Shown in pieces: positions 1-58,233 of a stretch of 58,233 nt of DNA (position 1 is the stretch's first letter; every line of letters starts with the position of its first letter). The notes beneath the pieces are model-generated. The model searched no databases. It was not told the origin of the DNA and saw only the letters and a program-made list of their open reading frames with translations. Origin of the DNA: an uncultured bacterium (GTDB taxonomy: Bacteria > Planctomycetota > UBA1135 > GCA-002748355); the NCBI GenBank assembly GCA_937858895.1, contig CALLZN010000362.1:1-58233 (forward strand). The letters run 5' to 3'. The translations under genes and the position numbers were made by a program.

Positions 1-1
1 C

Positions 2-373
2 GTGCGGGCGCCGGTGGTCGACGTTTTCGGCCGCGTCGGCGACCGCCTCTCGGGCTACCAGGGCTTGAAGGTCTTCGTCGACGACAAGCCAGCGAGCGTC
101 AACATCGGCATCGGCACGAACGGCAGCTTCTTCTTGACTGGTGTTCCGCTGCGCCAAGCCTCGCCGCCCGAGGCGACCGAGATCCGCGTCTTCGCCGAGG
201 ACGCCGTTGGCAACCGTGCCGGCAAGAGCATCTGGGTGACCTACGTAGCACCCCCGCCACTCAGTCCGACCATCGACATCCTCGACGGCAATGCGTGCGG
301 CAAGTGCTGCCGAAGCTTCTGCGCGTGCGCCTGCGCGATGGGCAAGGTCAACCCTTCGCGAAGAAGACCGTGA
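2..373 (+). CDS. 5'-truncated Ig-like adhesin fragment, probably the upstream part of the giant surface protein (frame break near nt 293)
   Basis: Open frame enters from the left edge. The translation ...IRVFAEDAVGNRAGKSIWVTYVAPPPLSPTIDILDGNA looks like a beta-sandwich adhesin segment. After about nt 293 this frame turns into Cys/Arg junk (CGKCCRSFCACACA), while the neighbouring frame picks up sensible Ig-like sequence. Confidence 0.55.
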   Translation: MRAPVVDVFGRVGDRLSGYQGLKVFVDDKPASVNIGIGTNGSFFLTGVPLRQASPPEATEIRVFAEDAVGNRAGKSIWVTYVAPPPLSPTIDILDGNACGKCCRSFCACACAMGKVNPSRRRP

Positions 374-3300
374 CCTTCTCGGTCGAGCGCAACGACGGCA
401 CCTTGCTGCCGCCGGTCGGTGGCTTGCCCGAGCGCGTGGTGCAGACCGTGACCGATGACCAAGGCATCGCGAGCGTGCGCTGGATCCTCGGTAACGAGGC
501 CGGGGCTGGCAACCACCGCGTGCGCGCGGTGGCTCGCGACTTCGCGGGCGAAGCGCTCTTTTGCGCCGTCGCGCTGCCAGGGCAGGCCACCTTCGTCCAC
601 GTCGCCAACCTGCCGCGGCAGACGGCGGCCGTGCGCGGCCTCACGCCGGAGCCGCTCATGGTCTGGGTCCACGACGGCTGCAACGGCGTGCGCAACGTGC
701 CCGTGACCTTCAAGGTCCTCGAGGGCGGCGGCCTCGTCGACGGCCAGTCGCAGGCGACCGTCGTGTCGAGCGAGACTGGCAACGCGTCCGTCGTCTTTCA
801 ATGCGGACCCTATGCTGGCCCGCAGCGCGTCGAGGCGTCCTTCGCGGGACAGGTCAAGGGGCGCGCGGTCTTCCTCGTGAACGCGCTCGACGCCGGCGCC
901 AAGCCGACGACATCCTTCACCGGTGAAGTCCTCGACAACGCGGGGCGCGGCATCGGTGCAGCGCCGGTGCAGCTCGTCGTCAACGGCAAGCCGCAGACGC
1001 CGGTCATCACCGATCCGAAGGGACGCTTCGTGTTTCCGAACGTGAGCGAGTCGGGCGCTGGCCTCCTCCACATCGAGACGCGCCTTGCGACCCAGCTCGA
1101 CGGCCAGCCGATCCCGGTCGGCAGCTTCCCCGACATGGAGTTTCGACCGGTCATCGTGCCCCTGACCGAGAACACGCTCGGCGAGACCATCCGCATTCCG
1201 CCCCTCGATCCTGCGTCGTGGCGCATCGTCGACAACACGCAGGACGTCGAGCTCACGGTTCCCGAGCTGCCGGGTCTCAGCTTCGTCGTCAAGAAGGGTT
1301 CGATGCGCTACCGCGGCGTGCTCGCGAGCCCGACCAACCCGATTCCGGTTTCGGTCAACCAAGTGCACTTCGACGAAGTGCCGATGCCGCTGCCGAACGG
1401 CACGGCTTTGCCCTTCGCTTGGACGTTGCAGCCGGCGGGTGCGACCTTCGACCCGCCGATCGAGCTGCGCATGCCGAACATGGGCGGGCTCGCGCCGGGC
1501 GCGCTCTGCTACTTCTTGAGCTATGACCACGACGTCGAGCGCTTCGACATCGTGGCGACCGGCGCGGTCAGCGATGACGGCGCGCAGCTCGTGAGCGACC
1601 CGGGCACGGGCATCGCCAAGGCGGGCTGGGGCGGGGCCTGCCCCCCCTATCCGAACCTCGGCGCCATGCTGCGCGACCTCTGCGGCGACGACATCGTCGA
1701 CGCGGTCACCGACCGCCTCAAGAAGAGCGGTCGCCAATCGATCAGCCTCGAGGACTTCGTCCAGGAGCTCATCGAAGAAGGCTGTGGCCAAGAGCAAGGC
1801 GGTGGCGGCGGCGGCTCACCGCCGGACTGGTCGAACGACTACAGCGAGAACAACTGGCACCGCGCGGCCGACCGCCTCGAGGACGCCGACGCCATCCGCA
1901 ACAACATGCCGGCGCCCTTCCGCGACCCGGTCGGCGAGCAGGTGCCCGACTGGGTCGGCGACGACGGCGACATGAGCGACGACGACGCTTCGTTCTTGGC
2001 GCAGAACTTCGGCCAAGACCCACAGTGGCTCGACGGGCCGATGCAGGCCGATTCGATCCCGCGCCTCGTCGAGCGCGGCTGGACACCGGCGCGCATCCGC
2101 GACGAACACAGCGCCTGGGTCAACAACGCGATGCGCAACGCGATCCAGACCATGCGGAACAGCGGCCGCATCTCGGGCTGGGTCGCCGATGCGGCCCTCG
2201 AGCTGGCGCCCGTACAATCGCTGCATTGGAACGAGACCCTGCTCGCGATGGCGCCCATGCTGCGGCCCGTCAACAAGGGCAGCGTGAGCAGCTACCCGAC
2301 GCTGCCGGCTGCGCTCACGCGCGGGCAACTCGAGTCGCCGACGCTCGCTGCGCGCGGGACCCTGCGCGTGACGGCGCCGGGCAATGCCTTCTTCTTGCCG
2401 GTCGGGCCGACGCAGACCTACCAACTGGCGGTCCGACGCACGAGCGACAACGCCGACCTGACACTCGGCTCGACGGGCACCAAGTACTTCGTCAGCGACG
2501 GCAGCCAGGTCTACAGCGTCACGAGCGACGGCCTCTTGTCGACGCCGCTCTTGCCGGCGAGCTTGCCGAACCAGGCGCGCAAGCTGCACATCTTCGTGCG
2601 CAACGGCACGGACTACGGCATCGGCCAGTTCGCGGTCACGGACCGCGACACCGATGGGGACATGATCGTCGACAGTTGGGAACGCTTGACGGGGCTCAAT
2701 CCCTTCGTCGACCAGGGCAAGGACGGCGACATCGACCAGGACGGCTTGCGCGATGCGCACGAATGCGTGATCGGCAGCAACCCGAACGTCTTCGACAGCG
2801 ACCGCGACGGCGTACGCGATGGCGACGAAGTCGAGCAAGGATCGGACGTCCTGAACAGCCTGCGCACGAGCCCGGAGGTCGATAGCAGCTTCGAGGTCCA
2901 AGTCGGGACGCAGCGCGCGCGCGCTTCGCTCGCCGGCTCGTGGCGCGTCGACAACGTGCCGATCAACTTGAACCCGGTGCGCGCCCGCCTTCGTGGCTTG
3001 GTCGCCGGCCAGGACGCCTTTGCTGCGTCGGCATACGTCGACATCGTCGGCAACAACGGCCGGGTCGCGGCGCCCATGCAAGCGGTCAGCCGGACGCGCA
3101 TCCTCGATCCCGTCAAGCTGCGCTCGACGTCGACGCGCACGACCTTCGACCAGCTCGGCCAGCGCGCGGCCCTCAAGGTCGAAGCCAACTACGGCGGCAC
3201 TGCGTTCAGCGACGTCACGCTGCGCACGCTGGGCACGCGCTACGCTTCGAGCAACCCACGCATCCTGAACGTCGACAACGCCGGTGGCCTCACGGCGCGC

Positions 3301-6300
3301 GGGGCTGGCGTCGTCTTCGTGACGGCGACCAACGAGGGCGTGTCGACAACGACGCCGGCCTTCGTCTCGCCCGGCGACCTCTTCACGACGGTCGAGGGCT
3401 TCGTCTACCTGAGCGATCAGACGCCGGCGCAAGCAGCGACTGTCGTCGTCCAGCCCGGCGGCCTCGTGACTCAAACCGACCAGGACGGGCGCTTCCGCTT
3501 CGAAGGCATACCGACCAAGCTCGGGACCATCGCGGTCAGCGCCTACAAAGATGTCGCCGGCACCATGCTGGTCGGTGTCGCGGATGAACTCGACGTGATG
3601 CCAGGCGGCATCACCGACGCCGGGGTGATCACGCTCGGACGCGGCAACTACTGGACGAGCGACGCGGGCGGCGACTTTCACGACGCGACCAAGTGGAGCT
3701 TGCAGCGCGTGCCCGGTCCCGACGACATCGCGGTCATCAACCGGCCTTCGCCGACGACGACCGTGTGGATCCGGACGCCGGTTCACGTGCGCGCCATCGT
3801 CAACACCGAGCGCCTCTACACGACCGACGGCGGGGTCCTCGAATGCGACGCGCCGATCGCCCTCGATGGCACCTTCGACCTCTACAACAGCGGGCGCTGG
3901 AAGGGCATTCGCATCGCGCCGGGCAGCGGCACAGCGACGATCCGTGGACCAGGCACGCTCGAGAACTGCTCGATCGGCGGCCGTGTCGATGTCTTCGCGG
4001 CGGGCGTCGTGATCGATGGCGGCCTCACAGTCGACGGCAACCTCGTCCTCCAGAACGTGCCGCTCATTTTGCCTGGCAACCGCCGCATCGATGGCTCGGG
4101 CGCGATCACGCTCGTCCGCTCGGGTTCGACCTTCGCGACCCTCGCGTCCTCGGGCGGCAGCCTCACGATCGGTCCGAGCCTCACGGTCCAGGGCGGCGGC
4201 GAGCTCGGGATCGCGACCGAAGGCCTCGTGATCGAAGGCACGGTCGTCGCCTTCCAAGGCACGCTGGCAGTACGCGGTGCGGCTTGGGTCTGCAACGGCG
4301 CGCTAGCGACGAACGGTACCGGGCGCCTCGCCCTCGAGGACGACGGGACCCTGCGCGGCAACGTCGACAATCCGGGCGGCATTTGTGACGTCAACGCGGT
4401 CCTCGACCTCGATGGCGGCGCGCGTACTGTGATCGGCACGATCAGTATTCGTAGTACGGGTCGCGCGCGGAATGGCCGCTTCACCGGCAACGACAGCACC
4501 GTGATCTGCTCGAACGGCAGCATCCTCGAAGACATGGTCCTCGACGGCACGGTCACGATGCCTGCAGGCGCCATCGTCCACATCGCTGGCCGTGGCCTCA
4601 CGATCAATGGCGTCGCCTCGATCAGCGGCGGGCAGTTCAGCTCGGATGGCGGCTACTTCCGCTTCTCGGGCAACCAAGTCCTCGACGGCATTGGCGAGGT
4701 TCGCATGTTGCCCGGCACGAACAGCAATGGAATGCAACTGCTGGCGGGCACGACCCTGCGCTGCGGGGCCGAGCTCTGGATCCACGGCACGGGTGAGATC
4801 GAAGGCGACGCAACGACGAGGGTCATCTTCGATGGACGCCTGAGCGCCGACACGGCGAATCGCATCCTCTGGCTGCGCGCGCCCTGGTCGTGCAGTGGCA
4901 GCCTCGAAGCGACGACCGGCACGTTGATCGTCGACGATGCCGGCACGAGCACGGGCCGGATCGACGGCACGGGGCGCGTGGTCTTCTACAAGGACGTGGA
5001 CTTCGCGTCGACGACGACCGAGGTCAGCGGCACCCTCGCCTTCCGCGGCGTGCTCGCGAACGGCACGCTCACCGGCAACGGCAAGCTCGTCAGCGACAGC
5101 ACGACGGGAGCGGTCCTCGATTCCATGCGGGTCGCGTGCGCAGCCGAGATCCCGCAGAGCTTCTTGATCACGGTGCGCAACGGCCTCGTCCTCGACGGCC
5201 ACCTACGCATGCTGCCGGGTTCGTCGGGCCTCTACACGCGGCTCGCCTTCGAGGGCACGCAGAGCGTGAGCGGGACGGGGCGCATCGAGTTTGCGGGTTC
5301 GAGCATCTGGCGCGAGATCCTGATCGGCGCGGCGGCGACCGTGGATTTTGGTCCCGGCATCCGCTTCGACGGCAACGGCGGCATCGTCTCGGGTGGGACC
5401 TTGCGCGTCGACGGCACGATCGCGTGCACGGGGACGAACCAAACCAAGCGCATCACTGCAAATTGGGAGTGCCGCGGCGCGGTCACAGCGAGCGCCGGCG
5501 GCTACCTCTACTTCACGGGCGATGGCACTCTGCGCGGCGCGAACCTCGCGGTCGAACCCGGCTCACAACTCCGCGTCGGTGATGTCGACTTCGCCGGCGC
5601 CACGACGACGCTGAGCGGGGCCATGGAGATCGGCGGCCTGCTGCGCAACGGCACACTCACGGGCCCTGGCTCGGCGTCGCTCGTGAGCGAAAGCGCCTTC
5701 GATGGTATGACCTGCGGCATCGATGTCGGCTGGTCGGTCTGGGGTCTCACTGTGCGCAACAGCCTCGTCCTCGACGCAGCGACGCTGCGCCTCGACAACG
5801 GTTCGAGCGGCTTGCACACGCGCCTCCTCTTCGAGGGAACGCAGACGGTCAGCGGCAGCGGCGAGATCCACGCCAACGGGACTGGCGTGTGGAAGGACCT
5901 GAGTGGTGCCGCCGGCAGCAAGGTCACGATCGCGGCCGGCATCCCCATCCGCGGCGGCTTCGTGCGCGTGTCGATCGTCGACATGACCATCCTCGGCGAC
6001 ATCCTCTGCGAGTCGTCGACGATGCAGTTCCAAGGACCGTGGCAGCACAGCGGCCGCCTCGAAGCGAAGAACGACGGCCAGCTCATCATGAGCGGCGCTG
6101 GGATCAAGACAGGCCCGATCGTCCAGTCGGGGACCGCTGGGCTGCGCCTTGGCAACACCGATCTGCAGAACACAGTCGTAAGCGTGACCGGGGCGATCGA
6201 GCTTGCCGGAACCATCGCCAACGGCACCCTGAACGGTACGGGCGCAAGCGCCGTCTACATCAACTCGGTCCTGAGCAACATCGTGCTCCAGATTCCATGC

Positions 6301-8391
6301 ACGGTGAGCCAGCGCATCCTCGACCTCGACGCGGTGACCCTCGACTCCGACATCATCCTGGTGAATGGCAACAGCAACGCTCGTTCGACGCTGCGCTGCT
6401 TGACCAACCAAACGATCAACGGCTCGGGCAGCATCCTCATGCCGGGCAACGGTCCCTTCCGCGACATCACGGCCAACGCTGGCGTGACGGTGCGCTTCGG
6501 CCCGGGTGTCGAGATCCGCGGTGGCGACACGCAGATCTCGGTTCCGAACCTCGAGGTCGACGGCCTGCTCGAGTCGAACGTCGACACGCGGCAAGTCAAT
6601 GTCTCCGGCACCTGGCTCTGTCGTGGGACGCTGCGCACGGTCGGCACTGCGCGCCTCGTCTGCACAGCCAACGGCACGTTGCTCGGCGCGAGCCTCGAGT
6701 GTGCATCGCCCGGGCAACTCGAAGTGCGGGGCCTCGAGCTCGGCGCTTCGACTTCGACGGTCACGGGCCAAGTGCGCGCTGGCGGCACGATCCAGAACGG
6801 CACGCTCGGCGGCACGGGCGAGCTCTTCTTCTTCACGAACTCGACGTTGTCGAATCTTCAGCTCGACTGCAACGCGGCCTTCGACGGCCCGCAGGTGACG
6901 ATCGCCGGTCTCACGTTGAACGGCACGATGACCGCGCGCGGCACGACGACGACGGGCATTTCGACGGTCTACGTCAACGGCACGCAGACCATCCTCGGCA
7001 GCGGCAAGATCGCGATGGCCGGTACGACTCGTCCGACGGCTTGGGGCGGCACGACGACGACGACGATCACGCTTGGCCCGGGCTTGACGCTCGAGAACAC
7101 GAGCGGATCGTGCGCGCTCGGCAACCGACCCTTCGTGAATCAAGGCACGATCGAAGTCCTCGCCGGTCGCTTGTACCAAGGCACGGCCTTGACGGCCGCG
7201 CAGTCGAACAGCGGCACCTTGCGCGTGCGCGGCGGCGAGCTCGAGCTCTCGGGTCTCTGGACGAACAGCGGAGCTGTGATCGTCGACAGCGGCGGCACTC
7301 TCGACGGCGTCAACACCGGCCTCGACTTGGTGACGAGCACCCTGCAGAACGACGGCGCGGTGACCGGGCGCTGGACCTTCACCAACGGCATCCTCGCGGG
7401 CAGCGGCACGACGACGCTCGGGCAGAGCTCGGTGCTCGACACGATGCGCCTCGACCAGGACGTGCTCGCGGCCTCGACCATCACGGTGCGAGGCAGCTTG
7501 GTCGTGAACGGGGTGTTGACCTCGCGCTTCACGACGAGCGGTACCGGTGTCGTCAACTTCGTCGGCAGCACGAGCTACGACGTCTCGGGCAGCGGCAAGA
7601 TCGTGCTCGAGAACGCGACCTTCGCGCTCGGCAACAATGCGACCCTGCGGCTCGCGACGGGCATGAGCCTCGAGGGCTATGGTTCGATCACGAGTGCTGG
7701 CACGACGCCGCGCTTCGAGTGCTCGGGGACGCTCGCGGCCAACGTCGCGACGCGCACGCTGCGCGTCAGCGTCGACTTCTTCGACGTGAGGCCCGGTGGC
7801 GCGGTCTCGGTCACGAACGGAGCCACGCTCAACCTCGATGCCTCGACGACCAATGCGACGAACGCCGGCACGCTCTTCGTCGAAGCGGGCTCGCGCGTCG
7901 ACGCTTCGCTTGCCTTCACGCAGAGCGCGGGCACGACGACCATCGACGGCACCAGGGCCTTCGGCCAAGCGACATCGAGCTTGCGCATCCAGGGTGGCAC
8001 GCTCGCAGGCTCCGGCACGATCAGCCTCGGCTCGGTCGTCCTCGACGGGCGCTTGGAGCCAGGCGGCGCGAACGCGACCGGCGTGCTGACGATCGGCGCT
8101 AGCCTTACCTGTAGCAGCACGGCGGTCATCGCGGTCGAGCTCGCGGGCACGACGGTCGGCAGCGGCTACGACCGCGTAGCGGTCGCTGGCACCCTCAACC
8201 TCACGGGCACGCTCGAGGTCGCCCTGGTCGGGACCTACGTGCCCGACATACCCGACCCCTTCGATGTCCTGACTTGGGGCACGCGCAACGGCAGCTTCGC
8301 GACGACGAACGGCTTGACGCTGCCCGGCAGCAAGAAGCTCGTCCCGACCTATGGCACTTCGGCTCTGACCCTGACGACGGCGAACCAGTGA
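295..8391 (+). CDS. Giant secreted or surface adhesin-like protein (2698 aa in this frame): Ig-like (Big_1-type) domains, CarboxypepD_reg-like domains, thrombospondin type-3 Ca-binding repeats, long parallel beta-helix repeat region
   Basis: Big_1-like strings: LRVRLRDGQGQPFAKKTVTFSV and LMVWVHDGCNGVRNVPVTFKVLEGGG. CarboxypepD_reg-like: GEVLDNAGRGIGAAPVQLVVNG...TDPKGRFVFPNV and GFVYLSDQTPAQAATVVVQPGG...TDQDGRFRFEGIP. TSP3-like: DTDGDMIVDSWERLTGLNPFVDQGKDGDIDQDGLRDAHE...DSDRDGVRDGDE (about nt 2640-2850). From about nt 3800 come Gly/Thr/Leu-rich beta-helix modules. The C-terminus GSGYDRVAVAGTLNLTGTLEVALVG...FDVLTW is typical of large repeat adhesins. Confidence 0.85.
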   Translation: MRQVLPKLLRVRLRDGQGQPFAKKTVTFSVERNDGTLLPPVGGLPERVVQTVTDDQGIASVRWILGNEAGAGNHRVRAVARDFAGEALFCAVALPGQATFVHVANLPRQTAAVRGLTPEPLMVWVHDGCNGVRNVPVTFKVLEGGGLVDGQSQATVVSSETGNASVVFQCGPYAGPQRVEASFAGQVKGRAVFLVNALDAGAKPTTSFTGEVLDNAGRGIGAAPVQLVVNGKPQTPVITDPKGRFVFPNVSESGAGLLHIETRLATQLDGQPIPVGSFPDMEFRPVIVPLTENTLGETIRIPPLDPASWRIVDNTQDVELTVPELPGLSFVVKKGSMRYRGVLASPTNPIPVSVNQVHFDEVPMPLPNGTALPFAWTLQPAGATFDPPIELRMPNMGGLAPGALCYFLSYDHDVERFDIVATGAVSDDGAQLVSDPGTGIAKAGWGGACPPYPNLGAMLRDLCGDDIVDAVTDRLKKSGRQSISLEDFVQELIEEGCGQEQGGGGGGSPPDWSNDYSENNWHRAADRLEDADAIRNNMPAPFRDPVGEQVPDWVGDDGDMSDDDASFLAQNFGQDPQWLDGPMQADSIPRLVERGWTPARIRDEHSAWVNNAMRNAIQTMRNSGRISGWVADAALELAPVQSLHWNETLLAMAPMLRPVNKGSVSSYPTLPAALTRGQLESPTLAARGTLRVTAPGNAFFLPVGPTQTYQLAVRRTSDNADLTLGSTGTKYFVSDGSQVYSVTSDGLLSTPLLPASLPNQARKLHIFVRNGTDYGIGQFAVTDRDTDGDMIVDSWERLTGLNPFVDQGKDGDIDQDGLRDAHECVIGSNPNVFDSDRDGVRDGDEVEQGSDVLNSLRTSPEVDSSFEVQVGTQRARASLAGSWRVDNVPINLNPVRARLRGLVAGQDAFAASAYVDIVGNNGRVAAPMQAVSRTRILDPVKLRSTSTRTTFDQLGQRAALKVEANYGGTAFSDVTLRTLGTRYASSNPRILNVDNAGGLTARGAGVVFVTATNEGVSTTTPAFVSPGDLFTTVEGFVYLSDQTPAQAATVVVQPGGLVTQTDQDGRFRFEGIPTKLGTIAVSAYKDVAGTMLVGVADELDVMPGGITDAGVITLGRGNYWTSDAGGDFHDATKWSLQRVPGPDDIAVINRPSPTTTVWIRTPVHVRAIVNTERLYTTDGGVLECDAPIALDGTFDLYNSGRWKGIRIAPGSGTATIRGPGTLENCSIGGRVDVFAAGVVIDGGLTVDGNLVLQNVPLILPGNRRIDGSGAITLVRSGSTFATLASSGGSLTIGPSLTVQGGGELGIATEGLVIEGTVVAFQGTLAVRGAAWVCNGALATNGTGRLALEDDGTLRGNVDNPGGICDVNAVLDLDGGARTVIGTISIRSTGRARNGRFTGNDSTVICSNGSILEDMVLDGTVTMPAGAIVHIAGRGLTINGVASISGGQFSSDGGYFRFSGNQVLDGIGEVRMLPGTNSNGMQLLAGTTLRCGAELWIHGTGEIEGDATTRVIFDGRLSADTANRILWLRAPWSCSGSLEATTGTLIVDDAGTSTGRIDGTGRVVFYKDVDFASTTTEVSGTLAFRGVLANGTLTGNGKLVSDSTTGAVLDSMRVACAAEIPQSFLITVRNGLVLDGHLRMLPGSSGLYTRLAFEGTQSVSGTGRIEFAGSSIWREILIGAAATVDFGPGIRFDGNGGIVSGGTLRVDGTIACTGTNQTKRITANWECRGAVTASAGGYLYFTGDGTLRGANLAVEPGSQLRVGDVDFAGATTTLSGAMEIGGLLRNGTLTGPGSASLVSESAFDGMTCGIDVGWSVWGLTVRNSLVLDAATLRLDNGSSGLHTRLLFEGTQTVSGSGEIHANGTGVWKDLSGAAGSKVTIAAGIPIRGGFVRVSIVDMTILGDILCESSTMQFQGPWQHSGRLEAKNDGQLIMSGAGIKTGPIVQSGTAGLRLGNTDLQNTVVSVTGAIELAGTIANGTLNGTGASAVYINSVLSNIVLQIPCTVSQRILDLDAVTLDSDIILVNGNSNARSTLRCLTNQTINGSGSILMPGNGPFRDITANAGVTVRFGPGVEIRGGDTQISVPNLEVDGLLESNVDTRQVNVSGTWLCRGTLRTVGTARLVCTANGTLLGASLECASPGQLEVRGLELGASTSTVTGQVRAGGTIQNGTLGGTGELFFFTNSTLSNLQLDCNAAFDGPQVTIAGLTLNGTMTARGTTTTGISTVYVNGTQTILGSGKIAMAGTTRPTAWGGTTTTTITLGPGLTLENTSGSCALGNRPFVNQGTIEVLAGRLYQGTALTAAQSNSGTLRVRGGELELSGLWTNSGAVIVDSGGTLDGVNTGLDLVTSTLQNDGAVTGRWTFTNGILAGSGTTTLGQSSVLDTMRLDQDVLAASTITVRGSLVVNGVLTSRFTTSGTGVVNFVGSTSYDVSGSGKIVLENATFALGNNATLRLATGMSLEGYGSITSAGTTPRFECSGTLAANVATRTLRVSVDFFDVRPGGAVSVTNGATLNLDASTTNATNAGTLFVEAGSRVDASLAFTQSAGTTTIDGTRAFGQATSSLRIQGGTLAGSGTISLGSVVLDGRLEPGGANATGVLTIGASLTCSSTAVIAVELAGTTVGSGYDRVAVAGTLNLTGTLEVALVGTYVPDIPDPFDVLTWGTRNGSFATTNGLTLPGSKKLVPTYGTSALTLTTANQ
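3790..7900 (+). repeat. About seven divergent tandem protein modules (about 170-205 aa, 510-585 nt each) inside the giant adhesin
   Basis: Recurring module landmarks: DVDFASTTTEVSGTLAFRGVLANGTLTGNG (about nt 4996), DVDFAGATTTLSGAMEIGGLLRNGTLTGPG (nt 5581), NTDLQNTVVSVTGAIELAGTIANGTLNGTG (nt 6153), LELGASTSTVTGQVRAGGTIQNGTLGGTG (nt 6733). Each is followed by ...VRNxLVLDxxLRxxxGSSGLxTRLxFEGTQxVSGxG...-type strands. Confidence 0.6.
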
Positions 8392-11300
8392 TGTCTCTCG
8401 CACTTCCTCTTCGTTTGCGTTCGCTCGTCGCGAGCTCACTGCGGTCCGGGCTGTCGGGCGTGCGTCCCTTGGCGCCATGCGCGGCCTTGTCGCTCTTGCT
8501 GACGGGCTGCGGCATGGACGCCCCGAGTGAAAGCGTGCGGGTGTCCTTTGCGCCGATCCAAGGCTTGACGACGACCTCGCACGAAGTGCCGGAAGACGGC
8601 GTGCCGGTGCCGCTCGGCAACGAAGTCGTCCTGCGCCTCGAGCGCGACGGCATCATCACGGCGACAGAGCGCGTGCGCGTCGATCGCGAAGGTGTGCAGC
8701 GGATCGAAGTGCGCGATGCGCGCGGCGCGCGCAACGTCACGGTCGAAGGCGTGCGCGTGCCATCTGCGGGCATAGCCGTGCGGCACGTGTTGCAGGGCCC
8801 GGCCGCTACCTACGCCGGCGGACGTGTCCGCGTCGGTGTCGCGACGACGCCGCCGCAGTTCGCGCGCATCGTCGAGTGGTTCGCGGCTGGTGCTTCGCCG
8901 AGCACGGGCTTTGGGCCGAGCTTCACGACGGTGCCGCCAGTTGCTGCAAGTGGTGCCAACGCTGGCCCGAGCAGCGGACCGCGCAGCGGCACGAACGGCA
9001 GCTCGGCCGGCAGCTCGGCCGGCAACTCGACTGGCAACGCCAGCGGCGGCGCCAACAGCAGCGCTTCGATCCAAGCCTCGGTCGGCGTCCACTACGCCCC
9101 CAACCCGATCGCGCCCGTCGTCTACAGCGTGCGCTGGGTCAGCAAGCCGAGCAAGCGCGACTACTTCCAAGCCACCCCCATCGTGCGTCTCTACCACGAG
9201 ATCCGCACCGATCCGCCCGGCTACGAGCACCTCGTCCCGTGGAGCTACGACACGACGGGCACGGCGACCGTGTCGGCGACCCAGGGCCTGGGCAAGGAGT
9301 TCTGCATCGTTCGCACGAACAACCGCGCTCACCGCTTGCTCTGTTGGCGCGTCCAGGCCGGCAACCTCGTCGACCAAGGCGACTTCGTCAACGACCTCCT
9401 CGACACGCCGCTGCAAGGCCGCAGCGAGCAGCCGCCGAAGAACCGCGACTGCGGTCCGCCCGCCCCAGCGAGCCACTCGCTGCCCGTCAACCTCGCGAAC
9501 GGCGAACTCAAGTTCACGGTCACCGATCTGCGCGTGCCCTCGCGAGGCTTCGACTTCGTCTGGACGCGCAGCTACGCGAGCCGCGCCAACTTCCGCGGAC
9601 CCCTCGGCTACAACTGGACGCTCAGCTACGAGCGCCGCGTCTTCCGCATCCCGGGTGCGACGAGCGTCTCGGTCGTCGACGGCTTGCAGCGCGAAGACAT
9701 CTACCAAAAGGGTGCCGGCAACAGCTACGTGAGCGCGGCCGGTTACTACGACGCCCTCGTCGAGAACCAGGACTCGACCTTCACGCAGGTCGACCGCGAG
9801 GGGACGCGCTTCGACTACGACAGCAATGGCTGCCTCGCGCGCATCACCGACCGCACGGGGCAGAACTCGATGAGCTTCCTGCGCAACGCGCAGTGCAACA
9901 TCGAGGAGGTCGTCGACACCCAGGGGCGCAAGTACACGCTGCGCTACAGCGACAACAGCCCGACGCAGGTCCTGACTTCGATCACCGACTTCCGCGGGCG
10001 CACGGTGCGCTACGAGTACGACACGAACGACGACCTCATTCGCGTCACGTCGCCGATCGTCGTCGGCACGCCGACCGGCAACGACTTCCCGAGCGGCAAG
10101 ACGACGCTCTACACGTACAGCCAGGGCAAGAGCGACGCGCGGCTCAACCACAACCTGCTGAGCATCGTCGAGCCGGGCTACAACGTCGGCAACGACCCGG
10201 GCCAGTCGAAGGCCATGGTCACGATGACCTACGCGACGACGAGCGACGCTAGCAAGATCGACTTCGATCGCGTCATCGCTGAGCGCTGGGGGCACGACGC
10301 GGGCGGGCCGCCGTCCAACCCCAACGTCATGGTCGGCGGGGCGACGACCCTCGCGTATTCGACGAACAGGGGCAACGACCCCGGCGCGCCGAGCCTCGCC
10401 TTCTCGCGCACGATCGAAACGACGCGCAATGGCAACGTGCGCGTGCACTACTTCGATCGCAGCCTGAGCGAGATCCGCACGATCACGCGCACGAACCGCA
10501 ACGTGCGCGTGGGCGAAGGCGACTACCGCACCGACTACGAATACACGAGCGAGGGCCTGCTAAAGCAGGTCACGCATCCGCGCGGCAACGTCACGACCAT
10601 GGTCTACGACGAGCAGAACGCGCGGCGCGAGGCCCAGCAGAACAAGCTCGAAGTGCGGCGCCAGGTCGGCGCGGTCGGCGGTGGCCTCACGGACCTCGTC
10701 ACGCGCTACACCTACGAGCCGCTCTACCAGCAGACGCGCACGATCACGTCGCCGCGCGGCTTCCCGTCCGGCAACGTGCCCTTGACGGCGAATGGCAAGC
10801 TCGACCTCGGCGATGCGAGCGTCGCGCGCCACACCGTGACCTTCGTCTACGACTACCAAGAGACGAGCGGCGTCCAGGCGGCGCGCGGCATTCCTGAGAT
10901 CGAGCGCATCCCCGAGGGGCTCGGCGATCGCAACGGTGCTGGCGACTTCTCGGTCGGCAACTTGGTCGAGACGCGCTTCCCGACCATCGCGACGAGCGGC
11001 CCCAACATGGGCCAGGTCATCGCCGAGAAACGCACGTGGAATGTCCACGGCCAGCTCATCGACCGCATCGATCCGACGGGGCGGCGCAAGCGGCACGAGT
11101 ACTACGCTTCGAACAACCTGCCCTTCGATCCGAGCGATCTCGAGGGCTATGTCGCGGCCATCTACGACGACTTCACGGGCTTGCGGCTCAAGACGAGCTA
11201 CGAGTACGACACGTCGGGCAACGTCGTGGCCATCGTCGACCCCAAGGGACAGCGCAGCGAGACGATCTACAACGCGCTCAATCAAGTCGTGCGGACCTTG

Positions 11301-11813
11301 GCGCGGCCGGTTGGCGGCGCGCGCTATCGCGTCGACCACTTCTATTCGGCGAACAACGACCGGGTGCAGACGGAGACGCAGAACCTCGACGAGAACGGCG
11401 CGGCCTATCCGCACGCGACGATCACGGACCGCGCCGACTTCGACATCTTGCACCAGTTGGTGGCGAGCGAACGCGATCGCACACGCGATGACGGCAGCGA
11501 CGCCGGTGTCGTGCGCAGCGAATACTACTACGACGCGCAGACGAACCGCATCGCGGTGCGCGCGCCGCGCCGCGGCTCGGGGCGCGCAGCGCGACGATCA
11601 CGACAACGCTCTACGACGCGCGCGAGCTGCCCTTCCGCAGCGTGCTCGGCGACAGCGATACGAACCCGGGCAACGCGCCGCCGAGCGACGCGGTTGTCAG
11701 CTATTCGAACTACGACGCCAACGGCAACCTGCTCGAGACCTCGGACGCCATCCGCCAGACGGTGCTCGGTGGGCCGACGCCGCGCTTCCCGGGGGCGGCA
11801 CCTGGTGACGTGA
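8391..11813 (+). CDS. RHS/YD-repeat polymorphic toxin, N-terminal part (lipoprotein signal, low-complexity linker, YD repeats); sensible sequence ends about nt 11565-11590, where the frame breaks
   Basis: The ATG at 8391 overlaps the adhesin stop (TGATG). Signal is MSLALPLRLRS...LSLLLTGC with the lipobox Cys at 8508-8510. YD-repeat strings include YDSNGCLARITDRTGQ, YEYDTNDDLIRVTSP, YEYTSEGLLKQVTHPRGN and YEYDTSGNVVAIVDPKGQ. The tail after ...NRIAVRAP is Arg/Ser/Thr junk. Confidence 0.85.
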   Translation: MSLALPLRLRSLVASSLRSGLSGVRPLAPCAALSLLLTGCGMDAPSESVRVSFAPIQGLTTTSHEVPEDGVPVPLGNEVVLRLERDGIITATERVRVDREGVQRIEVRDARGARNVTVEGVRVPSAGIAVRHVLQGPAATYAGGRVRVGVATTPPQFARIVEWFAAGASPSTGFGPSFTTVPPVAASGANAGPSSGPRSGTNGSSAGSSAGNSTGNASGGANSSASIQASVGVHYAPNPIAPVVYSVRWVSKPSKRDYFQATPIVRLYHEIRTDPPGYEHLVPWSYDTTGTATVSATQGLGKEFCIVRTNNRAHRLLCWRVQAGNLVDQGDFVNDLLDTPLQGRSEQPPKNRDCGPPAPASHSLPVNLANGELKFTVTDLRVPSRGFDFVWTRSYASRANFRGPLGYNWTLSYERRVFRIPGATSVSVVDGLQREDIYQKGAGNSYVSAAGYYDALVENQDSTFTQVDREGTRFDYDSNGCLARITDRTGQNSMSFLRNAQCNIEEVVDTQGRKYTLRYSDNSPTQVLTSITDFRGRTVRYEYDTNDDLIRVTSPIVVGTPTGNDFPSGKTTLYTYSQGKSDARLNHNLLSIVEPGYNVGNDPGQSKAMVTMTYATTSDASKIDFDRVIAERWGHDAGGPPSNPNVMVGGATTLAYSTNRGNDPGAPSLAFSRTIETTRNGNVRVHYFDRSLSEIRTITRTNRNVRVGEGDYRTDYEYTSEGLLKQVTHPRGNVTTMVYDEQNARREAQQNKLEVRRQVGAVGGGLTDLVTRYTYEPLYQQTRTITSPRGFPSGNVPLTANGKLDLGDASVARHTVTFVYDYQETSGVQAARGIPEIERIPEGLGDRNGAGDFSVGNLVETRFPTIATSGPNMGQVIAEKRTWNVHGQLIDRIDPTGRRKRHEYYASNNLPFDPSDLEGYVAAIYDDFTGLRLKTSYEYDTSGNVVAIVDPKGQRSETIYNALNQVVRTLARPVGGARYRVDHFYSANNDRVQTETQNLDENGAAYPHATITDRADFDILHQLVASERDRTRDDGSDAGVVRSEYYYDAQTNRIAVRAPRRGSGRAARRSRQRSTTRASCPSAACSATAIRTRATRRRATRLSAIRTTTPTATCSRPRTPSARRCSVGRRRASRGRHLVT

Positions 11814-14800
11814 CGCAGCACGTCTACGACGGCTTCGACCGCCGCGTGCAGACGACCGATCCCGAGGGCGCGGTCGTGACGCTCGGCTACGACTTCGACA
11901 GCAACCTCGTGCTCACGCGCCTCGTTGGCGTCGACTCGCACCGCACGGGCGCGACCCGGCGCACGCTGCAAGAATCGACCGCCGTCTTCGACGAGATCGA
12001 CCGCGTCGTGCGGCGCGAGGTTCGGCACTTCGATGCGAGCGGGACCAACGTCGGCGATGGCGTGCGGCAGACGACCACGAGCTACGACGCTGAGTCCAAG
12101 ATCCTCTACGTCGAAGACGATCGTGGCAACCGGACGACGACGACTTGGGACACGGCGGACCGCGTCATCGTCGTCACCGACGCGCTCCTGAACACGGTCA
12201 CGAACCAGTACGACGCCAACTCGAATCTGACGCTGACGACGCGCGTCGACACGTCGTCGGGCGTCGGGGGCAACGCCGAGACCTTCGTCACGAGCTATGC
12301 GTACGATGGCCTCGACCGTCGCACGCGCAGCGTCGATCCCGACGGGAGTGTGCACGAGTTCTTCTACGACGCGCGCGGCAATGTCGTGCTGAGCTCGGAC
12401 GCGGTGCGTGGTTCGGGCAACGCCGGCAACCTCGTGCGCTATCACTACGACGCGCTGAACCGCCCGTGGAAGACCGTGTCTTCGCTCACGAGCACGGGCC
12501 GCGGCGACGGCGTGGCGGCGGGTTCGATCACGACGACGACGCTCTACGACGACGACTCGCTCGTGGCCTCGAGGACCGATGACAATGGCACGCGCACGCA
12601 GTACCGCTACGACCGGCTCGGCCGCATGGTCGAAGTCGAGTACGGCGACCTGACCAAGCGCACGACGTCGTACAACCGCGACAACCAAGTGACGGCCTGG
12701 ACCGACCAGAACGGCACGGTCGCGTCGATGAGCTACGACGGCCTCGGCCGCATGTATCGGCGCAACGTCACGAAGGGCGTCGGCGTGCTCGGCGCGAGCT
12801 ACGAGGACTTCGGCTTCGATGCGCTCTCGCGGACGACCTTGGCGCAGAACGACGACGGCTTTGGCGCAACCGCGATGCGCTGCGAGTTCGAATACGACTC
12901 GCTGCAGAACATCGTGTCCGACCAGCAAGGGCCGTGGCGCGTGCGGAGTAGCTTCGACGGCATGTCGAATCGGACCGCGTGCACCTACCACGGGTCCTTC
13001 GGCAGCGGCGCGCGCGTCCTGACTTCGACCTACGACGAGCTCAATCGCCTCGCGACGATCTCCGAGGGCGCGACGCTCGTCGCGCGCTACGACTACAAGG
13101 GCCCCGCGCGCGTCGAGCGCCGCCGCCTCGGCGCGACGCCGACGCTGACCTGCACGACGAGCTACGACCTGCTGCCGCGGCCCATCGTCCTCGACCACCA
13201 AACGAGTGCGGCGACGGTGGCGCGCTTCGAGTACGGCTACGACCGCGCGCACCACCGGCTCTTCGAGAAGCGCGTCCACGACGCCAACCAAGGCGAAGTC
13301 TACAACTACGACTCGATCTACCGCGTCGTGCGCGAAGAGCGCAACGTCGACCTGACGAGCGTCGCCGCCGGCACGCGCATCGCGCCTGAGACCTACCGAA
13401 CGAACGACTGGCAGAGTCTTGCCTTCGACGGCGTCCAGAACCGCACGGCGACGATCGACACGGTGGCGAGCACGAGCACGACGACTTCGTGGGCGCGCCG
13501 AGCGTCGACCAACCAGTATGCGAGCCGCCAGGTCGGCAGCGCGGCCGCCGAACTCTTCACCTGGGACGCCAACGGCAACCTGACGGGCGACGGCGCGAAG
13601 CGCTACGCCTACGACTTCAAGAACCGCCTCGTCGAGGTCCGCGACAGGACGACGAGCGCCGTCCTCGTGCGCTACAGCTACGACGCGATGGACCGCCGCG
13701 CCTTCAAGGTAGTCGACCCGCTCGGCACGACGCCCACGACGACGCACTACATCTACGACGGCTCACGCATCCTCGAAGAGCGCGACCAAGGCGGCACCCT
13801 GCTCAAGAGCCACGTCTGGGGCGCCGCCCCCGACGAGCTGCTACAGGTCCAACGCGGCAGCGCCGCGACCGCGACCTACTGGGTCGCCGAGAACTCGCTC
13901 GGCAACATCGCCGCCCTCGTCGACGACTCAGGCACGACCGTCGAGCGCTACGCCTACGACGCCTACGGCAAGACCACGGTCACGCTGAACAGCAACACGG
14001 GCAACGAGTACCGCTTCCAAACGACCCGCCTCGACCCCGAGACGGGGCTCTACTGGTTCCGCGCGCGGCACTACAGCCCGGAGCTCGGGCGCTTCCTGCA
14101 GAAGGACCCGATCGGCATCTGGACCGACGGGGCGAACCTGGGGAATGGCTATGCCTTCGCGGCCAATGACCTGGTCAATGGCGTCGACCCGACGGGCATG
14201 TGGCCGGGCTGGCTTGACGACGCTTGGTACGAGGTCAAATCCGAAGCCGCATGGGCCGCTGATTTTGCAGGCCACTTCGTCGGCGGCGTCGCGAGTGACG
14301 TCGGGAACGCCGCGGCCGGACTCGGGCACGCAGTGTTGAACCCAGGCGAGACGATGGATCGCATCAAGTGCGCGGGTTCACGCATGTGGGACCGTGCCAT
14401 GACACGCGGCGAACTCGTCATGGGTGACGGGGGCAGCGTTCTCGATGGCCTAGGTCAGGTCTTCGGCTCGCTCGGTGGCGATCTCACCGGCATGAGTGGG
14501 ATGATCGACGCGTACATGGGTGCCGACATCGGCAGCTATGCCATGACCGGCGAGTGGAATCAGCTCAGCGACATCGAGCGCTGGCAGACCGGGCTGAATG
14601 GCTTCGCGCAGATGACGGGCCTCTTCGCCGGCGGCGGTACCGCTGGCGAAGCCCTGCATTTCAAGACACTCTACAGCGTACAGGACGCCGCGGACAGCGC
14701 TCGCTGGCTTCGCAATGGCGGAAGTCCGTTCCCCACAGCGGCCAACAAGGCACACTTGGGAGAGGGTCTTTACGCTTGGGAAACAAGGGCAAGCGCACGC

Positions 14801-15070
14801 AACTACCTCACACGCTTGGAAGGCAACGGAGCATCAGAACTGAGCATATTGCGCCATCGCGTAACACGCCGCGAATTGCGCAGCATGAACACAATGGACC
14901 TCACACGCCTACCAGATGCTGCACAGAATTCATGGTTGAATGACCACTCCCGCCTTTGGAATCCCAACGCTACATCCCACGGATTCGATCGTGTCCGACG
15001 CGGCACCCAGTTCGGAAACGAGAATTACTTCAATATCAATGTCTTGCAACAATTCGGACACAGTAGGTGA
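11642..15070 (+). CDS. RHS/YD-repeat polymorphic toxin, C-terminal part (open frame actually resumes about nt 11582-11597): YD repeats, RHS core end motif, variable C-terminal toxin region
   Basis: The frame reads ...ITTTLYDARELPFRSVLGDSD... upstream of the listed GTG. Many YD repeats are present (YDANGNLLETSD, YDGFDRRVQTTDPEG, YDGLDRRTRSVDPDG, YDRLGRMVEVEYGD...). The core ends with YRFQTTRLDPETGLYWFRARHYSPELGRFLQKDPIG...NGVDPTGM (DPxG at 14186-14200). About 290 aa of non-RHS tail follow. Confidence 0.85.
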   Translation: MLGDSDTNPGNAPPSDAVVSYSNYDANGNLLETSDAIRQTVLGGPTPRFPGAAPGDVTQHVYDGFDRRVQTTDPEGAVVTLGYDFDSNLVLTRLVGVDSHRTGATRRTLQESTAVFDEIDRVVRREVRHFDASGTNVGDGVRQTTTSYDAESKILYVEDDRGNRTTTTWDTADRVIVVTDALLNTVTNQYDANSNLTLTTRVDTSSGVGGNAETFVTSYAYDGLDRRTRSVDPDGSVHEFFYDARGNVVLSSDAVRGSGNAGNLVRYHYDALNRPWKTVSSLTSTGRGDGVAAGSITTTTLYDDDSLVASRTDDNGTRTQYRYDRLGRMVEVEYGDLTKRTTSYNRDNQVTAWTDQNGTVASMSYDGLGRMYRRNVTKGVGVLGASYEDFGFDALSRTTLAQNDDGFGATAMRCEFEYDSLQNIVSDQQGPWRVRSSFDGMSNRTACTYHGSFGSGARVLTSTYDELNRLATISEGATLVARYDYKGPARVERRRLGATPTLTCTTSYDLLPRPIVLDHQTSAATVARFEYGYDRAHHRLFEKRVHDANQGEVYNYDSIYRVVREERNVDLTSVAAGTRIAPETYRTNDWQSLAFDGVQNRTATIDTVASTSTTTSWARRASTNQYASRQVGSAAAELFTWDANGNLTGDGAKRYAYDFKNRLVEVRDRTTSAVLVRYSYDAMDRRAFKVVDPLGTTPTTTHYIYDGSRILEERDQGGTLLKSHVWGAAPDELLQVQRGSAATATYWVAENSLGNIAALVDDSGTTVERYAYDAYGKTTVTLNSNTGNEYRFQTTRLDPETGLYWFRARHYSPELGRFLQKDPIGIWTDGANLGNGYAFAANDLVNGVDPTGMWPGWLDDAWYEVKSEAAWAADFAGHFVGGVASDVGNAAAGLGHAVLNPGETMDRIKCAGSRMWDRAMTRGELVMGDGGSVLDGLGQVFGSLGGDLTGMSGMIDAYMGADIGSYAMTGEWNQLSDIERWQTGLNGFAQMTGLFAGGGTAGEALHFKTLYSVQDAADSARWLRNGGSPFPTAANKAHLGEGLYAWETRASARNYLTRLEGNGASELSILRHRVTRRELRSMNTMDLTRLPDAAQNSWLNDHSRLWNPNATSHGFDRVRRGTQFGNENYFNINVLQQFGHSR

Positions 15071-15416
15071 AACCTTCGAAGGGCGCTTCGCATGTGTCGT
15101 CGACGGCGTCGGCGCCTTTGGTCGCGTTGTCCTGCGAAAGTCTGCACTTGGCGACGGAATATCGCTTCCGGACGACACGTCGCCAACTCATCCGTGGATC
15201 CTCGGGTGTGTCGAGGGAATACGCCTTGCCGCCAGCCGCGCCGGTCGCAACGCAGCCTTCGAAGTTGTTGAAATTGAGACGAGTAATGCTGACACGAGCG
15301 ACTGGTCGATGCGTTGCGCCGCATTCCTGGCGGCATGGAAGGCGTTCGACAAGGATGTTGGCATCCTGAAGTTCGATCCAGCGCGTCGAATGTTTGCCCC
15401 CAGCGACGAGTCTTAG
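15039..15416 (+). CDS. Candidate cognate immunity protein of the RHS toxin (125 aa, cytoplasmic, no recognised family)
   Basis: The ATG at 15039 lies 32 nt inside the 3' end of the RHS gene, the position typical for immunity genes. It shares the lower GC of the toxin tip. Sequence starts MSCNNSDTVGETFEGRFACVVDG...; no signal peptide. Confidence 0.5.
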   Translation: MSCNNSDTVGETFEGRFACVVDGVGAFGRVVLRKSALGDGISLPDDTSPTHPWILGCVEGIRLAASRAGRNAAFEVVEIETSNADTSDWSMRCAAFLAAWKAFDKDVGILKFDPARRMFAPSDES

Positions 15417-15459
15417 CTGCTCATCCTCGACCTATTGTGAGCCAATAATCGAGAGGCAG

Positions 15460-16020
15460 ATGTCAAGCGCGAAGTACTACGTCGCCCTGCTGCGCGGTAT
15501 CAACGTCGGCGCGGCCGGCAAGGGTCGCAAGGCCGTGCCGATGGCGCGGCTGCGCGAGCTCGTCGTCGCGCAGGGCGGCCGTGACGTCACGACCTATATC
15601 CAGAGCGGTAACGTGCTCTTCACGGCGGCGGGCGCCAGCGCCGAAGTCGAGGCCAAGCTGGAGGCCGCGATTCGCGATGCCTTCGGCTTCGAGGTGCCGG
15701 TCATCGTGCGCCCCCATAAGGAGCTCGCCCGCATCGCCAAGGCCTGCCCCTTCACAACAGAAGCGGACGAGCGCCCGACCCTCGTCCACGTGGGCTTCTC
15801 CAAGGCCAAGATCAGCGCCGCCATGGCAGCAGCGACAGCCCCCTACTGCACGTGCGGCGAGCGCGTCGTCGTCCGCGGGCAAGCGATTTGGGCCGACTAC
15901 AACCAGGGCGTCGCGCGTTCGAAGCTCACGCCGGCGGTCTTGGATCGCTGCTTCGGCGCTTCGGTGACCCTGCGCAACGTCAAGACCTTGGCAGCGCTCG
16001 TCGAAGGCGGCGCTGGCTGA
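15460..16020 (+). CDS. DUF1697 family protein
   Basis: The N-terminus MSSAKYYVALLRGINVG...RDVTTYIQSGNVLF matches the DUF1697 signature (YiaLLRGINVgG...TYiqSGNvvF). GAGAGG lies upstream of the ATG. Confidence 0.8.
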   Translation: MSSAKYYVALLRGINVGAAGKGRKAVPMARLRELVVAQGGRDVTTYIQSGNVLFTAAGASAEVEAKLEAAIRDAFGFEVPVIVRPHKELARIAKACPFTTEADERPTLVHVGFSKAKISAAMAAATAPYCTCGERVVVRGQAIWADYNQGVARSKLTPAVLDRCFGASVTLRNVKTLAALVEGGAG

Positions 16021-16144
16021 GGGCGTTGCCAAACTGCCAGACCAGACGCAGGGGGGCGCAGGGCGGACGCGTTTCTTGAATCGGCAAGTAAGGCAACAGC
16101 CATGGCCGGCTCTTGCTCCGCATCGTTCTCTTAAGGAGAGATAC

Positions 16145-18331
16145 ATGCGAGTCCTTGCCTTCGTTCTCTGTTGTTCTGGCGCTGCGCTACCAGCGCAGTT
16201 GTCGTCACGCGGGACGGTCACTGGAGTCCACGTCGACTCGAGCCGAGGCGATGCTTCGATTTGGATCGTTGGCGACAACTACAAAGCCAGCTTCGACGCG
16301 CGCGGGGCCTGCTTCGTGCCCGACTTCGGCCCGGACGCCAGCCGGACTTGGCCCCTGCGCCTGACCCCGGTCGGACCCGCAGGAGCTGCAGCCACTCCTC
16401 GCTGCACGGAAGCTGGACGCATCACCTACCAGCGAGGTGGCGTGCAGGAGATCTGGGATCTCGACACCCGTTCGATGCGACAGAGCTTCGTCTTGCAGGA
16501 TCGGCCGCAGGGGCCGGTCGTGGTCGAGATCGATGTCGTGACGGATCTCGATTACTCAGAGCAGCGCGTGGACGGCTCGCTGGTCTTCGCCGGACCAGAC
16601 GGCAGTTTGTCCTACGGCTTAGCGACCGCAATCGACGCCACGGGCGCGCGTACGACCTTCGCGCCGCGCTTCCTCGATGGCTCCATCGTCTTGGAAGTAC
16701 CGACCGACTTCGCCCTGCACGCGGTCTATCCCCTTGTCATCGATCCAGTCGTCAAGAACTTGAACATCGCGACGACCGTGGACCGCGAGAGCGAGCCGAG
16801 CGTTGCCTACTCACCCCGCCAGGATCGATGGGCCATTGTCTATGAACGGCAGTTCTCGCGCACCGATCGCGATGTTTTCGTCGCCTTGCTGAATGGTAGC
16901 GGTCAGTCGATCGGCTTGTTCCCGGTGGCGACGACGCTCGACGACGAAGTCTCGCCCGGCGCCGCCGTGGCCTCGGGCACGGCGAGCGTCGATCGCTTTG
17001 TCTTTGGCTGGATCGAGCGTCCCGTGACGCAGAACTTCCCGGCCGTCGTCAAGGCGCGCCAACTCGAAGCCAATTCGACCACGCTGTCGTCCCAGACCAT
17101 CGTCGAAGCCTTCACCGGCACGGGCGGACTGCGGCCGACTGCGGTCGTGCTCGGCGGTTCGGTGGTCACGAATCGAACGCACGGCCGCTGTGTCGTCGCC
17201 TACGAATTGGAGTCGACGCTCAACCGCGAACTCAGGGCCAAGATCCTGACGACGAACACCAACGCCGGATCTGTTGGCAGCGTGATCTTCAAAGAGAAGT
17301 CACCTGGTTGCCGACCGAAACTCGCCGTCAACAAGTGTTCGGCGCAGAGCGAACGTTGGGTCCTGTCGTGGGGGAAGACTGGCTTGGCGCCGCTCTGTCG
17401 CGACGGGAACATCCACTTTGCTTGTATCAGCGGCGACGGTTTCGTCGTCAAGGCAAGCACCCAATTGGGGCAAGGTCGCCTCGAACACAGCCCATCCGTT
17501 GCCGGGGATGGTGATCGATTTTTCGTTTCGTGGATCGGCGATGCCAATGGCACGGCTCACGTCTTCGGCTCGTACTTGACAGTCGACGCCAACAACGCCT
17601 TCCGCGTCCGCCTCACTCGTGACTTGAGTTCGATCGAGCCGGGTGGTAACTCGGGTATCGACCATGAGACGCCAGTCGTCGACTTCGATGGCTGTCGCTT
17701 CGCATGTGCCTACCTCGAGGCGTCCAAGCGCGCCTCCGCGATGACCTTCGGAATGACGACGGATGCCAGCGCATTGCTCTTCTCAGAAGGGCGCGCAGCA
17801 CTCGGTGTCGCGTCGAGCGCCATCCAGTCGAGCCCATCCATCGCCACACGTGGCATTGGCGGTCAGCCGCCTGGGACCTTCCTCGTTGCCTGGCACACGC
17901 TCGAACAGAATCAAAACCTCGAGATCAAAGGCGCCTTCTACGAAGCGCGCGGAACGGGTGCGACCCGCGTCGTCCGCGCAGCCTGCAGCGCCTCACCGCC
18001 GGGCCTGGTGAGCGCTACGGCGCCGGCGCTGGGCCAGCGCTTTTCGATTGCGATGAAGGGCGCGACGGGCGCACCCCTGATGCTCTTTGGGCTCGATCGC
18101 GGCGTCGCACCTTTGTGCGTGACCAAGTCCGGCACTTGTGCCGTCATGGCGGACATCCTGTCGATCCACGCCGGACCGACCTTTGCGGTGCCGATCCCTT
18201 GCGACATCCGCCTCGTCGGTCAGCAGTTTGCGATGCAAGGCCTCGATGTGTTCGCTGGCGACGGATGCTCGCCCGCACTCTTCGGCTTCGCATTCCGCTT
18301 GACGGACATGCATGTCATCACCGTGCAGTAG
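16145..18331 (+). CDS. Secreted hypothetical protein (728 aa) with a C-terminal module shared with the next gene
   Basis: AAGGAG lies 6 nt upstream of the ATG at 16145. Signal-like MRVLAFVLCCSGAALPAQ. No recognised catalytic motif. The C-terminal ~110 aa resemble the C-terminus of the 18384..21308 product. Confidence 0.7.
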   Translation: MRVLAFVLCCSGAALPAQLSSRGTVTGVHVDSSRGDASIWIVGDNYKASFDARGACFVPDFGPDASRTWPLRLTPVGPAGAAATPRCTEAGRITYQRGGVQEIWDLDTRSMRQSFVLQDRPQGPVVVEIDVVTDLDYSEQRVDGSLVFAGPDGSLSYGLATAIDATGARTTFAPRFLDGSIVLEVPTDFALHAVYPLVIDPVVKNLNIATTVDRESEPSVAYSPRQDRWAIVYERQFSRTDRDVFVALLNGSGQSIGLFPVATTLDDEVSPGAAVASGTASVDRFVFGWIERPVTQNFPAVVKARQLEANSTTLSSQTIVEAFTGTGGLRPTAVVLGGSVVTNRTHGRCVVAYELESTLNRELRAKILTTNTNAGSVGSVIFKEKSPGCRPKLAVNKCSAQSERWVLSWGKTGLAPLCRDGNIHFACISGDGFVVKASTQLGQGRLEHSPSVAGDGDRFFVSWIGDANGTAHVFGSYLTVDANNAFRVRLTRDLSSIEPGGNSGIDHETPVVDFDGCRFACAYLEASKRASAMTFGMTTDASALLFSEGRAALGVASSAIQSSPSIATRGIGGQPPGTFLVAWHTLEQNQNLEIKGAFYEARGTGATRVVRAACSASPPGLVSATAPALGQRFSIAMKGATGAPLMLFGLDRGVAPLCVTKSGTCAVMADILSIHAGPTFAVPIPCDIRLVGQQFAMQGLDVFAGDGCSPALFGFAFRLTDMHVITVQ

Positions 18332-18383
18332 TCCTGCGAACGTAGCCGCGCTAGGCTGAGCAGCGGAACAGTAAGGAGTCGCC

Positions 18384-21308
18384 GTGAAGCTCGTACCCTC
18401 CCCTTGTGTGCTGTCGCAGCGGCTAGGTAGACCCTTGCTGGATGCAACCAGGAGCCGCACGTGCCGCTTGCTCCTCGCTGCGCTGTGCTGTGGGGCGGGC
18501 GCTCGGATGCCAGCCCAAGCAAAGCTGATCGCAGACCTCGACACGACACCTGTCATCACAGACGCTCGCGTGCAGCCGGGAACACGCAGTGGTTCGTTCG
18601 TCCGCCTCGGATCGTCGTTGATCTGCGCGGCACGCACGTACCGCGACGGGCTGAGCCTCCTCGCCGTCGATCCCGTCGCGAAGTCGCATCGCATACTGCT
18701 ACCCGAACTGCGGACCTTGCTGTTGCTGCCCTTCGAGATCTGCGAGCTCGGGGCAACGCGGGCGATCTTCGTTGGCTCTGATGCGAGCAACTTTCCGGTG
18801 CTCGGCGTCACGGACGGGACGCGTAGTGGCACGCAGTTCTTGAAGCGACTCAGCAAGACACCGAGTCTGATCCAGCTCACATCGCTCGGGTCGCGCGTCC
18901 TGTTCATCGATGGCATCGGTACAGCGCTGGGCTCCGAGCCCTATATCACGGATGGCACACCGCAAGGCACGCAGCTCGTGAAGGACCTCGCACCGGGGAG
19001 CGAATCGTCCTACTGCGTTGTCCTCGGTGTCGACCCGACGAGGTCGCGTGCTTTGCTCGCCGCACAGCTGCGGACAGGCCCAGCGCTCGTCGTCACGGAC
19101 GGATCACCTGCCGGAACCGTTACACTCACTCCTGCCCGCGACTTCGGTCTGGACGCGGGCATTGCCTGGCTCGACTCGAAGCGCTTCGTCTTCCAAGGCC
19201 GCGATACGACGAACGGCGCCGAGCCTTGGGTGAGCGATGGCACACCCAATGGAACCAAGCAGATCGCGGATCTGCGTGTGGGAGTCGACTCGAGCACGCC
19301 GCAGCGCTTCATCACACTTGGTGGGCGCGCCTACTTTCGTGCCTCGGACGGGCAGTCGTTCTCGCTCTATTCGACGGATGGATCGTCGGTAACGAAGCAC
19401 GTCGTGCTCGGTGGCCTCGCCTCACGACAGTTCGAAGAGCCAACGCTTTATCAGGGTCGGATTTACTTCACCTCGAGTACGCCTGCACATGGCATCGAGC
19501 TCTTTTCGACGGATGGCACCGCGCAAGGAACAGGCATTGTCGCGGATCTCGAGCTCGGCGCGGCATCTTCCGAGCCACGCATGCTGACGGTCGCTGGATC
19601 GTCACTCTATTTCTCAGCGAGCGTCGCATCCACCGGACGCGAGCTGTGGTCGACGCAAGGCACCGCAAGCAGCACGAGCATGGTCATCGACATGTCGTCC
19701 GGACAGGGCTCGAGTGCGTTCTTCGGAATGACAGCGCTGGCGTCGGGATCGCTTGCCTTCCTTGCCGACGACAACTTGCACGGTATCGAGATTTGGACGA
19801 CCGACGGCAGCGCGCAGGGGACCCAGCGTTACGACTTGTACGATGTGCCAAACGCGACCGCGGACTCGCTGCCGCTCGACTTTTTGTCAATTGGTAACCG
19901 CGCGGTCTTCCTCGCCGGGCGACCTGGCAGGTCTCGGACCCTCTGGGCTACGGATGCTTCCGCGAATGGCACCTTTCCGCTCTTGTCAGCGCCGGACGAC
20001 ATCATCGGTGGTCTCGTCTCGATCGGCCCTCGTGCGCTCTTCCTCAGGCGGACTGGAGCGTCGCCGAACCTCTGGGTGACCGATGGCACCCCCGCGGGCA
20101 CTCGAGTTTCGATCACGAGCCTGCCTACACAAGAACTGCGGCCGCTTGGCGTTGGGCGTGCGCTCTACTTTTCGACACAGGGCATGGGCGTGACCGACGG
20201 GACGCTGCTCGGATCGCAGCTCTTCCATGGTCCGGTCCACGCAGCCGCTGTCGCGTCGTCGCGTCAACGACCTGATGGGACGTTCGCGTTCGCGGACGGC
20301 CGAACGTTCTGGATCAGCGACGGCACTACTGTTGGAACTTCAAGGGCCTTCGATCTTTGCACCGTTACGCCATGCCTCCGGCTCATTCGCGAGATCGTCC
20401 CGTTTGCTTCGGGTTGGTTCTTCAGTGCCTATACAGATGCCCATGGCTTTGAACCTTGGTTCACGGACGGGACAGTCCAAGGCACACGTATCGTGCGTGA
20501 TATCCGCCCCGGGGTGACAGGTTCCGAACCACGCGAGCTGCAAGTGCAGGGTGGACGTGTTTGGTTTGTGGCGAACGACGGGACGCATGGTGAAGAACTG
20601 TGGTCCAGTGACGGCAGCACAGTTGGCACGCAGCTCGTGCTCGATGCAGTCCCTGGTGAGGGAGGACTCGAACCGCGCTATCTCACGCCTGTCGGCGCGG
20701 AGTCTGTCTACTTCGCCGGGAAGGTCCCAGATCTCGGCGCGGAACTTTGTCGCGTGCATGCGCGAACTGGCCAGCTGTCTTTGGCTGCGGATCTACAGCC
20801 GGGTCCGGGTGCAAGTCGTCCCCACAATGATGATCCAGCACTCGTGCCTAGGCGTCTCTGTGTTGTCGGCAACGAAGTGATCTTCGCTGCTGATGATGGC
20901 GTGCACGGCCACGAACCTTTCGTTTGGAAGCACGGCGCGACGGCAACCGAATACGGTCACGCGTGTCGGGCTGGGCAACTCGAATCGCTGCAAGATCCGC
21001 ACTTGGGGACGACGGTCACGTTTCGCCACACAGCAAACCCACCGAACTCTCGTCTCCACGTCTTGGGGCTCGGCTTGCCGGACTACGACGGGCTTCGACT
21101 GCCAGGTACTGCATGCGCGCTGCACCTCGACCCCAGTAGCTGGATCCATGTCGCTGTCAAGTCCACGTCAACGTGGAACCTTGCAGTGCCGATTCCAAGC
21201 AACCTAGCGTTGCTCGATGTCCGGATCGGTTGGCAAGCTCTTTCCCTGGAGGCATCGGCGCTTCGCTACGAAGCGTCGAACGCTGTCGAATGGGTGCTCG
21301 GTCGTTGA
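18384..21308 (+). CDS. ELWxxDGT-repeat beta-propeller protein (974 aa, about 14 repeats), secreted
   Basis: AGGAG lies 5 nt upstream of the GTG at 18384. Repeats include GSEPYITDGTPQGTQLV, GAEPWVSDGTPNGTKQI, HGIELFSTDGTAQGTGIV, GRELWSTQGTASSTSMV, HGIEIWTTDGSAQGTQRY, HGFEPWFTDGTVQGTRIV and HGEELWSSDGSTVGTQLV. Confidence 0.85.
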   Translation: MKLVPSPCVLSQRLGRPLLDATRSRTCRLLLAALCCGAGARMPAQAKLIADLDTTPVITDARVQPGTRSGSFVRLGSSLICAARTYRDGLSLLAVDPVAKSHRILLPELRTLLLLPFEICELGATRAIFVGSDASNFPVLGVTDGTRSGTQFLKRLSKTPSLIQLTSLGSRVLFIDGIGTALGSEPYITDGTPQGTQLVKDLAPGSESSYCVVLGVDPTRSRALLAAQLRTGPALVVTDGSPAGTVTLTPARDFGLDAGIAWLDSKRFVFQGRDTTNGAEPWVSDGTPNGTKQIADLRVGVDSSTPQRFITLGGRAYFRASDGQSFSLYSTDGSSVTKHVVLGGLASRQFEEPTLYQGRIYFTSSTPAHGIELFSTDGTAQGTGIVADLELGAASSEPRMLTVAGSSLYFSASVASTGRELWSTQGTASSTSMVIDMSSGQGSSAFFGMTALASGSLAFLADDNLHGIEIWTTDGSAQGTQRYDLYDVPNATADSLPLDFLSIGNRAVFLAGRPGRSRTLWATDASANGTFPLLSAPDDIIGGLVSIGPRALFLRRTGASPNLWVTDGTPAGTRVSITSLPTQELRPLGVGRALYFSTQGMGVTDGTLLGSQLFHGPVHAAAVASSRQRPDGTFAFADGRTFWISDGTTVGTSRAFDLCTVTPCLRLIREIVPFASGWFFSAYTDAHGFEPWFTDGTVQGTRIVRDIRPGVTGSEPRELQVQGGRVWFVANDGTHGEELWSSDGSTVGTQLVLDAVPGEGGLEPRYLTPVGAESVYFAGKVPDLGAELCRVHARTGQLSLAADLQPGPGASRPHNDDPALVPRRLCVVGNEVIFAADDGVHGHEPFVWKHGATATEYGHACRAGQLESLQDPHLGTTVTFRHTANPPNSRLHVLGLGLPDYDGLRLPGTACALHLDPSSWIHVAVKSTSTWNLAVPIPSNLALLDVRIGWQALSLEASALRYEASNAVEWVLGR

Positions 21309-21376
21309 CATGAATCTGTGACCGACTCACGCGTCCAATGAACTGGAACACGGGCAACTTGGTGGGAACAAACACT

Positions 21377-22033
21377 ATGCAACTGATCTTGGGCTCAAAG
21401 AACTACTCCAGCTGGTCCCTCAGGGCCTGGCTCGCTGCGGTCCTCAGCGGACAGCCTTTCGACGAAGTCCTGATCCACTTCGACCAGGACTCGGATCGCG
21501 CAGAGCGCCTGCGGCATTCGCCTACGGGCAAGGTGCCGGCCCTCGAGGACGGCGGCATCCTTGTTTGGGACAGCTTGGCGATCAGCGAGTACTTGGCTGA
21601 GCGCTTCCCCTATGCTGGCCTCTGGCCAGAGGACCGCGCAGCGCGCGCTTGGGCGCGCGCGATCAGCGCCGAGATGCACTCGGGTTTTCAGGACCTGCGC
21701 CAGGAGCTGCCGATGAACATCCGCAAGCTAGTGCCTTGGCGCGAGCGCTCGGCGGGCACGATGGCGGACATCGCGCGCATTGATCGCATCTGGTCCGAGA
21801 CCCGGGCGAAGTTTGGCAAGAAGATCGGTGGTCCCTTCCTGTTTGGGCGCCCCAGTTTGGCGGACGCCTTCTACGCGCCGGTCGTCGCGCGCTTCCAGAC
21901 TTACCAGCCGCCGCTCTCGACTGAGGCTGGGACCTATGCAGAGGCAGCCTGGAATTGGGACCCCATGCGGACTTGGTGCGCCGCCGCCCGCACAGAGGGG
22001 CATGAGCTGCCGGCCTATGATGCCAAGGCTTGA
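21377..22033 (+). CDS. Glutathione S-transferase family protein
   Basis: MQLILGSKNYSSWSLRAWL...SPTGKVPALEDGGILVWDSLAISEYLAERFP shows the thioredoxin-like GST N-domain with the conserved cis-Pro/Ser region. An alpha-helical C-domain follows. Confidence 0.85.
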   Translation: MQLILGSKNYSSWSLRAWLAAVLSGQPFDEVLIHFDQDSDRAERLRHSPTGKVPALEDGGILVWDSLAISEYLAERFPYAGLWPEDRAARAWARAISAEMHSGFQDLRQELPMNIRKLVPWRERSAGTMADIARIDRIWSETRAKFGKKIGGPFLFGRPSLADAFYAPVVARFQTYQPPLSTEAGTYAEAAWNWDPMRTWCAAARTEGHELPAYDAKA

Positions 22034-22066
22034 TACAACGGCCAGAGGACCACTGTTGGCGAAGCG

Positions 22067-23701
22067 TCAACGCCCATTCGTGCCGCCGAGCTTGACGTAA
22101 GTCTCGTATTGCGTGCCGAGGCGGCGGCGCAAGAACTGCTCGAGGCTGCCGTATTGCTTCATGCGGCGCTCGTGGTCGAGGCGTAGCCAATGGTTGCGCT
22201 CTTCGATCTCCTTGACGTCCGTGTGGCGCGCGAAGCCGTTGTCGTACGTCGTGCGCCCATACCACAGCTCACTGAGTGACAAGCGTTCGTAGACTGGCGC
22301 CGCGGTCGCGCGTTGCCATTCGACGACGAGCGAATCGCCCCAGTCGCGCAAGGTCTGTTGGCGACCTAGCGCTTGCTTTTGCGCGAGATCCGTCGCTCGC
22401 TCTCGCTGCAATTTTTGTTGAAGGGCTGTCAACTCTTTGCGCAAGTCCGGCGACTGTGTTCCTTGAAGCACCCGCTCGAGGGCCTCCGGACTACCGGGCC
22501 AACGCAGCGCGTACTTGGCGAGCACGTCGCCACGCCAGCGCTCGGCGATGGCACGTGCCATGCTCTCGTTGCCGACGCGGATGTGCTCGTCGATGGACGC
22601 GCGCTCGGCGGCATCGGCAGCCAAGCGCTCGCGCTGCGCGCGCGCGATTGCCGTCAGGTGCTCCCCGAGCCGCTCCTTCACGGCCGCCTGATTGGGCACA
22701 GTGCCGAGGCGGTCGAAGGCGTGGACGAGGCCCGCGATGCGATCGTCGACGCCGTCTTGGCGGTAGACCTTGACGAGGTCGTAGGTCCGGTCTTCGCAGT
22801 GCGCGATGAGCAAGTCGAGGGTCTCGCGGCCCTGTTGCACGGTCTGCGCTTCGACCGTGAGCCAGTGTTGCAGCGGTGTGCGCTTCGCGAAGTCGCCGCT
22901 CAGTAAGCCGAGTCGCTCGCGACCGTCAGCGCCGCGGCTCACGATGAGCCAAGCATCGTTGCCCGCATGGCTCGCGCCCCGCGAAGTCCACGCGATGGCA
23001 CGGAGACCTAGATAGCCTTCAACGCCCGGACTCCAATCGCTTCCGTCGCTCTCGAGCAGGGCGAAGAGTCCGTTGCCGAGTCGGTGCACGAGCCGGCCAC
23101 CGTGGCGCCCGACGGGGGAGAGGCGCGCGCCGCCCCCCGCGCTTCCCTTCCCCCCCGCGCGCGGGGCGACGACCGCCTCTTCGGCGCTGCGACGCCAGAC
23201 AACGGCGCCGGGCAGCCCCCAACACGAGTCCGAAGCTCCGCGGAGCTCGGCGGCAACGCTGCCGTCCAGGCGCAGCACCGCGATCACGTGTTCCCCCGCC
23301 TTGTCCGCCGGCCGCACCCCGACCAGGAGCGGGGCCGCATGCACAGTCGTGAACGGCGTCGTCCAAACGCGACCGAGGCGACGGTCATCAACCTCACCTT
23401 CGCTCGTGCGGAAGCTGTAGCAAGCCTCGCCAGGCTCGCGCACGGCGAGCAGACGCGGGCTCAAGACGACGAGGTCCTGGTACTGAGCAGCGAGCAGTTC
23501 GCCCGTGCGACGATTCTGGCGCAGGCCGTAGCGACGCTGTTTCGGCTCACGCGACGTGGTCTCCGCGATCGTGCGCCAAAGGTCGGGGCAGGCCGGCATC
23601 GCCATGTCGCCGCGCGCGATCGGCGGCGCGGCGCAGGAAGTCACAAGTGCGAGGCTGCCACAGGTGCTCGCGAGGCGCCGGAGGCTTCGTAATGTCGGCA
23701 T
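22067..23701 (-). CDS. Hypothetical lipoprotein with a C-terminal coiled-coil region (544 aa)
   Basis: The ATG at 23701 is preceded by AGGAG (minus strand reads aggagtcgcATG). Signal is MPTLRSLRRLASTCGSLALVTSC (lipobox). The ORF-track extension to 24049 is Arg-rich junk. Confidence 0.65.
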   Translation of the reverse strand: MPTLRSLRRLASTCGSLALVTSCAAPPIARGDMAMPACPDLWRTIAETTSREPKQRRYGLRQNRRTGELLAAQYQDLVVLSPRLLAVREPGEACYSFRTSEGEVDDRRLGRVWTTPFTTVHAAPLLVGVRPADKAGEHVIAVLRLDGSVAAELRGASDSCWGLPGAVVWRRSAEEAVVAPRAGGKGSAGGGARLSPVGRHGGRLVHRLGNGLFALLESDGSDWSPGVEGYLGLRAIAWTSRGASHAGNDAWLIVSRGADGRERLGLLSGDFAKRTPLQHWLTVEAQTVQQGRETLDLLIAHCEDRTYDLVKVYRQDGVDDRIAGLVHAFDRLGTVPNQAAVKERLGEHLTAIARAQRERLAADAAERASIDEHIRVGNESMARAIAERWRGDVLAKYALRWPGSPEALERVLQGTQSPDLRKELTALQQKLQRERATDLAQKQALGRQQTLRDWGDSLVVEWQRATAAPVYERLSLSELWYGRTTYDNGFARHTDVKEIEERNHWLRLDHERRMKQYGSLEQFLRRRLGTQYETYVKLGGTNGR

Positions 23702-23780
23702 GCGACTCCTATCGGAAGGTTCGGGCCCTCCTGCTGAGGGTCCTTGCCAGCGTCCGAGGGCCAGCGTAGGACAGCTCTCC

Positions 23781-24195
23781 ATGGACGCAGCCGAGCCGCT
23801 TCCCGACCCTTCCAATGGCTGGGAAGCTGCTGCCACCACGTCGCTGCCAACGCAGCGACATCGAGCATCGGCGTCGCCACGGTGCGAGCGTGGGCCGACA
23901 CATTGCCGCTTGGCGCCACCCTCGACCTTGCCTGTGGGCCGGGCAGCGCGCGCTCGGCGCAGCTCGCCGATGGCCGCTTCGCGCTCTATGCGGTCGATGC
24001 GGCATCGAGCCTGGCACGTGCTTACGCGACGCGCTTTCCGCGTGCGCACGTCGAGGCGGCCGAAGCATCGAGCTACTTCTCAACAGGTCCTTCGACGCCT
24101 TGTTGGCGTGGGGCCTGCTCTTCTTGCACACGGCCGAAGCACGCTCGCGGCGCAACACGAAGACGAAGGACAGAACCACTACTGCGACACAGTAA
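23781..24195 (+). pseudogene. Decayed and truncated class-I SAM-dependent methyltransferase remnant
   Basis: Motif I and its surroundings (VRAWADTLPLGATLDLACGPGSARSAQLADGRFALYAVDAS) sit in one frame. The expected downstream block NRSFDALLAWGLLFLH is in the next frame. A plausible N-terminus (MDAAEPLPDPSNGWEAAA) is in a third frame. The reading ends at about 138 aa, in an AT-rich patch (cagtaaaagtaaaagcg). Confidence 0.4.
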
Positions 24196-24267
24196 AAGTA
24201 AAAGCGTGAGTCGACGGCTACCCGACCCTGCTCGTGCGCGCTCGTGCAGGGCGTGCAGGAAGGCGCT

Positions 24268-25074
24268 TCAGCCGCGCGCGACGCCGCGCTTCGCGCTCAG
24301 CGCCTCGTAGCAGCGGTCGAGGACCGCGCGCAGGGCCCAGGCGCGGCTCGCCGCTTCCTTCTCGGTCATGGCCTTCTTGCTGCCCTCGACGGCTCGCTTC
24401 TTGACGTCTGCCGGCACGGCCTCGGCGACGCCGATCGCGCGGCAAGCAAGCAAGTAGACGCTGGCGCACGACGCGGCGTCGCCCTGGTTGAAGAGCGGTG
24501 CGCCGACCTCGACCGCGAGCTCGATGAGGTCACGGGCGCGCTTGACCTTGGTCTGCTCTGCGTCTTCCTTGGCCTCGGGCAAGAGCACAGTGTCGATGAT
24601 GTGGACGACGCCGTTCGAGGCGCGCACGTCGTTGACGACGACCTTGGCGTCGCCGACCAGGAGCTGACCGCTCTCGAGGCGGACCTGGAAACTCGTGCCT
24701 TCGAGCGTCTTGACGGTCTTTGCCCCGAGTGCTGCGCTCGCGTCGAGCGCGCTCGGCGCTGCGTGGGCCGTGAGGATGGCGACGAGCTTGGCCTTGTTGG
24801 CCGGATCGAGGAGTGCTTCGAGCGTCCCCTTGGGCAGCTTCGCGAAGGCCGCGTTCGTCGGCGCGAAGACCGTGAAGGGACCCTTGCCGCGCAAGGTGTC
24901 GACGAGCCCCGCGGCCTTGACCGCCGCGACGAGGGTCGTGAGCGCCTGGTTCTCGGCAGCCACGCTGACGATGTCCTGCTTGCTGCTCGAGGCCTGCGCT
25001 GCGAGGGGCGCGAGGGTGAAGGCAGCGGCCACTGCGGGGGTGCAAAGGGCGAGGAGAATCGTCGGAATCTTCAT
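24268..25074 (-). CDS. Fasciclin (FAS1) domain protein with signal peptide and about 100-aa helical C-terminal extension
   Basis: MKIPTILLALCTPAVAAA signal. FAS1 hallmarks: DIVSVAAENQALTTLVAAVKAAGLVDTL...GPFTVFAPTNAAFAKLP...VVNDVRASNGVVHIIDTVLLP. Confidence 0.9.
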   Translation of the reverse strand: MKIPTILLALCTPAVAAAFTLAPLAAQASSSKQDIVSVAAENQALTTLVAAVKAAGLVDTLRGKGPFTVFAPTNAAFAKLPKGTLEALLDPANKAKLVAILTAHAAPSALDASAALGAKTVKTLEGTSFQVRLESGQLLVGDAKVVVNDVRASNGVVHIIDTVLLPEAKEDAEQTKVKRARDLIELAVEVGAPLFNQGDAASCASVYLLACRAIGVAEAVPADVKKRAVEGSKKAMTEKEAASRAWALRAVLDRCYEALSAKRGVARG

Positions 25075-25251
25075 GAACTTTCCTGTTTGGTGGTCAGCGC
25101 GCAGGGGGGATCCGAGCGCGAAGGACGGTCTTGGGAGCGTTCCGCGTCTCGTTCAAGGGCAGCTGCTCATGACCTCGCTGTGTTCGAAGTCCGTGCTGTC
25201 CTCGCCGCCTTGCTGCCGCCTCGCCAGCACGTGCGCGCAACCACGACGCTC

Positions 25252-27111
25252 ATGTCCGAGACCGCTTCCGGAAGTCGAGTCGCCCCAACGCAGCTGCGCC
25301 GCGTCCTCGCGATCGCGGCCGTCGTCTTGCTGGCGAACATCCTCGCCTTCGGGTCGACGCTCGGAGCTGACTACCTCGCCGACGACTTCGGCCTCATCGC
25401 GCGGGCGACGACGCACCTAGCTGCAGAAGAAGGCCCTTGGCGCAGCTTCTTCCAAGACCAGGTGGCATCACGCGCCGACCAGCTCACGCGCTTCTGGCGA
25501 CCGGTCTACGAAGCGAGCTTCCTCGTCGACGCGGCCCTCTTCGGCGACGAGGCCTTCGGCTCGCGCCTGATCAACCTTGGCCTCCACACTTGCGTCGCCG
25601 TCCTCGTCGGCGTCCTCGCCTTGATGCTCGGTGTGAGCTTCGGGACGTCGGCCTTTGCTGCCGTGCTCTTCGCCGTCTGGCCCTCGCACGCCGAAGCGGT
25701 GGCCTGGGTCACTGCGCGCTGCGACCTGCTAGCGGGCTCCTTCTCTCTGTTCGCGATCGTGGCGGCACTGCGGGCAGCCCGACACCGCGGCACCGCGAAC
25801 GCTGCTTGGCGGCTCCTGTCGTTGCTCGCTTTCGCGGCTGGCCTGCTCACCAAGGAGTGGGCCTTGGCCGTCCTACCGATGCTCGTGCTCGCGAACGGCT
25901 CCCTACGGCGCAGCGGACCCGAAGTAACGCTCGCTGGCTGCTGGTTCTTCGTACGCTGGAACCTGCTCGGCACAGCGGTCGGTGGCTACAAATGGACCCC
26001 GGAGTCGCTCGCCGCCGGCAGCACGCAGGTCCGCGACTTCGCGCTCGCCGTCGTGGCGCCATTGCGCGCAGACCTCATCGCCGGCGCAGGCCTGCCTCGC
26101 GCGGTCCTCTTCTGCGTCGCTGGCCTCGTGATCTGCTGCAGCGTCGTGGCTTGGCGCGCGCGGCCGCGGCTCGGCTTCGCCGCGACGCTTTGGACAGTGC
26201 TCGCCACCGCCATCCACGCCCTCGCACCCTTCGACGCGACGAACTTCGAAGGCGCACGCATGCTCTACGCTCCGGCCATCGGCATCGCGCTGCTCGTCGC
26301 GATCGGCAGTAGCCATGCGCTCGCACAAGGGCTCGCGCGTTGGGACGCACGACGGCGCTTGGCGCGCGCCTTCACGATGGCTTGCGTCGGCGTCGCGGCG
26401 ATGGCGCTGCTGCACATCCAAGCAAAACCCTATGTCGAAGCGAGCCAAGTCATGCGCCGCCTGCGCAGCGACATCACCCGCCTCGTCGACGAGCACGAGA
26501 GCGGAACCATCGAGATCCGCGAAGTGCCGCACACGCAGCGCGGCGCGCAAGTCGCGGCGGCGATCGAGAACATCGACGCAGCTCCCTTCGTGCCCGCGCA
26601 CGGCCGCGGCCGCCTCCGAATCTTGAGCGACCGGGCCGGGATCGCGACCCTGCTCTCCGACCTCGAGCACGCGCTCGCCCCCGATGCACCTGTGCACCGC
26701 TATGTCTTCACAGACGCTGCGACTTTGCCCTTGGGACTGCGGCAAACGACGGTCCCGCGTGACGCAGCGCAGCCCGCGTCCACGGCCGAAGAGATCGAAG
26801 TCGAAGCGACGGACAGCGCCTGGCTCCTTCGCTTCCGCGGCGAAGCGGGATTGCGCTGGTGGCTGCTCGGACCCGGCGCCGAGGCGGCCATCGACTGCGG
26901 CGCGTCGGGCACGCTGCGTGTGCTGCCGCTCAGGGTCGTGGCCCACGGCAGCTTCGATGCAGAAGGCAGGTCACGCGCGCGCTTACCGCGGGCCACAGAC
27001 TCCTCGGTCGAAGCCTACGTCCAGGTCGCCTTGCAGGTGCGCGGCGCTGAAGAGCGCGTCCGCTGCCAGCTCGGCGCAGCTGCCGCCCTCCGTACTCCTT
27101 CCTCCAAGTAG
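25252..27111 (+). CDS. GT-C fold (PMT/ArnT/TMTC-like) polytopic membrane glycosyltransferase-like protein
   Basis: Starts MSETASGSR at the ATG at 25252. FWRPVYEASFLVDAALFGDEAFGSRLINLGLH...AAVLFAVWPSHAEAVAWVTARCDLLAGSF matches the yRPl...fG..p.gfH..N...avHP.h.EaV.wi.gr.dll pattern of bacterial TMTC/PMT_2-like proteins. Multiple TM helices. The upstream part of the listed ORF (24244-25251) is antisense to the fasciclin gene. Confidence 0.7.
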   Translation: MSETASGSRVAPTQLRRVLAIAAVVLLANILAFGSTLGADYLADDFGLIARATTHLAAEEGPWRSFFQDQVASRADQLTRFWRPVYEASFLVDAALFGDEAFGSRLINLGLHTCVAVLVGVLALMLGVSFGTSAFAAVLFAVWPSHAEAVAWVTARCDLLAGSFSLFAIVAALRAARHRGTANAAWRLLSLLAFAAGLLTKEWALAVLPMLVLANGSLRRSGPEVTLAGCWFFVRWNLLGTAVGGYKWTPESLAAGSTQVRDFALAVVAPLRADLIAGAGLPRAVLFCVAGLVICCSVVAWRARPRLGFAATLWTVLATAIHALAPFDATNFEGARMLYAPAIGIALLVAIGSSHALAQGLARWDARRRLARAFTMACVGVAAMALLHIQAKPYVEASQVMRRLRSDITRLVDEHESGTIEIREVPHTQRGAQVAAAIENIDAAPFVPAHGRGRLRILSDRAGIATLLSDLEHALAPDAPVHRYVFTDAATLPLGLRQTTVPRDAAQPASTAEEIEVEATDSAWLLRFRGEAGLRWWLLGPGAEAAIDCGASGTLRVLPLRVVAHGSFDAEGRSRARLPRATDSSVEAYVQVALQVRGAEERVRCQLGAAAALRTPSSK

Positions 27112-27193
27112 GCGCAAGTAGACGAGTAGATCTCTGCCTTGGTTTGCGGCCACGCTTCTAGCTCGCCGACGACCCTGTTAACCTCTGCCCCCC

Positions 27194-29065
27194 ATGGATC
27201 ACTCTCGTCCCTACCGGGAACTCACGCCCGCGGCGATCATCTCGGGCATCCTCCTCGGGGCGGTGCTCAACATGGGCATTTGCTTCGCGGGCTTGCAGAT
27301 CGGCTTCACGATCGTTGGTAGCGCGGTGGCGGCCGTGCTTGGCTTCGGAATCCTGCGCGGCTTGCTCGGCAAGGGGTCCATCCTCGAGGTCAACATCTTC
27401 CAGACCGTCGCCTCGGGCGTGAACACGGTCAACGCGGGCGTCATCTTCACCGTGCCCGTGCTCTTCTTGCTCGGCCTGCAAGACGAGATGAACATCCCGG
27501 CGCTCTTGATCGCGACGATCGCGGGGTCCTTGCTCGGCTGTGTCCTCATCATCCCGCTGCGCAAGCAGATCATCGACTACGAGCGCCTGCGCTTCCCCGA
27601 GGGCGTGGCGGTCGCGTCCATCCTCAAGTCGCCAGGGGCGGGCATGCGCAAGTCGCAGTTGCTCTTGCTCGGCGTCGTGGTCTCGGCGGTGATCACGCTG
27701 CTGACCAAGGACCTCTTTGGCGCGCCCGTGCTGCACGAGAAACTCGACGTCGGTTCGTGGCTCGGCATTCCTGCGACCTTCAGCTTCTGGTTCGCGGTCT
27801 CGACCTTGTCGCTCGGCGCGGGCTTCCTCGCCGGGCGCGGCGGCCTCGTCGTGCTCTATGGCACCATCCTCAACTACTGGATCCTGATCCCGGCGGCGAT
27901 CGCCTTCGGTTGGCTGCCACCGAACCTCGCAGCTGAGACGCAGGAGGCGCTCGGCAAGGGCTTACTCGGCCTCGAGCACGGCGACATGGCCGAGGGCTTC
28001 TTCGGTGCCTTCGCCAAGTTCACGTCGCGTCACGTCGGCATCGGCATGATCCTCGGCGGCGCGATCGCTGGCATCATCGTCGCAGCACCGGCGCTCAAGG
28101 CCGCCATCCAGAGCTTGCGCAAGAGTTCGGGCCCGGACGGCGAACGCGAAGAAGCGCCGTTCTCGCTGATCACCTCGGCGTCGGTCATCGGCCTGATCGG
28201 CATCTTCGTCGCGACCTATCTCGCCGGCGGCGGCAAGGTCTCGATCCTCCAGGCCGCCCTCTGCACGCTCGCAGGCGGCCTCTGGATGTGGCTCGCCGGC
28301 CTTGTCGTCGCGCAGACGACCGGCCGCACCGATTGGTCGCCGCTGTCGGGCCTCGCCCTGATCGCGATCGCCATCATGATGGGCATCCTCGGCACCGAGC
28401 GCGCGATGATCGTGCCAGCCGTCACGGTCGGCGCGGCCATCTGCGTCGCGACCTCGATGTGCGCCGACATGATGGCCGACCTCAAGACCGGCTACCTCGT
28501 CGGCAGCAAGCCGATCAAGCAGCAACTCGCGCAGATCTCCGTCTCGTGGATCGGGCCAGGCATTGCGCTCTTCACGGTCCTCTTGCTGTGGAAGGCCTAC
28601 GCCTTCGGACCCAACCAAGCCGCCATCCTGCACGAGCGCGCGGTCGCCGCCGGTGGCGCAGTACTCGAAGAGTGGACCAAGAACGGCGGCAGCGCCGACA
28701 AGCTCGCGACCGGTGTGCCGACACTCGGCGCCCCGCAGGCCGGCGCGCTGGAGTCGGCAATCAAGATCGTCCAGTCGGGCGACGTCCCCCTCGGCAAGTA
28801 TGCGACCGGGGCGATCGCCGGCCTCGCCGTCTCGCTTCTGGTCTCGCCCGGCATCGGCGTCATGGTCGGGCTTTCGCTCTACCTTCCCTTTGAATACATG
28901 ATCGTCTTCGGCATCGGCGGCCTACTGTCGCTGCTCTTCATGCGACTCAAGGGGGCTCACTGGATCGAGGACAACGGCGTGCCTGTGGCCGCCGGCCTCA
29001 TCGTCGGGGACGCCCTCGTCAACGTCGTAGTCGCCGTCATCAAGGTCGGCAAGGAGATGTTCTGA
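27194..29065 (+). CDS. OPT-family oligopeptide transporter
   Basis: YRELTPAAIISGILLGAVLNMGICFAGLQIGFTIVGSAVAAVLGFGILR...VNTVNAGVIFTVP, plus about 16 predicted TM helices, is typical of the OPT superfamily. Confidence 0.9.
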   Translation: MDHSRPYRELTPAAIISGILLGAVLNMGICFAGLQIGFTIVGSAVAAVLGFGILRGLLGKGSILEVNIFQTVASGVNTVNAGVIFTVPVLFLLGLQDEMNIPALLIATIAGSLLGCVLIIPLRKQIIDYERLRFPEGVAVASILKSPGAGMRKSQLLLLGVVVSAVITLLTKDLFGAPVLHEKLDVGSWLGIPATFSFWFAVSTLSLGAGFLAGRGGLVVLYGTILNYWILIPAAIAFGWLPPNLAAETQEALGKGLLGLEHGDMAEGFFGAFAKFTSRHVGIGMILGGAIAGIIVAAPALKAAIQSLRKSSGPDGEREEAPFSLITSASVIGLIGIFVATYLAGGGKVSILQAALCTLAGGLWMWLAGLVVAQTTGRTDWSPLSGLALIAIAIMMGILGTERAMIVPAVTVGAAICVATSMCADMMADLKTGYLVGSKPIKQQLAQISVSWIGPGIALFTVLLLWKAYAFGPNQAAILHERAVAAGGAVLEEWTKNGGSADKLATGVPTLGAPQAGALESAIKIVQSGDVPLGKYATGAIAGLAVSLLVSPGIGVMVGLSLYLPFEYMIVFGIGGLLSLLFMRLKGAHWIEDNGVPVAAGLIVGDALVNVVVAVIKVGKEMF

Positions 29066-29580
29066 TGGCTCTGCGCGCCATATTCGTAATCGCCTTCTGC
29101 GCCATGATCTTGGGTGCCGCGGGCTTCTCGAAAGAGATCGAGCCGATGGCCTGGCCGCTCTACCTCGGCGGCTTCGCGGTCACGATGCTGAGTGGCTTCT
29201 TGATGCGCGCAAAGGCAAAGCTCGCAACCGGAGATGGGGCTGCCGAGAGCACGAGCTTCGCGTCGCTGAAGTCGACGGTCACAGAGATCCGCGACGCCGT
29301 GAAGACCATCGAAGCCGAAGCCCCGCGCTGCGATCGCACGACGCTCCTCGCCCGCCTCGACGACGTGCTGACCAACTGTGCCCTGCTCGGCCAGCGCAAC
29401 GAGGAGTACATGAAGGCGCTCGGCCCCGAGCGCTACGTCGCGGTCTGGGACGGCTTCGCGACCGCCGAGCGCCTGCTCGCGCGCGCGTGGTCGATGACGG
29501 CCGACGGCTACCAGAGCGAAGCGCAGCTCGAGTTGCCAAGGGCCCGCGCCGCCCTCGAGCGCGCGACCGCCGGAGCTTGA
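29065..29580 (+). CDS. Small membrane protein (2 TM + soluble helical domain), translationally coupled to the OPT transporter
   Basis: The ATG at 29065 overlaps the OPT stop (TGATG), with AAGGAG at 29051-29056. N-terminal hydrophobic stretches: MALRAIFVIAFCAMILGAAG and WPLYLGGFAVTMLSGFLM. Confidence 0.6.
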   Translation: MALRAIFVIAFCAMILGAAGFSKEIEPMAWPLYLGGFAVTMLSGFLMRAKAKLATGDGAAESTSFASLKSTVTEIRDAVKTIEAEAPRCDRTTLLARLDDVLTNCALLGQRNEEYMKALGPERYVAVWDGFATAERLLARAWSMTADGYQSEAQLELPRARAALERATAGA

Positions 29581-29586
29581 CGCCCG

Positions 29587-29628
29587 GCGCGTGAGGAACA
29601 GCGCGTGACGAACCGCGCGTGACGACTT
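29587..29628. repeat. Three perfect-phase tandem 14-bp repeats, GCGCGTGA(G/C)GA(A/C)(C/T)(A/C/T), in the leader of the PQQ-like/HAD genes
   Basis: gcgcgtgaggaaca (29587-29600), gcgcgtgacgaacc (29601-29614), gcgcgtgacgactt (29615-29628). They lie 32 nt upstream of the GTG at 29660. Confidence 0.8.
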
Positions 29629-29659
29629 CGACACGATCCAACGACGGAGGTGGACCAAC

Positions 29660-30949
29660 GTGCTGGACCGCAACTGGGCTTCGCTCTTCGCGACCCTCTT
29701 TCTGACGACGTCGCTCTGCGCCCAGACTTGGCCGCAGTACCACGGTCCGGACGGCTCGCGCAGAGTCACCGGCGCGATCGACGCGCAACAGCTCGACGCT
29801 GCTGACAATGCCCCGCTCTGGGTCGTGCCGACGACGAAGGGCTTCAGCTCCTTCGTCGTGCACGACGGGCGCGCCTACACCCTCGAAGCGCGTAGCGACC
29901 AGGAGTGCTGCGTCGCCCGCGATGCCAAGACCGGTACTGAGCTCTGGGTTCGCGAACTCGGCAAGGTGAAGTACGACGGCGGCGGCGACGCGGGTACGCC
30001 GGACAACAGCGGCGGTGACGGACCGCGGAGCACGCCGAGCTGCGACGCGGACCGCGTCTACGTCTTCGACGCCCAGCTCGTGCTCCATTGCCTCGACGCC
30101 AAGGACGGCAGCGTCGTTTTTCAGAAGGACCTCGTCGCCGACCACGGTGCCGTCAACATCCGCTGGCAGAACGCCGCGAGTCCGCTCGTCGAGGGCCGGG
30201 CCGTCTTCGTCGCCGGCGGCGGCCCGGGCGCTTCGCTGCTCGCCTTCGACAAGAAGAGCGGCGACCTCCTCTGGAAGGGTCACGACGAGAAGATCACGCA
30301 CGCGACACCGATCGCAGCGACCCTGCATGGCGAGCGCCAAGTGATCTTCTACACCCAGGCAGGCCTCGTCGCGGTCCGGCCCGACAACGGCGAGCTGCGC
30401 TGGCGCGCGAGCTATCCGTTTCAGATCTCGAGCGCGGCGTCGCCCATCGTCGACGGCTCGCTCGTCTACGTGTCCGCCGGCTACGGCGTCGGCGCCGCGG
30501 TCTTCGAGGTCCTGCGCGACGATGAAGGCGCCTTCGACGTCCAGCTGCTCTGGCGCAAGCCGAACAAGCTCATGAACCACTGGAGCACGCCGCTCGTGAA
30601 GGACGGCCACCTCTACGGCATGTTCAGCTTCAAGAAGTACGGCAAGGGCCCGCTGGCCTGCGTGGACCTGCGCAGCGGCGAGACGCGCTGGTCGCAGGAA
30701 GGCTTCGGTCCGGGCAACTGCATCCTCGTCGGCACGACGCTCGTCGCCCTCAGCGACAAGGGCGAGGTCGTCCTCGCCGACGCGAGCCCCGAGGGCTACC
30801 ACGAGCTCGCGCGGCGCGACGTCTTGAAGGGCAAGTGCTGGTCGCAGCCTGCCTTCGCCGACGGCAAGCTCTACGTGCGCAGCACGAGCGAAGGTGCTTG
30901 CATCGCGCTCACGGCCCCAGCTAAGCCAGTCAAGAACGAGGGTCGCTGA
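29660..30949 (+). CDS. PQQ-like/BamB-like beta-propeller repeat protein, secreted
   Basis: GGAGG at 29646-29650 and a GTG start. The signal is followed by WPQYHGPDGSRR. Repeated blades include ...VHDGRAYTLEA..., ...DRVYVFDAQLVLHCLDAKDGSVVF..., ...GRAVFVAGGGPGASLLAFDKKSGDLLW... and ...DGKLYVRS. Confidence 0.8.
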   Translation: MLDRNWASLFATLFLTTSLCAQTWPQYHGPDGSRRVTGAIDAQQLDAADNAPLWVVPTTKGFSSFVVHDGRAYTLEARSDQECCVARDAKTGTELWVRELGKVKYDGGGDAGTPDNSGGDGPRSTPSCDADRVYVFDAQLVLHCLDAKDGSVVFQKDLVADHGAVNIRWQNAASPLVEGRAVFVAGGGPGASLLAFDKKSGDLLWKGHDEKITHATPIAATLHGERQVIFYTQAGLVAVRPDNGELRWRASYPFQISSAASPIVDGSLVYVSAGYGVGAAVFEVLRDDEGAFDVQLLWRKPNKLMNHWSTPLVKDGHLYGMFSFKKYGKGPLACVDLRSGETRWSQEGFGPGNCILVGTTLVALSDKGEVVLADASPEGYHELARRDVLKGKCWSQPAFADGKLYVRSTSEGACIALTAPAKPVKNEGR

Positions 30950-30951
30950 CC

Positions 30952-31611
30952 ATGCTGCCGCTCGAGCTCTTCCTCTTCGACATGGCGGGCACGACGGTCC
31001 GCGACGATGATCACGTTCTCGAGGCCTTCGCGCGAACCGCGCAGGGCGCCGGACTCGACCTCGAGCGGAGCTGGCTGCTCCCGCGCATGGGCTTGCACAA
31101 GGAAGCGGTCTTCCGCGAACTCCTCGAGGTCGCAGGAAGGAGCAGCGACGCAGCACCATCGCTCGCACGCGCCTTCGAGGACGCGATCGAGGACGTCTTT
31201 CGCGAGCGTCCCGCATCCCCGCTGCCCGGCGCCGTCGAGCTCTTGAACGCGCTCGAGCAGGCAGGCGTGCGGGTCGGTTTCACGACGGGCTTCTCGCGGC
31301 GCACAGCCGATGGCATCTTGCACGCCCTCGGCTGGCAAGAGCGCCTGTCCGTCTGCTCCGATGAGGTCGCACAGGGCCGCCCTGCGCCGGACCTCATCTT
31401 CGAAGCCATGCGCCGCGCTGGCGTCGATGACGCCAACCGCGTCGGGACCTGCGGCGACACGCCGTCGGACCTCGGAGCGGGCGCCAACGCCGGCTGCGCG
31501 ATCGTCGTTGGCGTCGGCCACGGCACCCACGACCTCGCGTCCCTCGCGCCCCATCCACACACCCACCTCTTTCCGGACCTCGAGGGGCTGCGCGCCTTGC
31601 TCGAAGTCTGA
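30952..31611 (+). CDS. HAD-superfamily hydrolase (phosphonatase-like/PGP-like subfamily)
   Basis: Motif I is LFLFDMAGTTV (DxxGT). Motif II is GFTTGFSR. Motifs III/IV are ...GRPAPDLI... and GDTPSDLGAGANAG. Confidence 0.85.
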   Translation: MLPLELFLFDMAGTTVRDDDHVLEAFARTAQGAGLDLERSWLLPRMGLHKEAVFRELLEVAGRSSDAAPSLARAFEDAIEDVFRERPASPLPGAVELLNALEQAGVRVGFTTGFSRRTADGILHALGWQERLSVCSDEVAQGRPAPDLIFEAMRRAGVDDANRVGTCGDTPSDLGAGANAGCAIVVGVGHGTHDLASLAPHPHTHLFPDLEGLRALLEV

Positions 31612-31630
31612 GCGACGAGCGCTGCGCTCA
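31609..31630. terminator. Short hairpin between convergent genes that includes both stop codons (weak bidirectional terminator candidate)
   Basis: tgagcg-acgagcgctg-cgctca: 6-bp stem, 10-nt loop. TGA of the HAD gene is at 31609-31611 and the minus-strand TGA of the GNAT gene at 31630-31628. No U-tract. Confidence 0.2.
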
Positions 31631-32599
31631 GAGCGAGACGAAGACCCAGGCAGCGCGCGCCGCCCGCCCTGCGCGCTCGGCCGTGCGCCTCGAAGCGTGG
31701 TTCGAAGCATCGATCGTGCCCCAGATCAAGGCCGGTCCGAAGCGCGCAGCGACTTCGCGAGCCAAGAGCCGCTGTGCCGCCACCGCGAGCCCACGACCCT
31801 GGTGTCGGCGAAGCAACACCTCTTCGATCACGGCTTGGCCTTCGAAGAGCCGCTCAGCGTCCTTCGCCGTACCGAGGACCCCGACGCGCTCCCCCGAAGC
31901 CGTGATGAAGGCGAGGACGCCCGTCTCGACGCAGTCTGCAAGCGCGTCCAGCTGGGCCGCGTGGACGCGTGAGACGAGCTCCGGCGCGTAGGCAGCCAAG
32001 TCCGCGTAGCCGGCCTCGACCAAGGCCGAGACTTCGTCGACGTCGCTCTCGGTGCAGACCTCGAGGGCGCAAGCCGGAGTGCTCGGCCCCGACGCCGCGA
32101 CCTCGTCGGCCCACCCGGCGTGAAAGAACTGGTCGACGACGTCCTCTGGCTGGAGCCGAAGCACGTCCGCCTCGAAGACACGCAGCCTTCGCGGCGCAAA
32201 GCGCGCATAGGCAGCGCAAGCCGCCTCGCAAAGCTCGGTCGCGACGCGGCGCCAAGGAGCCGTCACCGCGATCACGTCCACGAAGGGTTGCCTGACATCG
32301 CCACCGAAGAAGCGCAGCCCGATGAGGGCCGCTTCGCTAGCCCCGACCGGCACGACGCACTGCAGGTAGTCGCGAGCGTCGGCACCAGCGACCGGACAAG
32401 CAGCGTGGAAGCGACGTCCGAAGTCGAGGTCCGTGCAGCGCGCGAGCTGCTCGCGCACGAAGCAACGCGCGCGGCGCTCGAGCTGTCCTGCGTCGAGCCC
32501 CGCATGGCCCTCGAGCAAAAAGCGCGGTGCCGCGCGCAGCAGCACCGACAGCCACGCAGCCTCACGCTCGGCGCCTTCGTCCTTCAGGCTCTCGTTCAT
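31628..32599 (-). CDS. GNAT-family N-acetyltransferase (C-terminal GNAT domain; N-terminal half unassigned), last gene of the ParA/bilin-like operon
   Basis: GNAT motif A is EEVLLRRHQGRGLAVAAQRLLAREV, followed by ...GTIDASNHASRRTAERAGR. Same strand as the FDBR-like gene and 48 nt downstream of it. Confidence 0.7.
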   Translation of the reverse strand: MNESLKDEGAEREAAWLSVLLRAAPRFLLEGHAGLDAGQLERRARCFVREQLARCTDLDFGRRFHAACPVAGADARDYLQCVVPVGASEAALIGLRFFGGDVRQPFVDVIAVTAPWRRVATELCEAACAAYARFAPRRLRVFEADVLRLQPEDVVDQFFHAGWADEVAASGPSTPACALEVCTESDVDEVSALVEAGYADLAAYAPELVSRVHAAQLDALADCVETGVLAFITASGERVGVLGTAKDAERLFEGQAVIEEVLLRRHQGRGLAVAAQRLLAREVAARFGPALIWGTIDASNHASRRTAERAGRAARAAWVFVSL

Positions 32600-32647
32600 C
32601 GCGCTCTCGATGACCGAGCCGCCCCCCGCCGCGACGCCCTCAGGACC

Positions 32648-33379
32648 TCAAACGACCGACGGATCGAAGAGAACCCGCGGCACATAGGCGAGGGCAGCCG
32701 CACCGAAGAGCTGCTCGTAGTTGTTCGCCTTCGACCATAGCTTGCGCCCGTGCTCGAGGAAGCGTCGTTGCAGACGTCGTCCCTCGTCGCGCGACGCCCG
32801 CACGCCCGCACCGTGCAGACTCGCGACAAAGCTGTCGAGGTAGCGCGCCATCGTATGGTCGACGCTGAAGTCCTCGGGCACGACCCCGCGCACCGCGATC
32901 ATCGCTTCGCTCGCGAAGGGCGCGAGCCCATGCTCGAGCACGTCGCCGCTGTCTTGCAGCTCGAGCGCGAGGCCGCGCAGCTCCGGATACTCGGTGCTCG
33001 AACAGCAGATGTCGAGCAAGAGCGCGTCCCAAGTGTTGTCGATCGCAAGCGCTTCGAGGAAGAAGATCGGCGCGCTGCGGCCCGGATCGGGCAAGGCGAG
33101 AATCGACACGCTCTCGAAGGACCCGTCGAAGCTCGTGCCGCGCAGGATCGCAACCCGCGAGAGCGGGCCTTGGCCGACGAAGTGCCGTGCATCGACGCCG
33201 ACGCGCTCAGCGTTCCAGTCCGTCTCGAGCACCGCCTCGTCACTCGCGAGCGGGATCTCGCGCAGCGAAAGACCTTCGAGCAAGACCTCCTCGACGTGCT
33301 CCATGAAGAAGTCGATGCGCAGCGCGAGCAAGGGTGCGCTCGGCACGTAGCGCGCGTGCAGTTGGGTGGTCCCGGTCAT
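32648..33379 (-). CDS. Ferredoxin-dependent bilin reductase (FDBR, Fe_bilin_red)-like protein, catalytic residues apparently not conserved
   Basis: 243 aa, the FDBR size class. SILALPDPGRSAPIFFLEALAIDNTWDALLLDI resembles, from memory, the PcyA block [21 protein letters not shown]..AIADL. The C-terminus RRLQRRFLEHGRKLWSKANNYEQLFGAAALAYVPRVLFDP resembles ...[28 protein letters not shown]. The ATG at 33379 overlaps the ParA stop (ATGA). By-eye alignment only. Confidence 0.5.
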   Translation of the reverse strand: MTGTTQLHARYVPSAPLLALRIDFFMEHVEEVLLEGLSLREIPLASDEAVLETDWNAERVGVDARHFVGQGPLSRVAILRGTSFDGSFESVSILALPDPGRSAPIFFLEALAIDNTWDALLLDICCSSTEYPELRGLALELQDSGDVLEHGLAPFASEAMIAVRGVVPEDFSVDHTMARYLDSFVASLHGAGVRASRDEGRRLQRRFLEHGRKLWSKANNYEQLFGAAALAYVPRVLFDPSVV

Positions 33380-34161
33380 GCTTCGTCCTCGAGCAGTTCC
33401 TTGGCGATCTTGATGTAGTGTTGGGCCGGTATCGACTCGGGCTCCGACACGACGACCGGCAGGCCTTGGAGCAGCGCGTAGCCGACGATCGAGTCGTAGG
33501 GGATGGCGTGCTCGAACATCTTCGACCCGAAGCGATTGCGCAGGCCGCGCTCCCAGCGCCCGCCGATCTCCTCGCCTTGCGGAAGCGTGAGCACGATGCC
33601 GCGCAAGTTCGGTGCGAGGCCGACGCTGTCGAGGCGGCGGATGTCGTGCAAGAAGCCGGGAAGCGTGCGGTAGGAGAGCGGCTCGGCGCGGATCACGAGC
33701 AGGAGCTCCTTTGCATTCGCGAGCAGGTCACGCGACTTCGCGCCGGCGTAGGGCGGCGAGTCGACGAGGATGACGTCATAGGGCTCGTCGAAGTCACGCT
33801 CGGCGAGGGCGCGCAACCAGTCACCGAGCTTGGGATCGCCGCGGAAGTCGTCGGGCGTGCACGGCAGGACGTCGAGGTTGGGTTCGACATCGGTCAGGAT
33901 GGCGTCGCTCTTACCCTCGGCAGCGCGCTTCAAGCCGCAGCTGCGCGGAACCTCGAGGTGCAAGGACGCCGCGATGCTGCTGACCGGGTCGACGTCGACG
34001 ATGAGAACACGCTTACCGAGCTCGGCGCAGGCCACGCCGAGGTTGATCGTCGTCGTCGTCTTGCCGACACCGCCCTTCTGACTTCCGACCATGATGGTCC
34101 GGGTCGCTCGCTCTTCGAGGGCCCTCTGCTCGTGCAGTGAACGCGTCGCGCCGTGACTCAT
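33376..34161 (-). CDS. ParA/MinD/Soj-family P-loop ATPase (canonical deviant Walker A)
   Basis: IMVGSQKGGVGKTTTTINLGVACAELGKRVLIVDVDP (KGGxGKT, DxD). Walker B is YDVILVDSPP. The ATG at 34161 overlaps the stop of the upstream triple-ParA gene (ATGA). The listed ORF extension to 34464 is Arg-rich junk. Confidence 0.9.
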   Translation of the reverse strand: MSHGATRSLHEQRALEERATRTIMVGSQKGGVGKTTTTINLGVACAELGKRVLIVDVDPVSSIAASLHLEVPRSCGLKRAAEGKSDAILTDVEPNLDVLPCTPDDFRGDPKLGDWLRALAERDFDEPYDVILVDSPPYAGAKSRDLLANAKELLLVIRAEPLSYRTLPGFLHDIRRLDSVGLAPNLRGIVLTLPQGEEIGGRWERGLRNRFGSKMFEHAIPYDSIVGYALLQGLPVVVSEPESIPAQHYIKIAKELLEDEA

Positions 34162-37100
34162 GACAGTTCTCCTCGGCCATCCGCCGAAGCCGTGGGATTC
34201 TTCAAGATTGGATTCTGGTCGGCGCTGCCACTCGAGGCCGTTTGGACCATGGAGGCGAAGAGGCGCAAGAGCGACGCAGCACGCGGGTTGATACCGCAGT
34301 GCGCGACGAGGCCATCGCCGCAGTCGAGGTCGAGGACGACGCCCAAGCCGAGCAAACCGAGCTCTTCGCCGAGCGTCGCAGCTTGGGCGACCGCGCGGTC
34401 GAGATACAGACAGGCCTCCTGCGGACGTCCCAGCGCAAGCGCGAGGACGCCGGCGAGGAAGCACGCGTCCGACGAAGTCGAGTTCGCAGCGAGCACCGCG
34501 AGCGCGTCCGTATAGCGCCGCTGGAGGAAGGCACGCAGTCCGACGCCGAGCGCCCCGTGACCGTGACCGAGGAGCTCAACGACTTGGCCGGTCTCGAGCG
34601 AAGTCGCGGCGCGCGGTTCCGACACCGCCGCGCTCACGCTCGTCGCCGCGCTCGAGCAGACCTCGCTGTAGACGACGCCCTTCTGCACGAGTACGGTCGC
34701 TGCCGGCCTGGCGAGCTTGCCTGGCCGCAGCACGCGGCCTTCCTCGCACGGGAACTCCGTGCCGAGGGGCTCGAAGCGCAGACGCAAGCCCAAGGCCGCG
34801 ACTTCACTCTGTAGCCCGAGGGCTGCCGCCGCTCTGCGCGCATCGACCGTGAGCTCGAAGTCGTGGCGGATCCACCAGTCTTCCTCGAAGGACGTGATCT
34901 GCTCTTCGATCGTCGCGAGGACCTCGAGCAAGACGTCGACGGCCGGAGCGCGCACTTCACCGGTCGCGAGTTGCCGCGCCCAGCTCACGAGACCTTCACT
35001 CGCGCAAGCGGCGCGTGCGATCGCTTCGCTGCGCGCCGCGCCCGCGTCGAGCAGCGACATCAAGATGTGCAGGACTTGGCGACCGCCGCCGGTCGCGTCG
35101 AGCGTCTCGCGAGCGAGGTCGAGGATGCCGTCGCTGTCCTCGTCATCGCGCAGCGTCTCGAGCAGCTCGTGGCAGCGGCCGACGAGCTCGGAGAACTCCG
35201 CCCCACCACAGCCATCGAAGAGCACGAGGTCGACGCCATGCCAGCCTGCAAAGTGCTCGTCGTCGGGCCTTGCGAAGCGCAGCTTGCCCCCGCCACGCAC
35301 GCCCGGCGTCAATGCCGAACCGACGAGGACGACCTTGCGGCCGAGGATGCTCGTCATCCAAGCGACGATGAGGGCAGCGGCCGTGAGCGACGCCTCGTCC
35401 TCGGCGAGGTCGGAGACCGCGAGCACATAGGTATCGACTTCGTCGAAGGGCACCCGCGCTTGGTCGCCCTTCGCCTCGGTCGCGGCCTGGATGCCGAAGA
35501 CGCCCTCCTCGATGCGATCGGCGACGCGGCAGTAGACATCGAACGCGGCGCCTCGCGGCAGTTGCGCACCGGGCTGCATGGCCCAGTCCGCCACTTCCTG
35601 CTGCCACGGCACAGGCTCGCCAAAGCAAAGCTGACCGAGCTGCTGACGAATCTCGGGCCAGATTCCAGCCTGCAGCGGATCGGTCGCGCAGTAGAGATTG
35701 ACGAGGACACCGAAGTGATCGAAGCGCGCCCCGCGCGCCTCGGCGGCCCGCAGGGCGTGGATCGCCGCTGGGATCGTGCGGATGGCGAGCGGGTCGGGCA
35801 GCACTGTCAGCAGAACAGCGTCCGATGCGTCGAGGACAGCGTCGCAGCCCTGCTCGAGCAGCGGCGGCGTGTCGACGAGCACGAGATCGGGCGCGAAGTC
35901 GATGCAGTCCGCCATCGCCGTCATCCGTGAGGCAACACGCACGTTCGAGGCCGCCTCGATCAGGGTCGTCCCGTCGCCGGGCGTCGCGCTGAAGAGCTGA
36001 AGGGTCCGCGTCGCACGCGCATCGAGGACGAGGACGCGGCGCCCCCGCTCACCGAGGATGGTTGCGAGCGCGAGGGTCGCGACGCTGCGGCCGGTGCCGC
36101 CCTTGTGGCTCGAGAGCGAGAGGACGAAGGGCTTCGTGCCCGCGCGCTCACAGCCAAGCGTGAGCTCGGCGAGGAAGGCCGCGCCGCCTTCACCGGCCGA
36201 CCTGGTGTCGACCAGTTCGGAGCGATCGGCAGCGTATCCGCGCGTGGACGACGCGGCGACGCCCCGCGCGCCTGCGGTCTCGATGTCGGGCTCTTCGAAG
36301 ATGCGCGGCGCGAGCTCACGGGCAAGACGCGCATAGGCATCGCCCGCCGCACCCTCGGGCACGGGCCCGCCGAGCAGGCCCCATTCGACGAACTCGTCCT
36401 GCAAGGGAATCGGTGTCTCGAGGCAGAAGTCGCCGAGACGCTCGCGCAGGTCGCGGACCATGTCGCGCTGCAACGGATCGTCGGCGTCGTAGACCGAGAC
36501 GCAGATACCGAGGAGTTCGAGTTCGGCGTTGACGCGCTTCGCGTCGACGAGGGCGCGCGTAGCACCCGGGATCGTGCGGAAGGCCAAGGGATCGGGCAAG
36601 GTCGTCAGCAGCACGCCATCGGCGCGTTCGCAGAGCTCGCGCGATGCCGCCTCGAAGATCGGCGGCGCGTCGACCATAACGAGGTCGTAGCGGGCGTCGT
36701 CAGCGTCGGCCGCGGTCTGCCCGAGGGTGACGCCTGGGAAGAGTTCGCGCTTCCCGCCCTGCGAGAAGAGGTGCAGCGTCTTCGTGACGTTGGCGTCCAG
36801 CAAAAGGACGCGCTTCCCGAGTGCCGCGAAGGCCGCGCCGAGCGCGAGGGTCGTGGTCGTGCGCCCCGTGCCGCCCTTGTGGCTCGCGACGACGAGGCGG
36901 TACGGCGCGCGGCGCTGCGGCCCGCGTTCGCGCTCGCTCGAGAGGAGCGCCACCTCTTCGGCCGACTCCTGTGGAGCCCGCTCCGTAGCGTCTGCGACTT
37001 CGAGCCCGAGGTCGGCGGCGAGCTCCTCGACGAGGCGGTCATGGGCCTTGCCATAGGCGCCGCGTGGCAGCTCGCCCTTGGCGTCCATCGACCAGTCAGC

Positions 37101-37652
37101 AACGTCCTTCTGCCACGGAAGCGGAGGCTCGAGACAGAGTTCGCCGAGCCGCGAGCGCAGCGTGTCGAGCATCTCGAGCTGGAGCGGATCGTCGCTCTTG
37201 TAGATCGAGACGACGATGCCGAGGAAGCTCAAGTCGTCGTGCAAGGCGAGCACTTCCTTGAGCACACTCGTCGCGCCCGGGATCGTGCGGATCGCGAGCG
37301 GATCGGGCAGGGTCGTCAGGATGACGCCGTGCGCGCGACCGATGAAGGCGTCAGCGCCGCGATCGAAGAGCGGCGGACAGTCGAGGATGACGTAGTCGAC
37401 GCCGAGGCGGGCAGCCTCGCCGGGTCGACCCGTGCCGACGTAGACGCTCGGCAAGAGCTCGCGCTCTTCGATCGGAGCACCTTGCTTGTCGGCGCCGAGC
37501 AAGAGCTCCAAGGTCGGCGTGACGTTGCCGTCGATCAAGAGAACGCGCTTGCCGCGGTCGGCGATGGCGCGAGCCATGCCGATCGCCGTCATCGTGCGGC
37601 CCGTGCCGCCCTTGTGGCTCGCGATCGCGAGGACGTAGGGGTGTGGGCTCAT
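34158..37652 (-). CDS. 1164-aa protein with three tandem ParA/MinD-like domains carrying SHKGGTGR(T/S) P-loops, a fourth degenerate ParA-like domain and a helical C-terminal region
   Basis: D1: YVLAIASHKGGTGRTMT...GKRVLLIDGN...DYVILDCPP...ILTTLPDPLAIRTIPGA. D2: YRLVVASHKGGTGRTTT...GKRVLLLDAN...YDLVMVDAPP...LLTTLPDPLAFRTIPGA. D3: FVLSLSSHKGGTGRSVA...GRRVLVLDAR...PDLVLVDTPP...LLTVLPDPLAIRTIPAA. D4: YVLAVSDLAEDEASLTAAAL...GRKVVLVGS...VDLVLFDGCGG (P-loop lost). An identical 19-mer, gtgccgcccttgtggctcg, occurs at 37603, 36868 and 36094. The ATG at 37652 overlaps the upstream stop (ATGA). The listed extension to 38012 is junk. Confidence 0.85.
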   Translation of the reverse strand: MSPHPYVLAIASHKGGTGRTMTAIGMARAIADRGKRVLLIDGNVTPTLELLLGADKQGAPIEERELLPSVYVGTGRPGEAARLGVDYVILDCPPLFDRGADAFIGRAHGVILTTLPDPLAIRTIPGATSVLKEVLALHDDLSFLGIVVSIYKSDDPLQLEMLDTLRSRLGELCLEPPLPWQKDVADWSMDAKGELPRGAYGKAHDRLVEELAADLGLEVADATERAPQESAEEVALLSSERERGPQRRAPYRLVVASHKGGTGRTTTTLALGAAFAALGKRVLLLDANVTKTLHLFSQGGKRELFPGVTLGQTAADADDARYDLVMVDAPPIFEAASRELCERADGVLLTTLPDPLAFRTIPGATRALVDAKRVNAELELLGICVSVYDADDPLQRDMVRDLRERLGDFCLETPIPLQDEFVEWGLLGGPVPEGAAGDAYARLARELAPRIFEEPDIETAGARGVAASSTRGYAADRSELVDTRSAGEGGAAFLAELTLGCERAGTKPFVLSLSSHKGGTGRSVATLALATILGERGRRVLVLDARATRTLQLFSATPGDGTTLIEAASNVRVASRMTAMADCIDFAPDLVLVDTPPLLEQGCDAVLDASDAVLLTVLPDPLAIRTIPAAIHALRAAEARGARFDHFGVLVNLYCATDPLQAGIWPEIRQQLGQLCFGEPVPWQQEVADWAMQPGAQLPRGAAFDVYCRVADRIEEGVFGIQAATEAKGDQARVPFDEVDTYVLAVSDLAEDEASLTAAALIVAWMTSILGRKVVLVGSALTPGVRGGGKLRFARPDDEHFAGWHGVDLVLFDGCGGAEFSELVGRCHELLETLRDDEDSDGILDLARETLDATGGGRQVLHILMSLLDAGAARSEAIARAACASEGLVSWARQLATGEVRAPAVDVLLEVLATIEEQITSFEEDWWIRHDFELTVDARRAAAALGLQSEVAALGLRLRFEPLGTEFPCEEGRVLRPGKLARPAATVLVQKGVVYSEVCSSAATSVSAAVSEPRAATSLETGQVVELLGHGHGALGVGLRAFLQRRYTDALAVLAANSTSSDACFLAGVLALALGRPQEACLYLDRAVAQAATLGEELGLLGLGVVLDLDCGDGLVAHCGINPRAASLLRLFASMVQTASSGSADQNPILKNPTASADGRGELS

Positions 37653-38092
37653 GCTTGCCACCGCAGTGTGGACATTACCGTCGCGACGCTCGGTGCGTGC
37701 AGGCTCTCGAGGTCGCCGCTGTCGCCCATGATCCTGTCGCTCGGGGCGCTGTCGCTCGGGGCGCCAACGGCCTGCACGATCTTGCTCTCGGTCTGCGGCC
37801 GCCCTTCGGCAAAGGCCATCCAGTCGATCGAGTCGACGTGGCGGCGTGGAGCCGAGCGTGGCTGGACGACGCGGCCGCGACGCGCAGAACGGGCCGCTGG
37901 CTGCCCACGCTTGCGGTCCCGGCCATCCTGCCCGTCGGCGCTCCTGCTCGTACTGTCGCTCACGCTGGTGCTCGCGGTCTCGACCTCGTCTTCGCCGTCC
38001 CAGAGCAGCCAATCGAGGAAGCGTCGCAGCAAGCCGCGACGACGATCTTCGTGTCGAAGGCCTTCGTTGCCCATGTCCTTGTCGCTCGTCAT
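37649..38092 (-). CDS. 147-aa low-complexity, probably disordered protein (operon member)
   Basis: Sequence is MTSDKDMGNEGLRHEDRRRGLLRRFLDWLLWDGEDEVE...DSIDWMAFAEGRPQTESKIVQAV.... My hand codon read shows mostly G/C at third positions in this frame. The alternative frame (the N-terminal extension of the ParA ORF) is Arg-rich junk. The stop overlaps the next ATG (ATGA). The start lies 4 nt after the upstream stop. Confidence 0.55.
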   Translation of the reverse strand: MTSDKDMGNEGLRHEDRRRGLLRRFLDWLLWDGEDEVETASTSVSDSTSRSADGQDGRDRKRGQPAARSARRGRVVQPRSAPRRHVDSIDWMAFAEGRPQTESKIVQAVGAPSDSAPSDRIMGDSGDLESLHAPSVATVMSTLRWQA

Positions 38093-38096
38093 CGGA

Positions 38097-38729
38097 TCAC
38101 GCACGCGGGTCCGCGCTCCCTCGGATTCGAAGCAAGACGTCATCGAGCTTCGCGCTCTGCGGCGCTTCGACCGCAACGAGGCGCTCCTTGGCCGTTACGA
38201 GCAGGCGCTGCGCTGCCCCTCGACTTGTTGATGGCGCATCCTCGATGTGCACGGCATCGAGCTCGGTGCGCGCGAGCGCCTCCAAGGCCTCGACCACGAC
38301 TCCGCCAACGAAGGCGCTGCACGGCGGCGACTCCCCACAGCTGACGTCGACGAAGACGATGCCCTCGTCCGCGAGTTCGATGTCCAGACTCACTTCACCG
38401 AAGCCGCAATCGCGGCACTGTCCCGCGAGGACCTGGCGAAACTGGACCAGGGCTAGGGCTTCGATCGGTGCTTCGTAGCAAGTCTCGACGACCGTGCAGA
38501 GCTCTTCGAAGAAGTTCTTTCCAAAGGCCCGCCCCATGTCGAAGACCGGGCGCGGTGAAGGCGAGGCGTCGGCGAGCTCAGCGAGCCACGCCTCGAAGAT
38601 GGCCCCCTCGAAAGACAAGAGGCGCAAGCCCGAGTCGGTGCGCAGGCAGCCGCTCACGTCGCGGCTCACGCGCTCGTCGAGCCTCGGCGGGTAAGCGCGG
38701 TGCAGGGGTCGCTTGCGCAGCTTCATCAT
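38097..38729 (-). CDS. V4R (4-vinyl reductase/BchJ-type, Bet3-like) domain protein
   Basis: LRLLSFEGAIFEAWLAEL...FDMGRAFGKNFFEEL...CGFGEVSLDIELADEGIVFVDVSCGESPPCSAFVGGVVVEALEALARTELDAVHIE fits the V4R pattern (R.l...G...G......GwG.....d......v.v......c.f..G...g.l.......v.E). The ATG at 38729 overlaps the globin stop (ATGA). Confidence 0.55.
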   Translation of the reverse strand: MMKLRKRPLHRAYPPRLDERVSRDVSGCLRTDSGLRLLSFEGAIFEAWLAELADASPSPRPVFDMGRAFGKNFFEELCTVVETCYEAPIEALALVQFRQVLAGQCRDCGFGEVSLDIELADEGIVFVDVSCGESPPCSAFVGGVVVEALEALARTELDAVHIEDAPSTSRGAAQRLLVTAKERLVAVEAPQSAKLDDVLLRIRGSADPRA

Positions 38730-39229
38730 CGTGCGACCCGCGCGTCTTCGAGTTGTGAGAAGTCACCGAGCACCATCACTACCTCGTCGAGGTAGGGCTT
38801 GGCGAAGTCGAAGGTGATGCCCGACAAGGCATGTTGCAGCTCGTCGCGCAGAGTCCCGTAGACATCACGCACGAAGGACGGCGTGAAACCGAGGGCGCGC
38901 AGCACCTGGCGGTGTGGGATCAAGAGACGGTCGCGCAAGTACTGGATATCGTCGATGAGCACGGCTTGGGCAACACAACGAAGCGTGAGCTGCAGGTCGC
39001 GGCTCGTGTGCTCGTAGCCGTGCTCGTGGAAGTCATCGAGCTGCGGGTAGTGCGAACGCACGGTGCGCATCGTCGCGTCCAAGACCTTGGTCTCGCAGCG
39101 TTCGATCTCCTGCTCGAGGGCGATGCGGCAGTGCACCGAACCCGCATACTCGAGGATGCGCTCGCGCTCGCTTTGCAGCAGGTAGCGTCGATCGCAACCG
39201 CGGACGATCTTCGAGATCTTGTCGTTCAT
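38726..39229 (-). CDS. Phycobiliprotein-like globin (Phycobilisome-protein family fold) lacking the canonical bilin-attachment Cys
   Basis: 167 aa, the phycobiliprotein size class. CDRRYLLQSERERILEYAGSVHCRIALEQEIERCETKVLDATMRTVRSHYPQL parallels ADAEARYLSPGELDRIKSFV..G.RR..IA..........I....N.LF.K.P... EHTSRDLQLTLRCVAQAVLIDDIQYLRDRLLIPHRQVLRALGFTPSFVRDVYGTLRD parallels ..[29 protein letters not shown]..LG.P......... (allophycocyanin/phycocyanin recalled from memory). The R-D of the CxRD motif is kept, but Cys is replaced (TSRD). Confidence 0.6.
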   Translation of the reverse strand: MNDKISKIVRGCDRRYLLQSERERILEYAGSVHCRIALEQEIERCETKVLDATMRTVRSHYPQLDDFHEHGYEHTSRDLQLTLRCVAQAVLIDDIQYLRDRLLIPHRQVLRALGFTPSFVRDVYGTLRDELQHALSGITFDFAKPYLDEVVMVLGDFSQLEDARVAR

Positions 39230-39233
39230 CGCA

Positions 39234-39521
39234 TCACCAAGAGATCTTGTGCAAGTAGTGTTGGTCGCGGTCTTCGGGCAGCTTGGTCGAGGCTTCGACT
39301 TCGTCGACCGCGAGCGCCGGCGCAGCTGCCTGCCCCGTCCACGGCAGACCGGCGAAGAAGGACCCGACGGCGACGCGTTCTCTCGAAGAGCGCAGCGTCG
39401 TCGTTGACGCGCGCGATGCGGCGCTGCCGGTCGACGCGGCGCGCATGCCGCGCGCAGGTCCCAAGAGGTCGAAGAGCAAGCCCGTCTCTTCGAGGTCGTC
39501 GAGGAAGTCACCGTCGTTCAT
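39234..39521 (-). CDS. 95-aa small protein with acidic N-terminus (operon member)
   Basis: GGAGGA lies 5 nt upstream of the ATG at 39521 (minus strand reads cgcggaggacaacgATG). Sequence: MNDGDFLDDLEETGLLFDLLGP...FFAGLPWTGQ...EDRDQHYLHKISW. Third codon positions are mostly G/C by hand read. It starts 14 nt inside the 3' end of the upstream gene and ends 4 nt before the globin ATG. Confidence 0.5.
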   Translation of the reverse strand: MNDGDFLDDLEETGLLFDLLGPARGMRAASTGSAASRASTTTLRSSRERVAVGSFFAGLPWTGQAAAPALAVDEVEASTKLPEDRDQHYLHKISW

Positions 39522-40134
39522 CGTTGTCCTCCGCGTAACTCGCCGTGTGGCCTGTGATCGCGCTGTCGAGCCCCTCGCCGAGCAGGACCGCCTCGCGGAG
39601 CGTCGCCATGTGCAAAGGGCCGCCGATCGCGATCGTCCACAGCTCGGCGTCGGCGTCGCTGCACGACACGTCGACCGCAGCGAGCTCACGTGATGCCAGC
39701 GACGAAAAGAACGCAGCGAGCTTGCCCGCGACGTGCTCGACGAGGACCCGCGCCGACGCATGGTCGAAGCCCCCGACGCGACCACGCGCGAGGAGGACAC
39801 CGAGCCCTGCGTGCTGCCGTTCGACGGTCCATGCTCCCAAGCCACGCTCACGCAGCTCGAAGAGCCAGTGTTCGACGACGAGATCGAAGGGCAAGTCCGC
39901 GACGGCGCGCCCGTGCAGCTCTTCGAGCACACGACAAAAGGCCGGCATCGTCTTCTCGCCTAGCGCGCGACCGACGCGGTGGAAGGCCGCCTGGCCGCTC
40001 TTCTCGTCGCAGCAGCGCGCGATGGCTGCCGGCAGGCGCGCGTCCATGAGGCGGCGCTCGCCCGTCTCCGTCCGCACGGCGAGCGCGTTCGACGCATCGA
40101 TCAAGAGAGCCGAGTAGCCATGGATCTCGCTCAT
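39508..40134 (-). CDS. V4R-like domain protein (second copy, more divergent)
   Basis: RRLMDARLPAAIARCCDEKSGQAAFHRVGRALGEKTMPAF...RERGLGAWTVERQHAGLGVLLARGRVGGFDHASARVLVEHVAGKLAAFFSSLASRELAAVDVSC follows the same R.l...G...G...GlG.w.ve...........G.l......l....v...C pattern as the 38097..38729 product. The ATG at 40134 overlaps the kinase-like stop (ATGA). Confidence 0.45.
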   Translation of the reverse strand: MSEIHGYSALLIDASNALAVRTETGERRLMDARLPAAIARCCDEKSGQAAFHRVGRALGEKTMPAFCRVLEELHGRAVADLPFDLVVEHWLFELRERGLGAWTVERQHAGLGVLLARGRVGGFDHASARVLVEHVAGKLAAFFSSLASRELAAVDVSCSDADAELWTIAIGGPLHMATLREAVLLGEGLDSAITGHTASYAEDNDERR

Positions 40135-41195
40135 GCTTCGTCCTCCGGCTTGCGCTGCGTGCGTTGACCCTTGCGAAAGCTCTGGGTGAGCTCGGCGCGC
40201 ATCGCGTCGAGGGCCGAAGCGGTCGCCTTGGTCGAGACCTCGGCGGCGTCGGCAGGACGCCGCGTCGACTTGGTGCTGCGTCGCCGCTCTTGGTCGCGCG
40301 CGTCGGTCGGAAAGCCGCCGTCGCTCTCGTCGAGCCAGTCGAGCTTCTGATCGATCTCGGCGCGGACACCGCCCTGCATCGACGCATCCTCGACGTCGCC
40401 GAGCTCCTCGGGCGCGTCTTCGATGGCCTCGTGCAGCATGCGACCCACCACGAAGAGCAACTCGGAGTGGCACGAGAAGCGCGTGCTCGGATCAAAGGCC
40501 ATGCAGCGCTCGAGCACCGTGACGAGCTTCGGCGCGTGACCTGCCTGCAAGAGCTTTCCGAACTGGTCGAAGCTCTCCGCCGCCGTGCGCGGGCGATGAG
40601 GCTCGAAGCCCGCGATCATGCGGAAGAGCAAGGAGCCGAGCGCATAGACTTCGCTGGCCACCGTCACCGGCCCGCTGTCCAACTCCGGTGCACGGTAACC
40701 CGAAGGCGTTCCCGGCAAGCCCCAGTCGAGCACGGTCACGTGGGCGTCGGCGCCGAGGAAGACGTTCTGCGCGCAGAGCCCCGGATGCAGGAGACCCGCG
40801 CTGCCGACCGCGGCCAGGATGCCGGTGACCTCGAGGACGACGCGCAGCGCCGATCGCGCCTTGAAAGCGCCGATGCCCGCCGCAAACGACTCGAGCGTCG
40901 AACCGTAGAGCGGCGCGAAGATCGCATGCGCGAAGGGCTCGAGCCCCCCACCCGTCATGTGGACCATGCCTCGCAGACCGCCACGCGCGAGGATCGGCGC
41001 GTGGGTGTCGAACCAGGCTATGCCTGGGTCCTCGAGCGTCTTGAAGATGCAAACATCCAGGCTCTTCTTGTCGACGGCGAGGAAGGCCTTGCCATGGGCA
41101 CCGAATTCCGTGCACGCCGCGAAGCGGAGGCCGAGCATCTCGCCTCCCTCGGTCGGCACAGCAGTTCTTGCTTCGTCTTGGATCTGCGTGGACAT
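40131..41195 (-). CDS. Ser/Thr protein kinase-like pseudokinase with charged, disordered C-terminal tail (alternative SD-supported start at 41138)
   Basis: Kinase subdomains are recognisable: VCIFK (VAIK-like Lys), LLHPGLCAQNVFL in place of HRDLKPxNILL (catalytic Asp replaced by Gly), VLDWGL (DFG-like), YRAPE (APE), SEVYALGSLLFRMIAG, DPSTRFS. GGGAGG lies 4 nt upstream of the internal ATG at 41138 (gagggaggcgagATG). No SD precedes the ATG at 41195. Confidence 0.7.
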   Translation of the reverse strand: MSTQIQDEARTAVPTEGGEMLGLRFAACTEFGAHGKAFLAVDKKSLDVCIFKTLEDPGIAWFDTHAPILARGGLRGMVHMTGGGLEPFAHAIFAPLYGSTLESFAAGIGAFKARSALRVVLEVTGILAAVGSAGLLHPGLCAQNVFLGADAHVTVLDWGLPGTPSGYRAPELDSGPVTVASEVYALGSLLFRMIAGFEPHRPRTAAESFDQFGKLLQAGHAPKLVTVLERCMAFDPSTRFSCHSELLFVVGRMLHEAIEDAPEELGDVEDASMQGGVRAEIDQKLDWLDESDGGFPTDARDQERRRSTKSTRRPADAAEVSTKATASALDAMRAELTQSFRKGQRTQRKPEDEA

Positions 41196-41347
41196 GCGCT
41201 CGCGTGGGGCAAAGGCCCTTCGCGTCTTCGGCCAGGTCGTAAAGACGACCGAAGCCCTTCATGCGCCATGTTTCGCGGCTCGATGCCAGCGCGGGATCGA
41301 CGGCAGCTCGCCGTGGTCGCGCGGCGTTGCGACGGCCGCGCCGTCGC

Positions 41348-42178
41348 TCAAAGCGCGTCGAAGAGCGCTCGCAGCTCGCTGCCGATCCGTCCGTTGCTCG
41401 CTAGCACCTGGCGGTCCCAGAGCGGGCTCTTGCCGGTCTCGAGCACGTCGATGCTGCCCCCCGCCCCGAGAACGAGGGCGGTGGCCGCCGCGACGTCGTA
41501 GGGCGCCAAGTCCTTCTCCCAGTAAGCGTCGTAGATGCCTGCCGCGACGAAGGCGAGGTCGAGCGCCGCCGACCCACAACGACGGATGCCGCGCGCTTCC
41601 ATCAAGGCCGCGGTGAAGCGCTCGACGTTGGTGTCCGCGCCCTTTTCGTTGCGTCCATAACTGAAACCGGTCGCGACGACAGCGTTCCGCACCGCGGTCG
41701 TCGTCGAGACCGAGAGCTTGTGGTCATTGCAGTAAGCACCAAGGGGGGGCCCGCCCAAAAGCCCTTCGCCGCTTGCCGGCCCACCGGGGGCGGGCCCCAT
41801 GCCGCCGCCCGCCGCGACCTCGCCCGAACGCACGATGCCGATGCTGATCGAGAAGGAAGGATGGCCGTGGACGAAGTTGGTCGTGCCATCGATCGGGTCG
41901 AGGATCCACAAGAACTCGGCAGCACGGTCCGCGACGCCCCGCGGCGAGGCGACGCCCTCTTCGGCGAGGATGGCGTCGTGTTCGAAGCGCTCGCGGATCG
42001 CCGTGACGAGCAAGGTCTCGATCTCGCGATCGACTGCGGTCACGAGCTCGCGCCGGCCCTTGAACTCGGTGGCCGCCGAGCTGGCCTTCGCGAAGCGACG
42101 CGCCTCGAAGCGCTCGAGCAAGAGCGCGCCTGCCTGCCGCGCGAGTTCGCGCGCGAAGTCGAGTCTGCGCTGTGTCAT
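41348..42178 (-). CDS. Inositol monophosphatase (IMPase/SuhB) family protein
   Basis: ...ELVTAVDREIE..., ILAEEG, WILDPIDGTTNFVHG (the WxxDPIDGT motif), GSAALDLAFVAAGIYDAYWE. The ATG at 42178 overlaps the upstream stop (ATGA). The listed extension to 42433 is junk. Confidence 0.85.
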   Translation of the reverse strand: MTQRRLDFARELARQAGALLLERFEARRFAKASSAATEFKGRRELVTAVDREIETLLVTAIRERFEHDAILAEEGVASPRGVADRAAEFLWILDPIDGTTNFVHGHPSFSISIGIVRSGEVAAGGGMGPAPGGPASGEGLLGGPPLGAYCNDHKLSVSTTTAVRNAVVATGFSYGRNEKGADTNVERFTAALMEARGIRRCGSAALDLAFVAAGIYDAYWEKDLAPYDVAAATALVLGAGGSIDVLETGKSPLWDRQVLASNGRIGSELRALFDAL

Positions 42179-43713
42179 CGCGCGGCCCTCGTGTGCTCGT
42201 ACAACGCCTCGACGATGCGGTCTTGGGCTTGGGTGAGCTTGCGGTTGTAGCCTTGGCGCGAGGGGTCGTAGTTCATGAGGATCGAGAAGACGACGACCTC
42301 GTCGCTCTCCGTGAGGACGGTTCCGGTCAAGGCGCTGACGCCGCGGATCCAGCCGGTCTTGGCGCGCACGCGGCCAGCGATCTTCTGCATGCGATCCGCG
42401 AGCTTGCCAGAGCGTCCGGCCACCGGGAAGCATGCGATCAGATCCTTGCCCGAGGCTTCGAGCAGCGCGCTCGCGAGCCCGTGCGCGAGCAAAGCAGCCG
42501 TGACTCGGTTGCCGCGCGACAGACCCGATCCATCGACGACGACGAGGCCGTCGCTCCCCTTCGCGCCGGCGAAGCGCTGTTGCATGGCGGCGACGCCGGC
42601 TTCGAGCGAGGCCTCGCCGCCCTCGTGCGCGGCGACGATGCGCAGGAGCTGCTCGCCTTGGAAGTTGCTCGAGAGCACGAGCAAGCGCTCCAAGGCCGGG
42701 CGCAAGGGATTGCGCAGCTCACAGAGTTGCGTCGCGGCCTCGTGCGCAGCTCCCGCGGGGGCGCCGGCCTCGAGCGCCCGAGCACGCGCAGGTGCTATGC
42801 GGATGCCACGCTCCGCGAGCGCCGCCTCGAGGCTCGCCTCGTAGCTGCGCTGCGGATCCGGGTCGGCGAGACGCGTGATGCTCGGCCCGAAGCCCGACCA
42901 GATGGCACCCGAGACGCGCACGCCATCGCTCGTCCGAGCGACGACGATGGAGCGCCCCTCCTTCTTCGACCCGGTCGTCTTGACCGAGCCGCGCACGAGG
43001 GCGCGCACATCCAAGCCGCTCGGGTGCAGCACGATATTGGCCGGCGACGATGTCGTCGTCGGCCGCACTTCGACGACGAGGCAGCCCTCTTCGAGGACGA
43101 AGGGGCCGGTTGGTGGCGCGTAGGGCTGGTCGAGCTGGTCCTGGGGCCAAGTCGCTGGCCGCGCCGGACCCGTCCAAGCAGGTGCATCGAACTCGATGCC
43201 GGCCACCTCGCGGACACCCGCGCGCTCGAGGGCGGTGGCAACCGGGGCGAAGTAAGAGCTCTCGCTCCGTTCCCGCAAGAGCGTCGGATCGCCGCTCGAC
43301 TCGACGCGCAAGTACGGCGGACCTGCCGCGTCGTCTCCTCGCGCGCCACTTCGAACGAGCGAGAAGCGCGTCACGAACTCATGGTCGAAGCCGAGCGAGC
43401 GCACGACATGGATCGCGGTCAGTACTTTTTGGTTGCTCGCCGGCGCCATGGCCTCGCGCGCGCGATGTTCGAAGACCGCGCGCTCGTCGCTGAGGCGCAC
43501 TGCAGCGACCGCGCAGCTCGTGCCGTCGCGCTCGACGTCGCGCAGAAGCGCGCGCACGGCCTCGCGCAGCACCGCGTCACCGCTGTCTCGCCGCCCAGAG
43601 TCCTGCGCGTAGAGCGGCGTTGCGCCCAGCATCGTCGTCGTGCCGACGAGACCAAGGACCAAGAAGCGCTGGATGACCATCCTCTTCCCTCGGGTTTCGA
43701 AACCTGTCTTCAT
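42175..43713 (-). CDS. dacB: D-alanyl-D-alanine carboxypeptidase/endopeptidase (PBP4, peptidase S13)
   Basis: Signal is MKTGFETRGKRMVIQRFLVLGLVGTTTMLGA. The active-site region is MAPASNQKVLTAIHV (SxxK). S13-like architecture of about 510 aa. The ATG at 43713 overlaps the upstream stop by 1 nt (TGATG). Confidence 0.8.
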   Translation of the reverse strand: MKTGFETRGKRMVIQRFLVLGLVGTTTMLGATPLYAQDSGRRDSGDAVLREAVRALLRDVERDGTSCAVAAVRLSDERAVFEHRAREAMAPASNQKVLTAIHVVRSLGFDHEFVTRFSLVRSGARGDDAAGPPYLRVESSGDPTLLRERSESSYFAPVATALERAGVREVAGIEFDAPAWTGPARPATWPQDQLDQPYAPPTGPFVLEEGCLVVEVRPTTTSSPANIVLHPSGLDVRALVRGSVKTTGSKKEGRSIVVARTSDGVRVSGAIWSGFGPSITRLADPDPQRSYEASLEAALAERGIRIAPARARALEAGAPAGAAHEAATQLCELRNPLRPALERLLVLSSNFQGEQLLRIVAAHEGGEASLEAGVAAMQQRFAGAKGSDGLVVVDGSGLSRGNRVTAALLAHGLASALLEASGKDLIACFPVAGRSGKLADRMQKIAGRVRAKTGWIRGVSALTGTVLTESDEVVVFSILMNYDPSRQGYNRKLTQAQDRIVEALYEHTRAAR

Positions 43714-44594
43714 CAAGGGCTCCCCTCCTCACGCTCCCCGGCCTCCGCGGTGCTGGCTACCACGAGTGGCACTAAGTCCTGCAAGAACTCGACGCGCGTA
43801 GCGATGGCTGCAAAGGCAGCTCTGCGACGCTCCTCATCCGCGAGCAACGCGAACATCGGTGGGTAGAAGTGCGTCGCCGCGATGCGCTTCGGCCGCGCGC
43901 GCTCGGCGACCTCGACGAGGTCGCGTGGCGTCATGTGTCCGTGCTTGGCGTCGTCCGAGGCCTCGTCCGGGAAGCTGCACTCGAGCCAAGCAAAGTCGAC
44001 ATCGAGGCAAGCCGCGACGACTTCATCGCAGATCGCCGAGTCGCCCGAGTAGGCGAGGGTGGGCCCACGCTCGTGCGCAGCCCCGCGCTCGACCACTTCG
44101 ATGCGGTAGCAGTAAGCCGGCAACGTGTGCGCAGCGCGGTAGGCCGTGAAGCGCAGGTCGCCAACCGCCGTCGCGCCCGGCTCGAACTCGTTCACCTGAC
44201 TGCGCGGGTGCTTGACCCACTGGCCATAGACCGACTCCCAGGCATCGAGGATGCGTGCGAGCCCTGGCGGTCCGTGCAGGACGAGGTCGCGCTTCGCCTC
44301 GAGCGACGGGTTGACCCGCAAGAAGAGGAGACCCAGCAGGTCGGCGTGGTGGTCGGGATGAAAGTGCGAGAGCACGACGTGGTCGATGCTTGCTGGGTCG
44401 ATCAGCGCTTGCTGGAGGCGCAAGAGCGTGCCCGGTCCGCAATCGATGAGGGTTCGCTGGCCACAGGACTCGAGCAAGTAGGCGGACGCCGAGCGACCGC
44501 CTCGCATGAGGATGCTGCCGGTCCCGAGCGGCAAGAGCCGCAGCTCGGTCGGGGCCAGCGGCGTGGCTTCGCGTTGTGTCGAGGCCTGGGTCAC
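43713..44594 (-). CDS. MBL-fold metallo-hydrolase (RNase Z/arylsulfatase-like)
   Basis: VVLSHFHPDHHADL (HxHxDH). The downstream His/Asp ligands are ...YSGDSA... and ...HGHMTP.... Confidence 0.8.
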   Translation of the reverse strand: MTQASTQREATPLAPTELRLLPLGTGSILMRGGRSASAYLLESCGQRTLIDCGPGTLLRLQQALIDPASIDHVVLSHFHPDHHADLLGLLFLRVNPSLEAKRDLVLHGPPGLARILDAWESVYGQWVKHPRSQVNEFEPGATAVGDLRFTAYRAAHTLPAYCYRIEVVERGAAHERGPTLAYSGDSAICDEVVAACLDVDFAWLECSFPDEASDDAKHGHMTPRDLVEVAERARPKRIAATHFYPPMFALLADEERRRAAFAAIATRVEFLQDLVPLVVASTAEAGEREEGSP

Positions 44595-44646
44595 CTTGCG
44601 CTCGGTTGCCTAGATCGCGGCGCGGTCGCTCCCGCTGACAGGACCT

Positions 44647-45648
44647 TCATCGACCACCCGACGCATAGCCGTGGGGATGCGTGCGGTGCCAGTTCCAGGC
44701 CGTCTCGAGGATGGACGTGAGGTCGCCGAAGCGTGGCTTCCACTGGAGCTCGCGCTTCGCGAGCTCCGACGAACCGACGAGCTTGGGCGGATCGCCGGCT
44801 CGACGCGGAGCCGTGACCGCGGGGATCGCGTGGCCGGTCAAACGCCGCGCTTCTTCGATCACTTGCAGCACCGAGTGCCCTTCCTCGTTGCCGAGGTTGA
44901 AGGCGCTGCGCGTGAAGCGTCCCTCACGCATCGCAGTCAGGCCGAGGACGTGCGCTTCGGCGAGGTCGAGCACGTGGATGTAGTCGCGGATGCAGGTCCC
45001 GTCCGGCGTCTCGTAGTCGTCCCCGAAGATCGCGACCTTCTCACGCTGGCCGAGCGCCACCTGCAAGACGATCGGGATCAGGTGCGTCTCGGGCTCGTGG
45101 TCTTCGCCGATGTCCCCCGACGGATGCGCGCCTGCCGCGTTGAAGTAGCGCAAGCTGCAAGACGCGAGGCCATAGGCGCGCTCGTAGTCCTCGAGCAAGC
45201 CCTCGCAGAAGAGCTTGGTCCGGCCATAGGGATTGACCGGCGCCTTCGGCAAGTCCTCGACGATCGGGATGCGCTCAGGCTCGCCGTAGACCGCACAGGT
45301 CGAAGAGAAGACAAAGCGCGTGCAGTCGACCGCGACCATGGCGTCGAGCAGGTTCTTCGTCGCCTCGAAGTTCTGCGTGTAGTACTCGGCCGGCTTGACG
45401 ACGCTCTCGCCGACGTAGCACGACGCCGCGAAGTGGAAGACCGACTCGGGCCGTGCCTCTTGCAGCGCTGCGTGGACAGCCGCCCGGTCCTTGAGGTCGA
45501 CCTGCAGCAAGGCAACGCCGGGTGGAATGGCTTCGACGTGACCTTCACTCAAGTCGTCGAGGATGGCGACATCCTCGCCGAGCTCGCGCAAGCGATGCAC
45601 GGTGTGAGAGCCGATGTAGCCGGCACCGCCGGTCACGAGAATGGTCAA
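44647..45648 (-). CDS. galE: UDP-glucose 4-epimerase
   Basis: (M)TILVTGGAGYIGSHTV Rossmann motif, YGRTKLFCE (YxxxK), 333 aa. TTG start with GGAG 8 nt upstream. Confidence 0.9.
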   Translation of the reverse strand: MTILVTGGAGYIGSHTVHRLRELGEDVAILDDLSEGHVEAIPPGVALLQVDLKDRAAVHAALQEARPESVFHFAASCYVGESVVKPAEYYTQNFEATKNLLDAMVAVDCTRFVFSSTCAVYGEPERIPIVEDLPKAPVNPYGRTKLFCEGLLEDYERAYGLASCSLRYFNAAGAHPSGDIGEDHEPETHLIPIVLQVALGQREKVAIFGDDYETPDGTCIRDYIHVLDLAEAHVLGLTAMREGRFTRSAFNLGNEEGHSVLQVIEEARRLTGHAIPAVTAPRRAGDPPKLVGSSELAKRELQWKPRFGDLTSILETAWNWHRTHPHGYASGGR

Positions 45649-45659
45649 CTTGGGTTCTC

Positions 45660-47372
45660 CTATCGCTGTGGGTCGGTCGACTTATCGGTCTTGATGTCGC
45701 TCTTCGCGTTACCTTGCTCGGCGCTCGGCTCCGAAGCCGCAGCTGCCCCCCGCATGCCGAGCCGCTCGGTCCACTCGTCGAGGACCTTGGCGCGGCGCAC
45801 GGGCGTGGCCTCGGCTCCTCGCTCGAGCAAGAAGGACGCGCCGGTGGCGCGCGCGAGCTGCTCGTGCAGGTAGCGGAAGACCTCGTGGTCCTCCTCGCGT
45901 CCGAGCGCATCGAGGAGCAAGCGCGCCGCGTCTTGCCGCGGCAACTGCCGCGCGAGGCCGGCAGCGATCTTGCGGTTGCCCGCCTCGCTGTCCATGAGCG
46001 CGACCTGCATGTAGACGCTCGGAGCGAGCTTCGTGCGCAGGAGGGCAGCGAGGGCGGCGAGGCGCAGCTCGGCGTCGCTGTCGCGCTTCAGGACGTAGAG
46101 GTAGTCCTCTTCGACGGCTTCGATCGCTTCGGCGTTCTCGGAGAGAATGCGCAGGGCATTGCTGCGCGCCTTCGACGAGTCGGACTTGCGAAGTTGGTAG
46201 CGCAGCTCCATCGACGAGAAGCTCGTGCGCGCGCCGAGCTTGACCTCTTCGTTCAGCGCCTTGCGAAGGTTGTCGAGGGCTGGACGCGGCACGGTCGCGT
46301 CATCGGCAGCGATACTCTCGAGGCTGGCCAAGGCATCGCTGTAGCGGTCGAGGCTGCGGTAGCACCAAGCAGTTTCGAGGCAGGCTTCACTGACGATGCC
46401 GCGCGCGCGCTGCTCGGCGCCGAGCTCGGTCAGAGGACGCAGGAGCGCGAGGGCTTGATCGACCTTGCCCTGGTAGCGCAGGGACTTGGCGAGGTCGAGT
46501 TCCAACTGGGGATGCTTGGGCCAGGCGACGAGCGCCTTGCGCAGCACGGTTTCGAGTCGCTCCGGCTGGAAGCGCCGCATCAAGTGGCCCGCGAGCAAGC
46601 GGCTCGCCTGAATGCCCAAGGGACCGTCGACCAGCGAGGCCATGAGTCGCTCGCCTTCGCGGTGGTGCAAGGCGAGCATGGCAGGGTCGGCGTCCTTGGC
46701 GTAGTGCTCGTACTCGAGCAAGAAGTTGCCGAGCTGCATCGTCCAGCTCGCATAAGCAGGGAAGGCCCGGTGCAAGGCACGCAGCTTGGCGATGGCCGCA
46801 TCGATCTGCCCGCCACGGGCGAGGCTGCGCGCCAGGACTTCGTGAGCGATGACGTGCCGCGGGTCTTCGGCGAGGATGGTCTCGAGCAAGTCGCGACCAT
46901 CCGCGTCGCGTTCGAGGTCGTCGACGAGGCCCATCGCACGCGCGAGCATCGAGACGCGCGTGTCGGCGGCCGGCAGCAAGTCGAGTTCGGGCTTGGAATC
47001 GCCGAACACGCTGACGAGGAGCGCGCGGGCCTGGATCTCTTCTTGCTGGTAAGCGAGCAAGGCCTTTTCGTCGACCGTCGCGAGCAGGGCCGCGAAGCGC
47101 GCTTCGTCGCTTCCTTGTGCCTCGGTCGCTGCGTTTTCGGACAACGCGACCTCGACGCCGAGCCGGCGCGCGAAGGCCTCGAGGGTCTTGCCTGGCGGCG
47201 GCGTGGGTTGGCCACCATTGCGCAGCAAGACGCCGCAGGCGGGCAGGGCCACGAGGGTCAAGAGGGCCAAGAGGCCCAAGATCATCGACGAGGAAGCAGA
47301 CGAAGCGGCCGCCAGCGAGCGGAACGACCGCCCGCCCGAGTGCGAGATCGAACGATGAGAGCGAAGACTCAC
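45660..47372 (-). CDS. TPR/HEAT-like repeat lipoprotein (start uncertain: GTG at 47372 or ATG at 47285)
   Basis: ...RSFRSLAAASSASSSMILGLLALLTLVALPAC lipobox. Helical repeat content follows (AHEVLARSLARGGQIDAAIAKLRALHRAFP..., LAKSLRYQGKVDQALALLRPL..., HEAT-like DAELRLAALAALL). The listed upstream extension to 48026 has no coding character. Confidence 0.6.
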   Translation of the reverse strand: MSLRSHRSISHSGGRSFRSLAAASSASSSMILGLLALLTLVALPACGVLLRNGGQPTPPPGKTLEAFARRLGVEVALSENAATEAQGSDEARFAALLATVDEKALLAYQQEEIQARALLVSVFGDSKPELDLLPAADTRVSMLARAMGLVDDLERDADGRDLLETILAEDPRHVIAHEVLARSLARGGQIDAAIAKLRALHRAFPAYASWTMQLGNFLLEYEHYAKDADPAMLALHHREGERLMASLVDGPLGIQASRLLAGHLMRRFQPERLETVLRKALVAWPKHPQLELDLAKSLRYQGKVDQALALLRPLTELGAEQRARGIVSEACLETAWCYRSLDRYSDALASLESIAADDATVPRPALDNLRKALNEEVKLGARTSFSSMELRYQLRKSDSSKARSNALRILSENAEAIEAVEEDYLYVLKRDSDAELRLAALAALLRTKLAPSVYMQVALMDSEAGNRKIAAGLARQLPRQDAARLLLDALGREEDHEVFRYLHEQLARATGASFLLERGAEATPVRRAKVLDEWTERLGMRGAAAASEPSAEQGNAKSDIKTDKSTDPQR

Positions 47373-47528
47373 GCGCGCATTGCAGCAAGAGGGACGCCGC
47401 CGTGCAAAGGCGCGCCCGCGGCATTTCGACGGAAGCGCTTCGCAGGGCACGCGTGCGCCTCGTGAAGATGCTCGCATTTGCCACGCCGCCGCAGGTGTTC
47501 CAGCAGCATTCGGGCTAGGATCTCCTGC

Positions 47529-48701
47529 ATGAGTTCTTGCTTCGGACCCGCTGCCCGCGCGCGCTCTTCGCGCCGCACGACCCTGGTCACCGTTCTCGCT
47601 CCGACACTTGCCCTGCTCGCCTCCTGCCAAGAAGGAGGGCTCGACAAGGGCGTCGCCAGCGAAGTGAAACTCGCGGTCGACCACCACATGAACCGCCTCG
47701 GCGGCGCACCGAGTTTCACGACGTTTCCAGTCAAGCCCAACACCTCTTGGGCCGAGTTGCAGACTCTGCACTTCGAGGACGATGGGCAGTATTCGACCTC
47801 GAGCCCCGGCAACCAGCGCTCGGCGAAGAACGCCTACTTCTTGGGTAAGAACGGTGAGCTCACGCTTGCCGACCGCGTGAGCGGCAGCGTCACGCTGCGC
47901 TACTCGGGCTACTACGACCTCGGTGGTGACGCCTACTGGTTTCTGATCCGCAGCAACGTGAGCGAGAACCTGCTCTTCGGCGTGCGACAGATCTCGGGAC
48001 GGCCGACGGTGCAAGACGATTGGCACCTCTTCGGCGAGACCCTCATCTTTGCGGCGACGAACGCTGCCCAGGTGCCAGAGAACATCGCGCGCACCTTCGT
48101 CGGCGACGCAACGATCGACGGCTCGGGCGCGATCACGGCGGGACTCGTCAAGGACTCACGCGACAAGACCATCCTCCTCGAGGGTCGCTTGACCGGCGGC
48201 ACGCTCGGCTTCTCGGACTTCGCGATCGAGTTCAAGGGCGACGACACGCGCAGCTTCTCTGGCGGCGTCGCCAAGCACGTCGGCGTCCTCGTCGACCGCA
48301 CTTGGGACGACGGCGAAATCGGCACGCTCGTGATGGTCCGCAAGCAGACGGCGAGCGCCGATCCAACCCGCATGATCGGCAGGTGGCGCGTCGGCCTCCA
48401 TGCGATCTTCAACAAGCCGGGCCGCGCCGGCGTCGCCGCCTCGTCGGGCATCCTCGAGCTCGCGACCGGTCGGACCTTCAAGCTGAGCTTCACGGGCAGC
48501 AACACGGTGCTCAACGGGAGCTTCGACATCGGCGACAAGGGCGCGATCACGCTCGTCGAGAACGGTGGCTTCAACCAGCGCTTCGAGGGCGCCGTCGACC
48601 CCGACTACCGCGTGATGACCTTCGTCGACAAGACCGTCGAGAACTCGGGCGACCCCTTCGTCGCGCTCTACTTCGCGATCCTCGAGTCGACGGCGAACTG
48701 A
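47529..48701 (+). CDS. Hypothetical lipoprotein (390 aa)
   Basis: MSSCFGPAARARSSRRTTLVTVLAPTLALLASC lipobox. The rest looks beta-rich, with no recognised motif. Confidence 0.6.
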   Translation: MSSCFGPAARARSSRRTTLVTVLAPTLALLASCQEGGLDKGVASEVKLAVDHHMNRLGGAPSFTTFPVKPNTSWAELQTLHFEDDGQYSTSSPGNQRSAKNAYFLGKNGELTLADRVSGSVTLRYSGYYDLGGDAYWFLIRSNVSENLLFGVRQISGRPTVQDDWHLFGETLIFAATNAAQVPENIARTFVGDATIDGSGAITAGLVKDSRDKTILLEGRLTGGTLGFSDFAIEFKGDDTRSFSGGVAKHVGVLVDRTWDDGEIGTLVMVRKQTASADPTRMIGRWRVGLHAIFNKPGRAGVAASSGILELATGRTFKLSFTGSNTVLNGSFDIGDKGAITLVENGGFNQRFEGAVDPDYRVMTFVDKTVENSGDPFVALYFAILESTAN

Positions 48702-48714
48702 TGCGCGTGCACCC

Positions 48715-49218
48715 TCACCAGCGATCGAGCTGGTAGGGCTTTCCGTCGTCGAGAAAGCGCAGGTAGCCTGCGTGATAGGGCGCGCGCAAGACTTCGTGCA
48801 GGCGTGACTTGGCGACCCAGAGCAGGCCTTCGACCTCGGAGGCGGGCATGGGTTCGAGACCGGCGCTGCCGTCGATATCGACTTCGACTTCGACTTCGAA
48901 GAAAAAGGAGCGCCAAGCATAGGCCGGTTTCGCGTCGACGAAGCGCAGGCCTTCTTGGACGAAGAGGAAGCGACTCGCCTTGATCAGCGTCGACGTCTCT
49001 TCGCGCCACTCGCGGATCAGCGCTTCCTCGAGGAGTTCGCCTGGCTCGACGCGGCCGCCTGGCAAGTCGAAGGTGCGCACGGCTTCACCGCGTGGATCGA
49101 GGCGTCGGCGGTTCGCTGCGAGCAAGACGCATGCATCGCGCTCGAGCACGCCGAAGGCGCCGAGGAAGTCCTGTTGGAGTGCGACTTCGGACATACTGCG
49201 CACGATAGCGACGCGCAT
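48715..49218 (-). CDS. NUDIX hydrolase
   Basis: The Nudix box GGRVEPGELLEEALIREWREETS matches Gx5Ex7REUxEExGU. Start is the ATG at 49218, or alternatively 49194. Confidence 0.8.
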   Translation of the reverse strand: MRVAIVRSMSEVALQQDFLGAFGVLERDACVLLAANRRRLDPRGEAVRTFDLPGGRVEPGELLEEALIREWREETSTLIKASRFLFVQEGLRFVDAKPAYAWRSFFFEVEVEVDIDGSAGLEPMPASEVEGLLWVAKSRLHEVLRAPYHAGYLRFLDDGKPYQLDRW

Positions 49219-49239
49219 CAGAAGGAAGCGAGGGGAGTC

Positions 49240-50292
49240 ATGGCACGAATCCGAGAACGCATCGCCGGCACGCTGCTCCTGCTTCCACTCACTGCCTTTG
49301 GCGCGACCTTCCTGCTGGAGCGTTGCTCCTACTCCAACGAAGTCGCCGAACGCGGGATACGACCAGCTGCCTTCCAGCGAAGCTACCGAGCTCACGAGGG
49401 CTCCGGCTTGCTCGCAGCACACGCAGATCCGAGCACACTGCACTCGGAGGCAGCGCTCACCCTGCTTGCCCACGAGTCCATGATCGCGAGCGACGCTCGC
49501 GATCGGCAAGACGACGAGGACTGGCTGCGACGCAAGCTCGGCGAAGTCGGCGTCGTCTCGGTCGACGTCGCCATCCGCGCTCTTCCGGGCAGCACCCTCT
49601 CCCAACGTGTGCATGCTCTCCGCTGCATCGAGGGCGCGACCGTCTGCTTCCTGATCAGCGCCGAAGACCTCTGGCTCGATTCCTACCCGACGCGCACGGC
49701 CCGACTGCGGCACGCGAGCGATGGCGAAGGTAACGCAGTCATGCCCGCGGACGCGACGCCGCTTGCGCCGCGCGTGGAGACGCTGCCGGCTTGGCTCGTC
49801 TGGCTGCGCGCCCACACGCCGCTCTGGCGCTTGCAGGTAGACAGGATCGCAACTCTGCCGCAGTCGAACGGCTTCTTCCCCGACTGGCTAGCGCCGTGGC
49901 GCCGTGAAGGTGCCGCGGACGAAGCGACCCGCTACGCCGGGCTCGAAGCTGCGCTGCACGCGCTCGCCGTGCGCGCGCGCGACGAGCGCTGGCGCGTCCT
50001 CATCGCGCGTCTCCCGCTCGCCTTCGAAGTCCACAACCAAGGCCTCGTCGACCTCTTGGTCGAGCTCGGCCTCGACTTGAGCGACGTCGAGAGCCGCCGC
50101 TTCGAACGCCGCACGCGCGACGCCGTGACGAAGCACGGCCTCGCCTACCTCGACCTACGGCCGCCACTCGCCAAGGTCGAGGCAGGACTCACGGACACGC
50201 TGCACCCCATCGACCACTACCCCCTGTCCCAGCGCGACCGGCAACTCGTGCTTGCAGCGATCGCGAGCGAAGTGCGGCGTCTCTTCGACTGA
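49240..50292 (+). CDS. Hypothetical secreted/membrane-anchored protein (350 aa), possibly SGNH/DHHW-like (very tentative)
   Basis: The ATG at 49240 follows GAGGGGAG. N-terminal anchor is MARIRERIAGTLLLLPLTAFGATFLL. The C-terminal LTDTLHPIDHYPLS is reminiscent of a DxxH block. Only 21 nt separate it from the divergent Nudix gene. Confidence 0.55.
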   Translation: MARIRERIAGTLLLLPLTAFGATFLLERCSYSNEVAERGIRPAAFQRSYRAHEGSGLLAAHADPSTLHSEAALTLLAHESMIASDARDRQDDEDWLRRKLGEVGVVSVDVAIRALPGSTLSQRVHALRCIEGATVCFLISAEDLWLDSYPTRTARLRHASDGEGNAVMPADATPLAPRVETLPAWLVWLRAHTPLWRLQVDRIATLPQSNGFFPDWLAPWRREGAADEATRYAGLEAALHALAVRARDERWRVLIARLPLAFEVHNQGLVDLLVELGLDLSDVESRRFERRTRDAVTKHGLAYLDLRPPLAKVEAGLTDTLHPIDHYPLSQRDRQLVLAAIASEVRRLFD

Positions 50293-50318
50293 TGGTCTTC
50301 GACTGATGGCTCAGGCGC

Positions 50319-51008
50319 CTAGGCCTGGCATAAGCGTGGAACGAGACCCTTTAGGTCGACCTCGAGTTCGCGAAGGCGAGCGAGCTCGGCGAGGTAGCGC
50401 GCGCGCGGCCACTCGACGACGCCGAGGCTCGACAAGTGTGGGGTCATGAGCTGCACGTCGATCAGTTCGACGCCAGCTTGACGGAGGCTCGTGACGAGGG
50501 CGAGCAGGGCGATCTTCGACATGTCGGTCACCCGGTGGAACTTGCTCTCGGCGGCGAAGAGGGCGCCGCGTTGCACGCCATAGATGCCGCCGACCAGCGC
50601 GTCGTCGATCCAGACTTCGAGGCTGTGCGCGTGCCCCGCCTCGTGCAAGCTCGTGTAGCTATCGACCATGAGGGCGTGGATCCAGATCCCGTCGGGGCGA
50701 TCGAGACTGCACTCTTCCATGACGCGCCGAAAGCAGCGATTCCAAGTCAGGCGGAAGCGACCGCGGTCGACGACACGTCGCAAGCTGCGGGAAACATGCA
50801 TGGCGTCGATCGGCAGGACCGCACGCGGATCGGGCGACCACCAGAGCGGCAAGTCGTCTTCGCCGAACCACGGGAAGATGCCGCAGTCGTAGGCGAAGAG
50901 CACACGCTCCGGCGCGAGGTCGGCGCCGACCGCCACGACATCGTCGCTGCAGTGCAGCGGGTCGGGAAAGGCAAGGCTGCCGCCTGGCTCGAGGTAGGTG
51001 ATCGACAC
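50319..51008 (-). CDS. aat: Leucyl/phenylalanyl-tRNA--protein transferase
   Basis: ...LFAYDCGIFPWFGEDDLPLWWSPDPRAVL...HSLEVWIDDALVGGIYGVQRGALFAAESKFHRVTDMSKIAL... are classic Aat motifs. GTG start. Confidence 0.9.
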   Translation of the reverse strand: MSITYLEPGGSLAFPDPLHCSDDVVAVGADLAPERVLFAYDCGIFPWFGEDDLPLWWSPDPRAVLPIDAMHVSRSLRRVVDRGRFRLTWNRCFRRVMEECSLDRPDGIWIHALMVDSYTSLHEAGHAHSLEVWIDDALVGGIYGVQRGALFAAESKFHRVTDMSKIALLALVTSLRQAGVELIDVQLMTPHLSSLGVVEWPRARYLAELARLRELEVDLKGLVPRLCQA

Positions 51009-51065
51009 GTTCGCGAGTCTACCCGCCGCGGGCTAGGTCACCGAAGGGCAGCAGCCGGTTACTGC

Positions 51066-52016
51066 TCAGATCGAGACAGCTTCTTCGCGCAAGCGATCCT
51101 TGAGTCGCTGCAGGACGCGGGCGTGGATCTGACAGATGCGGGCAGGCGAAAGTCGGAGCTCGATGGCGACGTCACGCAGCTTCATACCTTGCAGGTAGTG
51201 CAGGTCGACGAGGCGCCACTCGGTCGCATTGCAGAGCTCCTCGACACGTCCGAGCAGCTCGCGGTGATAGAGCGATGTCAGCGGGTGGATGTCGCTGTCC
51301 GACCCTCGGCCGCGGGCACCGACCGCGATGATGGCGGCCCCGAGCTGTTCGACTTCGGCGTCCATCGCTGAAGCAAAGCCCGCCGACGGGTGCACGCCGA
51401 GGGGTGGGTAGCACTGACGGTAGACGCTGAGGCTGACGCCGATTTCGTCGGCGACCTCGTCCTCGAGCGGCTCGCGGCCGAGTTCTTGGCGCAAGACCTC
51501 GATGACCTCATCGCGCTGCGCGAGTCGGGAGCGCATGAGCCGTGGCAACCAATCCATGGCCCGCAGTTCGTCGACCATGGCGCCATAGACGCGCGTCTTG
51601 AGATAGGAAACGAAGCTGCGGCCCTTCTTTGGGTTGAAGGTCTCGAGGCAACGCAGCAGGCCGCCGTAGCCAGCGTTGCAAAGGTCGTCGACGTCGACGC
51701 TCCGCGGCAGTCGGGCGTAGAGCGCGCGCGCCACCTCGGCGACATCGGGCAGGTGCCGCTCGACGAGGGCGTCGCGCCACTCCGTGCGTCGCGTGCGCAT
51801 CCAGCGACGCAGCAAGTCTTCGGATGGCATGAGGAGCAAGTCCTCGGGATCGATCACGGCTTGGCGCGGCTTGAGGCCGCTCTTCGGCGCTGCCTTGCGC
51901 GATGCCGTGCCCTGGCTCAGGGGCTTCGCGCTGCGGCCACGAGGCTTCGCGCTGCGACGCAGCGCGGCCTTCGCCTTGGTCTTCGAATCGTGCTCTGCTT
52001 TCTTGGTCAGCGACAT
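51066..52016 (-). CDS. Sigma-70 family RNA polymerase sigma factor, FliA/WhiG (group 3)-like, with Lys/Arg-rich N-terminal extension
   Basis: Region 2: DLCNAGYGGLLRCLETFNPKKGRSFVSYLKTRVYGAMVDELRAMDWLPR. Region 3: LGREPLEDEVADEIGVS. Region 4 HTH: LHYLQGMKLRDVAIELRLSPARICQIHARVLQRL. GGGAGG lies 5 nt upstream of the ATG at 52016. Confidence 0.8.
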   Translation of the reverse strand: MSLTKKAEHDSKTKAKAALRRSAKPRGRSAKPLSQGTASRKAAPKSGLKPRQAVIDPEDLLLMPSEDLLRRWMRTRRTEWRDALVERHLPDVAEVARALYARLPRSVDVDDLCNAGYGGLLRCLETFNPKKGRSFVSYLKTRVYGAMVDELRAMDWLPRLMRSRLAQRDEVIEVLRQELGREPLEDEVADEIGVSLSVYRQCYPPLGVHPSAGFASAMDAEVEQLGAAIIAVGARGRGSDSDIHPLTSLYHRELLGRVEELCNATEWRLVDLHYLQGMKLRDVAIELRLSPARICQIHARVLQRLKDRLREEAVSI

Positions 52017-52092
52017 GGACCCCTCCCGTTGATCAACTGCCCTCGACGCTGTGTCTCTCGACGTCGTTGATGACCGCTGATCGATCGCCCGT

Positions 52093-52137
52093 TCGAACGA
52101 CTGTCCGTCGAACGATCTCCACTCGAACGATGGTCAG
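52093..52137. repeat. Three tandem 15-bp repeats, each starting TCGAACGA
   Basis: tcgaacgactgtccg (52093), tcgaacgatctccac (52108), tcgaacgatggtcag (52123). They lie 77-121 nt upstream of the sigma-factor ATG (52016, minus strand). Confidence 0.75.
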
Positions 52138-52290
52138 CACATCGATCGCCCATCGATGACTGCCAACGAATCGCGCACCGAAGTGCACGTCGAAGAATGA
52201 TCATTCGACAACGTGGTCCGTTCGGCAAGTCGGAGTCTACGCATTCGCAACGAAGCGACAACGAACTGCATGCGCGCTTCCTGCATGCAG

Positions 52291-52356
52291 CACGTCGACG
52301 TCACGTCGACGTCACGTCGTCATCGCGTCGACATCACGCGCTCATCACGCGACGCT
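52291..52356. repeat. Six degenerate tandem 11-bp repeats; the first two contain the perfect 10-bp palindrome ACGTCGACGT
   Basis: cacgtcgacgt, cacgtcgacgt, cacgtcgtcat, cgcgtcgacat, cacgcgctcat, cacgcgacgct (52291-52356). The 10-bp palindrome ctgcatgcag sits just upstream at 52281-52290, and a partner ctgcatgc at 52266-52273. Confidence 0.75.
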
Positions 52357-52371
52357 ACGAGCATCGCGACG

Positions 52372-52857
52372 TCATGCGTCGTCGAAGCGCTGCGCGATGC
52401 GATACCCGAGCGCATCGAGCACACGCTGCTCTGCGCGCTTCATCGCTGCTGCATCCTCGCTCTCGTGATCGTCGTAACCGAACAAGTGCAGCGTTCCGTG
52501 TGCGATGTAGAGCGCGCACTCTGCGTGCCACTCGTTGCCATGCTCGTGCGCTTGCCGACGCGCGTGCTCGACATCGACGACGACCTCACCGTCCGCGAAG
52601 TCGAAGCCGCCGTCCTCGTCCGACTCATCGCGCAACGCGAAGCTGATCACGTCGGTGACGTCCGGATCGCCGAGGTAGGCGAGGTGCAAGCGCGCGATCT
52701 CCGAGTCACCGCAAAAGTAGATCGAGATCGCGAGCCGACGTCCTTCGATGGCAAAGACCGCCTCGAGCACGGCGCGCGCGAAGCCCTGCGGATCGGCAGC
52801 GAGCTCGGGCGGCAGGACGATCCCGTCCTCGACCGCGACTTCGGGCCACTGGCTCAC
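52372..52857 (-). CDS. ybeY: rRNA maturation endoribonuclease YbeY
   Basis: [30 protein letters not shown] contains the HGxLHLxGYDH zinc motif. 161 aa. The GTG start overlaps the phoH stop (GTGA). Confidence 0.9.
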
Positions 52858-53870
52858 GAGCGACGACCGCGCCCTTCTCGCACCGGGTTCGCCTCACGAT
52901 CCTCGGGCGAAGGCATGCGGTGCTGCGTCGATTCGTAAGCATCGACGATGCGTTGCACGATGCGGTGCCGCACGATGTCCAGGCGATCGAGGCGAACGAC
53001 CGTCAGGCCTTCGACGCCGTCGAGGCGGCGGATCGCGTCCGCGAGGCCCGAAGGCGTGCCGCGCGGCAGGTCGACTTGGGTGAGGTCTCCGGTCACGACG
53101 ACCTGCGAGCGTTCGCCCATGCGCGTCAAGAACATGCGCATCTGCGAGACGGTCGTGTTCTGCGCTTCGTCGAGAATGATGAAGGCGTCGTTGAGCGTGC
53201 GCCCGCGCATGAAGGCGAGCGGGCAGACCTCGATGACGTCGTTCTCGAGGTAGCGCTGCGTGAGGGCCGGATCGAGGATGTTGCCGAGCGCGTCGTAGAG
53301 CGGACGCAAGTACGGATTGACCTTGGCTTGAAAGTCGCCGGGCAAGAAGCCGAGCTTCTCGCCGGCTTCGACGGCCGGACGACAGAGCACGATCTTCTGG
53401 AAGCGACCATCACGCAGAGCCGCGACTGCGGCCGCGACCGCGAGGTAGGTCTTGCCGGTGCCAGCCGGGCCGACGGCGAAGCAGACGGTGTTCTTCTCGA
53501 GGGCGCGCAGGTAGTTGCGCTGTCCTTCGGTCCGCGCCGAAACGCCCGCGCGCTTGCCGACCGGCGTCGCCAGCGCGCGCTGTGTCGTCGCGCGCCCGCG
53601 CGCTTCGCCCTCCTCCTTGTCGTCGCCGCGCCCCCAGCGCTCGAAGTCGGCATGGGTCACGGGGTGGCCGCGTCGCAAGTTGCGCAGCGCGAGGTCGACG
53701 AGGAGGCGCGCGCGCGCGATCGCTTCTTCCTCCCCGAGCAGCTTGAGGACGTCGCCGCGCGCGACGAGTTGGACAGCGAACTCTTCCTCGAAGAGCTTCG
53801 CTGTGCGATCCAAGGGGCCGAGCAGCGTGCGCGTCTCGTCGTGGTTGCGTAGCCTGATTTCGATACTCAC
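52854..53870 (-). CDS. phoH: PhoH-family ATPase
   Basis: [19 protein letters not shown] Walker A, ...[12 protein letters not shown]... Walker B, ...[24 protein letters not shown].... Confidence 0.9.
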
Positions 53871-54727
53871 GTGATGCGTACGATGACGAAGAAGAAGGCG
53901 GGCAGGGAGAAGAGCAAGGAGTCGACGAGGTCGAGCATGCCGCCATGCTCAGGCAAGAGGCGGGACGAGTCCTTGACCCCACAACGACGCTTGAGCAGCG
54001 ACTCGACGAGGTCGCCGAGCTGCGCCGTGAGGTTGACCAAGGCCGCCAGCAAGATGAGCGTCGAAACGTCGAGGACCACGAGGCGGTGCAAGAGCGGCGG
54101 CGCGACGAGCACACCGACGATGCACGCGAAGACGAGGCTACCGATGCAACCTTCGAGCGACTTGCCCGGGCTCACGTGCGGGATGAACTTGCGCCGCCCG
54201 ATCGCGATGCCGACGAAGTAGCCTCCGATATCGCCGCTCTTGGCGACGACGACGGCCCAGAAGAGCGCATCGATGCTGCGCAGGGCGAGGCCTTGCGCAA
54301 AGTAGAGCGGCCAAGCCACGAGAACGAACCCCAGCAAGTTCGCGCCAAGCTCCTCGAGCCCGCGCGCCATGCGCGTGCGCGTGAGCGCACGCACCGAACC
54401 GAAGCAGAGCAGCAGCGAGGTGACGATGACGAGCGGGTAGAGCTCGGTGTCGAGCTCGTGCCACGAATCGAAGAAGAAGGGCAGCGCATGCAACACGACC
54501 GCCGCGAAGAGCAAGAGGCGTCGGCCCACCGGAAAACCGGCGCCACGCATCATCGTCACATACTCGAAGACCGAGACCAGGGCGATGGCGAAGAGGAGCC
54601 CAGCCGCGGCGCGCCCCTGCGTCTGCGAGCGGTCGAGGACGAAGACCGTGACGAGCAGGGCAACCAAAGTCGGTCCGATGATGAGGCGCGTCCGAAGCGC
54701 GCGCCTGCCCGCGGCGTCGAGGGCCAT
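53867..54727 (-). CDS. cdsA: Phosphatidate cytidylyltransferase
   Basis: Polytopic membrane protein. The CDS signature region is [29 protein letters not shown]...[30 protein letters not shown]. Confidence 0.85.
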
Positions 54728-55518
54728 CAGCGCCGGCTCGGCTCCGTCTCGTCGGCCGAACGGCTCTCGTACTCCTCGGCCTCTTCGTGCGAGATGCGTC
54801 CAAAACGACGATCCCGCTGCGCGTAGGCACGGAAGGCTCGGTGCAGCTCGGAGACGTCGAAGTCAGGCCAACAGGTGTCGGTCACGTAGAACTCGGAGTA
54901 GCTGATCTGCCAGAGCAAGAAGTTGCTGATCCGCATCTGCCCCGCGGTCCGAATCAAGAGGTCGGGGTCGGGTAGCTCGGGTCGATAGAGTCGCGAAGCG
55001 AACATGGCTTCGTCGATCGCGTCGACGTCGACTTCGCCGCGCAGCGCCGCGCGCGCGAGCTCGCGCGCCGCGTCGACGAGCTCTTGGCGACCACCGTACG
55101 AGAGCGCGAGGCAGAGCGTGAGACCGCCGTTGTCTGCTGTCATCGACTCGGTCTCGTGCAGCGTGCGGCGGATTTCCTGCGGCAGCGCTTCGATGCGACC
55201 GCAGTGCGTGAGCCGCACGTTGTTGTCCATCAGCGTCGCGCGCTCGGCGACCAGGAAGTCGCCGAGCGTCTTCATCAAGAAGTCGACCTCTTGGCGCGGC
55301 CGCGACCAGTTCTCGCTCGAGAAGGCGTAGAGGAAGAGCGCTTCGAGCCCGAGGCGCGCACACTCGGTCACCGTGGTGCGCACGGCGTCGACGCCCTTGC
55401 GATGCCCGCGGATGCGCAAGAAGCCGCGACGACGAGCCCAACGGCCATTCCCGTCCATGATCACGGCCACCGATCTAGGTAGCAGCTTGCGGTCGAGTTC
55501 GAGCGTCTCGTTCTTCAA
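54727..55518 (-). CDS. uppS: Isoprenyl transferase (undecaprenyl-diphosphate synthase)
   Basis: VAVIMDGNGRWARRRG, ...LFLYAFSSENWSRP..., ...LLIRTAGQMRISNFLLWQISYSEFY.... TTG start. Confidence 0.9.
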   Translation of the reverse strand: MKNETLELDRKLLPRSVAVIMDGNGRWARRRGFLRIRGHRKGVDAVRTTVTECARLGLEALFLYAFSSENWSRPRQEVDFLMKTLGDFLVAERATLMDNNVRLTHCGRIEALPQEIRRTLHETESMTADNGGLTLCLALSYGGRQELVDAARELARAALRGEVDVDAIDEAMFASRLYRPELPDPDLLIRTAGQMRISNFLLWQISYSEFYVTDTCWPDFDVSELHRAFRAYAQRDRRFGRISHEEAEEYESRSADETEPSRR

Positions 55519-55559
55519 AGGTCATCCAGAATAGTGGTGTCGCGCGCGTTCGTCGCTCA

Positions 55560-56855
55560 TCAGGACCTTGATGCAGGACTTTGATGCAGCACTTGTTCGC
55601 GCTCGGGGCCGATCGAAACGAGCGGAATCGGCACGTCGAGCAAGGCTTCGAGCTTACGGACATAGGCGCGCGCTGCACCTGGCAGCTCTTCGAAACTCGT
55701 GTGTGCGCTGATCTCTTCGGTGAAGCCGGGCAGGACTTCGTAGACGGGCTCGAACTCGTCGATGCGCGGATGACCGGCTGGCCAGTCGCGCACCACGACG
55801 TCGCCACGGCGGTAAGCGACCGCGATGTGGATCTCATCGAAGCCCGCGAGCACGTCGAGCATCGTCAGGTAGACAGCGTCGGCGCCGCTGACCTCGCAGG
55901 CGTAGCGCAGGGCAACGGCGTCGAGCCAACCGCAGCGCCGTGGCCGACCCGTCGTCGTGCCGTACTCACGTCCACGAGAGCGGATGCGTTCACCGAGCTC
56001 GTCATGAAGCTCCGTCGGGAAGGGCCCCTCGCCGACGCGCGTGGCGTAGGCTTTGGCGACGAGAATGACCTCGTCGATCGCGCGCGGCGACACGCCGGCC
56101 CCGCCACCGACCCCGCTCATGCCGACCGAAGTCGATGTCACGTAGGGGTAGGTCCCGAGGTCGACGTCGAGCATGAGGCCCTGCGCCCCCTCGAAGAGCA
56201 CGCGCTCGCCCTTCGCGAGCGCCGCGCGACAGACGAGGCCGGTGTCGGCCGCGGCGGCGAGCAGCGGCCTCGTGACCTCGAGCAGCTCATCGGTCAAGGC
56301 GTCGGGATCGATGGACGCTTGGCCCACCGCTTCGAGGAAGCGGTTCTTTTCGACCGCGGCCGCTCGGATGCGCGCTCGCAGTCGCTCCGGGTCCTCGAGG
56401 TCACCAAAGCGCAGGCCAGCGCGACTCGCGCGGTCCTGGTAGGCAGGACCGATACCGCGGCCTGTCGTGCCGATCTTGCCCGGCCCGCGCAGCTCCTCCA
56501 TGAGGGCGTCGATGCGGCGGTGCCACGGCAGGATCAAGTGAGCAGAACGGCTGATCTTGAGGTTGCGGCCCGCTTCGACCTCGATACCGCCCTGCTGCAC
56601 CTTGGCGATCTCTTGGACCAGGTGCCAGGGGTCGATGACGACGCCCGGGCCGATCAGGTTGACGACCGAAGTCCGGAAGATCCCCGACGGCAGCAGGTGG
56701 ACCGCGAACTTGCGCTCCCCGATGACGACGGTGTGTCCGGCGTTGTTGCCGCCGCTGAAACGCACGACGTAGTCGGCGTCGGCGGCGAGGCGGTCGATGA
56801 TCTTTCCTTTGCCTTCGTCACCCCACTGAGCGCCGAGGACACATCTCGCTGGCAT
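55560..56855 (-). CDS. purA: Adenylosuccinate synthase
   Basis: MPARCVLGAQWGDEGKGKIID, GGNNAGHTV, TTGRGIGPAY, EYGTTTGRPRRCGWLD. Start is the ATG at 56855. Confidence 0.9.
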   Translation of the reverse strand: MPARCVLGAQWGDEGKGKIIDRLAADADYVVRFSGGNNAGHTVVIGERKFAVHLLPSGIFRTSVVNLIGPGVVIDPWHLVQEIAKVQQGGIEVEAGRNLKISRSAHLILPWHRRIDALMEELRGPGKIGTTGRGIGPAYQDRASRAGLRFGDLEDPERLRARIRAAAVEKNRFLEAVGQASIDPDALTDELLEVTRPLLAAAADTGLVCRAALAKGERVLFEGAQGLMLDVDLGTYPYVTSTSVGMSGVGGGAGVSPRAIDEVILVAKAYATRVGEGPFPTELHDELGERIRSRGREYGTTTGRPRRCGWLDAVALRYACEVSGADAVYLTMLDVLAGFDEIHIAVAYRRGDVVVRDWPAGHPRIDEFEPVYEVLPGFTEEISAHTSFEELPGAARAYVRKLEALLDVPIPLVSIGPEREQVLHQSPASRS

Positions 56856-56992
56856 GGTATCTACTTGCTCGAAGCGCTGTGTGCGAAAGACGGCGCACGA
56901 TACGCAGCGCGCCATGGCAGCCCAGGAAGAAAATCAACGAGAGGCTCGAGGACGCCCTTGCCAGCGACGCGGACACGTATACGCTTCACCGG

Positions 56993-58204
56993 ATGAAGCA
57001 TCCACCCGTCGAAACAACCCTGCATTCCTACCTCGAGGAGCTGGTCCGTCAGCGGCGCATGAGCAGAGAGGCTGCGCGGACCTTCGAACACGAGTTCGCG
57101 ATCGGCCTGCGCTCGATCCACCGCTACCGCTACACGGCCGCGAGTGAGCTCTTCGCTGGCGATGGTGGCATCGAGGTCTTGCACGATGTCCTCGCAAACT
57201 TGCTCAGTGGCGAGATCGGCGCCGAGTCGGGCGACGTCTTGCGCGCGATGAGTCGAGCCGCCTACGACCTCTTCCGCCGCGGCCGCTTGGGGCGCAAGAG
57301 CACCGAGAGCGCGAGCGAAACGGAGCTGCGCGAGTCCGTCGAAGCTGCCAAGCGAGCAGCTCCTCAGGAAGTACCGGCGGCGTGGGACGAGCTCGACGCC
57401 GGGCTCACCACGCTCATCGACGAAGTCGATGCCCACGAACACCAAAAGCGGCGTGGCGGCGTCCACCTCGCGCGACTCGCGGGCACCATGCAAGTGACGC
57501 CACGCATGCTCCGACGTCGCCTCGACCAGATGGCGGCCATGCTCGGTCGTGACGAAGAGCGCAATGCCTTCTGGGTCGCCCGACTCGGTGAGGCCTTCGT
57601 CGCCCTCTTGCAGGACAAGCTCGAGGCCAGCGCTGCCGAGCTCGTCCCGAGCGCCCCCCTCGAGACGCGGAGCTGGGCGCGCGCGCGCGACATCCTCGCT
57701 CGGCTCAAGTACGTTTCGTTCTCCAGAGCGGCGCGCGCACCGATACGAGAAGCGCGCAGTGTCGTCATGCGACGCTGCGCCGACCTGCCGACTTTGCGTC
57801 GCATCGCCATCGGCCTCGGTGGCGACCCCTTCGCGATCGGCATCGTCGACGCCGAGCACGCGCTCATCGAGAACAGGGTCGACACCGCGCTCGAGCGCCT
57901 CGACGACGTCGAGGCAGTGGCTGGCTCCTCCGCAACGCGGCGGCAGATCCTGCTGCGCATCGCTCGGGCGCGCGGGCTCGCCGCCAAGAGTCGACTCGTC
58001 GAAGCGGCCGAGCAGCTCGAAGTCGTCGCGAGCGTGCAACGCGGCGACGCCATCCTCAGCTACAACCGCTTCGTACTCGCGCGACGCACCGCCAACTCGG
58101 CGCGAGAGCTGCGCAGTCGTCGCGACCTCGAGCAGCTCGTCGCCGGCGACGCGCAGCTGCGTCCGCTGCTGCGGCAGCGCATCCGCCGCGCGCTCGCGCA
58201 GTAG
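56993..58204 (+). CDS. Hypothetical all-helical protein (403 aa); start uncertain
   Basis: Coherent open frame divergent from purA, with no recognised motif. ATG at 56993 (MKHPPVETTLHSYLEELV...). Confidence 0.5.
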   Translation: MKHPPVETTLHSYLEELVRQRRMSREAARTFEHEFAIGLRSIHRYRYTAASELFAGDGGIEVLHDVLANLLSGEIGAESGDVLRAMSRAAYDLFRRGRLGRKSTESASETELRESVEAAKRAAPQEVPAAWDELDAGLTTLIDEVDAHEHQKRRGGVHLARLAGTMQVTPRMLRRRLDQMAAMLGRDEERNAFWVARLGEAFVALLQDKLEASAAELVPSAPLETRSWARARDILARLKYVSFSRAARAPIREARSVVMRRCADLPTLRRIAIGLGGDPFAIGIVDAEHALIENRVDTALERLDDVEAVAGSSATRRQILLRIARARGLAAKSRLVEAAEQLEVVASVQRGDAILSYNRFVLARRTANSARELRSRRDLEQLVAGDAQLRPLLRQRIRRALAQ

Positions 58205-58233
58205 CGCGAAGCTCGATGCCGTCGAGGTCGTGG

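Follow-up and report, generated by a model that had tools for sequence, protein, structure and literature searches.

What does a bacterium do with a tight string of ten genes that joins a phycobiliprotein-like globin, V4R-like proteins and an FDBR-like protein to ParA-type ATPases, a pseudokinase and an acetyltransferase-like protein? The question is raised by a contig from an uncultured member of the Planctomycetota, a stretch of 58,233 nucleotides that we call the window. Below, L numbers denote related loci and P numbers denote FDBR-superfamily homologues of g9 and their contigs.

Operon layout and occurrence in relatives

As the preliminary description had it, ten minus-strand ORFs lie head to tail, every one uninterrupted from its ATG to its TGA; coordinates, 4-nt and 14-nt overlaps and gaps were all reproduced.

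g1, 40131..41195, minus strand: 354-aa pseudokinase, Hanks-type Ser/Thr kinase fold, acidic disordered C-terminal tail
g2, 39508..40134, minus strand: 208-aa divergent V4R-like protein (hhalign; BLAST to a V4R protein of L095)
g3, 39234..39521, minus strand: 95-aa acidic low-complexity protein ending ...HKISW, conserved in L005, L011 and L100
g4, 38726..39229, minus strand: 167-aa phycobiliprotein-like globin, BBAG type (Pfam Phycobilisome, PF00502)
g5, 38097..38729, minus strand: 210-aa divergent V4R-like protein, the second V4R (hhalign, fold)
g6, 37649..38092, minus strand: 147-aa disordered protein, termini conserved in L005, L011 and L100
g7, 34158..37652, minus strand: 1164-aa protein with three tandem ParA-like domains (Pfam CbiA, NCBIfam KGGVGR-motif variant ATPase)
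g8, 33376..34161, minus strand: 261-aa canonical ParA/Soj-type ATPase, motifs intact, Soj the best solved relative
g9, 32648..33379, minus strand: 243-aa degenerate FDBR-superfamily protein (profile chain)
g10, 31628..32599, minus strand: 323-aa protein, C-terminal GNAT domain (Pfam Acetyltransf_3), conserved N-terminal domain
Presumed promoter region, 41196..41347, minus strand: 152-nt intergenic stretch upstream of g1

Start and stop codons overlap by 4 nt (ATGA) at g1/g2 (40131-40134), g4/g5 (38726-38729), g6/g7 (37649-37652), g7/g8 (34158-34161) and g8/g9 (33376-33379), and the g2/g3 overlap is 14 nt long (39508-39521). Two gaps are of 4 nt (39230-39233 and 38093-38096), and one of 48 nt (32600-32647) separates g9 from g10. 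The presumed promoter region is the sole sizeable same-strand gap from an inositol monophosphatase gene to g1; it contains a partly conserved GCCGA[AT]GACGCGA[AG]GGGCC stretch, and a search of it for a sigma-70 consensus gave no match. Gene callers depart from these starts only for g1 (335 versus 354 aa) and g6 (155-164 versus 147 aa), and the start for 354 aa is favoured by the L005 alignment, in which the alternative internal Met is Leu. None of the ten proteins has a membrane-spanning segment, and half of them match Pfam families. That the ten genes form a single operon-like unit is well supported.

The GC content of the genome is 67%, and chance ORFs were considered. This reading is ruled out by the Pfam matches, by the conserved order in relatives and by dN/dS values below 1, found against the near-identical strain L100 for nine of the ten genes (g10 has too few changes for judgement).

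A conserved neighbourhood was indeed found in other genomes, though in a few relatives only. All ten genes recur in L100 and, with their order kept, in L005 (a 60-86% identical relative); L011 has at least the last eight (g3-g10), its contig beginning inside g3. The full set is limited to these few related Planctomycetota MAGs and the window, which also share flanking genes, and so their agreement largely reflects one inheritance event. L008 has the same flanks and only the pseudokinase, FDBR-like and GNAT-like genes, implying that the seven-gene middle block is dispensable for these three. The ParA-FDBR-like-GNAT coupling is kept in more distant contigs: L009 and the P0006 contig carry ParA and FDBR-like genes (plus GNAT), and both are short and end before the expected globin region.

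A backbone shared with pre-PcyA clusters

Clusters of the pre-PcyA type (pre-1/pre-3) encode BBAGs, two V4R proteins, an FDBR, a 2Fe-2S protein and heme oxygenase (Rockwell, Martin and Lagarias 2023, PMC10151467). We recovered two of them (L095/L096 and L098) around the nearest Pfam-positive FDBRs, P0008 and P0011. Both begin with Fer2, V4R, a 107- or 111-aa protein, a Phycobilisome globin and V4R, after which another globin and genes for Fe_bilin_red, Pkinase and heme oxygenase come in a different order in each. The run of V4R, small protein, globin and V4R is that of g2-g3-g4-g5, and FDBR-superfamily and Ser/Thr-kinase-fold genes stand in the same tightly overlapping string, as they do in the window. 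When the window proteins were compared with those of L095, the best matches of g1 (kinase, E 2e-6), g2 (V4R, BLAST E 4e-7), g4 (the globin flanked by V4R genes; 28% identity, 60 bits, E 1.7e-15), g5 (V4R, E 2.5e-5) and g9 (FDBR, E 9e-14) were the expected counterparts. It is well supported that the backbone descends, with strong divergence, from the heterotroph pre-PcyA/BBAG cluster (slr0144-slr0152 in cyanobacteria), and likewise that it consists of kinase-like g1, V4R-like g2 and g5, small g3 with its Trp motif, globin g4 and FDBR-like g9.

The family labels first given from the letters alone survive closer comparison, though FDBR and V4R are seen by remote methods only. The globin g4 matches PF00502 at E 1.4e-13 (51.6 bits, cutoff 22.2) and allophycocyanin in the PDB at about 20 bits; it is 85% identical to its L005 counterpart, and the dN/dS of g4 against L100 is 0.02. 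Its chromophore motif, CXRD, reads T-S-R-D, with the Arg-Asp kept and without the Cys, which is missing from the L095-cluster globins as well. The paralogues g2 and g5 gave no match when scanned against Pfam, and their V4R label stands on hhalign against Pfam-positive V4R proteins (97.6% for each; E 2.8e-12 for the family profile) and on the AF2 model of g5 (pLDDT 71, pTM 0.71), which has a Bet3/V4R-type fold. Foldseek placed that model near Bet3/TRAPP, BcsD, H-NOX, the V4R protein MJ_1460 (2oso) and the MopR/PoxR sensor domains, at E 2e-3 to 2e-2. The positional equivalent of the first V4R in pre-PcyA clusters is g2, in which the V4R cysteine motif is unconserved. The second, g5, evolves fast: its identity to L005 is 29%, and a strain that matches the neighbouring genes at 98-100% matches g5 at 85%.

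The two enzyme-like members are degenerate. The match of g1 to Pfam Pkinase (E 8e-6) lies under the family cutoff, and g1 aligns across the entire kinase domain with the active kinases of L095 and L098. In that alignment HRDLKPEN reads HPGLCAQN, so that the catalytic Asp is lost (HRD to HPG), DFG reads DWG and the alphaC region is deleted, with the beta3 Lys retained; the same motif changes occur in L005 (68% identity) and L008, which upholds the pseudokinase label. The FDBR-like label of g9, which alone has no Pfam match, was reached through profiles: a search of 1.84 billion proteins gave 15 matches, 10 of the 15 proteins scanned (g9 and 14 profile matches) were positive for Pfam Fe_bilin_red, and the joint family profile found the PcyA structure 2g18 at E 5e-21. 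Within the g9 clade, Fe_bilin_red is matched by none of the five members, and PcyA positions H74, R149, N219 and K221, kept in most Pfam-positive relatives, are lost. At PcyA D105, g9 has Glu, and P0006 and P0007 of its clade have His or Ser; the change to Glu also occurs in the Pfam-positive FDBRs P0009 and P0014, and with this Glu g9 might conceivably retain residual catalysis. The AF2 model of g9 has a pLDDT of 39.7.

The small proteins are more elusive. The position of g3, between V4R and globin, is that of the 107- and 111-aa proteins of L095 and L098, with which it has in common a phi-x-W-[DST]-G motif and a C-terminal Trp motif; hhalign between them was not significant. In g6 the termini are kept and the middle is variable among L005, L011 and L100, the N-terminal helix being conserved and Arg-rich (RRGLLRRFLDWLLWDGEDE) and the C-terminus reading ...VMSTLRWQA. 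The latter motif resembles the 105- and 87-aa proteins of L095 and L098, and hhalign joined these to g6 over 12 columns only (E 0.02). That g3 and g6 share an origin with these small pre-PcyA-cluster proteins is thus a suggestion without statistical support, and g6 may be part of the ancestral backbone.

Cyanobacteria offer a further point of comparison. In Synechocystis sp. PCC 6803, the slr0144-slr0152 ('photosystem II assembly protein') operon combines globin, V4R and kinase as the window does; its last gene encodes the Ser/Thr kinase SpkG, the catalytic activity of which is unverified (PMC11863333), and the Slr0144-Slr0149 products form a physical complex (PMC9880817). Neither FDBR nor heme oxygenase is found in that cluster, and the window too is without heme oxygenase. 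The cyanobacterial operon, however, keeps ferredoxin 5 (a proposed SpkG substrate) and a photosystem link, whereas the window, from a non-cyanobacterial MAG, has no ferredoxin and has ParA in addition.

The ParA module and other lineage changes

Compared with pre-PcyA clusters, the window has one globin rather than two and neither ferredoxin nor heme oxygenase; its FDBR, V4R and kinase proteins fall under Pfam thresholds, with key residues lost. The absence of heme oxygenase from the operon, remarked on earlier, was borne out by Pfam searches of the window flanks for heme oxygenase and Fer2 and by tblastn for heme oxygenase and ferredoxin in the window and five related loci, all of which found none; ferredoxin is missing too. 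A gene for heme oxygenase may lie in another part of the genome. Set against these clusters are the window's insertions: ParA, the triple pseudo-ParA and the GNAT-like gene. At the level of sequence, the comparison shows the lineage to have lost the 2Fe-2S ferredoxin and heme oxygenase genes of the cluster, the kinase Asp and conserved FDBR residues, and to have gained Soj-like g8, giant triple-domain g7 and GNAT-like g10. The ParA block is internal to the ancestral cluster, with V4R/g6 on one side and the FDBR-like gene on the other, and does not lie at its edge; L095/L096 instead have a Ras/Arf-like GTPase module upstream. The claim of novelty goes too far: a V4R/globin/FDBR cluster with a kinase was already described, and what is new is confined to the degeneration of the enzymes and to the added ParA module and GNAT-like gene. 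We found no report of a ParA-type module in a pre-PcyA/BBAG cluster in the literature searched.

Both ParA labels agree with Pfam, NCBIfam and motif inspection. In g8 the Walker A (KGGVGKT), switch I (DVDP) and Walker B motifs are intact, and among solved relatives T. thermophilus Soj (1wcv, E 6e-28) comes first, closer than McdA (6noo, E 3e-7). The most conserved proteins of the cluster are the globin (85%) and g8, which is 86% identical to its counterparts in L005 and L011; in L009 it still reaches 81%, against no more than 29% for the adjacent FDBR-like protein. The ParA-like domains of g7 (about aa 1-225, 246-465 and 496-725; Walker A SHKGGTGR[TS]) match Pfam CbiA in three stretches (E 6e-37), and a helical C-terminal region of approximately 440 aa has a weak TPR signal. 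All three domains have Arg for the P-loop Lys and lack the second switch I Asp, and so do those of L005 (66% identity). L009 encodes the third domain and the C-terminal region, the only part that its contig covers. The KGGxGR P-loop of the three domains is that of NCBIfam NF047398, 'KGGVGR-motif variant AAA ATPase' (85.3 bits, E 6.5e-24, just below the 90-bit cutoff), from which g7 differs in its triple tandem and 440-aa tail; we found no literature on the function of that family. To our knowledge, no ParA/MinD positioning system has a partner of three tandem Lys-to-Arg ParA domains.

ParA/MinD cargo-positioning systems use disordered adaptors, as in McdA/McdB for carboxysomes. A deviant-Walker-A ATPase beside small disordered proteins recurs in the window as g8 with g6 and g3, which are conserved only at a charged N-terminus and a Trp-containing C-terminus. 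Unlike McdA/McdB systems, the window has no carboxysome or other known cargo genes, and an adaptor role of g6, g3 or g9 is putative; for g6 we infer that it is a ParA adaptor. The g9 clade has an N-terminal motif of its own, T-x-L-H-x-R-[YH]-V-P-S-x-P, in four of five members.

The 4-nt overlap of the g9 start with the parA stop recurs in L005, L009 and the P0006 contig, and is kept at FDBR-like identities of 29-41%, in one such contig with different downstream genes. The FDBR-like gene is translationally coupled to parA in every parA-bearing contig seen. A g10 counterpart comes after the FDBR-like gene wherever seen (L005, L006, L008, L009, L011, L100); the GNAT label proposed for g10 is confirmed by Pfam Acetyltransf_3 (28.4 bits, cutoff 25.4), and five homologues keep the acetyl-CoA motif R-x-x-G-x-G (RHQGRG) without change.

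A proposed mechanism and its competitors

How might ParA relate to the globin/V4R proteins? The reading that we prefer, at about an even chance, is a ligand-binding globin/V4R complex organised by the ParA system, a sensor or scaffold rather than a bilin-synthesis pathway; a tetrapyrrole-binding assembly governed by ParA, as first proposed, is compatible with the data. On the model of Slr0144-Slr0149 in Synechocystis, g2-g5 would form a soluble heteromeric globin/V4R complex that binds a hydrophobic ligand, a bilin or some other; with TSRD in place of CXRD in g4, the binding would be non-covalent. Cycling of g8 between ATP-dimer and monomer would distribute the complex in the cytoplasm, anchor it there or assemble it, and g7, pairing with g8, would be a scaffold or regulator that does not hydrolyse ATP. 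The contacts with g8 would be made by short conserved peptides at the N-terminus of g6 (the Arg-rich stretch), of g9 (the clade motif) or of both. Co-linearity of the genes is the only apparent link of ParA with the globin/V4R complex.

Perhaps the operon is instead a working bilin pathway, with g9 an active unusual FDBR using Glu109 as proton donor, g4 an acceptor globin, biliverdin and electrons coming from heme oxygenase and ferredoxin encoded elsewhere, and ParA an accessory. The Asp105-to-Glu change is conservative and present in P0009 and P0014, g4 retains the CXRD Arg-Asp, the L095 globins likewise have no Cys, and for some pre-PcyA clusters heme oxygenase is elsewhere in the genome (PMC10151467, PMC13446030). 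It is difficult, however, to reconcile activity with the loss of four PcyA residues kept in most Pfam-positive relatives, with His or Ser at position 105 in P0006 and P0007, with the want of a Fe_bilin_red match throughout the clade, with the absence of ferredoxin and heme oxygenase from the cluster in all relatives seen, or with a partner kinase that is dead too, and we consider this pathway unlikely. We would call it improbable, too, that independent modules are merely co-transcribed, namely a globin/V4R complex, a ParA/pseudo-ParA pair with unrelated cargo and an FDBR-like/GNAT pair. The reduced L008 locus, the ParA-FDBR-like (plus GNAT) contigs L009 and P0006, which stop before the globin region, and the confinement of the full set to one narrow lineage with shared flanks would all fit such modules, but the g6/g7 and g8/g9 start/stop overlaps tie them together, the latter even at 29-41% FDBR-like identity, and the ParA block lies within the ancestral cluster.

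The preferred ParA-organised complex must also be set against ATPases of other function. SIMIBI-type machines include NifH/BchL, CooC, Mrp/ApbC and Get3/ArsA, and an assembly or cofactor-delivery machine of this kind could have replaced the lost ferredoxin, with g7 an ArsA-like internal pseudo-oligomer. Secondary matches of g8 and g7 are to NifH, BchL/BchX, CfbC, ArsA/Get3 and ApbC, the ParA genes arise in a lineage without Fer2, and the tandem ATPase domains of g7 are reminiscent of ArsA. These NifH/ArsA-type matches span the P-loop region alone, however (about 30-55 residues; Soj is the best full-length match), a reading of the g8 sequence found neither a CxxC motif nor NifH-type cluster cysteines after Walker B, and the Lys-to-Arg P-loops and lost switch I Asp of g7 oppose ATP-driven work, all of which makes this machine quite improbable. 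The combination of kinase, ParA-like ATPases and acetyltransferase also recalls anti-phage defence: PADLOC assigned g1 to PD-T4-6 and mad6 kinases and g7 and g8 to PDC-M28B, and an NCBIfam MADS6 kinase matched at E 4e-10. We disfavour this reading and judge it very improbable indeed, since all of the matches are generic kinase or P-loop matches far under cutoffs (38.7 versus 460 bits), six of the ten drew no defence match, the flanks are syntenic housekeeping genes rather than a defence island, and the backbone is clearly that of a BBAG cluster.

Conservation and distribution of the operon

The operon under study lies in a MAG of an uncultured 'Planctomycetota bacterium'. Its genes are numbered below in the order of transcription, and the segments to which we return are as follows.

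31628-41195, minus strand: ten-gene operon, consisting of g1 (pseudokinase), g2 (V4R-like), g3 (95 aa), g4 (globin), g5 (V4R-like), g6 (147 aa), g7 (triple ParA-like), g8 (ParA), g9 (like ferredoxin-dependent bilin reductases, FDBRs) and g10 (GNAT-like)
33376-34161, minus strand: g8
37649-38729, minus strand: the g5/g6 segment
41196-41347: intergenic DNA upstream of g1

The operon is real and conserved. The minus-strand intervals translate as ten uninterrupted ORFs, each running from ATG to TGA, and the tight junctions claimed in the preliminary description proved exact on translation: five ATGA overlaps, one 14-nt overlap, two 4-nt gaps and one 48-nt gap. Because the G+C content of the window is 67%, long spurious ORFs are common in it. 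Despite the high G+C, these ten ORFs are genes, as judged from Pfam matches for five of the ten proteins, the recurrence of all ten genes, their order unchanged, in further assemblies, and dN/dS values against a near-identical strain (L100) that fall below 1 in nine genes, with too few changes in g10 to judge. None of the ten proteins has a membrane-spanning segment.

How widely is this arrangement found? Among 185,579 species-representative genomes, a close g8 homologue occurs in only two Planctomycetota MAGs, one with the whole set and the other, L011, with at least the last eight genes (g3-g10) on a contig that begins within g3. With the window lineage and a sister strain included, the full set comes from one narrow clade in which flanking genes are shared as well. 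A metagenome scan with the ParA alignment picked out generic P-loop patterns and was discarded as a measure of distribution; its matches (L015-L094) are unrelated ParAs of about 30% identity. Conservation is very uneven along the operon: in L005, a relative with all ten genes, the globin is 85% and the ParA 86% identical to the window protein, as against 29-36% for the V4R-like proteins.

Three more distant contigs carry part of the set. L009 carries part of a g7 homologue (the third ParA-like domain and the C-terminal region), then ParA, FDBR-like and GNAT-like genes, beyond which the gene content differs; the ParA of L009 is 81% identical to that of the window and its FDBR-like protein only 29%. 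On the contig of protein P0006, a ParA gene precedes an FDBR-like gene, again overlapping it by 4 nt. In L008 (8703-11569), from a related organism, there are only pseudokinase, FDBR-like and GNAT-like genes, the seven-gene globin/V4R/ParA block being absent. Across these contexts the FDBR-like and GNAT-like genes are therefore the constant pair, usually coupled translationally to ParA. The genes upstream in L008 are those of the window (peptidase S13 and inositol monophosphatase), the L008 pseudokinase has a 100-aa N-terminal extension, and a gene for a 1925-aa UvrA-like protein follows the GNAT-like gene.

Two local features of the operon deserve mention. The DNA upstream of g1 shares the stretch GCCGA[AT]GACGCGA[AG]GGGCC[TC]TT with positions 2045-2163 of L005, in genomes whose coding regions are just 60-86% identical, and this conserved stretch may be a regulatory site; scans for promoters and terminators had no informative outcome. 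Within the operon, g5 and g6 of the window are 85% and 73% identical in amino acid sequence to their counterparts in L100 (3640-4732), with dS of 0.23-0.34, while the adjoining genes show 98-100% identity and dS of 0.01-0.15. The g5/g6 segment is probably a local divergence or recombination hot spot.

Kinship with pre-PcyA clusters

The window operon varies a known cluster and is not a new kind of system. In the pre-PcyA cluster described by Rockwell et al. in 2023, an FDBR and a bilin-biosynthesis-associated globin (BBAG) are accompanied by an Fe-S protein, a pair of V4R proteins and, in many cases, a heme oxygenase (PMC10151467). The related Synechocystis operon slr0144-slr0152 has the kinase SpkG as its last gene (PMC11863333), and its products form a physical complex (PMC9880817). 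Because that cluster and that operon already contain them, V4R, globin, FDBR and kinase are a known combination (PMC10151467, PMC11863333), and the novelty claim of the preliminary description is too broad. A literature search found no association of ParA or MinD with BBAG clusters.

The nearest true FDBRs to g9 reside in textbook pre-PcyA clusters, of which the metagenome contigs L095 and L096 are examples; the cluster of a third contig, L098, resembles them.

L095/L096, gene order: Ras/Arf-like GTPase; 191; 240; 105; Fer2 (2Fe-2S ferredoxin family); V4R; 107 aa; globin; V4R; globin; FDBR; Pkinase; heme oxygenase

The order V4R, small protein, globin, V4R in L095 is repeated by g2-g3-g4-g5, and each window protein finds its best L095 match in the protein at the corresponding position. 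The window differs in having no Fer2 or heme oxygenase, in a kinase and an FDBR that have lost conserved residues, in the loss of the V4R cysteine motif, and in three extra gene families (g7, g8 and g10). Pfam detected no Fer2 in the operon or the scanned flanking ORFs, and tblastn with the Fer2 proteins of L095 and L098 found none in the window or five related loci. No heme oxygenase was found in the window, its flanks or related loci.

In the true pre-PcyA clusters L096:1836-8723 and L095:5-8858, four genes run head to tail, with overlaps, into the Fer2-V4R-globin-V4R-globin-FDBR-kinase string: those for the small GTPase of Ras/Arf type (Pfam Arf, E 6e-8), for the two uncharacterised products of 191 and 240 aa, and for the Trp-tailed protein of 105 aa. 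A PDB sequence search with the 191- and 240-aa proteins beside the L095 GTPase returned nothing.

The family assignments of the preliminary description held up, by Pfam for globin, ParA and GNAT, by a profile chain for the FDBR, and by hhalign and fold for V4R. The globin g4 is a full-length protein of the phycobiliprotein fold (PF00502, E 1.4e-13, 51.6 bits against a cutoff of 22.2), and its alignment to allophycocyanin alpha runs end to end. It is of the BBAG type, with a score of 60 bits against the L095 globin that lies between the V4R genes and about 20 bits against allophycocyanin. Light-harvesting phycobiliproteins carry the chromophore-attachment Cys of the CXRD motif, whereas g4 lacks it, with T-S-R-D opposite C-L-R-D of allophycocyanin alpha.

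Direct detection with Pfam or NCBIfam models gave no V4R match for g2 and g5 (E<=1) and none for the whole V4R-like family (E<=10), so that the assignment rests on hhalign and predicted fold. The two proteins flanking the globin are paralogues, and their family profile aligns with Pfam-positive V4R proteins (hhalign 97.6%, E 2.8e-12). The AF2 model of g5 (pLDDT 71) retrieved Bet3/TRAPP, BcsD, H-NOX, the V4R protein MJ_1460 and MopR/PoxR sensor domains, which we take to be the fold group that includes V4R. PDB sequence searches with shallow profiles found nothing for g2, g5 or g9, and word-indexed homologue searches with g5 and with the V4R-like alignment reached no further than the query itself and its close relatives. 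The small proteins of the window have C-terminal Trp motifs in common with those of true pre-PcyA clusters; homology of g3 and g6 to the latter was statistically unsupported (12-13 motif columns, E about 0.02 by hhalign), and the likeness is a positional and motif resemblance.

The assignment of g9 depends on an exhaustive profile search. Pfam Fe_bilin_red (PF05996) gave no match at E<=1, nor in a rescan at E<=0.1, NCBIfam likewise gave none, and a word-indexed search with g9 returned only self and close relatives. A profile built from g9 and a 60% homologue, run against 1.84 billion representatives, yielded 15 proteins; in a Pfam scan of g9 and 14 of these, 10 of 15 matched Fe_bilin_red, and the joint profile matches PcyA structures (E 5e-21). 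These profile relatives and the reach to PcyA place g9 in the FDBR superfamily, where it appears to form a separate small clade with the retrieved proteins P0002 and P0005-P0007. Equivalents of PcyA H74, R149, N219 and K221 are lost in this clade, and the D105 equivalent is Glu, Glu, Glu, His or Ser in its five members; residue roles follow those known from PcyA structures. The g9 protein combines the lack of a Pfam match above cutoff with the loss of conserved catalytic and propionate-binding residues. Four of the five members share an N-terminal motif, T-x-L-H-x-R-[YH]-V-P-S-x-P. An AF2 model of g9 from two sequences had a pLDDT of 39.7 and was left out of the fold search.

Other FDBR contexts examined contain no ParA: P0010 adjoins a MerR-B12 gene (pre-2 type) and P0014 adjoins prophage genes, while the contig of P0017 covers just 1.2 kb, too little for a verdict. 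P0014 (L102:7738-8451, also in L103) is a stand-alone, Pfam-positive FDBR with Glu at the PcyA Asp105 position, located between smpB and a phage-like block (Phage_P22_Y8K6, AAA_24, DUF669), and may be prophage-borne.

Intact and degenerate enzymes

The g8 protein is a canonical ParA: the deviant Walker A (QKGGVGKT), switch I (VDVDP) and Walker B (ILVDSPP) are intact, and its best solved relative, over the full length, is Thermus thermophilus Soj (1wcv, E 6e-28). Fe-S ligand cysteines of the NifH or Mrp type were sought in g8 by sequence inspection and none was found. Its C75 and C101, which are not at NifH- or Mrp-type ligand positions, are invariant in three aligned homologues, down to 81% identity.

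The g7 protein has three ParA-like domains (CbiA, E 6e-37) and lacks the deviant Walker A motif of ParA/MinD. All three domains read SHKGGTGR[TS], so that Arg replaces the P-loop Lys, and the second Asp of switch I is missing from each; L005 is the same. The score against the NCBIfam 'KGGVGR-motif variant ATPase' model is 85 bits, for a cutoff of 90. A fourth degenerate ParA domain, at about aa 721-980, was considered and is unsupported (hhalign 0.5%).

The g1 protein aligns with active kinases across the entire Hanks domain and scores 25.8 in Pfam, below the cutoff of 31.7. It keeps the VAIK Lys, reads HPGLCAQN for HRDLKPEN and DWG for DFG, and has the alphaC region, with its Glu, deleted; it is a pseudokinase. 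In g10, the C-terminal GNAT domain (Acetyltransf_3, 28.4 bits against a cutoff of 25.4) contains the acetyl-CoA motif RHQGRG (R/Q-x-x-G-x-G/A), invariant in five homologues.

Possible roles of a proposed ParA-coupled complex

Ancestry, degeneration and an intact ParA are established at the level of sequence; what might the operon do? In the mechanism we propose, g2-g5 would form a ligand-binding complex independent of local bilin synthesis, which g8 would organise or assemble, with g7 as a non-hydrolysing scaffold or regulator. Contacts with g8 could be made by short conserved peptides, namely the conserved Arg-rich N-terminus of g6 and the N-terminal motif of the g9 clade. These two and g7 are candidate ParA partners, put forward on conservation and gene order.

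A fuller reading, which we consider unlikely, is that an ancestral bilin-globin/V4R complex has become a ParA-positioned cytoplasmic body or sensor in a non-photosynthetic planctomycete. The former bilin reductase would then be a non-catalytic ParA partner acting through its N-terminal peptide, the triple pseudo-ParA a scaffold for the cycling ParA, and the V4R pair would regulate NTPase switches of the P-loop class, namely ParA here and the Ras/Arf-like GTPase in L095/L096. V4R shares the fold of Bet3/TRAPP, and TRAPP acts as an exchange factor for Rab; this makes a functional V4R-NTPase link a lead, and the fold, together with the GTPase module of true pre-PcyA clusters, hints that such a link could be general.

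The proposed mechanism has rivals, each of them judged unlikely. The bilin pathway could be active with its heme oxygenase encoded elsewhere, as is sometimes the case in published pre-PcyA clusters (PMC10151467); on the other side stand the residues lost from g9. The operon might instead be a set of independent modules, in line with L008, where three of the genes occur without the other seven; the start/stop overlaps g6/g7 and g8/g9, which join the modules, speak against it. The ParA-like proteins could also be a SIMIBI-type assembly or cofactor-delivery ATPase, against which stand the full-length Soj match of g8 and its lack of NifH-type cluster cysteines. A defence-system reading was dropped, having produced generic matches only.

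The bilin-globin/V4R lineage is the closest relative, or sister, of the phycobiliproteins, and its cluster is the birthplace of PcyA. The window variant has shed its components for pigment synthesis and redox chemistry and couples a very strongly constrained globin (85% identity, dN/dS 0.02) to an equally constrained ParA, which suggests that what has been conserved in the globin/V4R core is a structural or sensory task and not a biosynthetic one; the core may need spatial organisation. The reach of the finding is limited by a narrow distribution in uncultured organisms and by the inferred function; worth pursuing are the coupling to ParA and the loss of catalytic features on such a scale. The variant poses questions that can be approached by cloning: whether the TSRD globin still binds bilin, whether the dead FDBR and ParA bind each other, and whether the Lys-to-Arg triple ParA is a scaffold.

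Elsewhere in the window, the stretch at 14-22 kb has a lower G+C content, about 0.63, and its two large ORFs (751 and 974 aa) lack Pfam matches. Three very large plus-strand ORFs (2698, 1179 and 1142 aa) occupy positions 295-15070, and the RHS repeats and DUF6531 found in the second and third suggest a polymorphic toxin locus.

Follow-up and report, generated by a model that had tools for sequence, protein, structure and literature searches.

ParA/MinD ATPases are understood as homodimers that are switched by partner proteins. The stretch of DNA analysed here (the window; 58,233 nucleotides from an uncultured bacterium) raises a different case. One of its genes encodes several ParA-like domains in a single chain, and the next gene encodes a canonical ParA. 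The question is what the large protein is and what it may do beside a ParA of the usual type.

Domain architecture of the large protein

The large gene encodes a multi-domain Arg-type ParA-like protein. Its translation opens with MSPHPYVLAIASHKGGTGRT, and the start codon is backed by orthologues that open MTSRPYVLA. The chain contains three ParA/Soj-like domains (D1, D2, and D3), a probable degenerate fourth domain (D4), and a TPR-like C terminus, in that order. The gene and its parts are as follows.

34158..37652, minus strand: multi-domain Arg-type ParA-like protein, 1164 aa plus stop
37008..37652, minus strand: domain D1 (aa 1-215), with SHKGGTGRT, LLIDGN, and YVILDCPP; LPDPLAIRTIPGA
36912..37007, minus strand: linker 1 (aa 216-247), predicted disordered, evolving neutrally
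36288..36911, minus strand: domain D2 (aa 248-455), with SHKGGTGRT, LLLDAN, and LVMVDAPP; LPDPLAFRTIPGA
36138..36287, minus strand: linker 2 (aa 456-505), with one predicted helix inside; dN/dS, 0.6-0.7
35487..36137, minus strand: domain D3 (aa 506-722), with SHKGGTGRS, VLVLDAR, and LVLVDTPP; LPDPLAIRTIPAA
34938..35450, minus strand: domain D4 (aa 735-905), a probable degenerate ParA-like domain
34161..34937, minus strand: C-terminal domain (aa 906-1164), partly TPR-like helical

An earlier note, made from the DNA alone, had proposed three ParA-like domains in one chain, and this reading held. Pfam CbiA matched the whole protein in three stretches with 126.9 bits (E 6e-37; cutoff, 25.4 bits), and AAA_31 matched it with 104.6 bits. 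The protein has the ParA/MinD family fold and sequence similarity above curated cutoffs. The best PDB sequence match of each single domain was Soj of T. thermophilus (1wcv), with E values of 1e-12 for D1, 4e-18 for D2, and 7e-8 for D3. Soj and ParF were also the top Foldseek matches of the predicted domains (TM, 0.66-0.79).

D1, D2, and D3 do not contain the catalytic (cis) P-loop Lys of GK[ST]. The Arg of GR(T/S) lies under Soj K20 in all three domain alignments, as the earlier note had supposed. The second switch-I Asp (Soj D44) is gone as well and is replaced in DGN (D1), DAN (D2), and DAR (D3). At this position the HMMER alignments either delete the LDPQ segment or place Asn under the Asp (ungapped, with 4pfs). 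Gapped or ungapped, no acidic residue occupies the Soj D44 position in any of the three. The Soj structure 2bek is the D44A mutant. The signature (trans-acting) Lys is kept as SHK in D1, D2, and D3 and is absent from D4. The Walker B Asp is kept in YVILDCPP, LVMVDAPP, and LVLVDTPP. Both the hhhhDxPP motif and the LPDPLA(I/F)RTIP(G/A)A block recorded by the earlier note occur in all three copies.

D4 contains SDLAEDEAS at the P-loop site and VDLVLFDGCGG at the Walker B site. It had been described as a fourth ParA copy without a P-loop; the missing P-loop is plain, and the ParA-like identity is moderately supported. In hhalign, D4 aligned in register with the ParA-domain alignment over 131 columns (probability, 65%; E 6e-5). 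HMMER matched only an alpha1-beta2 stretch of 22-43 residues, weakly (i-E 0.005-0.01), and AlphaFold confidence was low over D4. Its identity to orthologues is 79%, with a dN/dS of 0.14. D4 is probably a degenerate ParA-like domain.

The C-terminal domain has a weak Pfam TPR_2 match at aa 1062-1090, and AlphaFold predicted helical hairpins at aa 1034-1089. The same domain was found in P0054, P0059, P0064, and P0068 (E 4e-13 to 4e-6), each of which joins it to one degenerate ParA-like domain.

Reality of the gene and age of its copies

The gene is repetitive and lies on a metagenome-style contig, features that would suit either separate ParA genes collapsed by mis-assembly or a gene remnant without function. 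The 19-nt P-loop string GTGCCGCCCTTGTGGCTCG does recur exactly at 36094, 36868, and 37603, as first reported, with 0 matches expected by chance. The DNA of the ParA-domain copies is only 65-80% identical from one to another, so the copies are old duplicates. The same architecture was found on independent contigs and assemblies, with P0001 on 2 contigs, P0154 on 3 Logan contigs, and P0002 in both NCBI and Logan. An orthologue is also encoded in the closed 7.7-Mb chromosome of Saltatorellus ferox. The dN/dS was 0.14-0.26 in all five domains (D1, 0.14-0.18; D2, 0.16-0.19; D3, about 0.2) versus 0.6-1.2 in the linkers, which indicates purifying selection on the domains. Linker 1 had a dN/dS of 1.0-1.2 and an AlphaFold pLDDT of <50. 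Copy divergence, independent contigs, the closed S. ferox genome, and dN/dS together effectively refute an artefact or a decayed gene.

The Arg-type family

Orthologues of the large protein are P0002 and P0003 (65-66% identity) and P0004 of S. ferox. P0004 contains three domains and no D4. The P-loop is lost in its D1 and D2, and only D3 is intact. It follows that nucleotide binding is dispensable in at least some of the domains.

The earlier note had called for a database search for multi-ParA GR(T/S) fusions. We searched 1.84 billion representatives of 50%-identity clusters with a profile and retrieved about 50 clusters at E < 1e-30. Almost all of these consisted of single-domain proteins, about 210-230 aa long, that carry the same motifs. 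Only 2 clusters were multi-domain, that of the window (4 stretches) and that of S. ferox (3 stretches). The family motifs are SHKGGTGR[TS], L(T/S)xL(A/P)DPLxxRT(V/L/I)P, DPLQ, and W..PG..LP.G. D1, D2, and D3 carry these motifs and scored 181, 204, and 191 bits, respectively, with profile A5, the Arg-type family profile built from single-domain members only. They belong to the Planctomycetota Arg-type family. By sequence, the large protein is a lineage-specific, internally triplicated, and rare enlarged member of this uncharacterised ParA-like family.

The catalytic Lys position was tabulated in 82 family domains. It holds R in 66, K in 8, T in 3, Q in 2, and N, A, and C in 1 each. The signature Lys is kept in 73/82 domains, the Thr/Ser in 82/82, and the Walker B Asp in 81/82. 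Read residue by residue, such counts point to a binding site that has been kept while the catalytic constraint is relaxed. The second switch-I Asp is kept in 51/82, and on this count its loss is a subclade trait. The earlier note had seen Arg and a lost Asp in every copy and had treated the Arg as fixed separately in each. The residues are as described, and the three parallel events are not: because the change from Lys to Arg is the hallmark of a mostly single-domain family, the Arg predates the triplication and was inherited by it.

Natural fusions of a Ser/Thr kinase with an Arg-type ParA occur in P0015, P0029, and P0038. P0012 is the sole "fusion" of an Arg-type and a Lys-type domain, and it is ambiguous because its Arg-type part contains two in-frame stops.

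Operon context and pairing with a canonical ParA

The genes around the large gene lie on the same strand.

32648..33379, minus strand: protein of 243 aa with no assigned function, ATGA-coupled to the canonical ParA
33376..34161, minus strand: canonical Lys-type ParA (261 aa), with SQKGGVGKT, VDVDP, and ILVDSPP
37649..38092, minus strand: 147-aa protein with an Arg-rich amphipathic N-terminal stretch, RRRGLLRRFLDWLLW
38097..38729, minus strand: V4R-B-like protein (210 aa), matched by BLASTP to Gemmataceae V4R proteins
38726..39229, minus strand: phycobiliprotein-like globin, BBAG-like (167 aa); Pfam Phycobilisome, E 1.4e-13
39234..39521, minus strand: small acidic protein (95 aa), N terminus MNDGDFLDDLEE
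39508..40134, minus strand: V4R-A-like protein (208 aa); BLASTP E 1e-15 to a Gemmataceae V4R protein
40131..41195, minus strand: kinase-like protein (354 aa), a probable pseudokinase

The kinase-like protein has LLHPGLCAQN for HRDxKxxN and DWG for DFG and keeps APE. Its Pfam Pkinase match (E 8e-6) is below cutoff, and its L001 orthologue is 68% identical. From these motifs it is a probable pseudokinase. The V4R-A-like protein scored 292 bits with a purpose-built V4R-A HMM, and the Gemmataceae protein that it matches is itself a Pfam V4R hit (E 1.5e-12). The V4R-B-like protein scored 278 bits with a purpose-built V4R-B HMM. It matched Gemmataceae V4R proteins of 266 aa and 216 aa, and the latter weakly matches Pfam V4R. 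The globin is 35-39% identical to its S. ferox and Gemmataceae counterparts. The operon contains the core of a BBAG or pre-PcyA-type cluster, a phycobiliprotein-like globin with two V4R proteins. The order pseudokinase, V4R, BBAG globin, V4R had gone unseen in the first reading of this DNA.

The stop of the 147-aa gene overlaps the start of the large gene (ATGA). The 147-aa protein has an orthologue, M_124, and matched no Pfam family. The 243-aa protein has a 60% identical orthologue in L001 and is absent in S. ferox. By eye, the 95-aa protein and the product of the 119-aa gene that takes its place in L001 (MTGDDFGFLDDLEE) have similar N termini.

Searches by tblastn of the window and of 23.5 kb at the L001 locus found no bilin reductase, haem oxygenase, or ferredoxin/Fe-S protein. 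The S. ferox locus contains all three: a ferredoxin-dependent bilin reductase, a haem oxygenase, and a ferredoxin.

The gene next to the large one encodes a fully canonical ParA (E 6e-28 to Soj), and the coupling described for it was confirmed. Its start codon (ATG) and the stop codon of the large gene (TGA) overlap in the sequence ATGA. It is 72% identical to its S. ferox counterpart and 86% identical to that of MAG HK-STAS-PLAN-28. Across the family, a canonical ParA lies directly downstream of the Arg-type gene at 28/28 loci with downstream DNA, and the two are often translationally coupled. The pair usually stands at the operon 3' end, downstream of the kinase / V4R / BBAG globin / V4R cluster, in which BBAG is a phycobiliprotein-like globin that binds bilin. 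Both partners carry (A/P)(D/E)PLxxRT(L/I)P where Soj has AEYYALEG, and the shared motif suggests that they are tandem paralogues. One partner or the other bears a large interaction module. In Gemmataceae this is an array of 17-20 WD40 repeats on the canonical ParA; in the window it is the extra domains and TPR-like end of the Arg-type protein. At L050, L053, L055, and L057, the ParA scores high on the cluster K-ParA model, has no Arg-type gene upstream, and does not contain the (A/P)(D/E)PLxxRT(L/I)P motif. If these unpaired ParAs belong to the same subfamily, the Arg-type protein would be the dependent partner.

Proposed role and alternatives

In P-loop NTPases, hydrolysis is usually crippled when Arg takes the place of the Walker A Lys (e.g., RecA K72R). 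Each Arg-type domain is predicted to bind ATP still, because the signature Lys, Gly-rich loop, Thr/Ser, and Walker B Asp are kept. Poor hydrolysis is predicted for each from the Arg at the cis Lys position and, in this clade, from the Asn or Arg that replaces the water-activating Asp. Together these predictions would make the large protein a partner or scaffold that serves the adjacent canonical ParA in a nucleotide-dependent way. Contact between them would probably use a ParA-type face-to-face sandwich with one competent and one degenerate site. Against such contact, heterodimers are, to our knowledge, undocumented for the ParA/MinD family proper, and a 2024 review makes no mention of them. 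The three intact domains would be a multivalent version of the 1:1 Gemmataceae partner, and the TPR-like C-terminal domain would connect the complex with other proteins of the operon. The output may be some positioning, assembly, or signalling of the globin/V4R/kinase module. The earlier note had already suggested a hydrolysis-poor, nucleotide-binding partner, and the idea fits the 28/28 pairing, the coupling, the residue pattern, the dN/dS, and the precedent of BcsQ. Its other suggestions were a possible ParB/McdB-like adaptor role and a possible internally pre-dimerised switch. We give the whole explanation, a triplicated Arg-type member serving as such a partner or scaffold, a probability of about 0.5.

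The large protein may instead be complete in itself. D1:D2 and D3:D4 would then form intrachain ATP-bound sandwich pseudo-dimers, as A1:A2 do in ArsA, with ATP structural as in BcsQ. The protein would be a static scaffold, and the canonical ParA would be a client or neighbour and not a dimer partner. The four tandem domains, the flexible, neutrally evolving linkers of 20-50 residues, and the signature Lys kept in D1, D2, and D3 fit this picture, for which ArsA (a tandem SIMIBI pseudo-dimer) and BcsQ (a stable ATP-bound dimer) are precedents. However, AlphaFold did not place the domains against one another with confidence (pTM, 0.32 for the full-length chain and 0.47 for D1-D2), and two-domain superposition on ArsA was poor (TM, 0.24-0.28; rmsd, 17-23 A), in models of one chain without ligand from shallow alignments of 3-4 sequences. 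Most family members have a single domain and yet are always paired with a canonical ParA. S. ferox, without D4 and with D3 alone intact, would leave one intact domain unpaired. We consider this arrangement unlikely. We think it less likely still that the protein is a working ATPase, in which Arg replaces Lys, another residue or a partner activates water in trans, and the sites act as a cooperative motor or timer. Purifying selection has kept all the other motifs of the nucleotide site, the authors of the BcsQ study argue for delayed, partner-triggered hydrolysis, and most single-domain relatives keep the DxD Asp (51/82). Against this, seven residues (R, K, T, Q, N, A, and C) are tolerated at the catalytic Lys position, the window clade has also lost the second Asp, and D1 and D2 of S. 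ferox and D4 of the window are retained without a P-loop.

The kinase fusions within the family and the WD40 arrays on the partner ParA also recall an effector or regulatory module of a conflict system. Predicted-inactive MinD/ParA-like domains lie C-terminal to S/T/Y kinases in such vWA-MoxR/VMAP systems (Kaur et al. 2020, PMC7159879). But no vWA, MoxR, or other defence genes were found among the genes of the relatives' loci or the tested operon genes of the window. PADLOC returned no specific system, only generic kinase matches and P-loop matches of about 40 residues to the candidate PDC-M28B. The conserved globin and V4R neighbours look like a sensory or cofactor module, and a conflict system is very improbable here.

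The partner/scaffold reading has a more far-reaching form, which we put forward tentatively and think doubtful. The Arg-/Lys-type pair would be an obligate heteromeric ParA/MinD ATPase, and the triplicated protein would be a platform that engages several ParAs. As the output arm of a bilin-globin/V4R/kinase sensory module, the pair would couple the sensing of tetrapyrroles, light, or redox state to spatial organisation in Planctomycetes. With one ATP site competent and the other degenerate, it would have a parallel in heterodimeric ABC proteins, whose sites are asymmetric, or in SRP/SR.

Implications

A conserved canonical ParA with a degenerate partner derived from ParA would, if true, add a different regulatory logic to the ParA/MinD family. 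The partners form a natural series, from one domain (Gemmataceae) to three with one intact (Saltatorellus) to three intact plus a relic (the window). Such a series would help to dissect that logic. The partner hypothesis is directly testable because Saltatorellus ferox Poly30 is cultured and its genome is closed. The Arg-/Lys-type pair is also an unreported conserved accessory of bilin-globin/V4R clusters, which are discussed as ancestors of phycobiliproteins and are found in non-photosynthetic bacteria.

Comparison with known systems

Soj (1wcv, 2bek) and small ParF-type ParAs are the best sequence and fold matches of D1, D2, and D3 and share the signature Lys and Walker B Asp. The GKT and DLD of Soj are replaced in the window domains by GR(T/S) and by DxN or DxR. 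Soj has one domain per chain and acts as a homodimer together with Spo0J/ParB and DNA; no ParB is encoded in the window.

ArsA likewise contains tandem SIMIBI (deviant Walker A) domains in one chain with a flexible linker; in ArsA they form a pseudo-dimer. It differs in having two domains, both GKT, and a metalloid site, and the predicted domain arrangement of the window protein, in low-confidence models, fails to superpose on it. The large protein was not assigned to the ArsA/Get3 clade; Pfam ArsA_ATPase gave 21.6 bits (cutoff, 24.3), and each domain's best match was Soj/ParA.

BcsQ has lost the same two residues as D1, D2, and D3. Its cis Lys is Thr and its switch-I Asp is Cys, it is purified as an ATP-bound sandwich dimer, and its ATPase is weak (PMC7840130). 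It is a regulatory scaffold with partner proteins, and its authors favour delayed, partner-triggered hydrolysis (PMC7840130). Unlike the window protein, BcsQ is a single-domain homodimer; Thr instead of Arg occupies its cis Lys position, and Arg replaces its signature Lys. It acts with BcsR/BcsE at the cellulose synthase and has no adjacent canonical ParA. Membership in the BcsQ family was rejected (TIGR03371, 99.6 bits; cutoff, 157.85), and no bcs genes were found among the tested operon genes and immediate neighbours.

NCBIfam NF047398, the KGGVGR-motif variant AAA ATPase, catalogues a P-loop variant in which Arg takes the place of Lys. It matched only the first 40-50 residues of each domain (27-37 bits per domain), and the summed 85.3 bits fell below the cutoff of 90.

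The conflict systems of Kaur, Burroughs, Iyer, and Aravind (2020; PMC7159879), described in multicellular prokaryotes, resemble the family by architecture. In both, degenerate MinD/ParA-like domains are tied or fused to Ser/Thr kinases (cf. P0015, P0029, and P0038). The conflict systems differ in their vWA-MoxR/VMAP setting, and no triplicated form or obligate canonical ParA was described there.

The operon recalls pre-PcyA/BBAG clusters, in which the same phycobiliprotein-like globin is flanked by two V4R proteins. In Synechocystis, genes for a TPR protein and the kinase SpkG come after the similar slr0144-slr0152 cluster. The window differs in having no bilin reductase, haem oxygenase, or ferredoxin gene. 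The account of the BBAG clusters by Rockwell, Martin, and Lagarias (2023) makes no mention of any ParA-type ATPase.

McdA/McdB-type systems also place a ParA-type ATPase gene beside the gene of a dedicated partner. The adaptors McdB, ParB, MinE, and PomXY are not ParA homologues, whereas the putative partner in the window is itself built from ParA-like domains.

Multidomain ParA-like protein

The minus strand encodes an 1,164-aa protein at 34158-37652. It contains three ParA/MinD (CbiA) domains (Pfam, E 6e-37), which we call D1, D2, and D3. For each domain alone, the best PDB sequence match is Thermus thermophilus Soj (E 1e-12, 4e-18, and 7e-8). Soj K20 aligned with the Arg of SHKGGTGR(T/S) in 3/3 alignments. 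D1 to D3 offer nothing acidic opposite Soj D44, the second switch-I Asp, which is the position changed in 2bek; the local sequences are DGN, DAN, and DAR. HMMER either deletes the LDPQ segment there or, in the ungapped 4pfs alignment, places Asn under this Asp. All three domains keep the signature Lys, the Thr/Ser after the Arg, the Walker B Asp (hhhhDxPP), and the LPDPLA(I/F)RTIP block. The 19-nt string that encodes the P-loop occurs exactly three times (37603, 36868, and 36094), with none expected by chance. The domain copies share 65-80% DNA identity and are therefore old duplicates. The earlier note had described the tandem domains, both substitutions, the conserved blocks, and the repeated string, and all of these readings stand.

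It had also described a fourth copy without a P-loop, which is borne out in part. This region (D4, aa ~735-905) is in register with a ParA domain in profile-profile comparison (probability 65%, E 6e-5), with SDLAEDEAS under SHKGGTGRT and VDLVLFDGCGG under VDYVILDCPPL. HMMER detects the alpha1-beta2 stretch alone, and AlphaFold confidence is low. D4 is probably a relic ParA-like domain. It is followed by a C-terminal domain of ~260 aa that is partly TPR-like. D4 and the C terminus had no PDB match by sequence below E 0.3. Four other homologs (P0054, P0059, P0064, and P0068) contain one degenerate ParA-like domain (LKPHAGRS, DxN) and the C-terminal domain of the window protein. The P0054 gene (loci L044/L045) is solitary, with neither a canonical ParA nor a globin cluster nearby.

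Orthologs and selection

The exact protein was retrieved from two contigs. P0154, with at least 90% identity to it, was retrieved from three further assemblies, and the homolog P0002 was found in NCBI and Logan assemblies alike. Two Planctomycetota MAGs encode full-length orthologs with 65-66% identity that keep all three SHKGGTGR loops. A full-length ortholog is also present on the closed chromosome of a cultured species, Saltatorellus ferox (Poly30). Its best local alignment covers 36% of the query at 36% identity, and the full-length alignment is collinear. The independent contigs and assemblies, the MAG orthologs, and the closed chromosome argue against a misassembled collapse of separate genes, which the earlier note had raised, and an artifactual gene is very unlikely. 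The S. ferox ortholog has lost the P-loop in D1 (LKLESGATT) and D2 (GVGSASKSG), keeps SHKGGTGRT in D3 alone, and lacks D4.

Against the MAG orthologs, dN/dS was 0.14-0.26 in D1, D2, D3, D4, and the C-terminal domain and 0.6-1.2 in two linkers; these values are approximate because dS was ~1.1, near saturation. Purifying selection acts on every domain of the window protein. The triplicated form is known from four proteins: three 90%-identity clusters of the window's lineage and S. ferox.

Arg-type P-loop family

A profile of the Arg-type domains was searched against 1.84 billion representative proteins and retrieved ~50 clusters at E < 1e-30. Only two clusters were multidomain, those of the window (four stretches) and S. 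ferox (three stretches). The others were mostly 210-230 aa with the same motifs. Residues were counted in 82 domains from the profile matches and genomic loci. The signature Lys was kept in 73/82. The catalytic Lys position contained R in 66, K in 8, T in 3, Q in 2, and N, A, and C once each. The Thr/Ser after it was invariant (82/82), and the Walker B Asp was present in 81. The first switch-I Asp was present in 77 domains and the second in 51, with Asn at the second in 7. Arg is thus a family-wide trait that the triplication inherited. Loss of the second Asp marks a subclade that comprises the window domains, S. ferox D3, P0034, and the P0054 group.

In a neighbor-joining tree, window D1 to D3 group with S. 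ferox D3. S. ferox D1 and D2 fall beside other degenerate domains, probably by long-branch attraction. NF047398 ("KGGVGR-motif variant AAA ATPase") was considered as a ready-made family and rejected; it matched as a subthreshold P-loop fragment over its first 40-50 positions only. It shows that KGGVGR-type variants are already catalogued by NCBIfam. The table of deviant Walker A motifs in PMC9178275 has no KGGxGR entry.

Adjacent canonical ParA

The next gene encodes a canonical ParA, as the earlier note recognized. It contains SQKGGVGKT and VDVDP (Soj E 6e-28), and its ATG overlaps the large-gene stop codon as ATGA. Aligned with Soj, it has no counterparts of the PRNVR arginines. Species-representative genomes were scanned with the single-domain family, which gave ~30 loci, nearly all from Gemmataceae or other Planctomycetota. 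The pairing is obligate: in 28/28 loci with downstream DNA, the gene immediately after the Arg-type gene encodes a canonical ParA. Both partners carry (A/P)(D/E)PLxxRT(L/I)P, where Soj has AEYYALEG, and this common motif suggests that they are tandem paralogs. A pattern scan for the canonical ParA was swamped by generic Soj genes. Four loci (L050, L053, L055, and L057) encode ParA proteins that score high on the cluster canonical-ParA model; they have no Arg-type gene and no RT(L/I)P motif. If these belong to the same subfamily as the cluster ParA, the dependence would be one-way.

The Gemmataceae canonical ParA is often fused to 17-20 WD40 repeats. Such arrays were found at L013, L014, L018, L038, and L007, with up to 17-20 repeats in the largest proteins (1,400-1,700 aa). 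The window canonical ParA is bare, and the extra mass is on the Arg-type protein instead. Some cluster-type canonical ParA proteins (P0073 and P0086) have a hydrophobic, transmembrane-like C-terminal segment, which suggests that the system is membrane anchored in some lineages.

P0012, a candidate "Rosetta stone" fusion of Arg-type and canonical ParA, has two in-frame stops in the Arg-type DNA and was not counted. Locus L046 (JGI Ga0604654_0000123, a 221-kb contig; approximately 5780-7527) contains an Arg-type frame interrupted by two stop codons, each precisely where the family has a conserved Trp (LA*LWGQ and CP*DRV). The frame after the stops is open and continuous into the canonical ParA, and phage-like genes are nearby. 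The stops could reflect a pseudogene, sequencing error, or recoding.

Gene cluster

The genes of the window operon are tightly coupled; most of their junctions are ATGA or ATGATGA overlaps. BBAG is a bilin-binding phycobiliprotein-like globin, and V4R-A and V4R-B are V4R-like proteins beside it.

Genes of the window operon
Gene 1: 40131-41195, minus, kinase-like protein, probably a pseudokinase (HPG for HRD)
Gene 2: minus, V4R-A-like protein
Gene 3: minus, small acidic protein
Gene 4: minus, phycobiliprotein-like globin (Pfam Phycobilisome, E 1.4e-13)
Gene 5: minus, V4R-B-like protein
Gene 6: 37649-38092, minus, 147-aa protein
Gene 7: 34158-37652, minus, multidomain Arg-type protein
Gene 8: minus, canonical ParA
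Gene 9: 32648-33379, minus, 243-aa protein, no Pfam match, ATGA-coupled to the canonical ParA

With our own HMMs, the recurrent order across loci was kinase, V4R-A, (x), BBAG, V4R-B, kinase, Arg-type ParA, and canonical ParA. The Arg-type genes are linked to kinases and the globin/V4R module, and three homologs are kinase and Arg-type ParA fusions (P0015, P0029, and P0038). S. ferox has the same core cluster, preceded by a ferredoxin-dependent bilin reductase, heme oxygenase, and ferredoxin. Its cluster is of the pre-PcyA/BBAG type in the definition of Rockwell et al. 2023, a paper with no mention of a ParA-type gene (PMC10151467). No bilin reductase, heme oxygenase, or ferredoxin genes were found in the window or its close relatives.

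Gene 1 encodes LLHPGLCAQN for HRDxKxxN, with loss of the catalytic Asp, and DWG for DFG. It keeps APE, and its Pfam Pkinase match is below the cutoff. The product is thus a probable pseudokinase, and the window-clade operon would combine an inactive kinase with inactive ATPase domains. The cluster kinases are full length in S. ferox (Pfam Pkinase) and Gemmataceae (our kinase HMM). The 243-aa protein, 60% conserved in a related MAG and missing from S. ferox, may be a partner specific to this lineage.

The 147-aa protein has an N-terminal Arg-rich amphipathic stretch (RRRGLLRRFLDWLLW). Four single-domain family members (P0010, P0014, P0020, and P0040) have a similar C-terminal motif, e.g., TTRLLMRRFLSFLG, after a CxxC...CxxC segment. 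The stretch is similar to the helix at the MinD C terminus that targets the membrane (KKGFLKRLFGG); it may serve to anchor the protein in the membrane or act as a peptide that stimulates ParA. Gemmataceae-type clusters were also found in MAGs labeled "uncultured Alcaligenaceae" (L012, L014, L023, L030, and L035); these labels are probably wrong.

Elsewhere in the window, the plus strand at 295-15070 contains a 2,698-aa ORF with only a weak CarboxypepD_reg match and, after it, two large proteins with RHS repeats (DUF6531 and RHS). GC content is lower beyond these, at 14-22 kb (0.62-0.63 versus about 0.68), where ORFs of 751 and 974 aa have no Pfam match. Together these have the appearance of an Rhs toxin locus whose end is variable.

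Proposed role and comparison with known systems

The earlier note interpreted the protein as a hydrolysis-impaired scaffold or partner of the canonical ParA. This is partly supported, with two corrections: the Arg is a family trait, and the operon context must be included. The domains have a ParA fold and keep the binding motifs. We infer that they bind ATP and hydrolyze it poorly. The window protein would serve the adjacent ParA as a partner or scaffold in a nucleotide-dependent manner, with contact probably through the ParA dimer face, and in the window lineage it would be multivalent.

The main rival is that D1:D2 and D3:D4 form ArsA-like intrachain pseudo-dimers. The AlphaFold2 model of the full protein (4 sequences) was unusable for domain packing (mean pLDDT 58, pTM 0.32; D4 and most of the C terminus <50), and D1-D2 gave no confident packing (pTM 0.47). 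By Foldseek, the D1-D2 model matched single-domain Soj/ParF only, and ArsA superposed poorly; these results count neither for nor against the pseudo-dimer arrangement. The catalytic residues are lost, and residual catalysis, with domains that still hydrolyze ATP, is less likely than a partner or scaffold role. So is a role in a conflict system (cf. Kaur et al. 2020); PADLOC finds no defense-system membership.

The literature searched covered KGGVGR variants, Planctomycetes with V4R and ParA-like proteins, the paper on BBAG, and a ParA/MinD review from 2024. We found no description there of a family with Arg P-loops whose pairing with a canonical ParA at BBAG/V4R/kinase clusters is obligate, or of its triplicated form. 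Tandem SIMIBI proteins (ArsA) and degenerate ParA/MinD proteins (BcsQ) are already known. BcsQ is a ParA/MinD protein that forms an ATP-bound sandwich dimer and has weak ATPase activity (PMC7840130). It is a direct precedent, with the same two residues replaced as in the window domains (PMC7840130).
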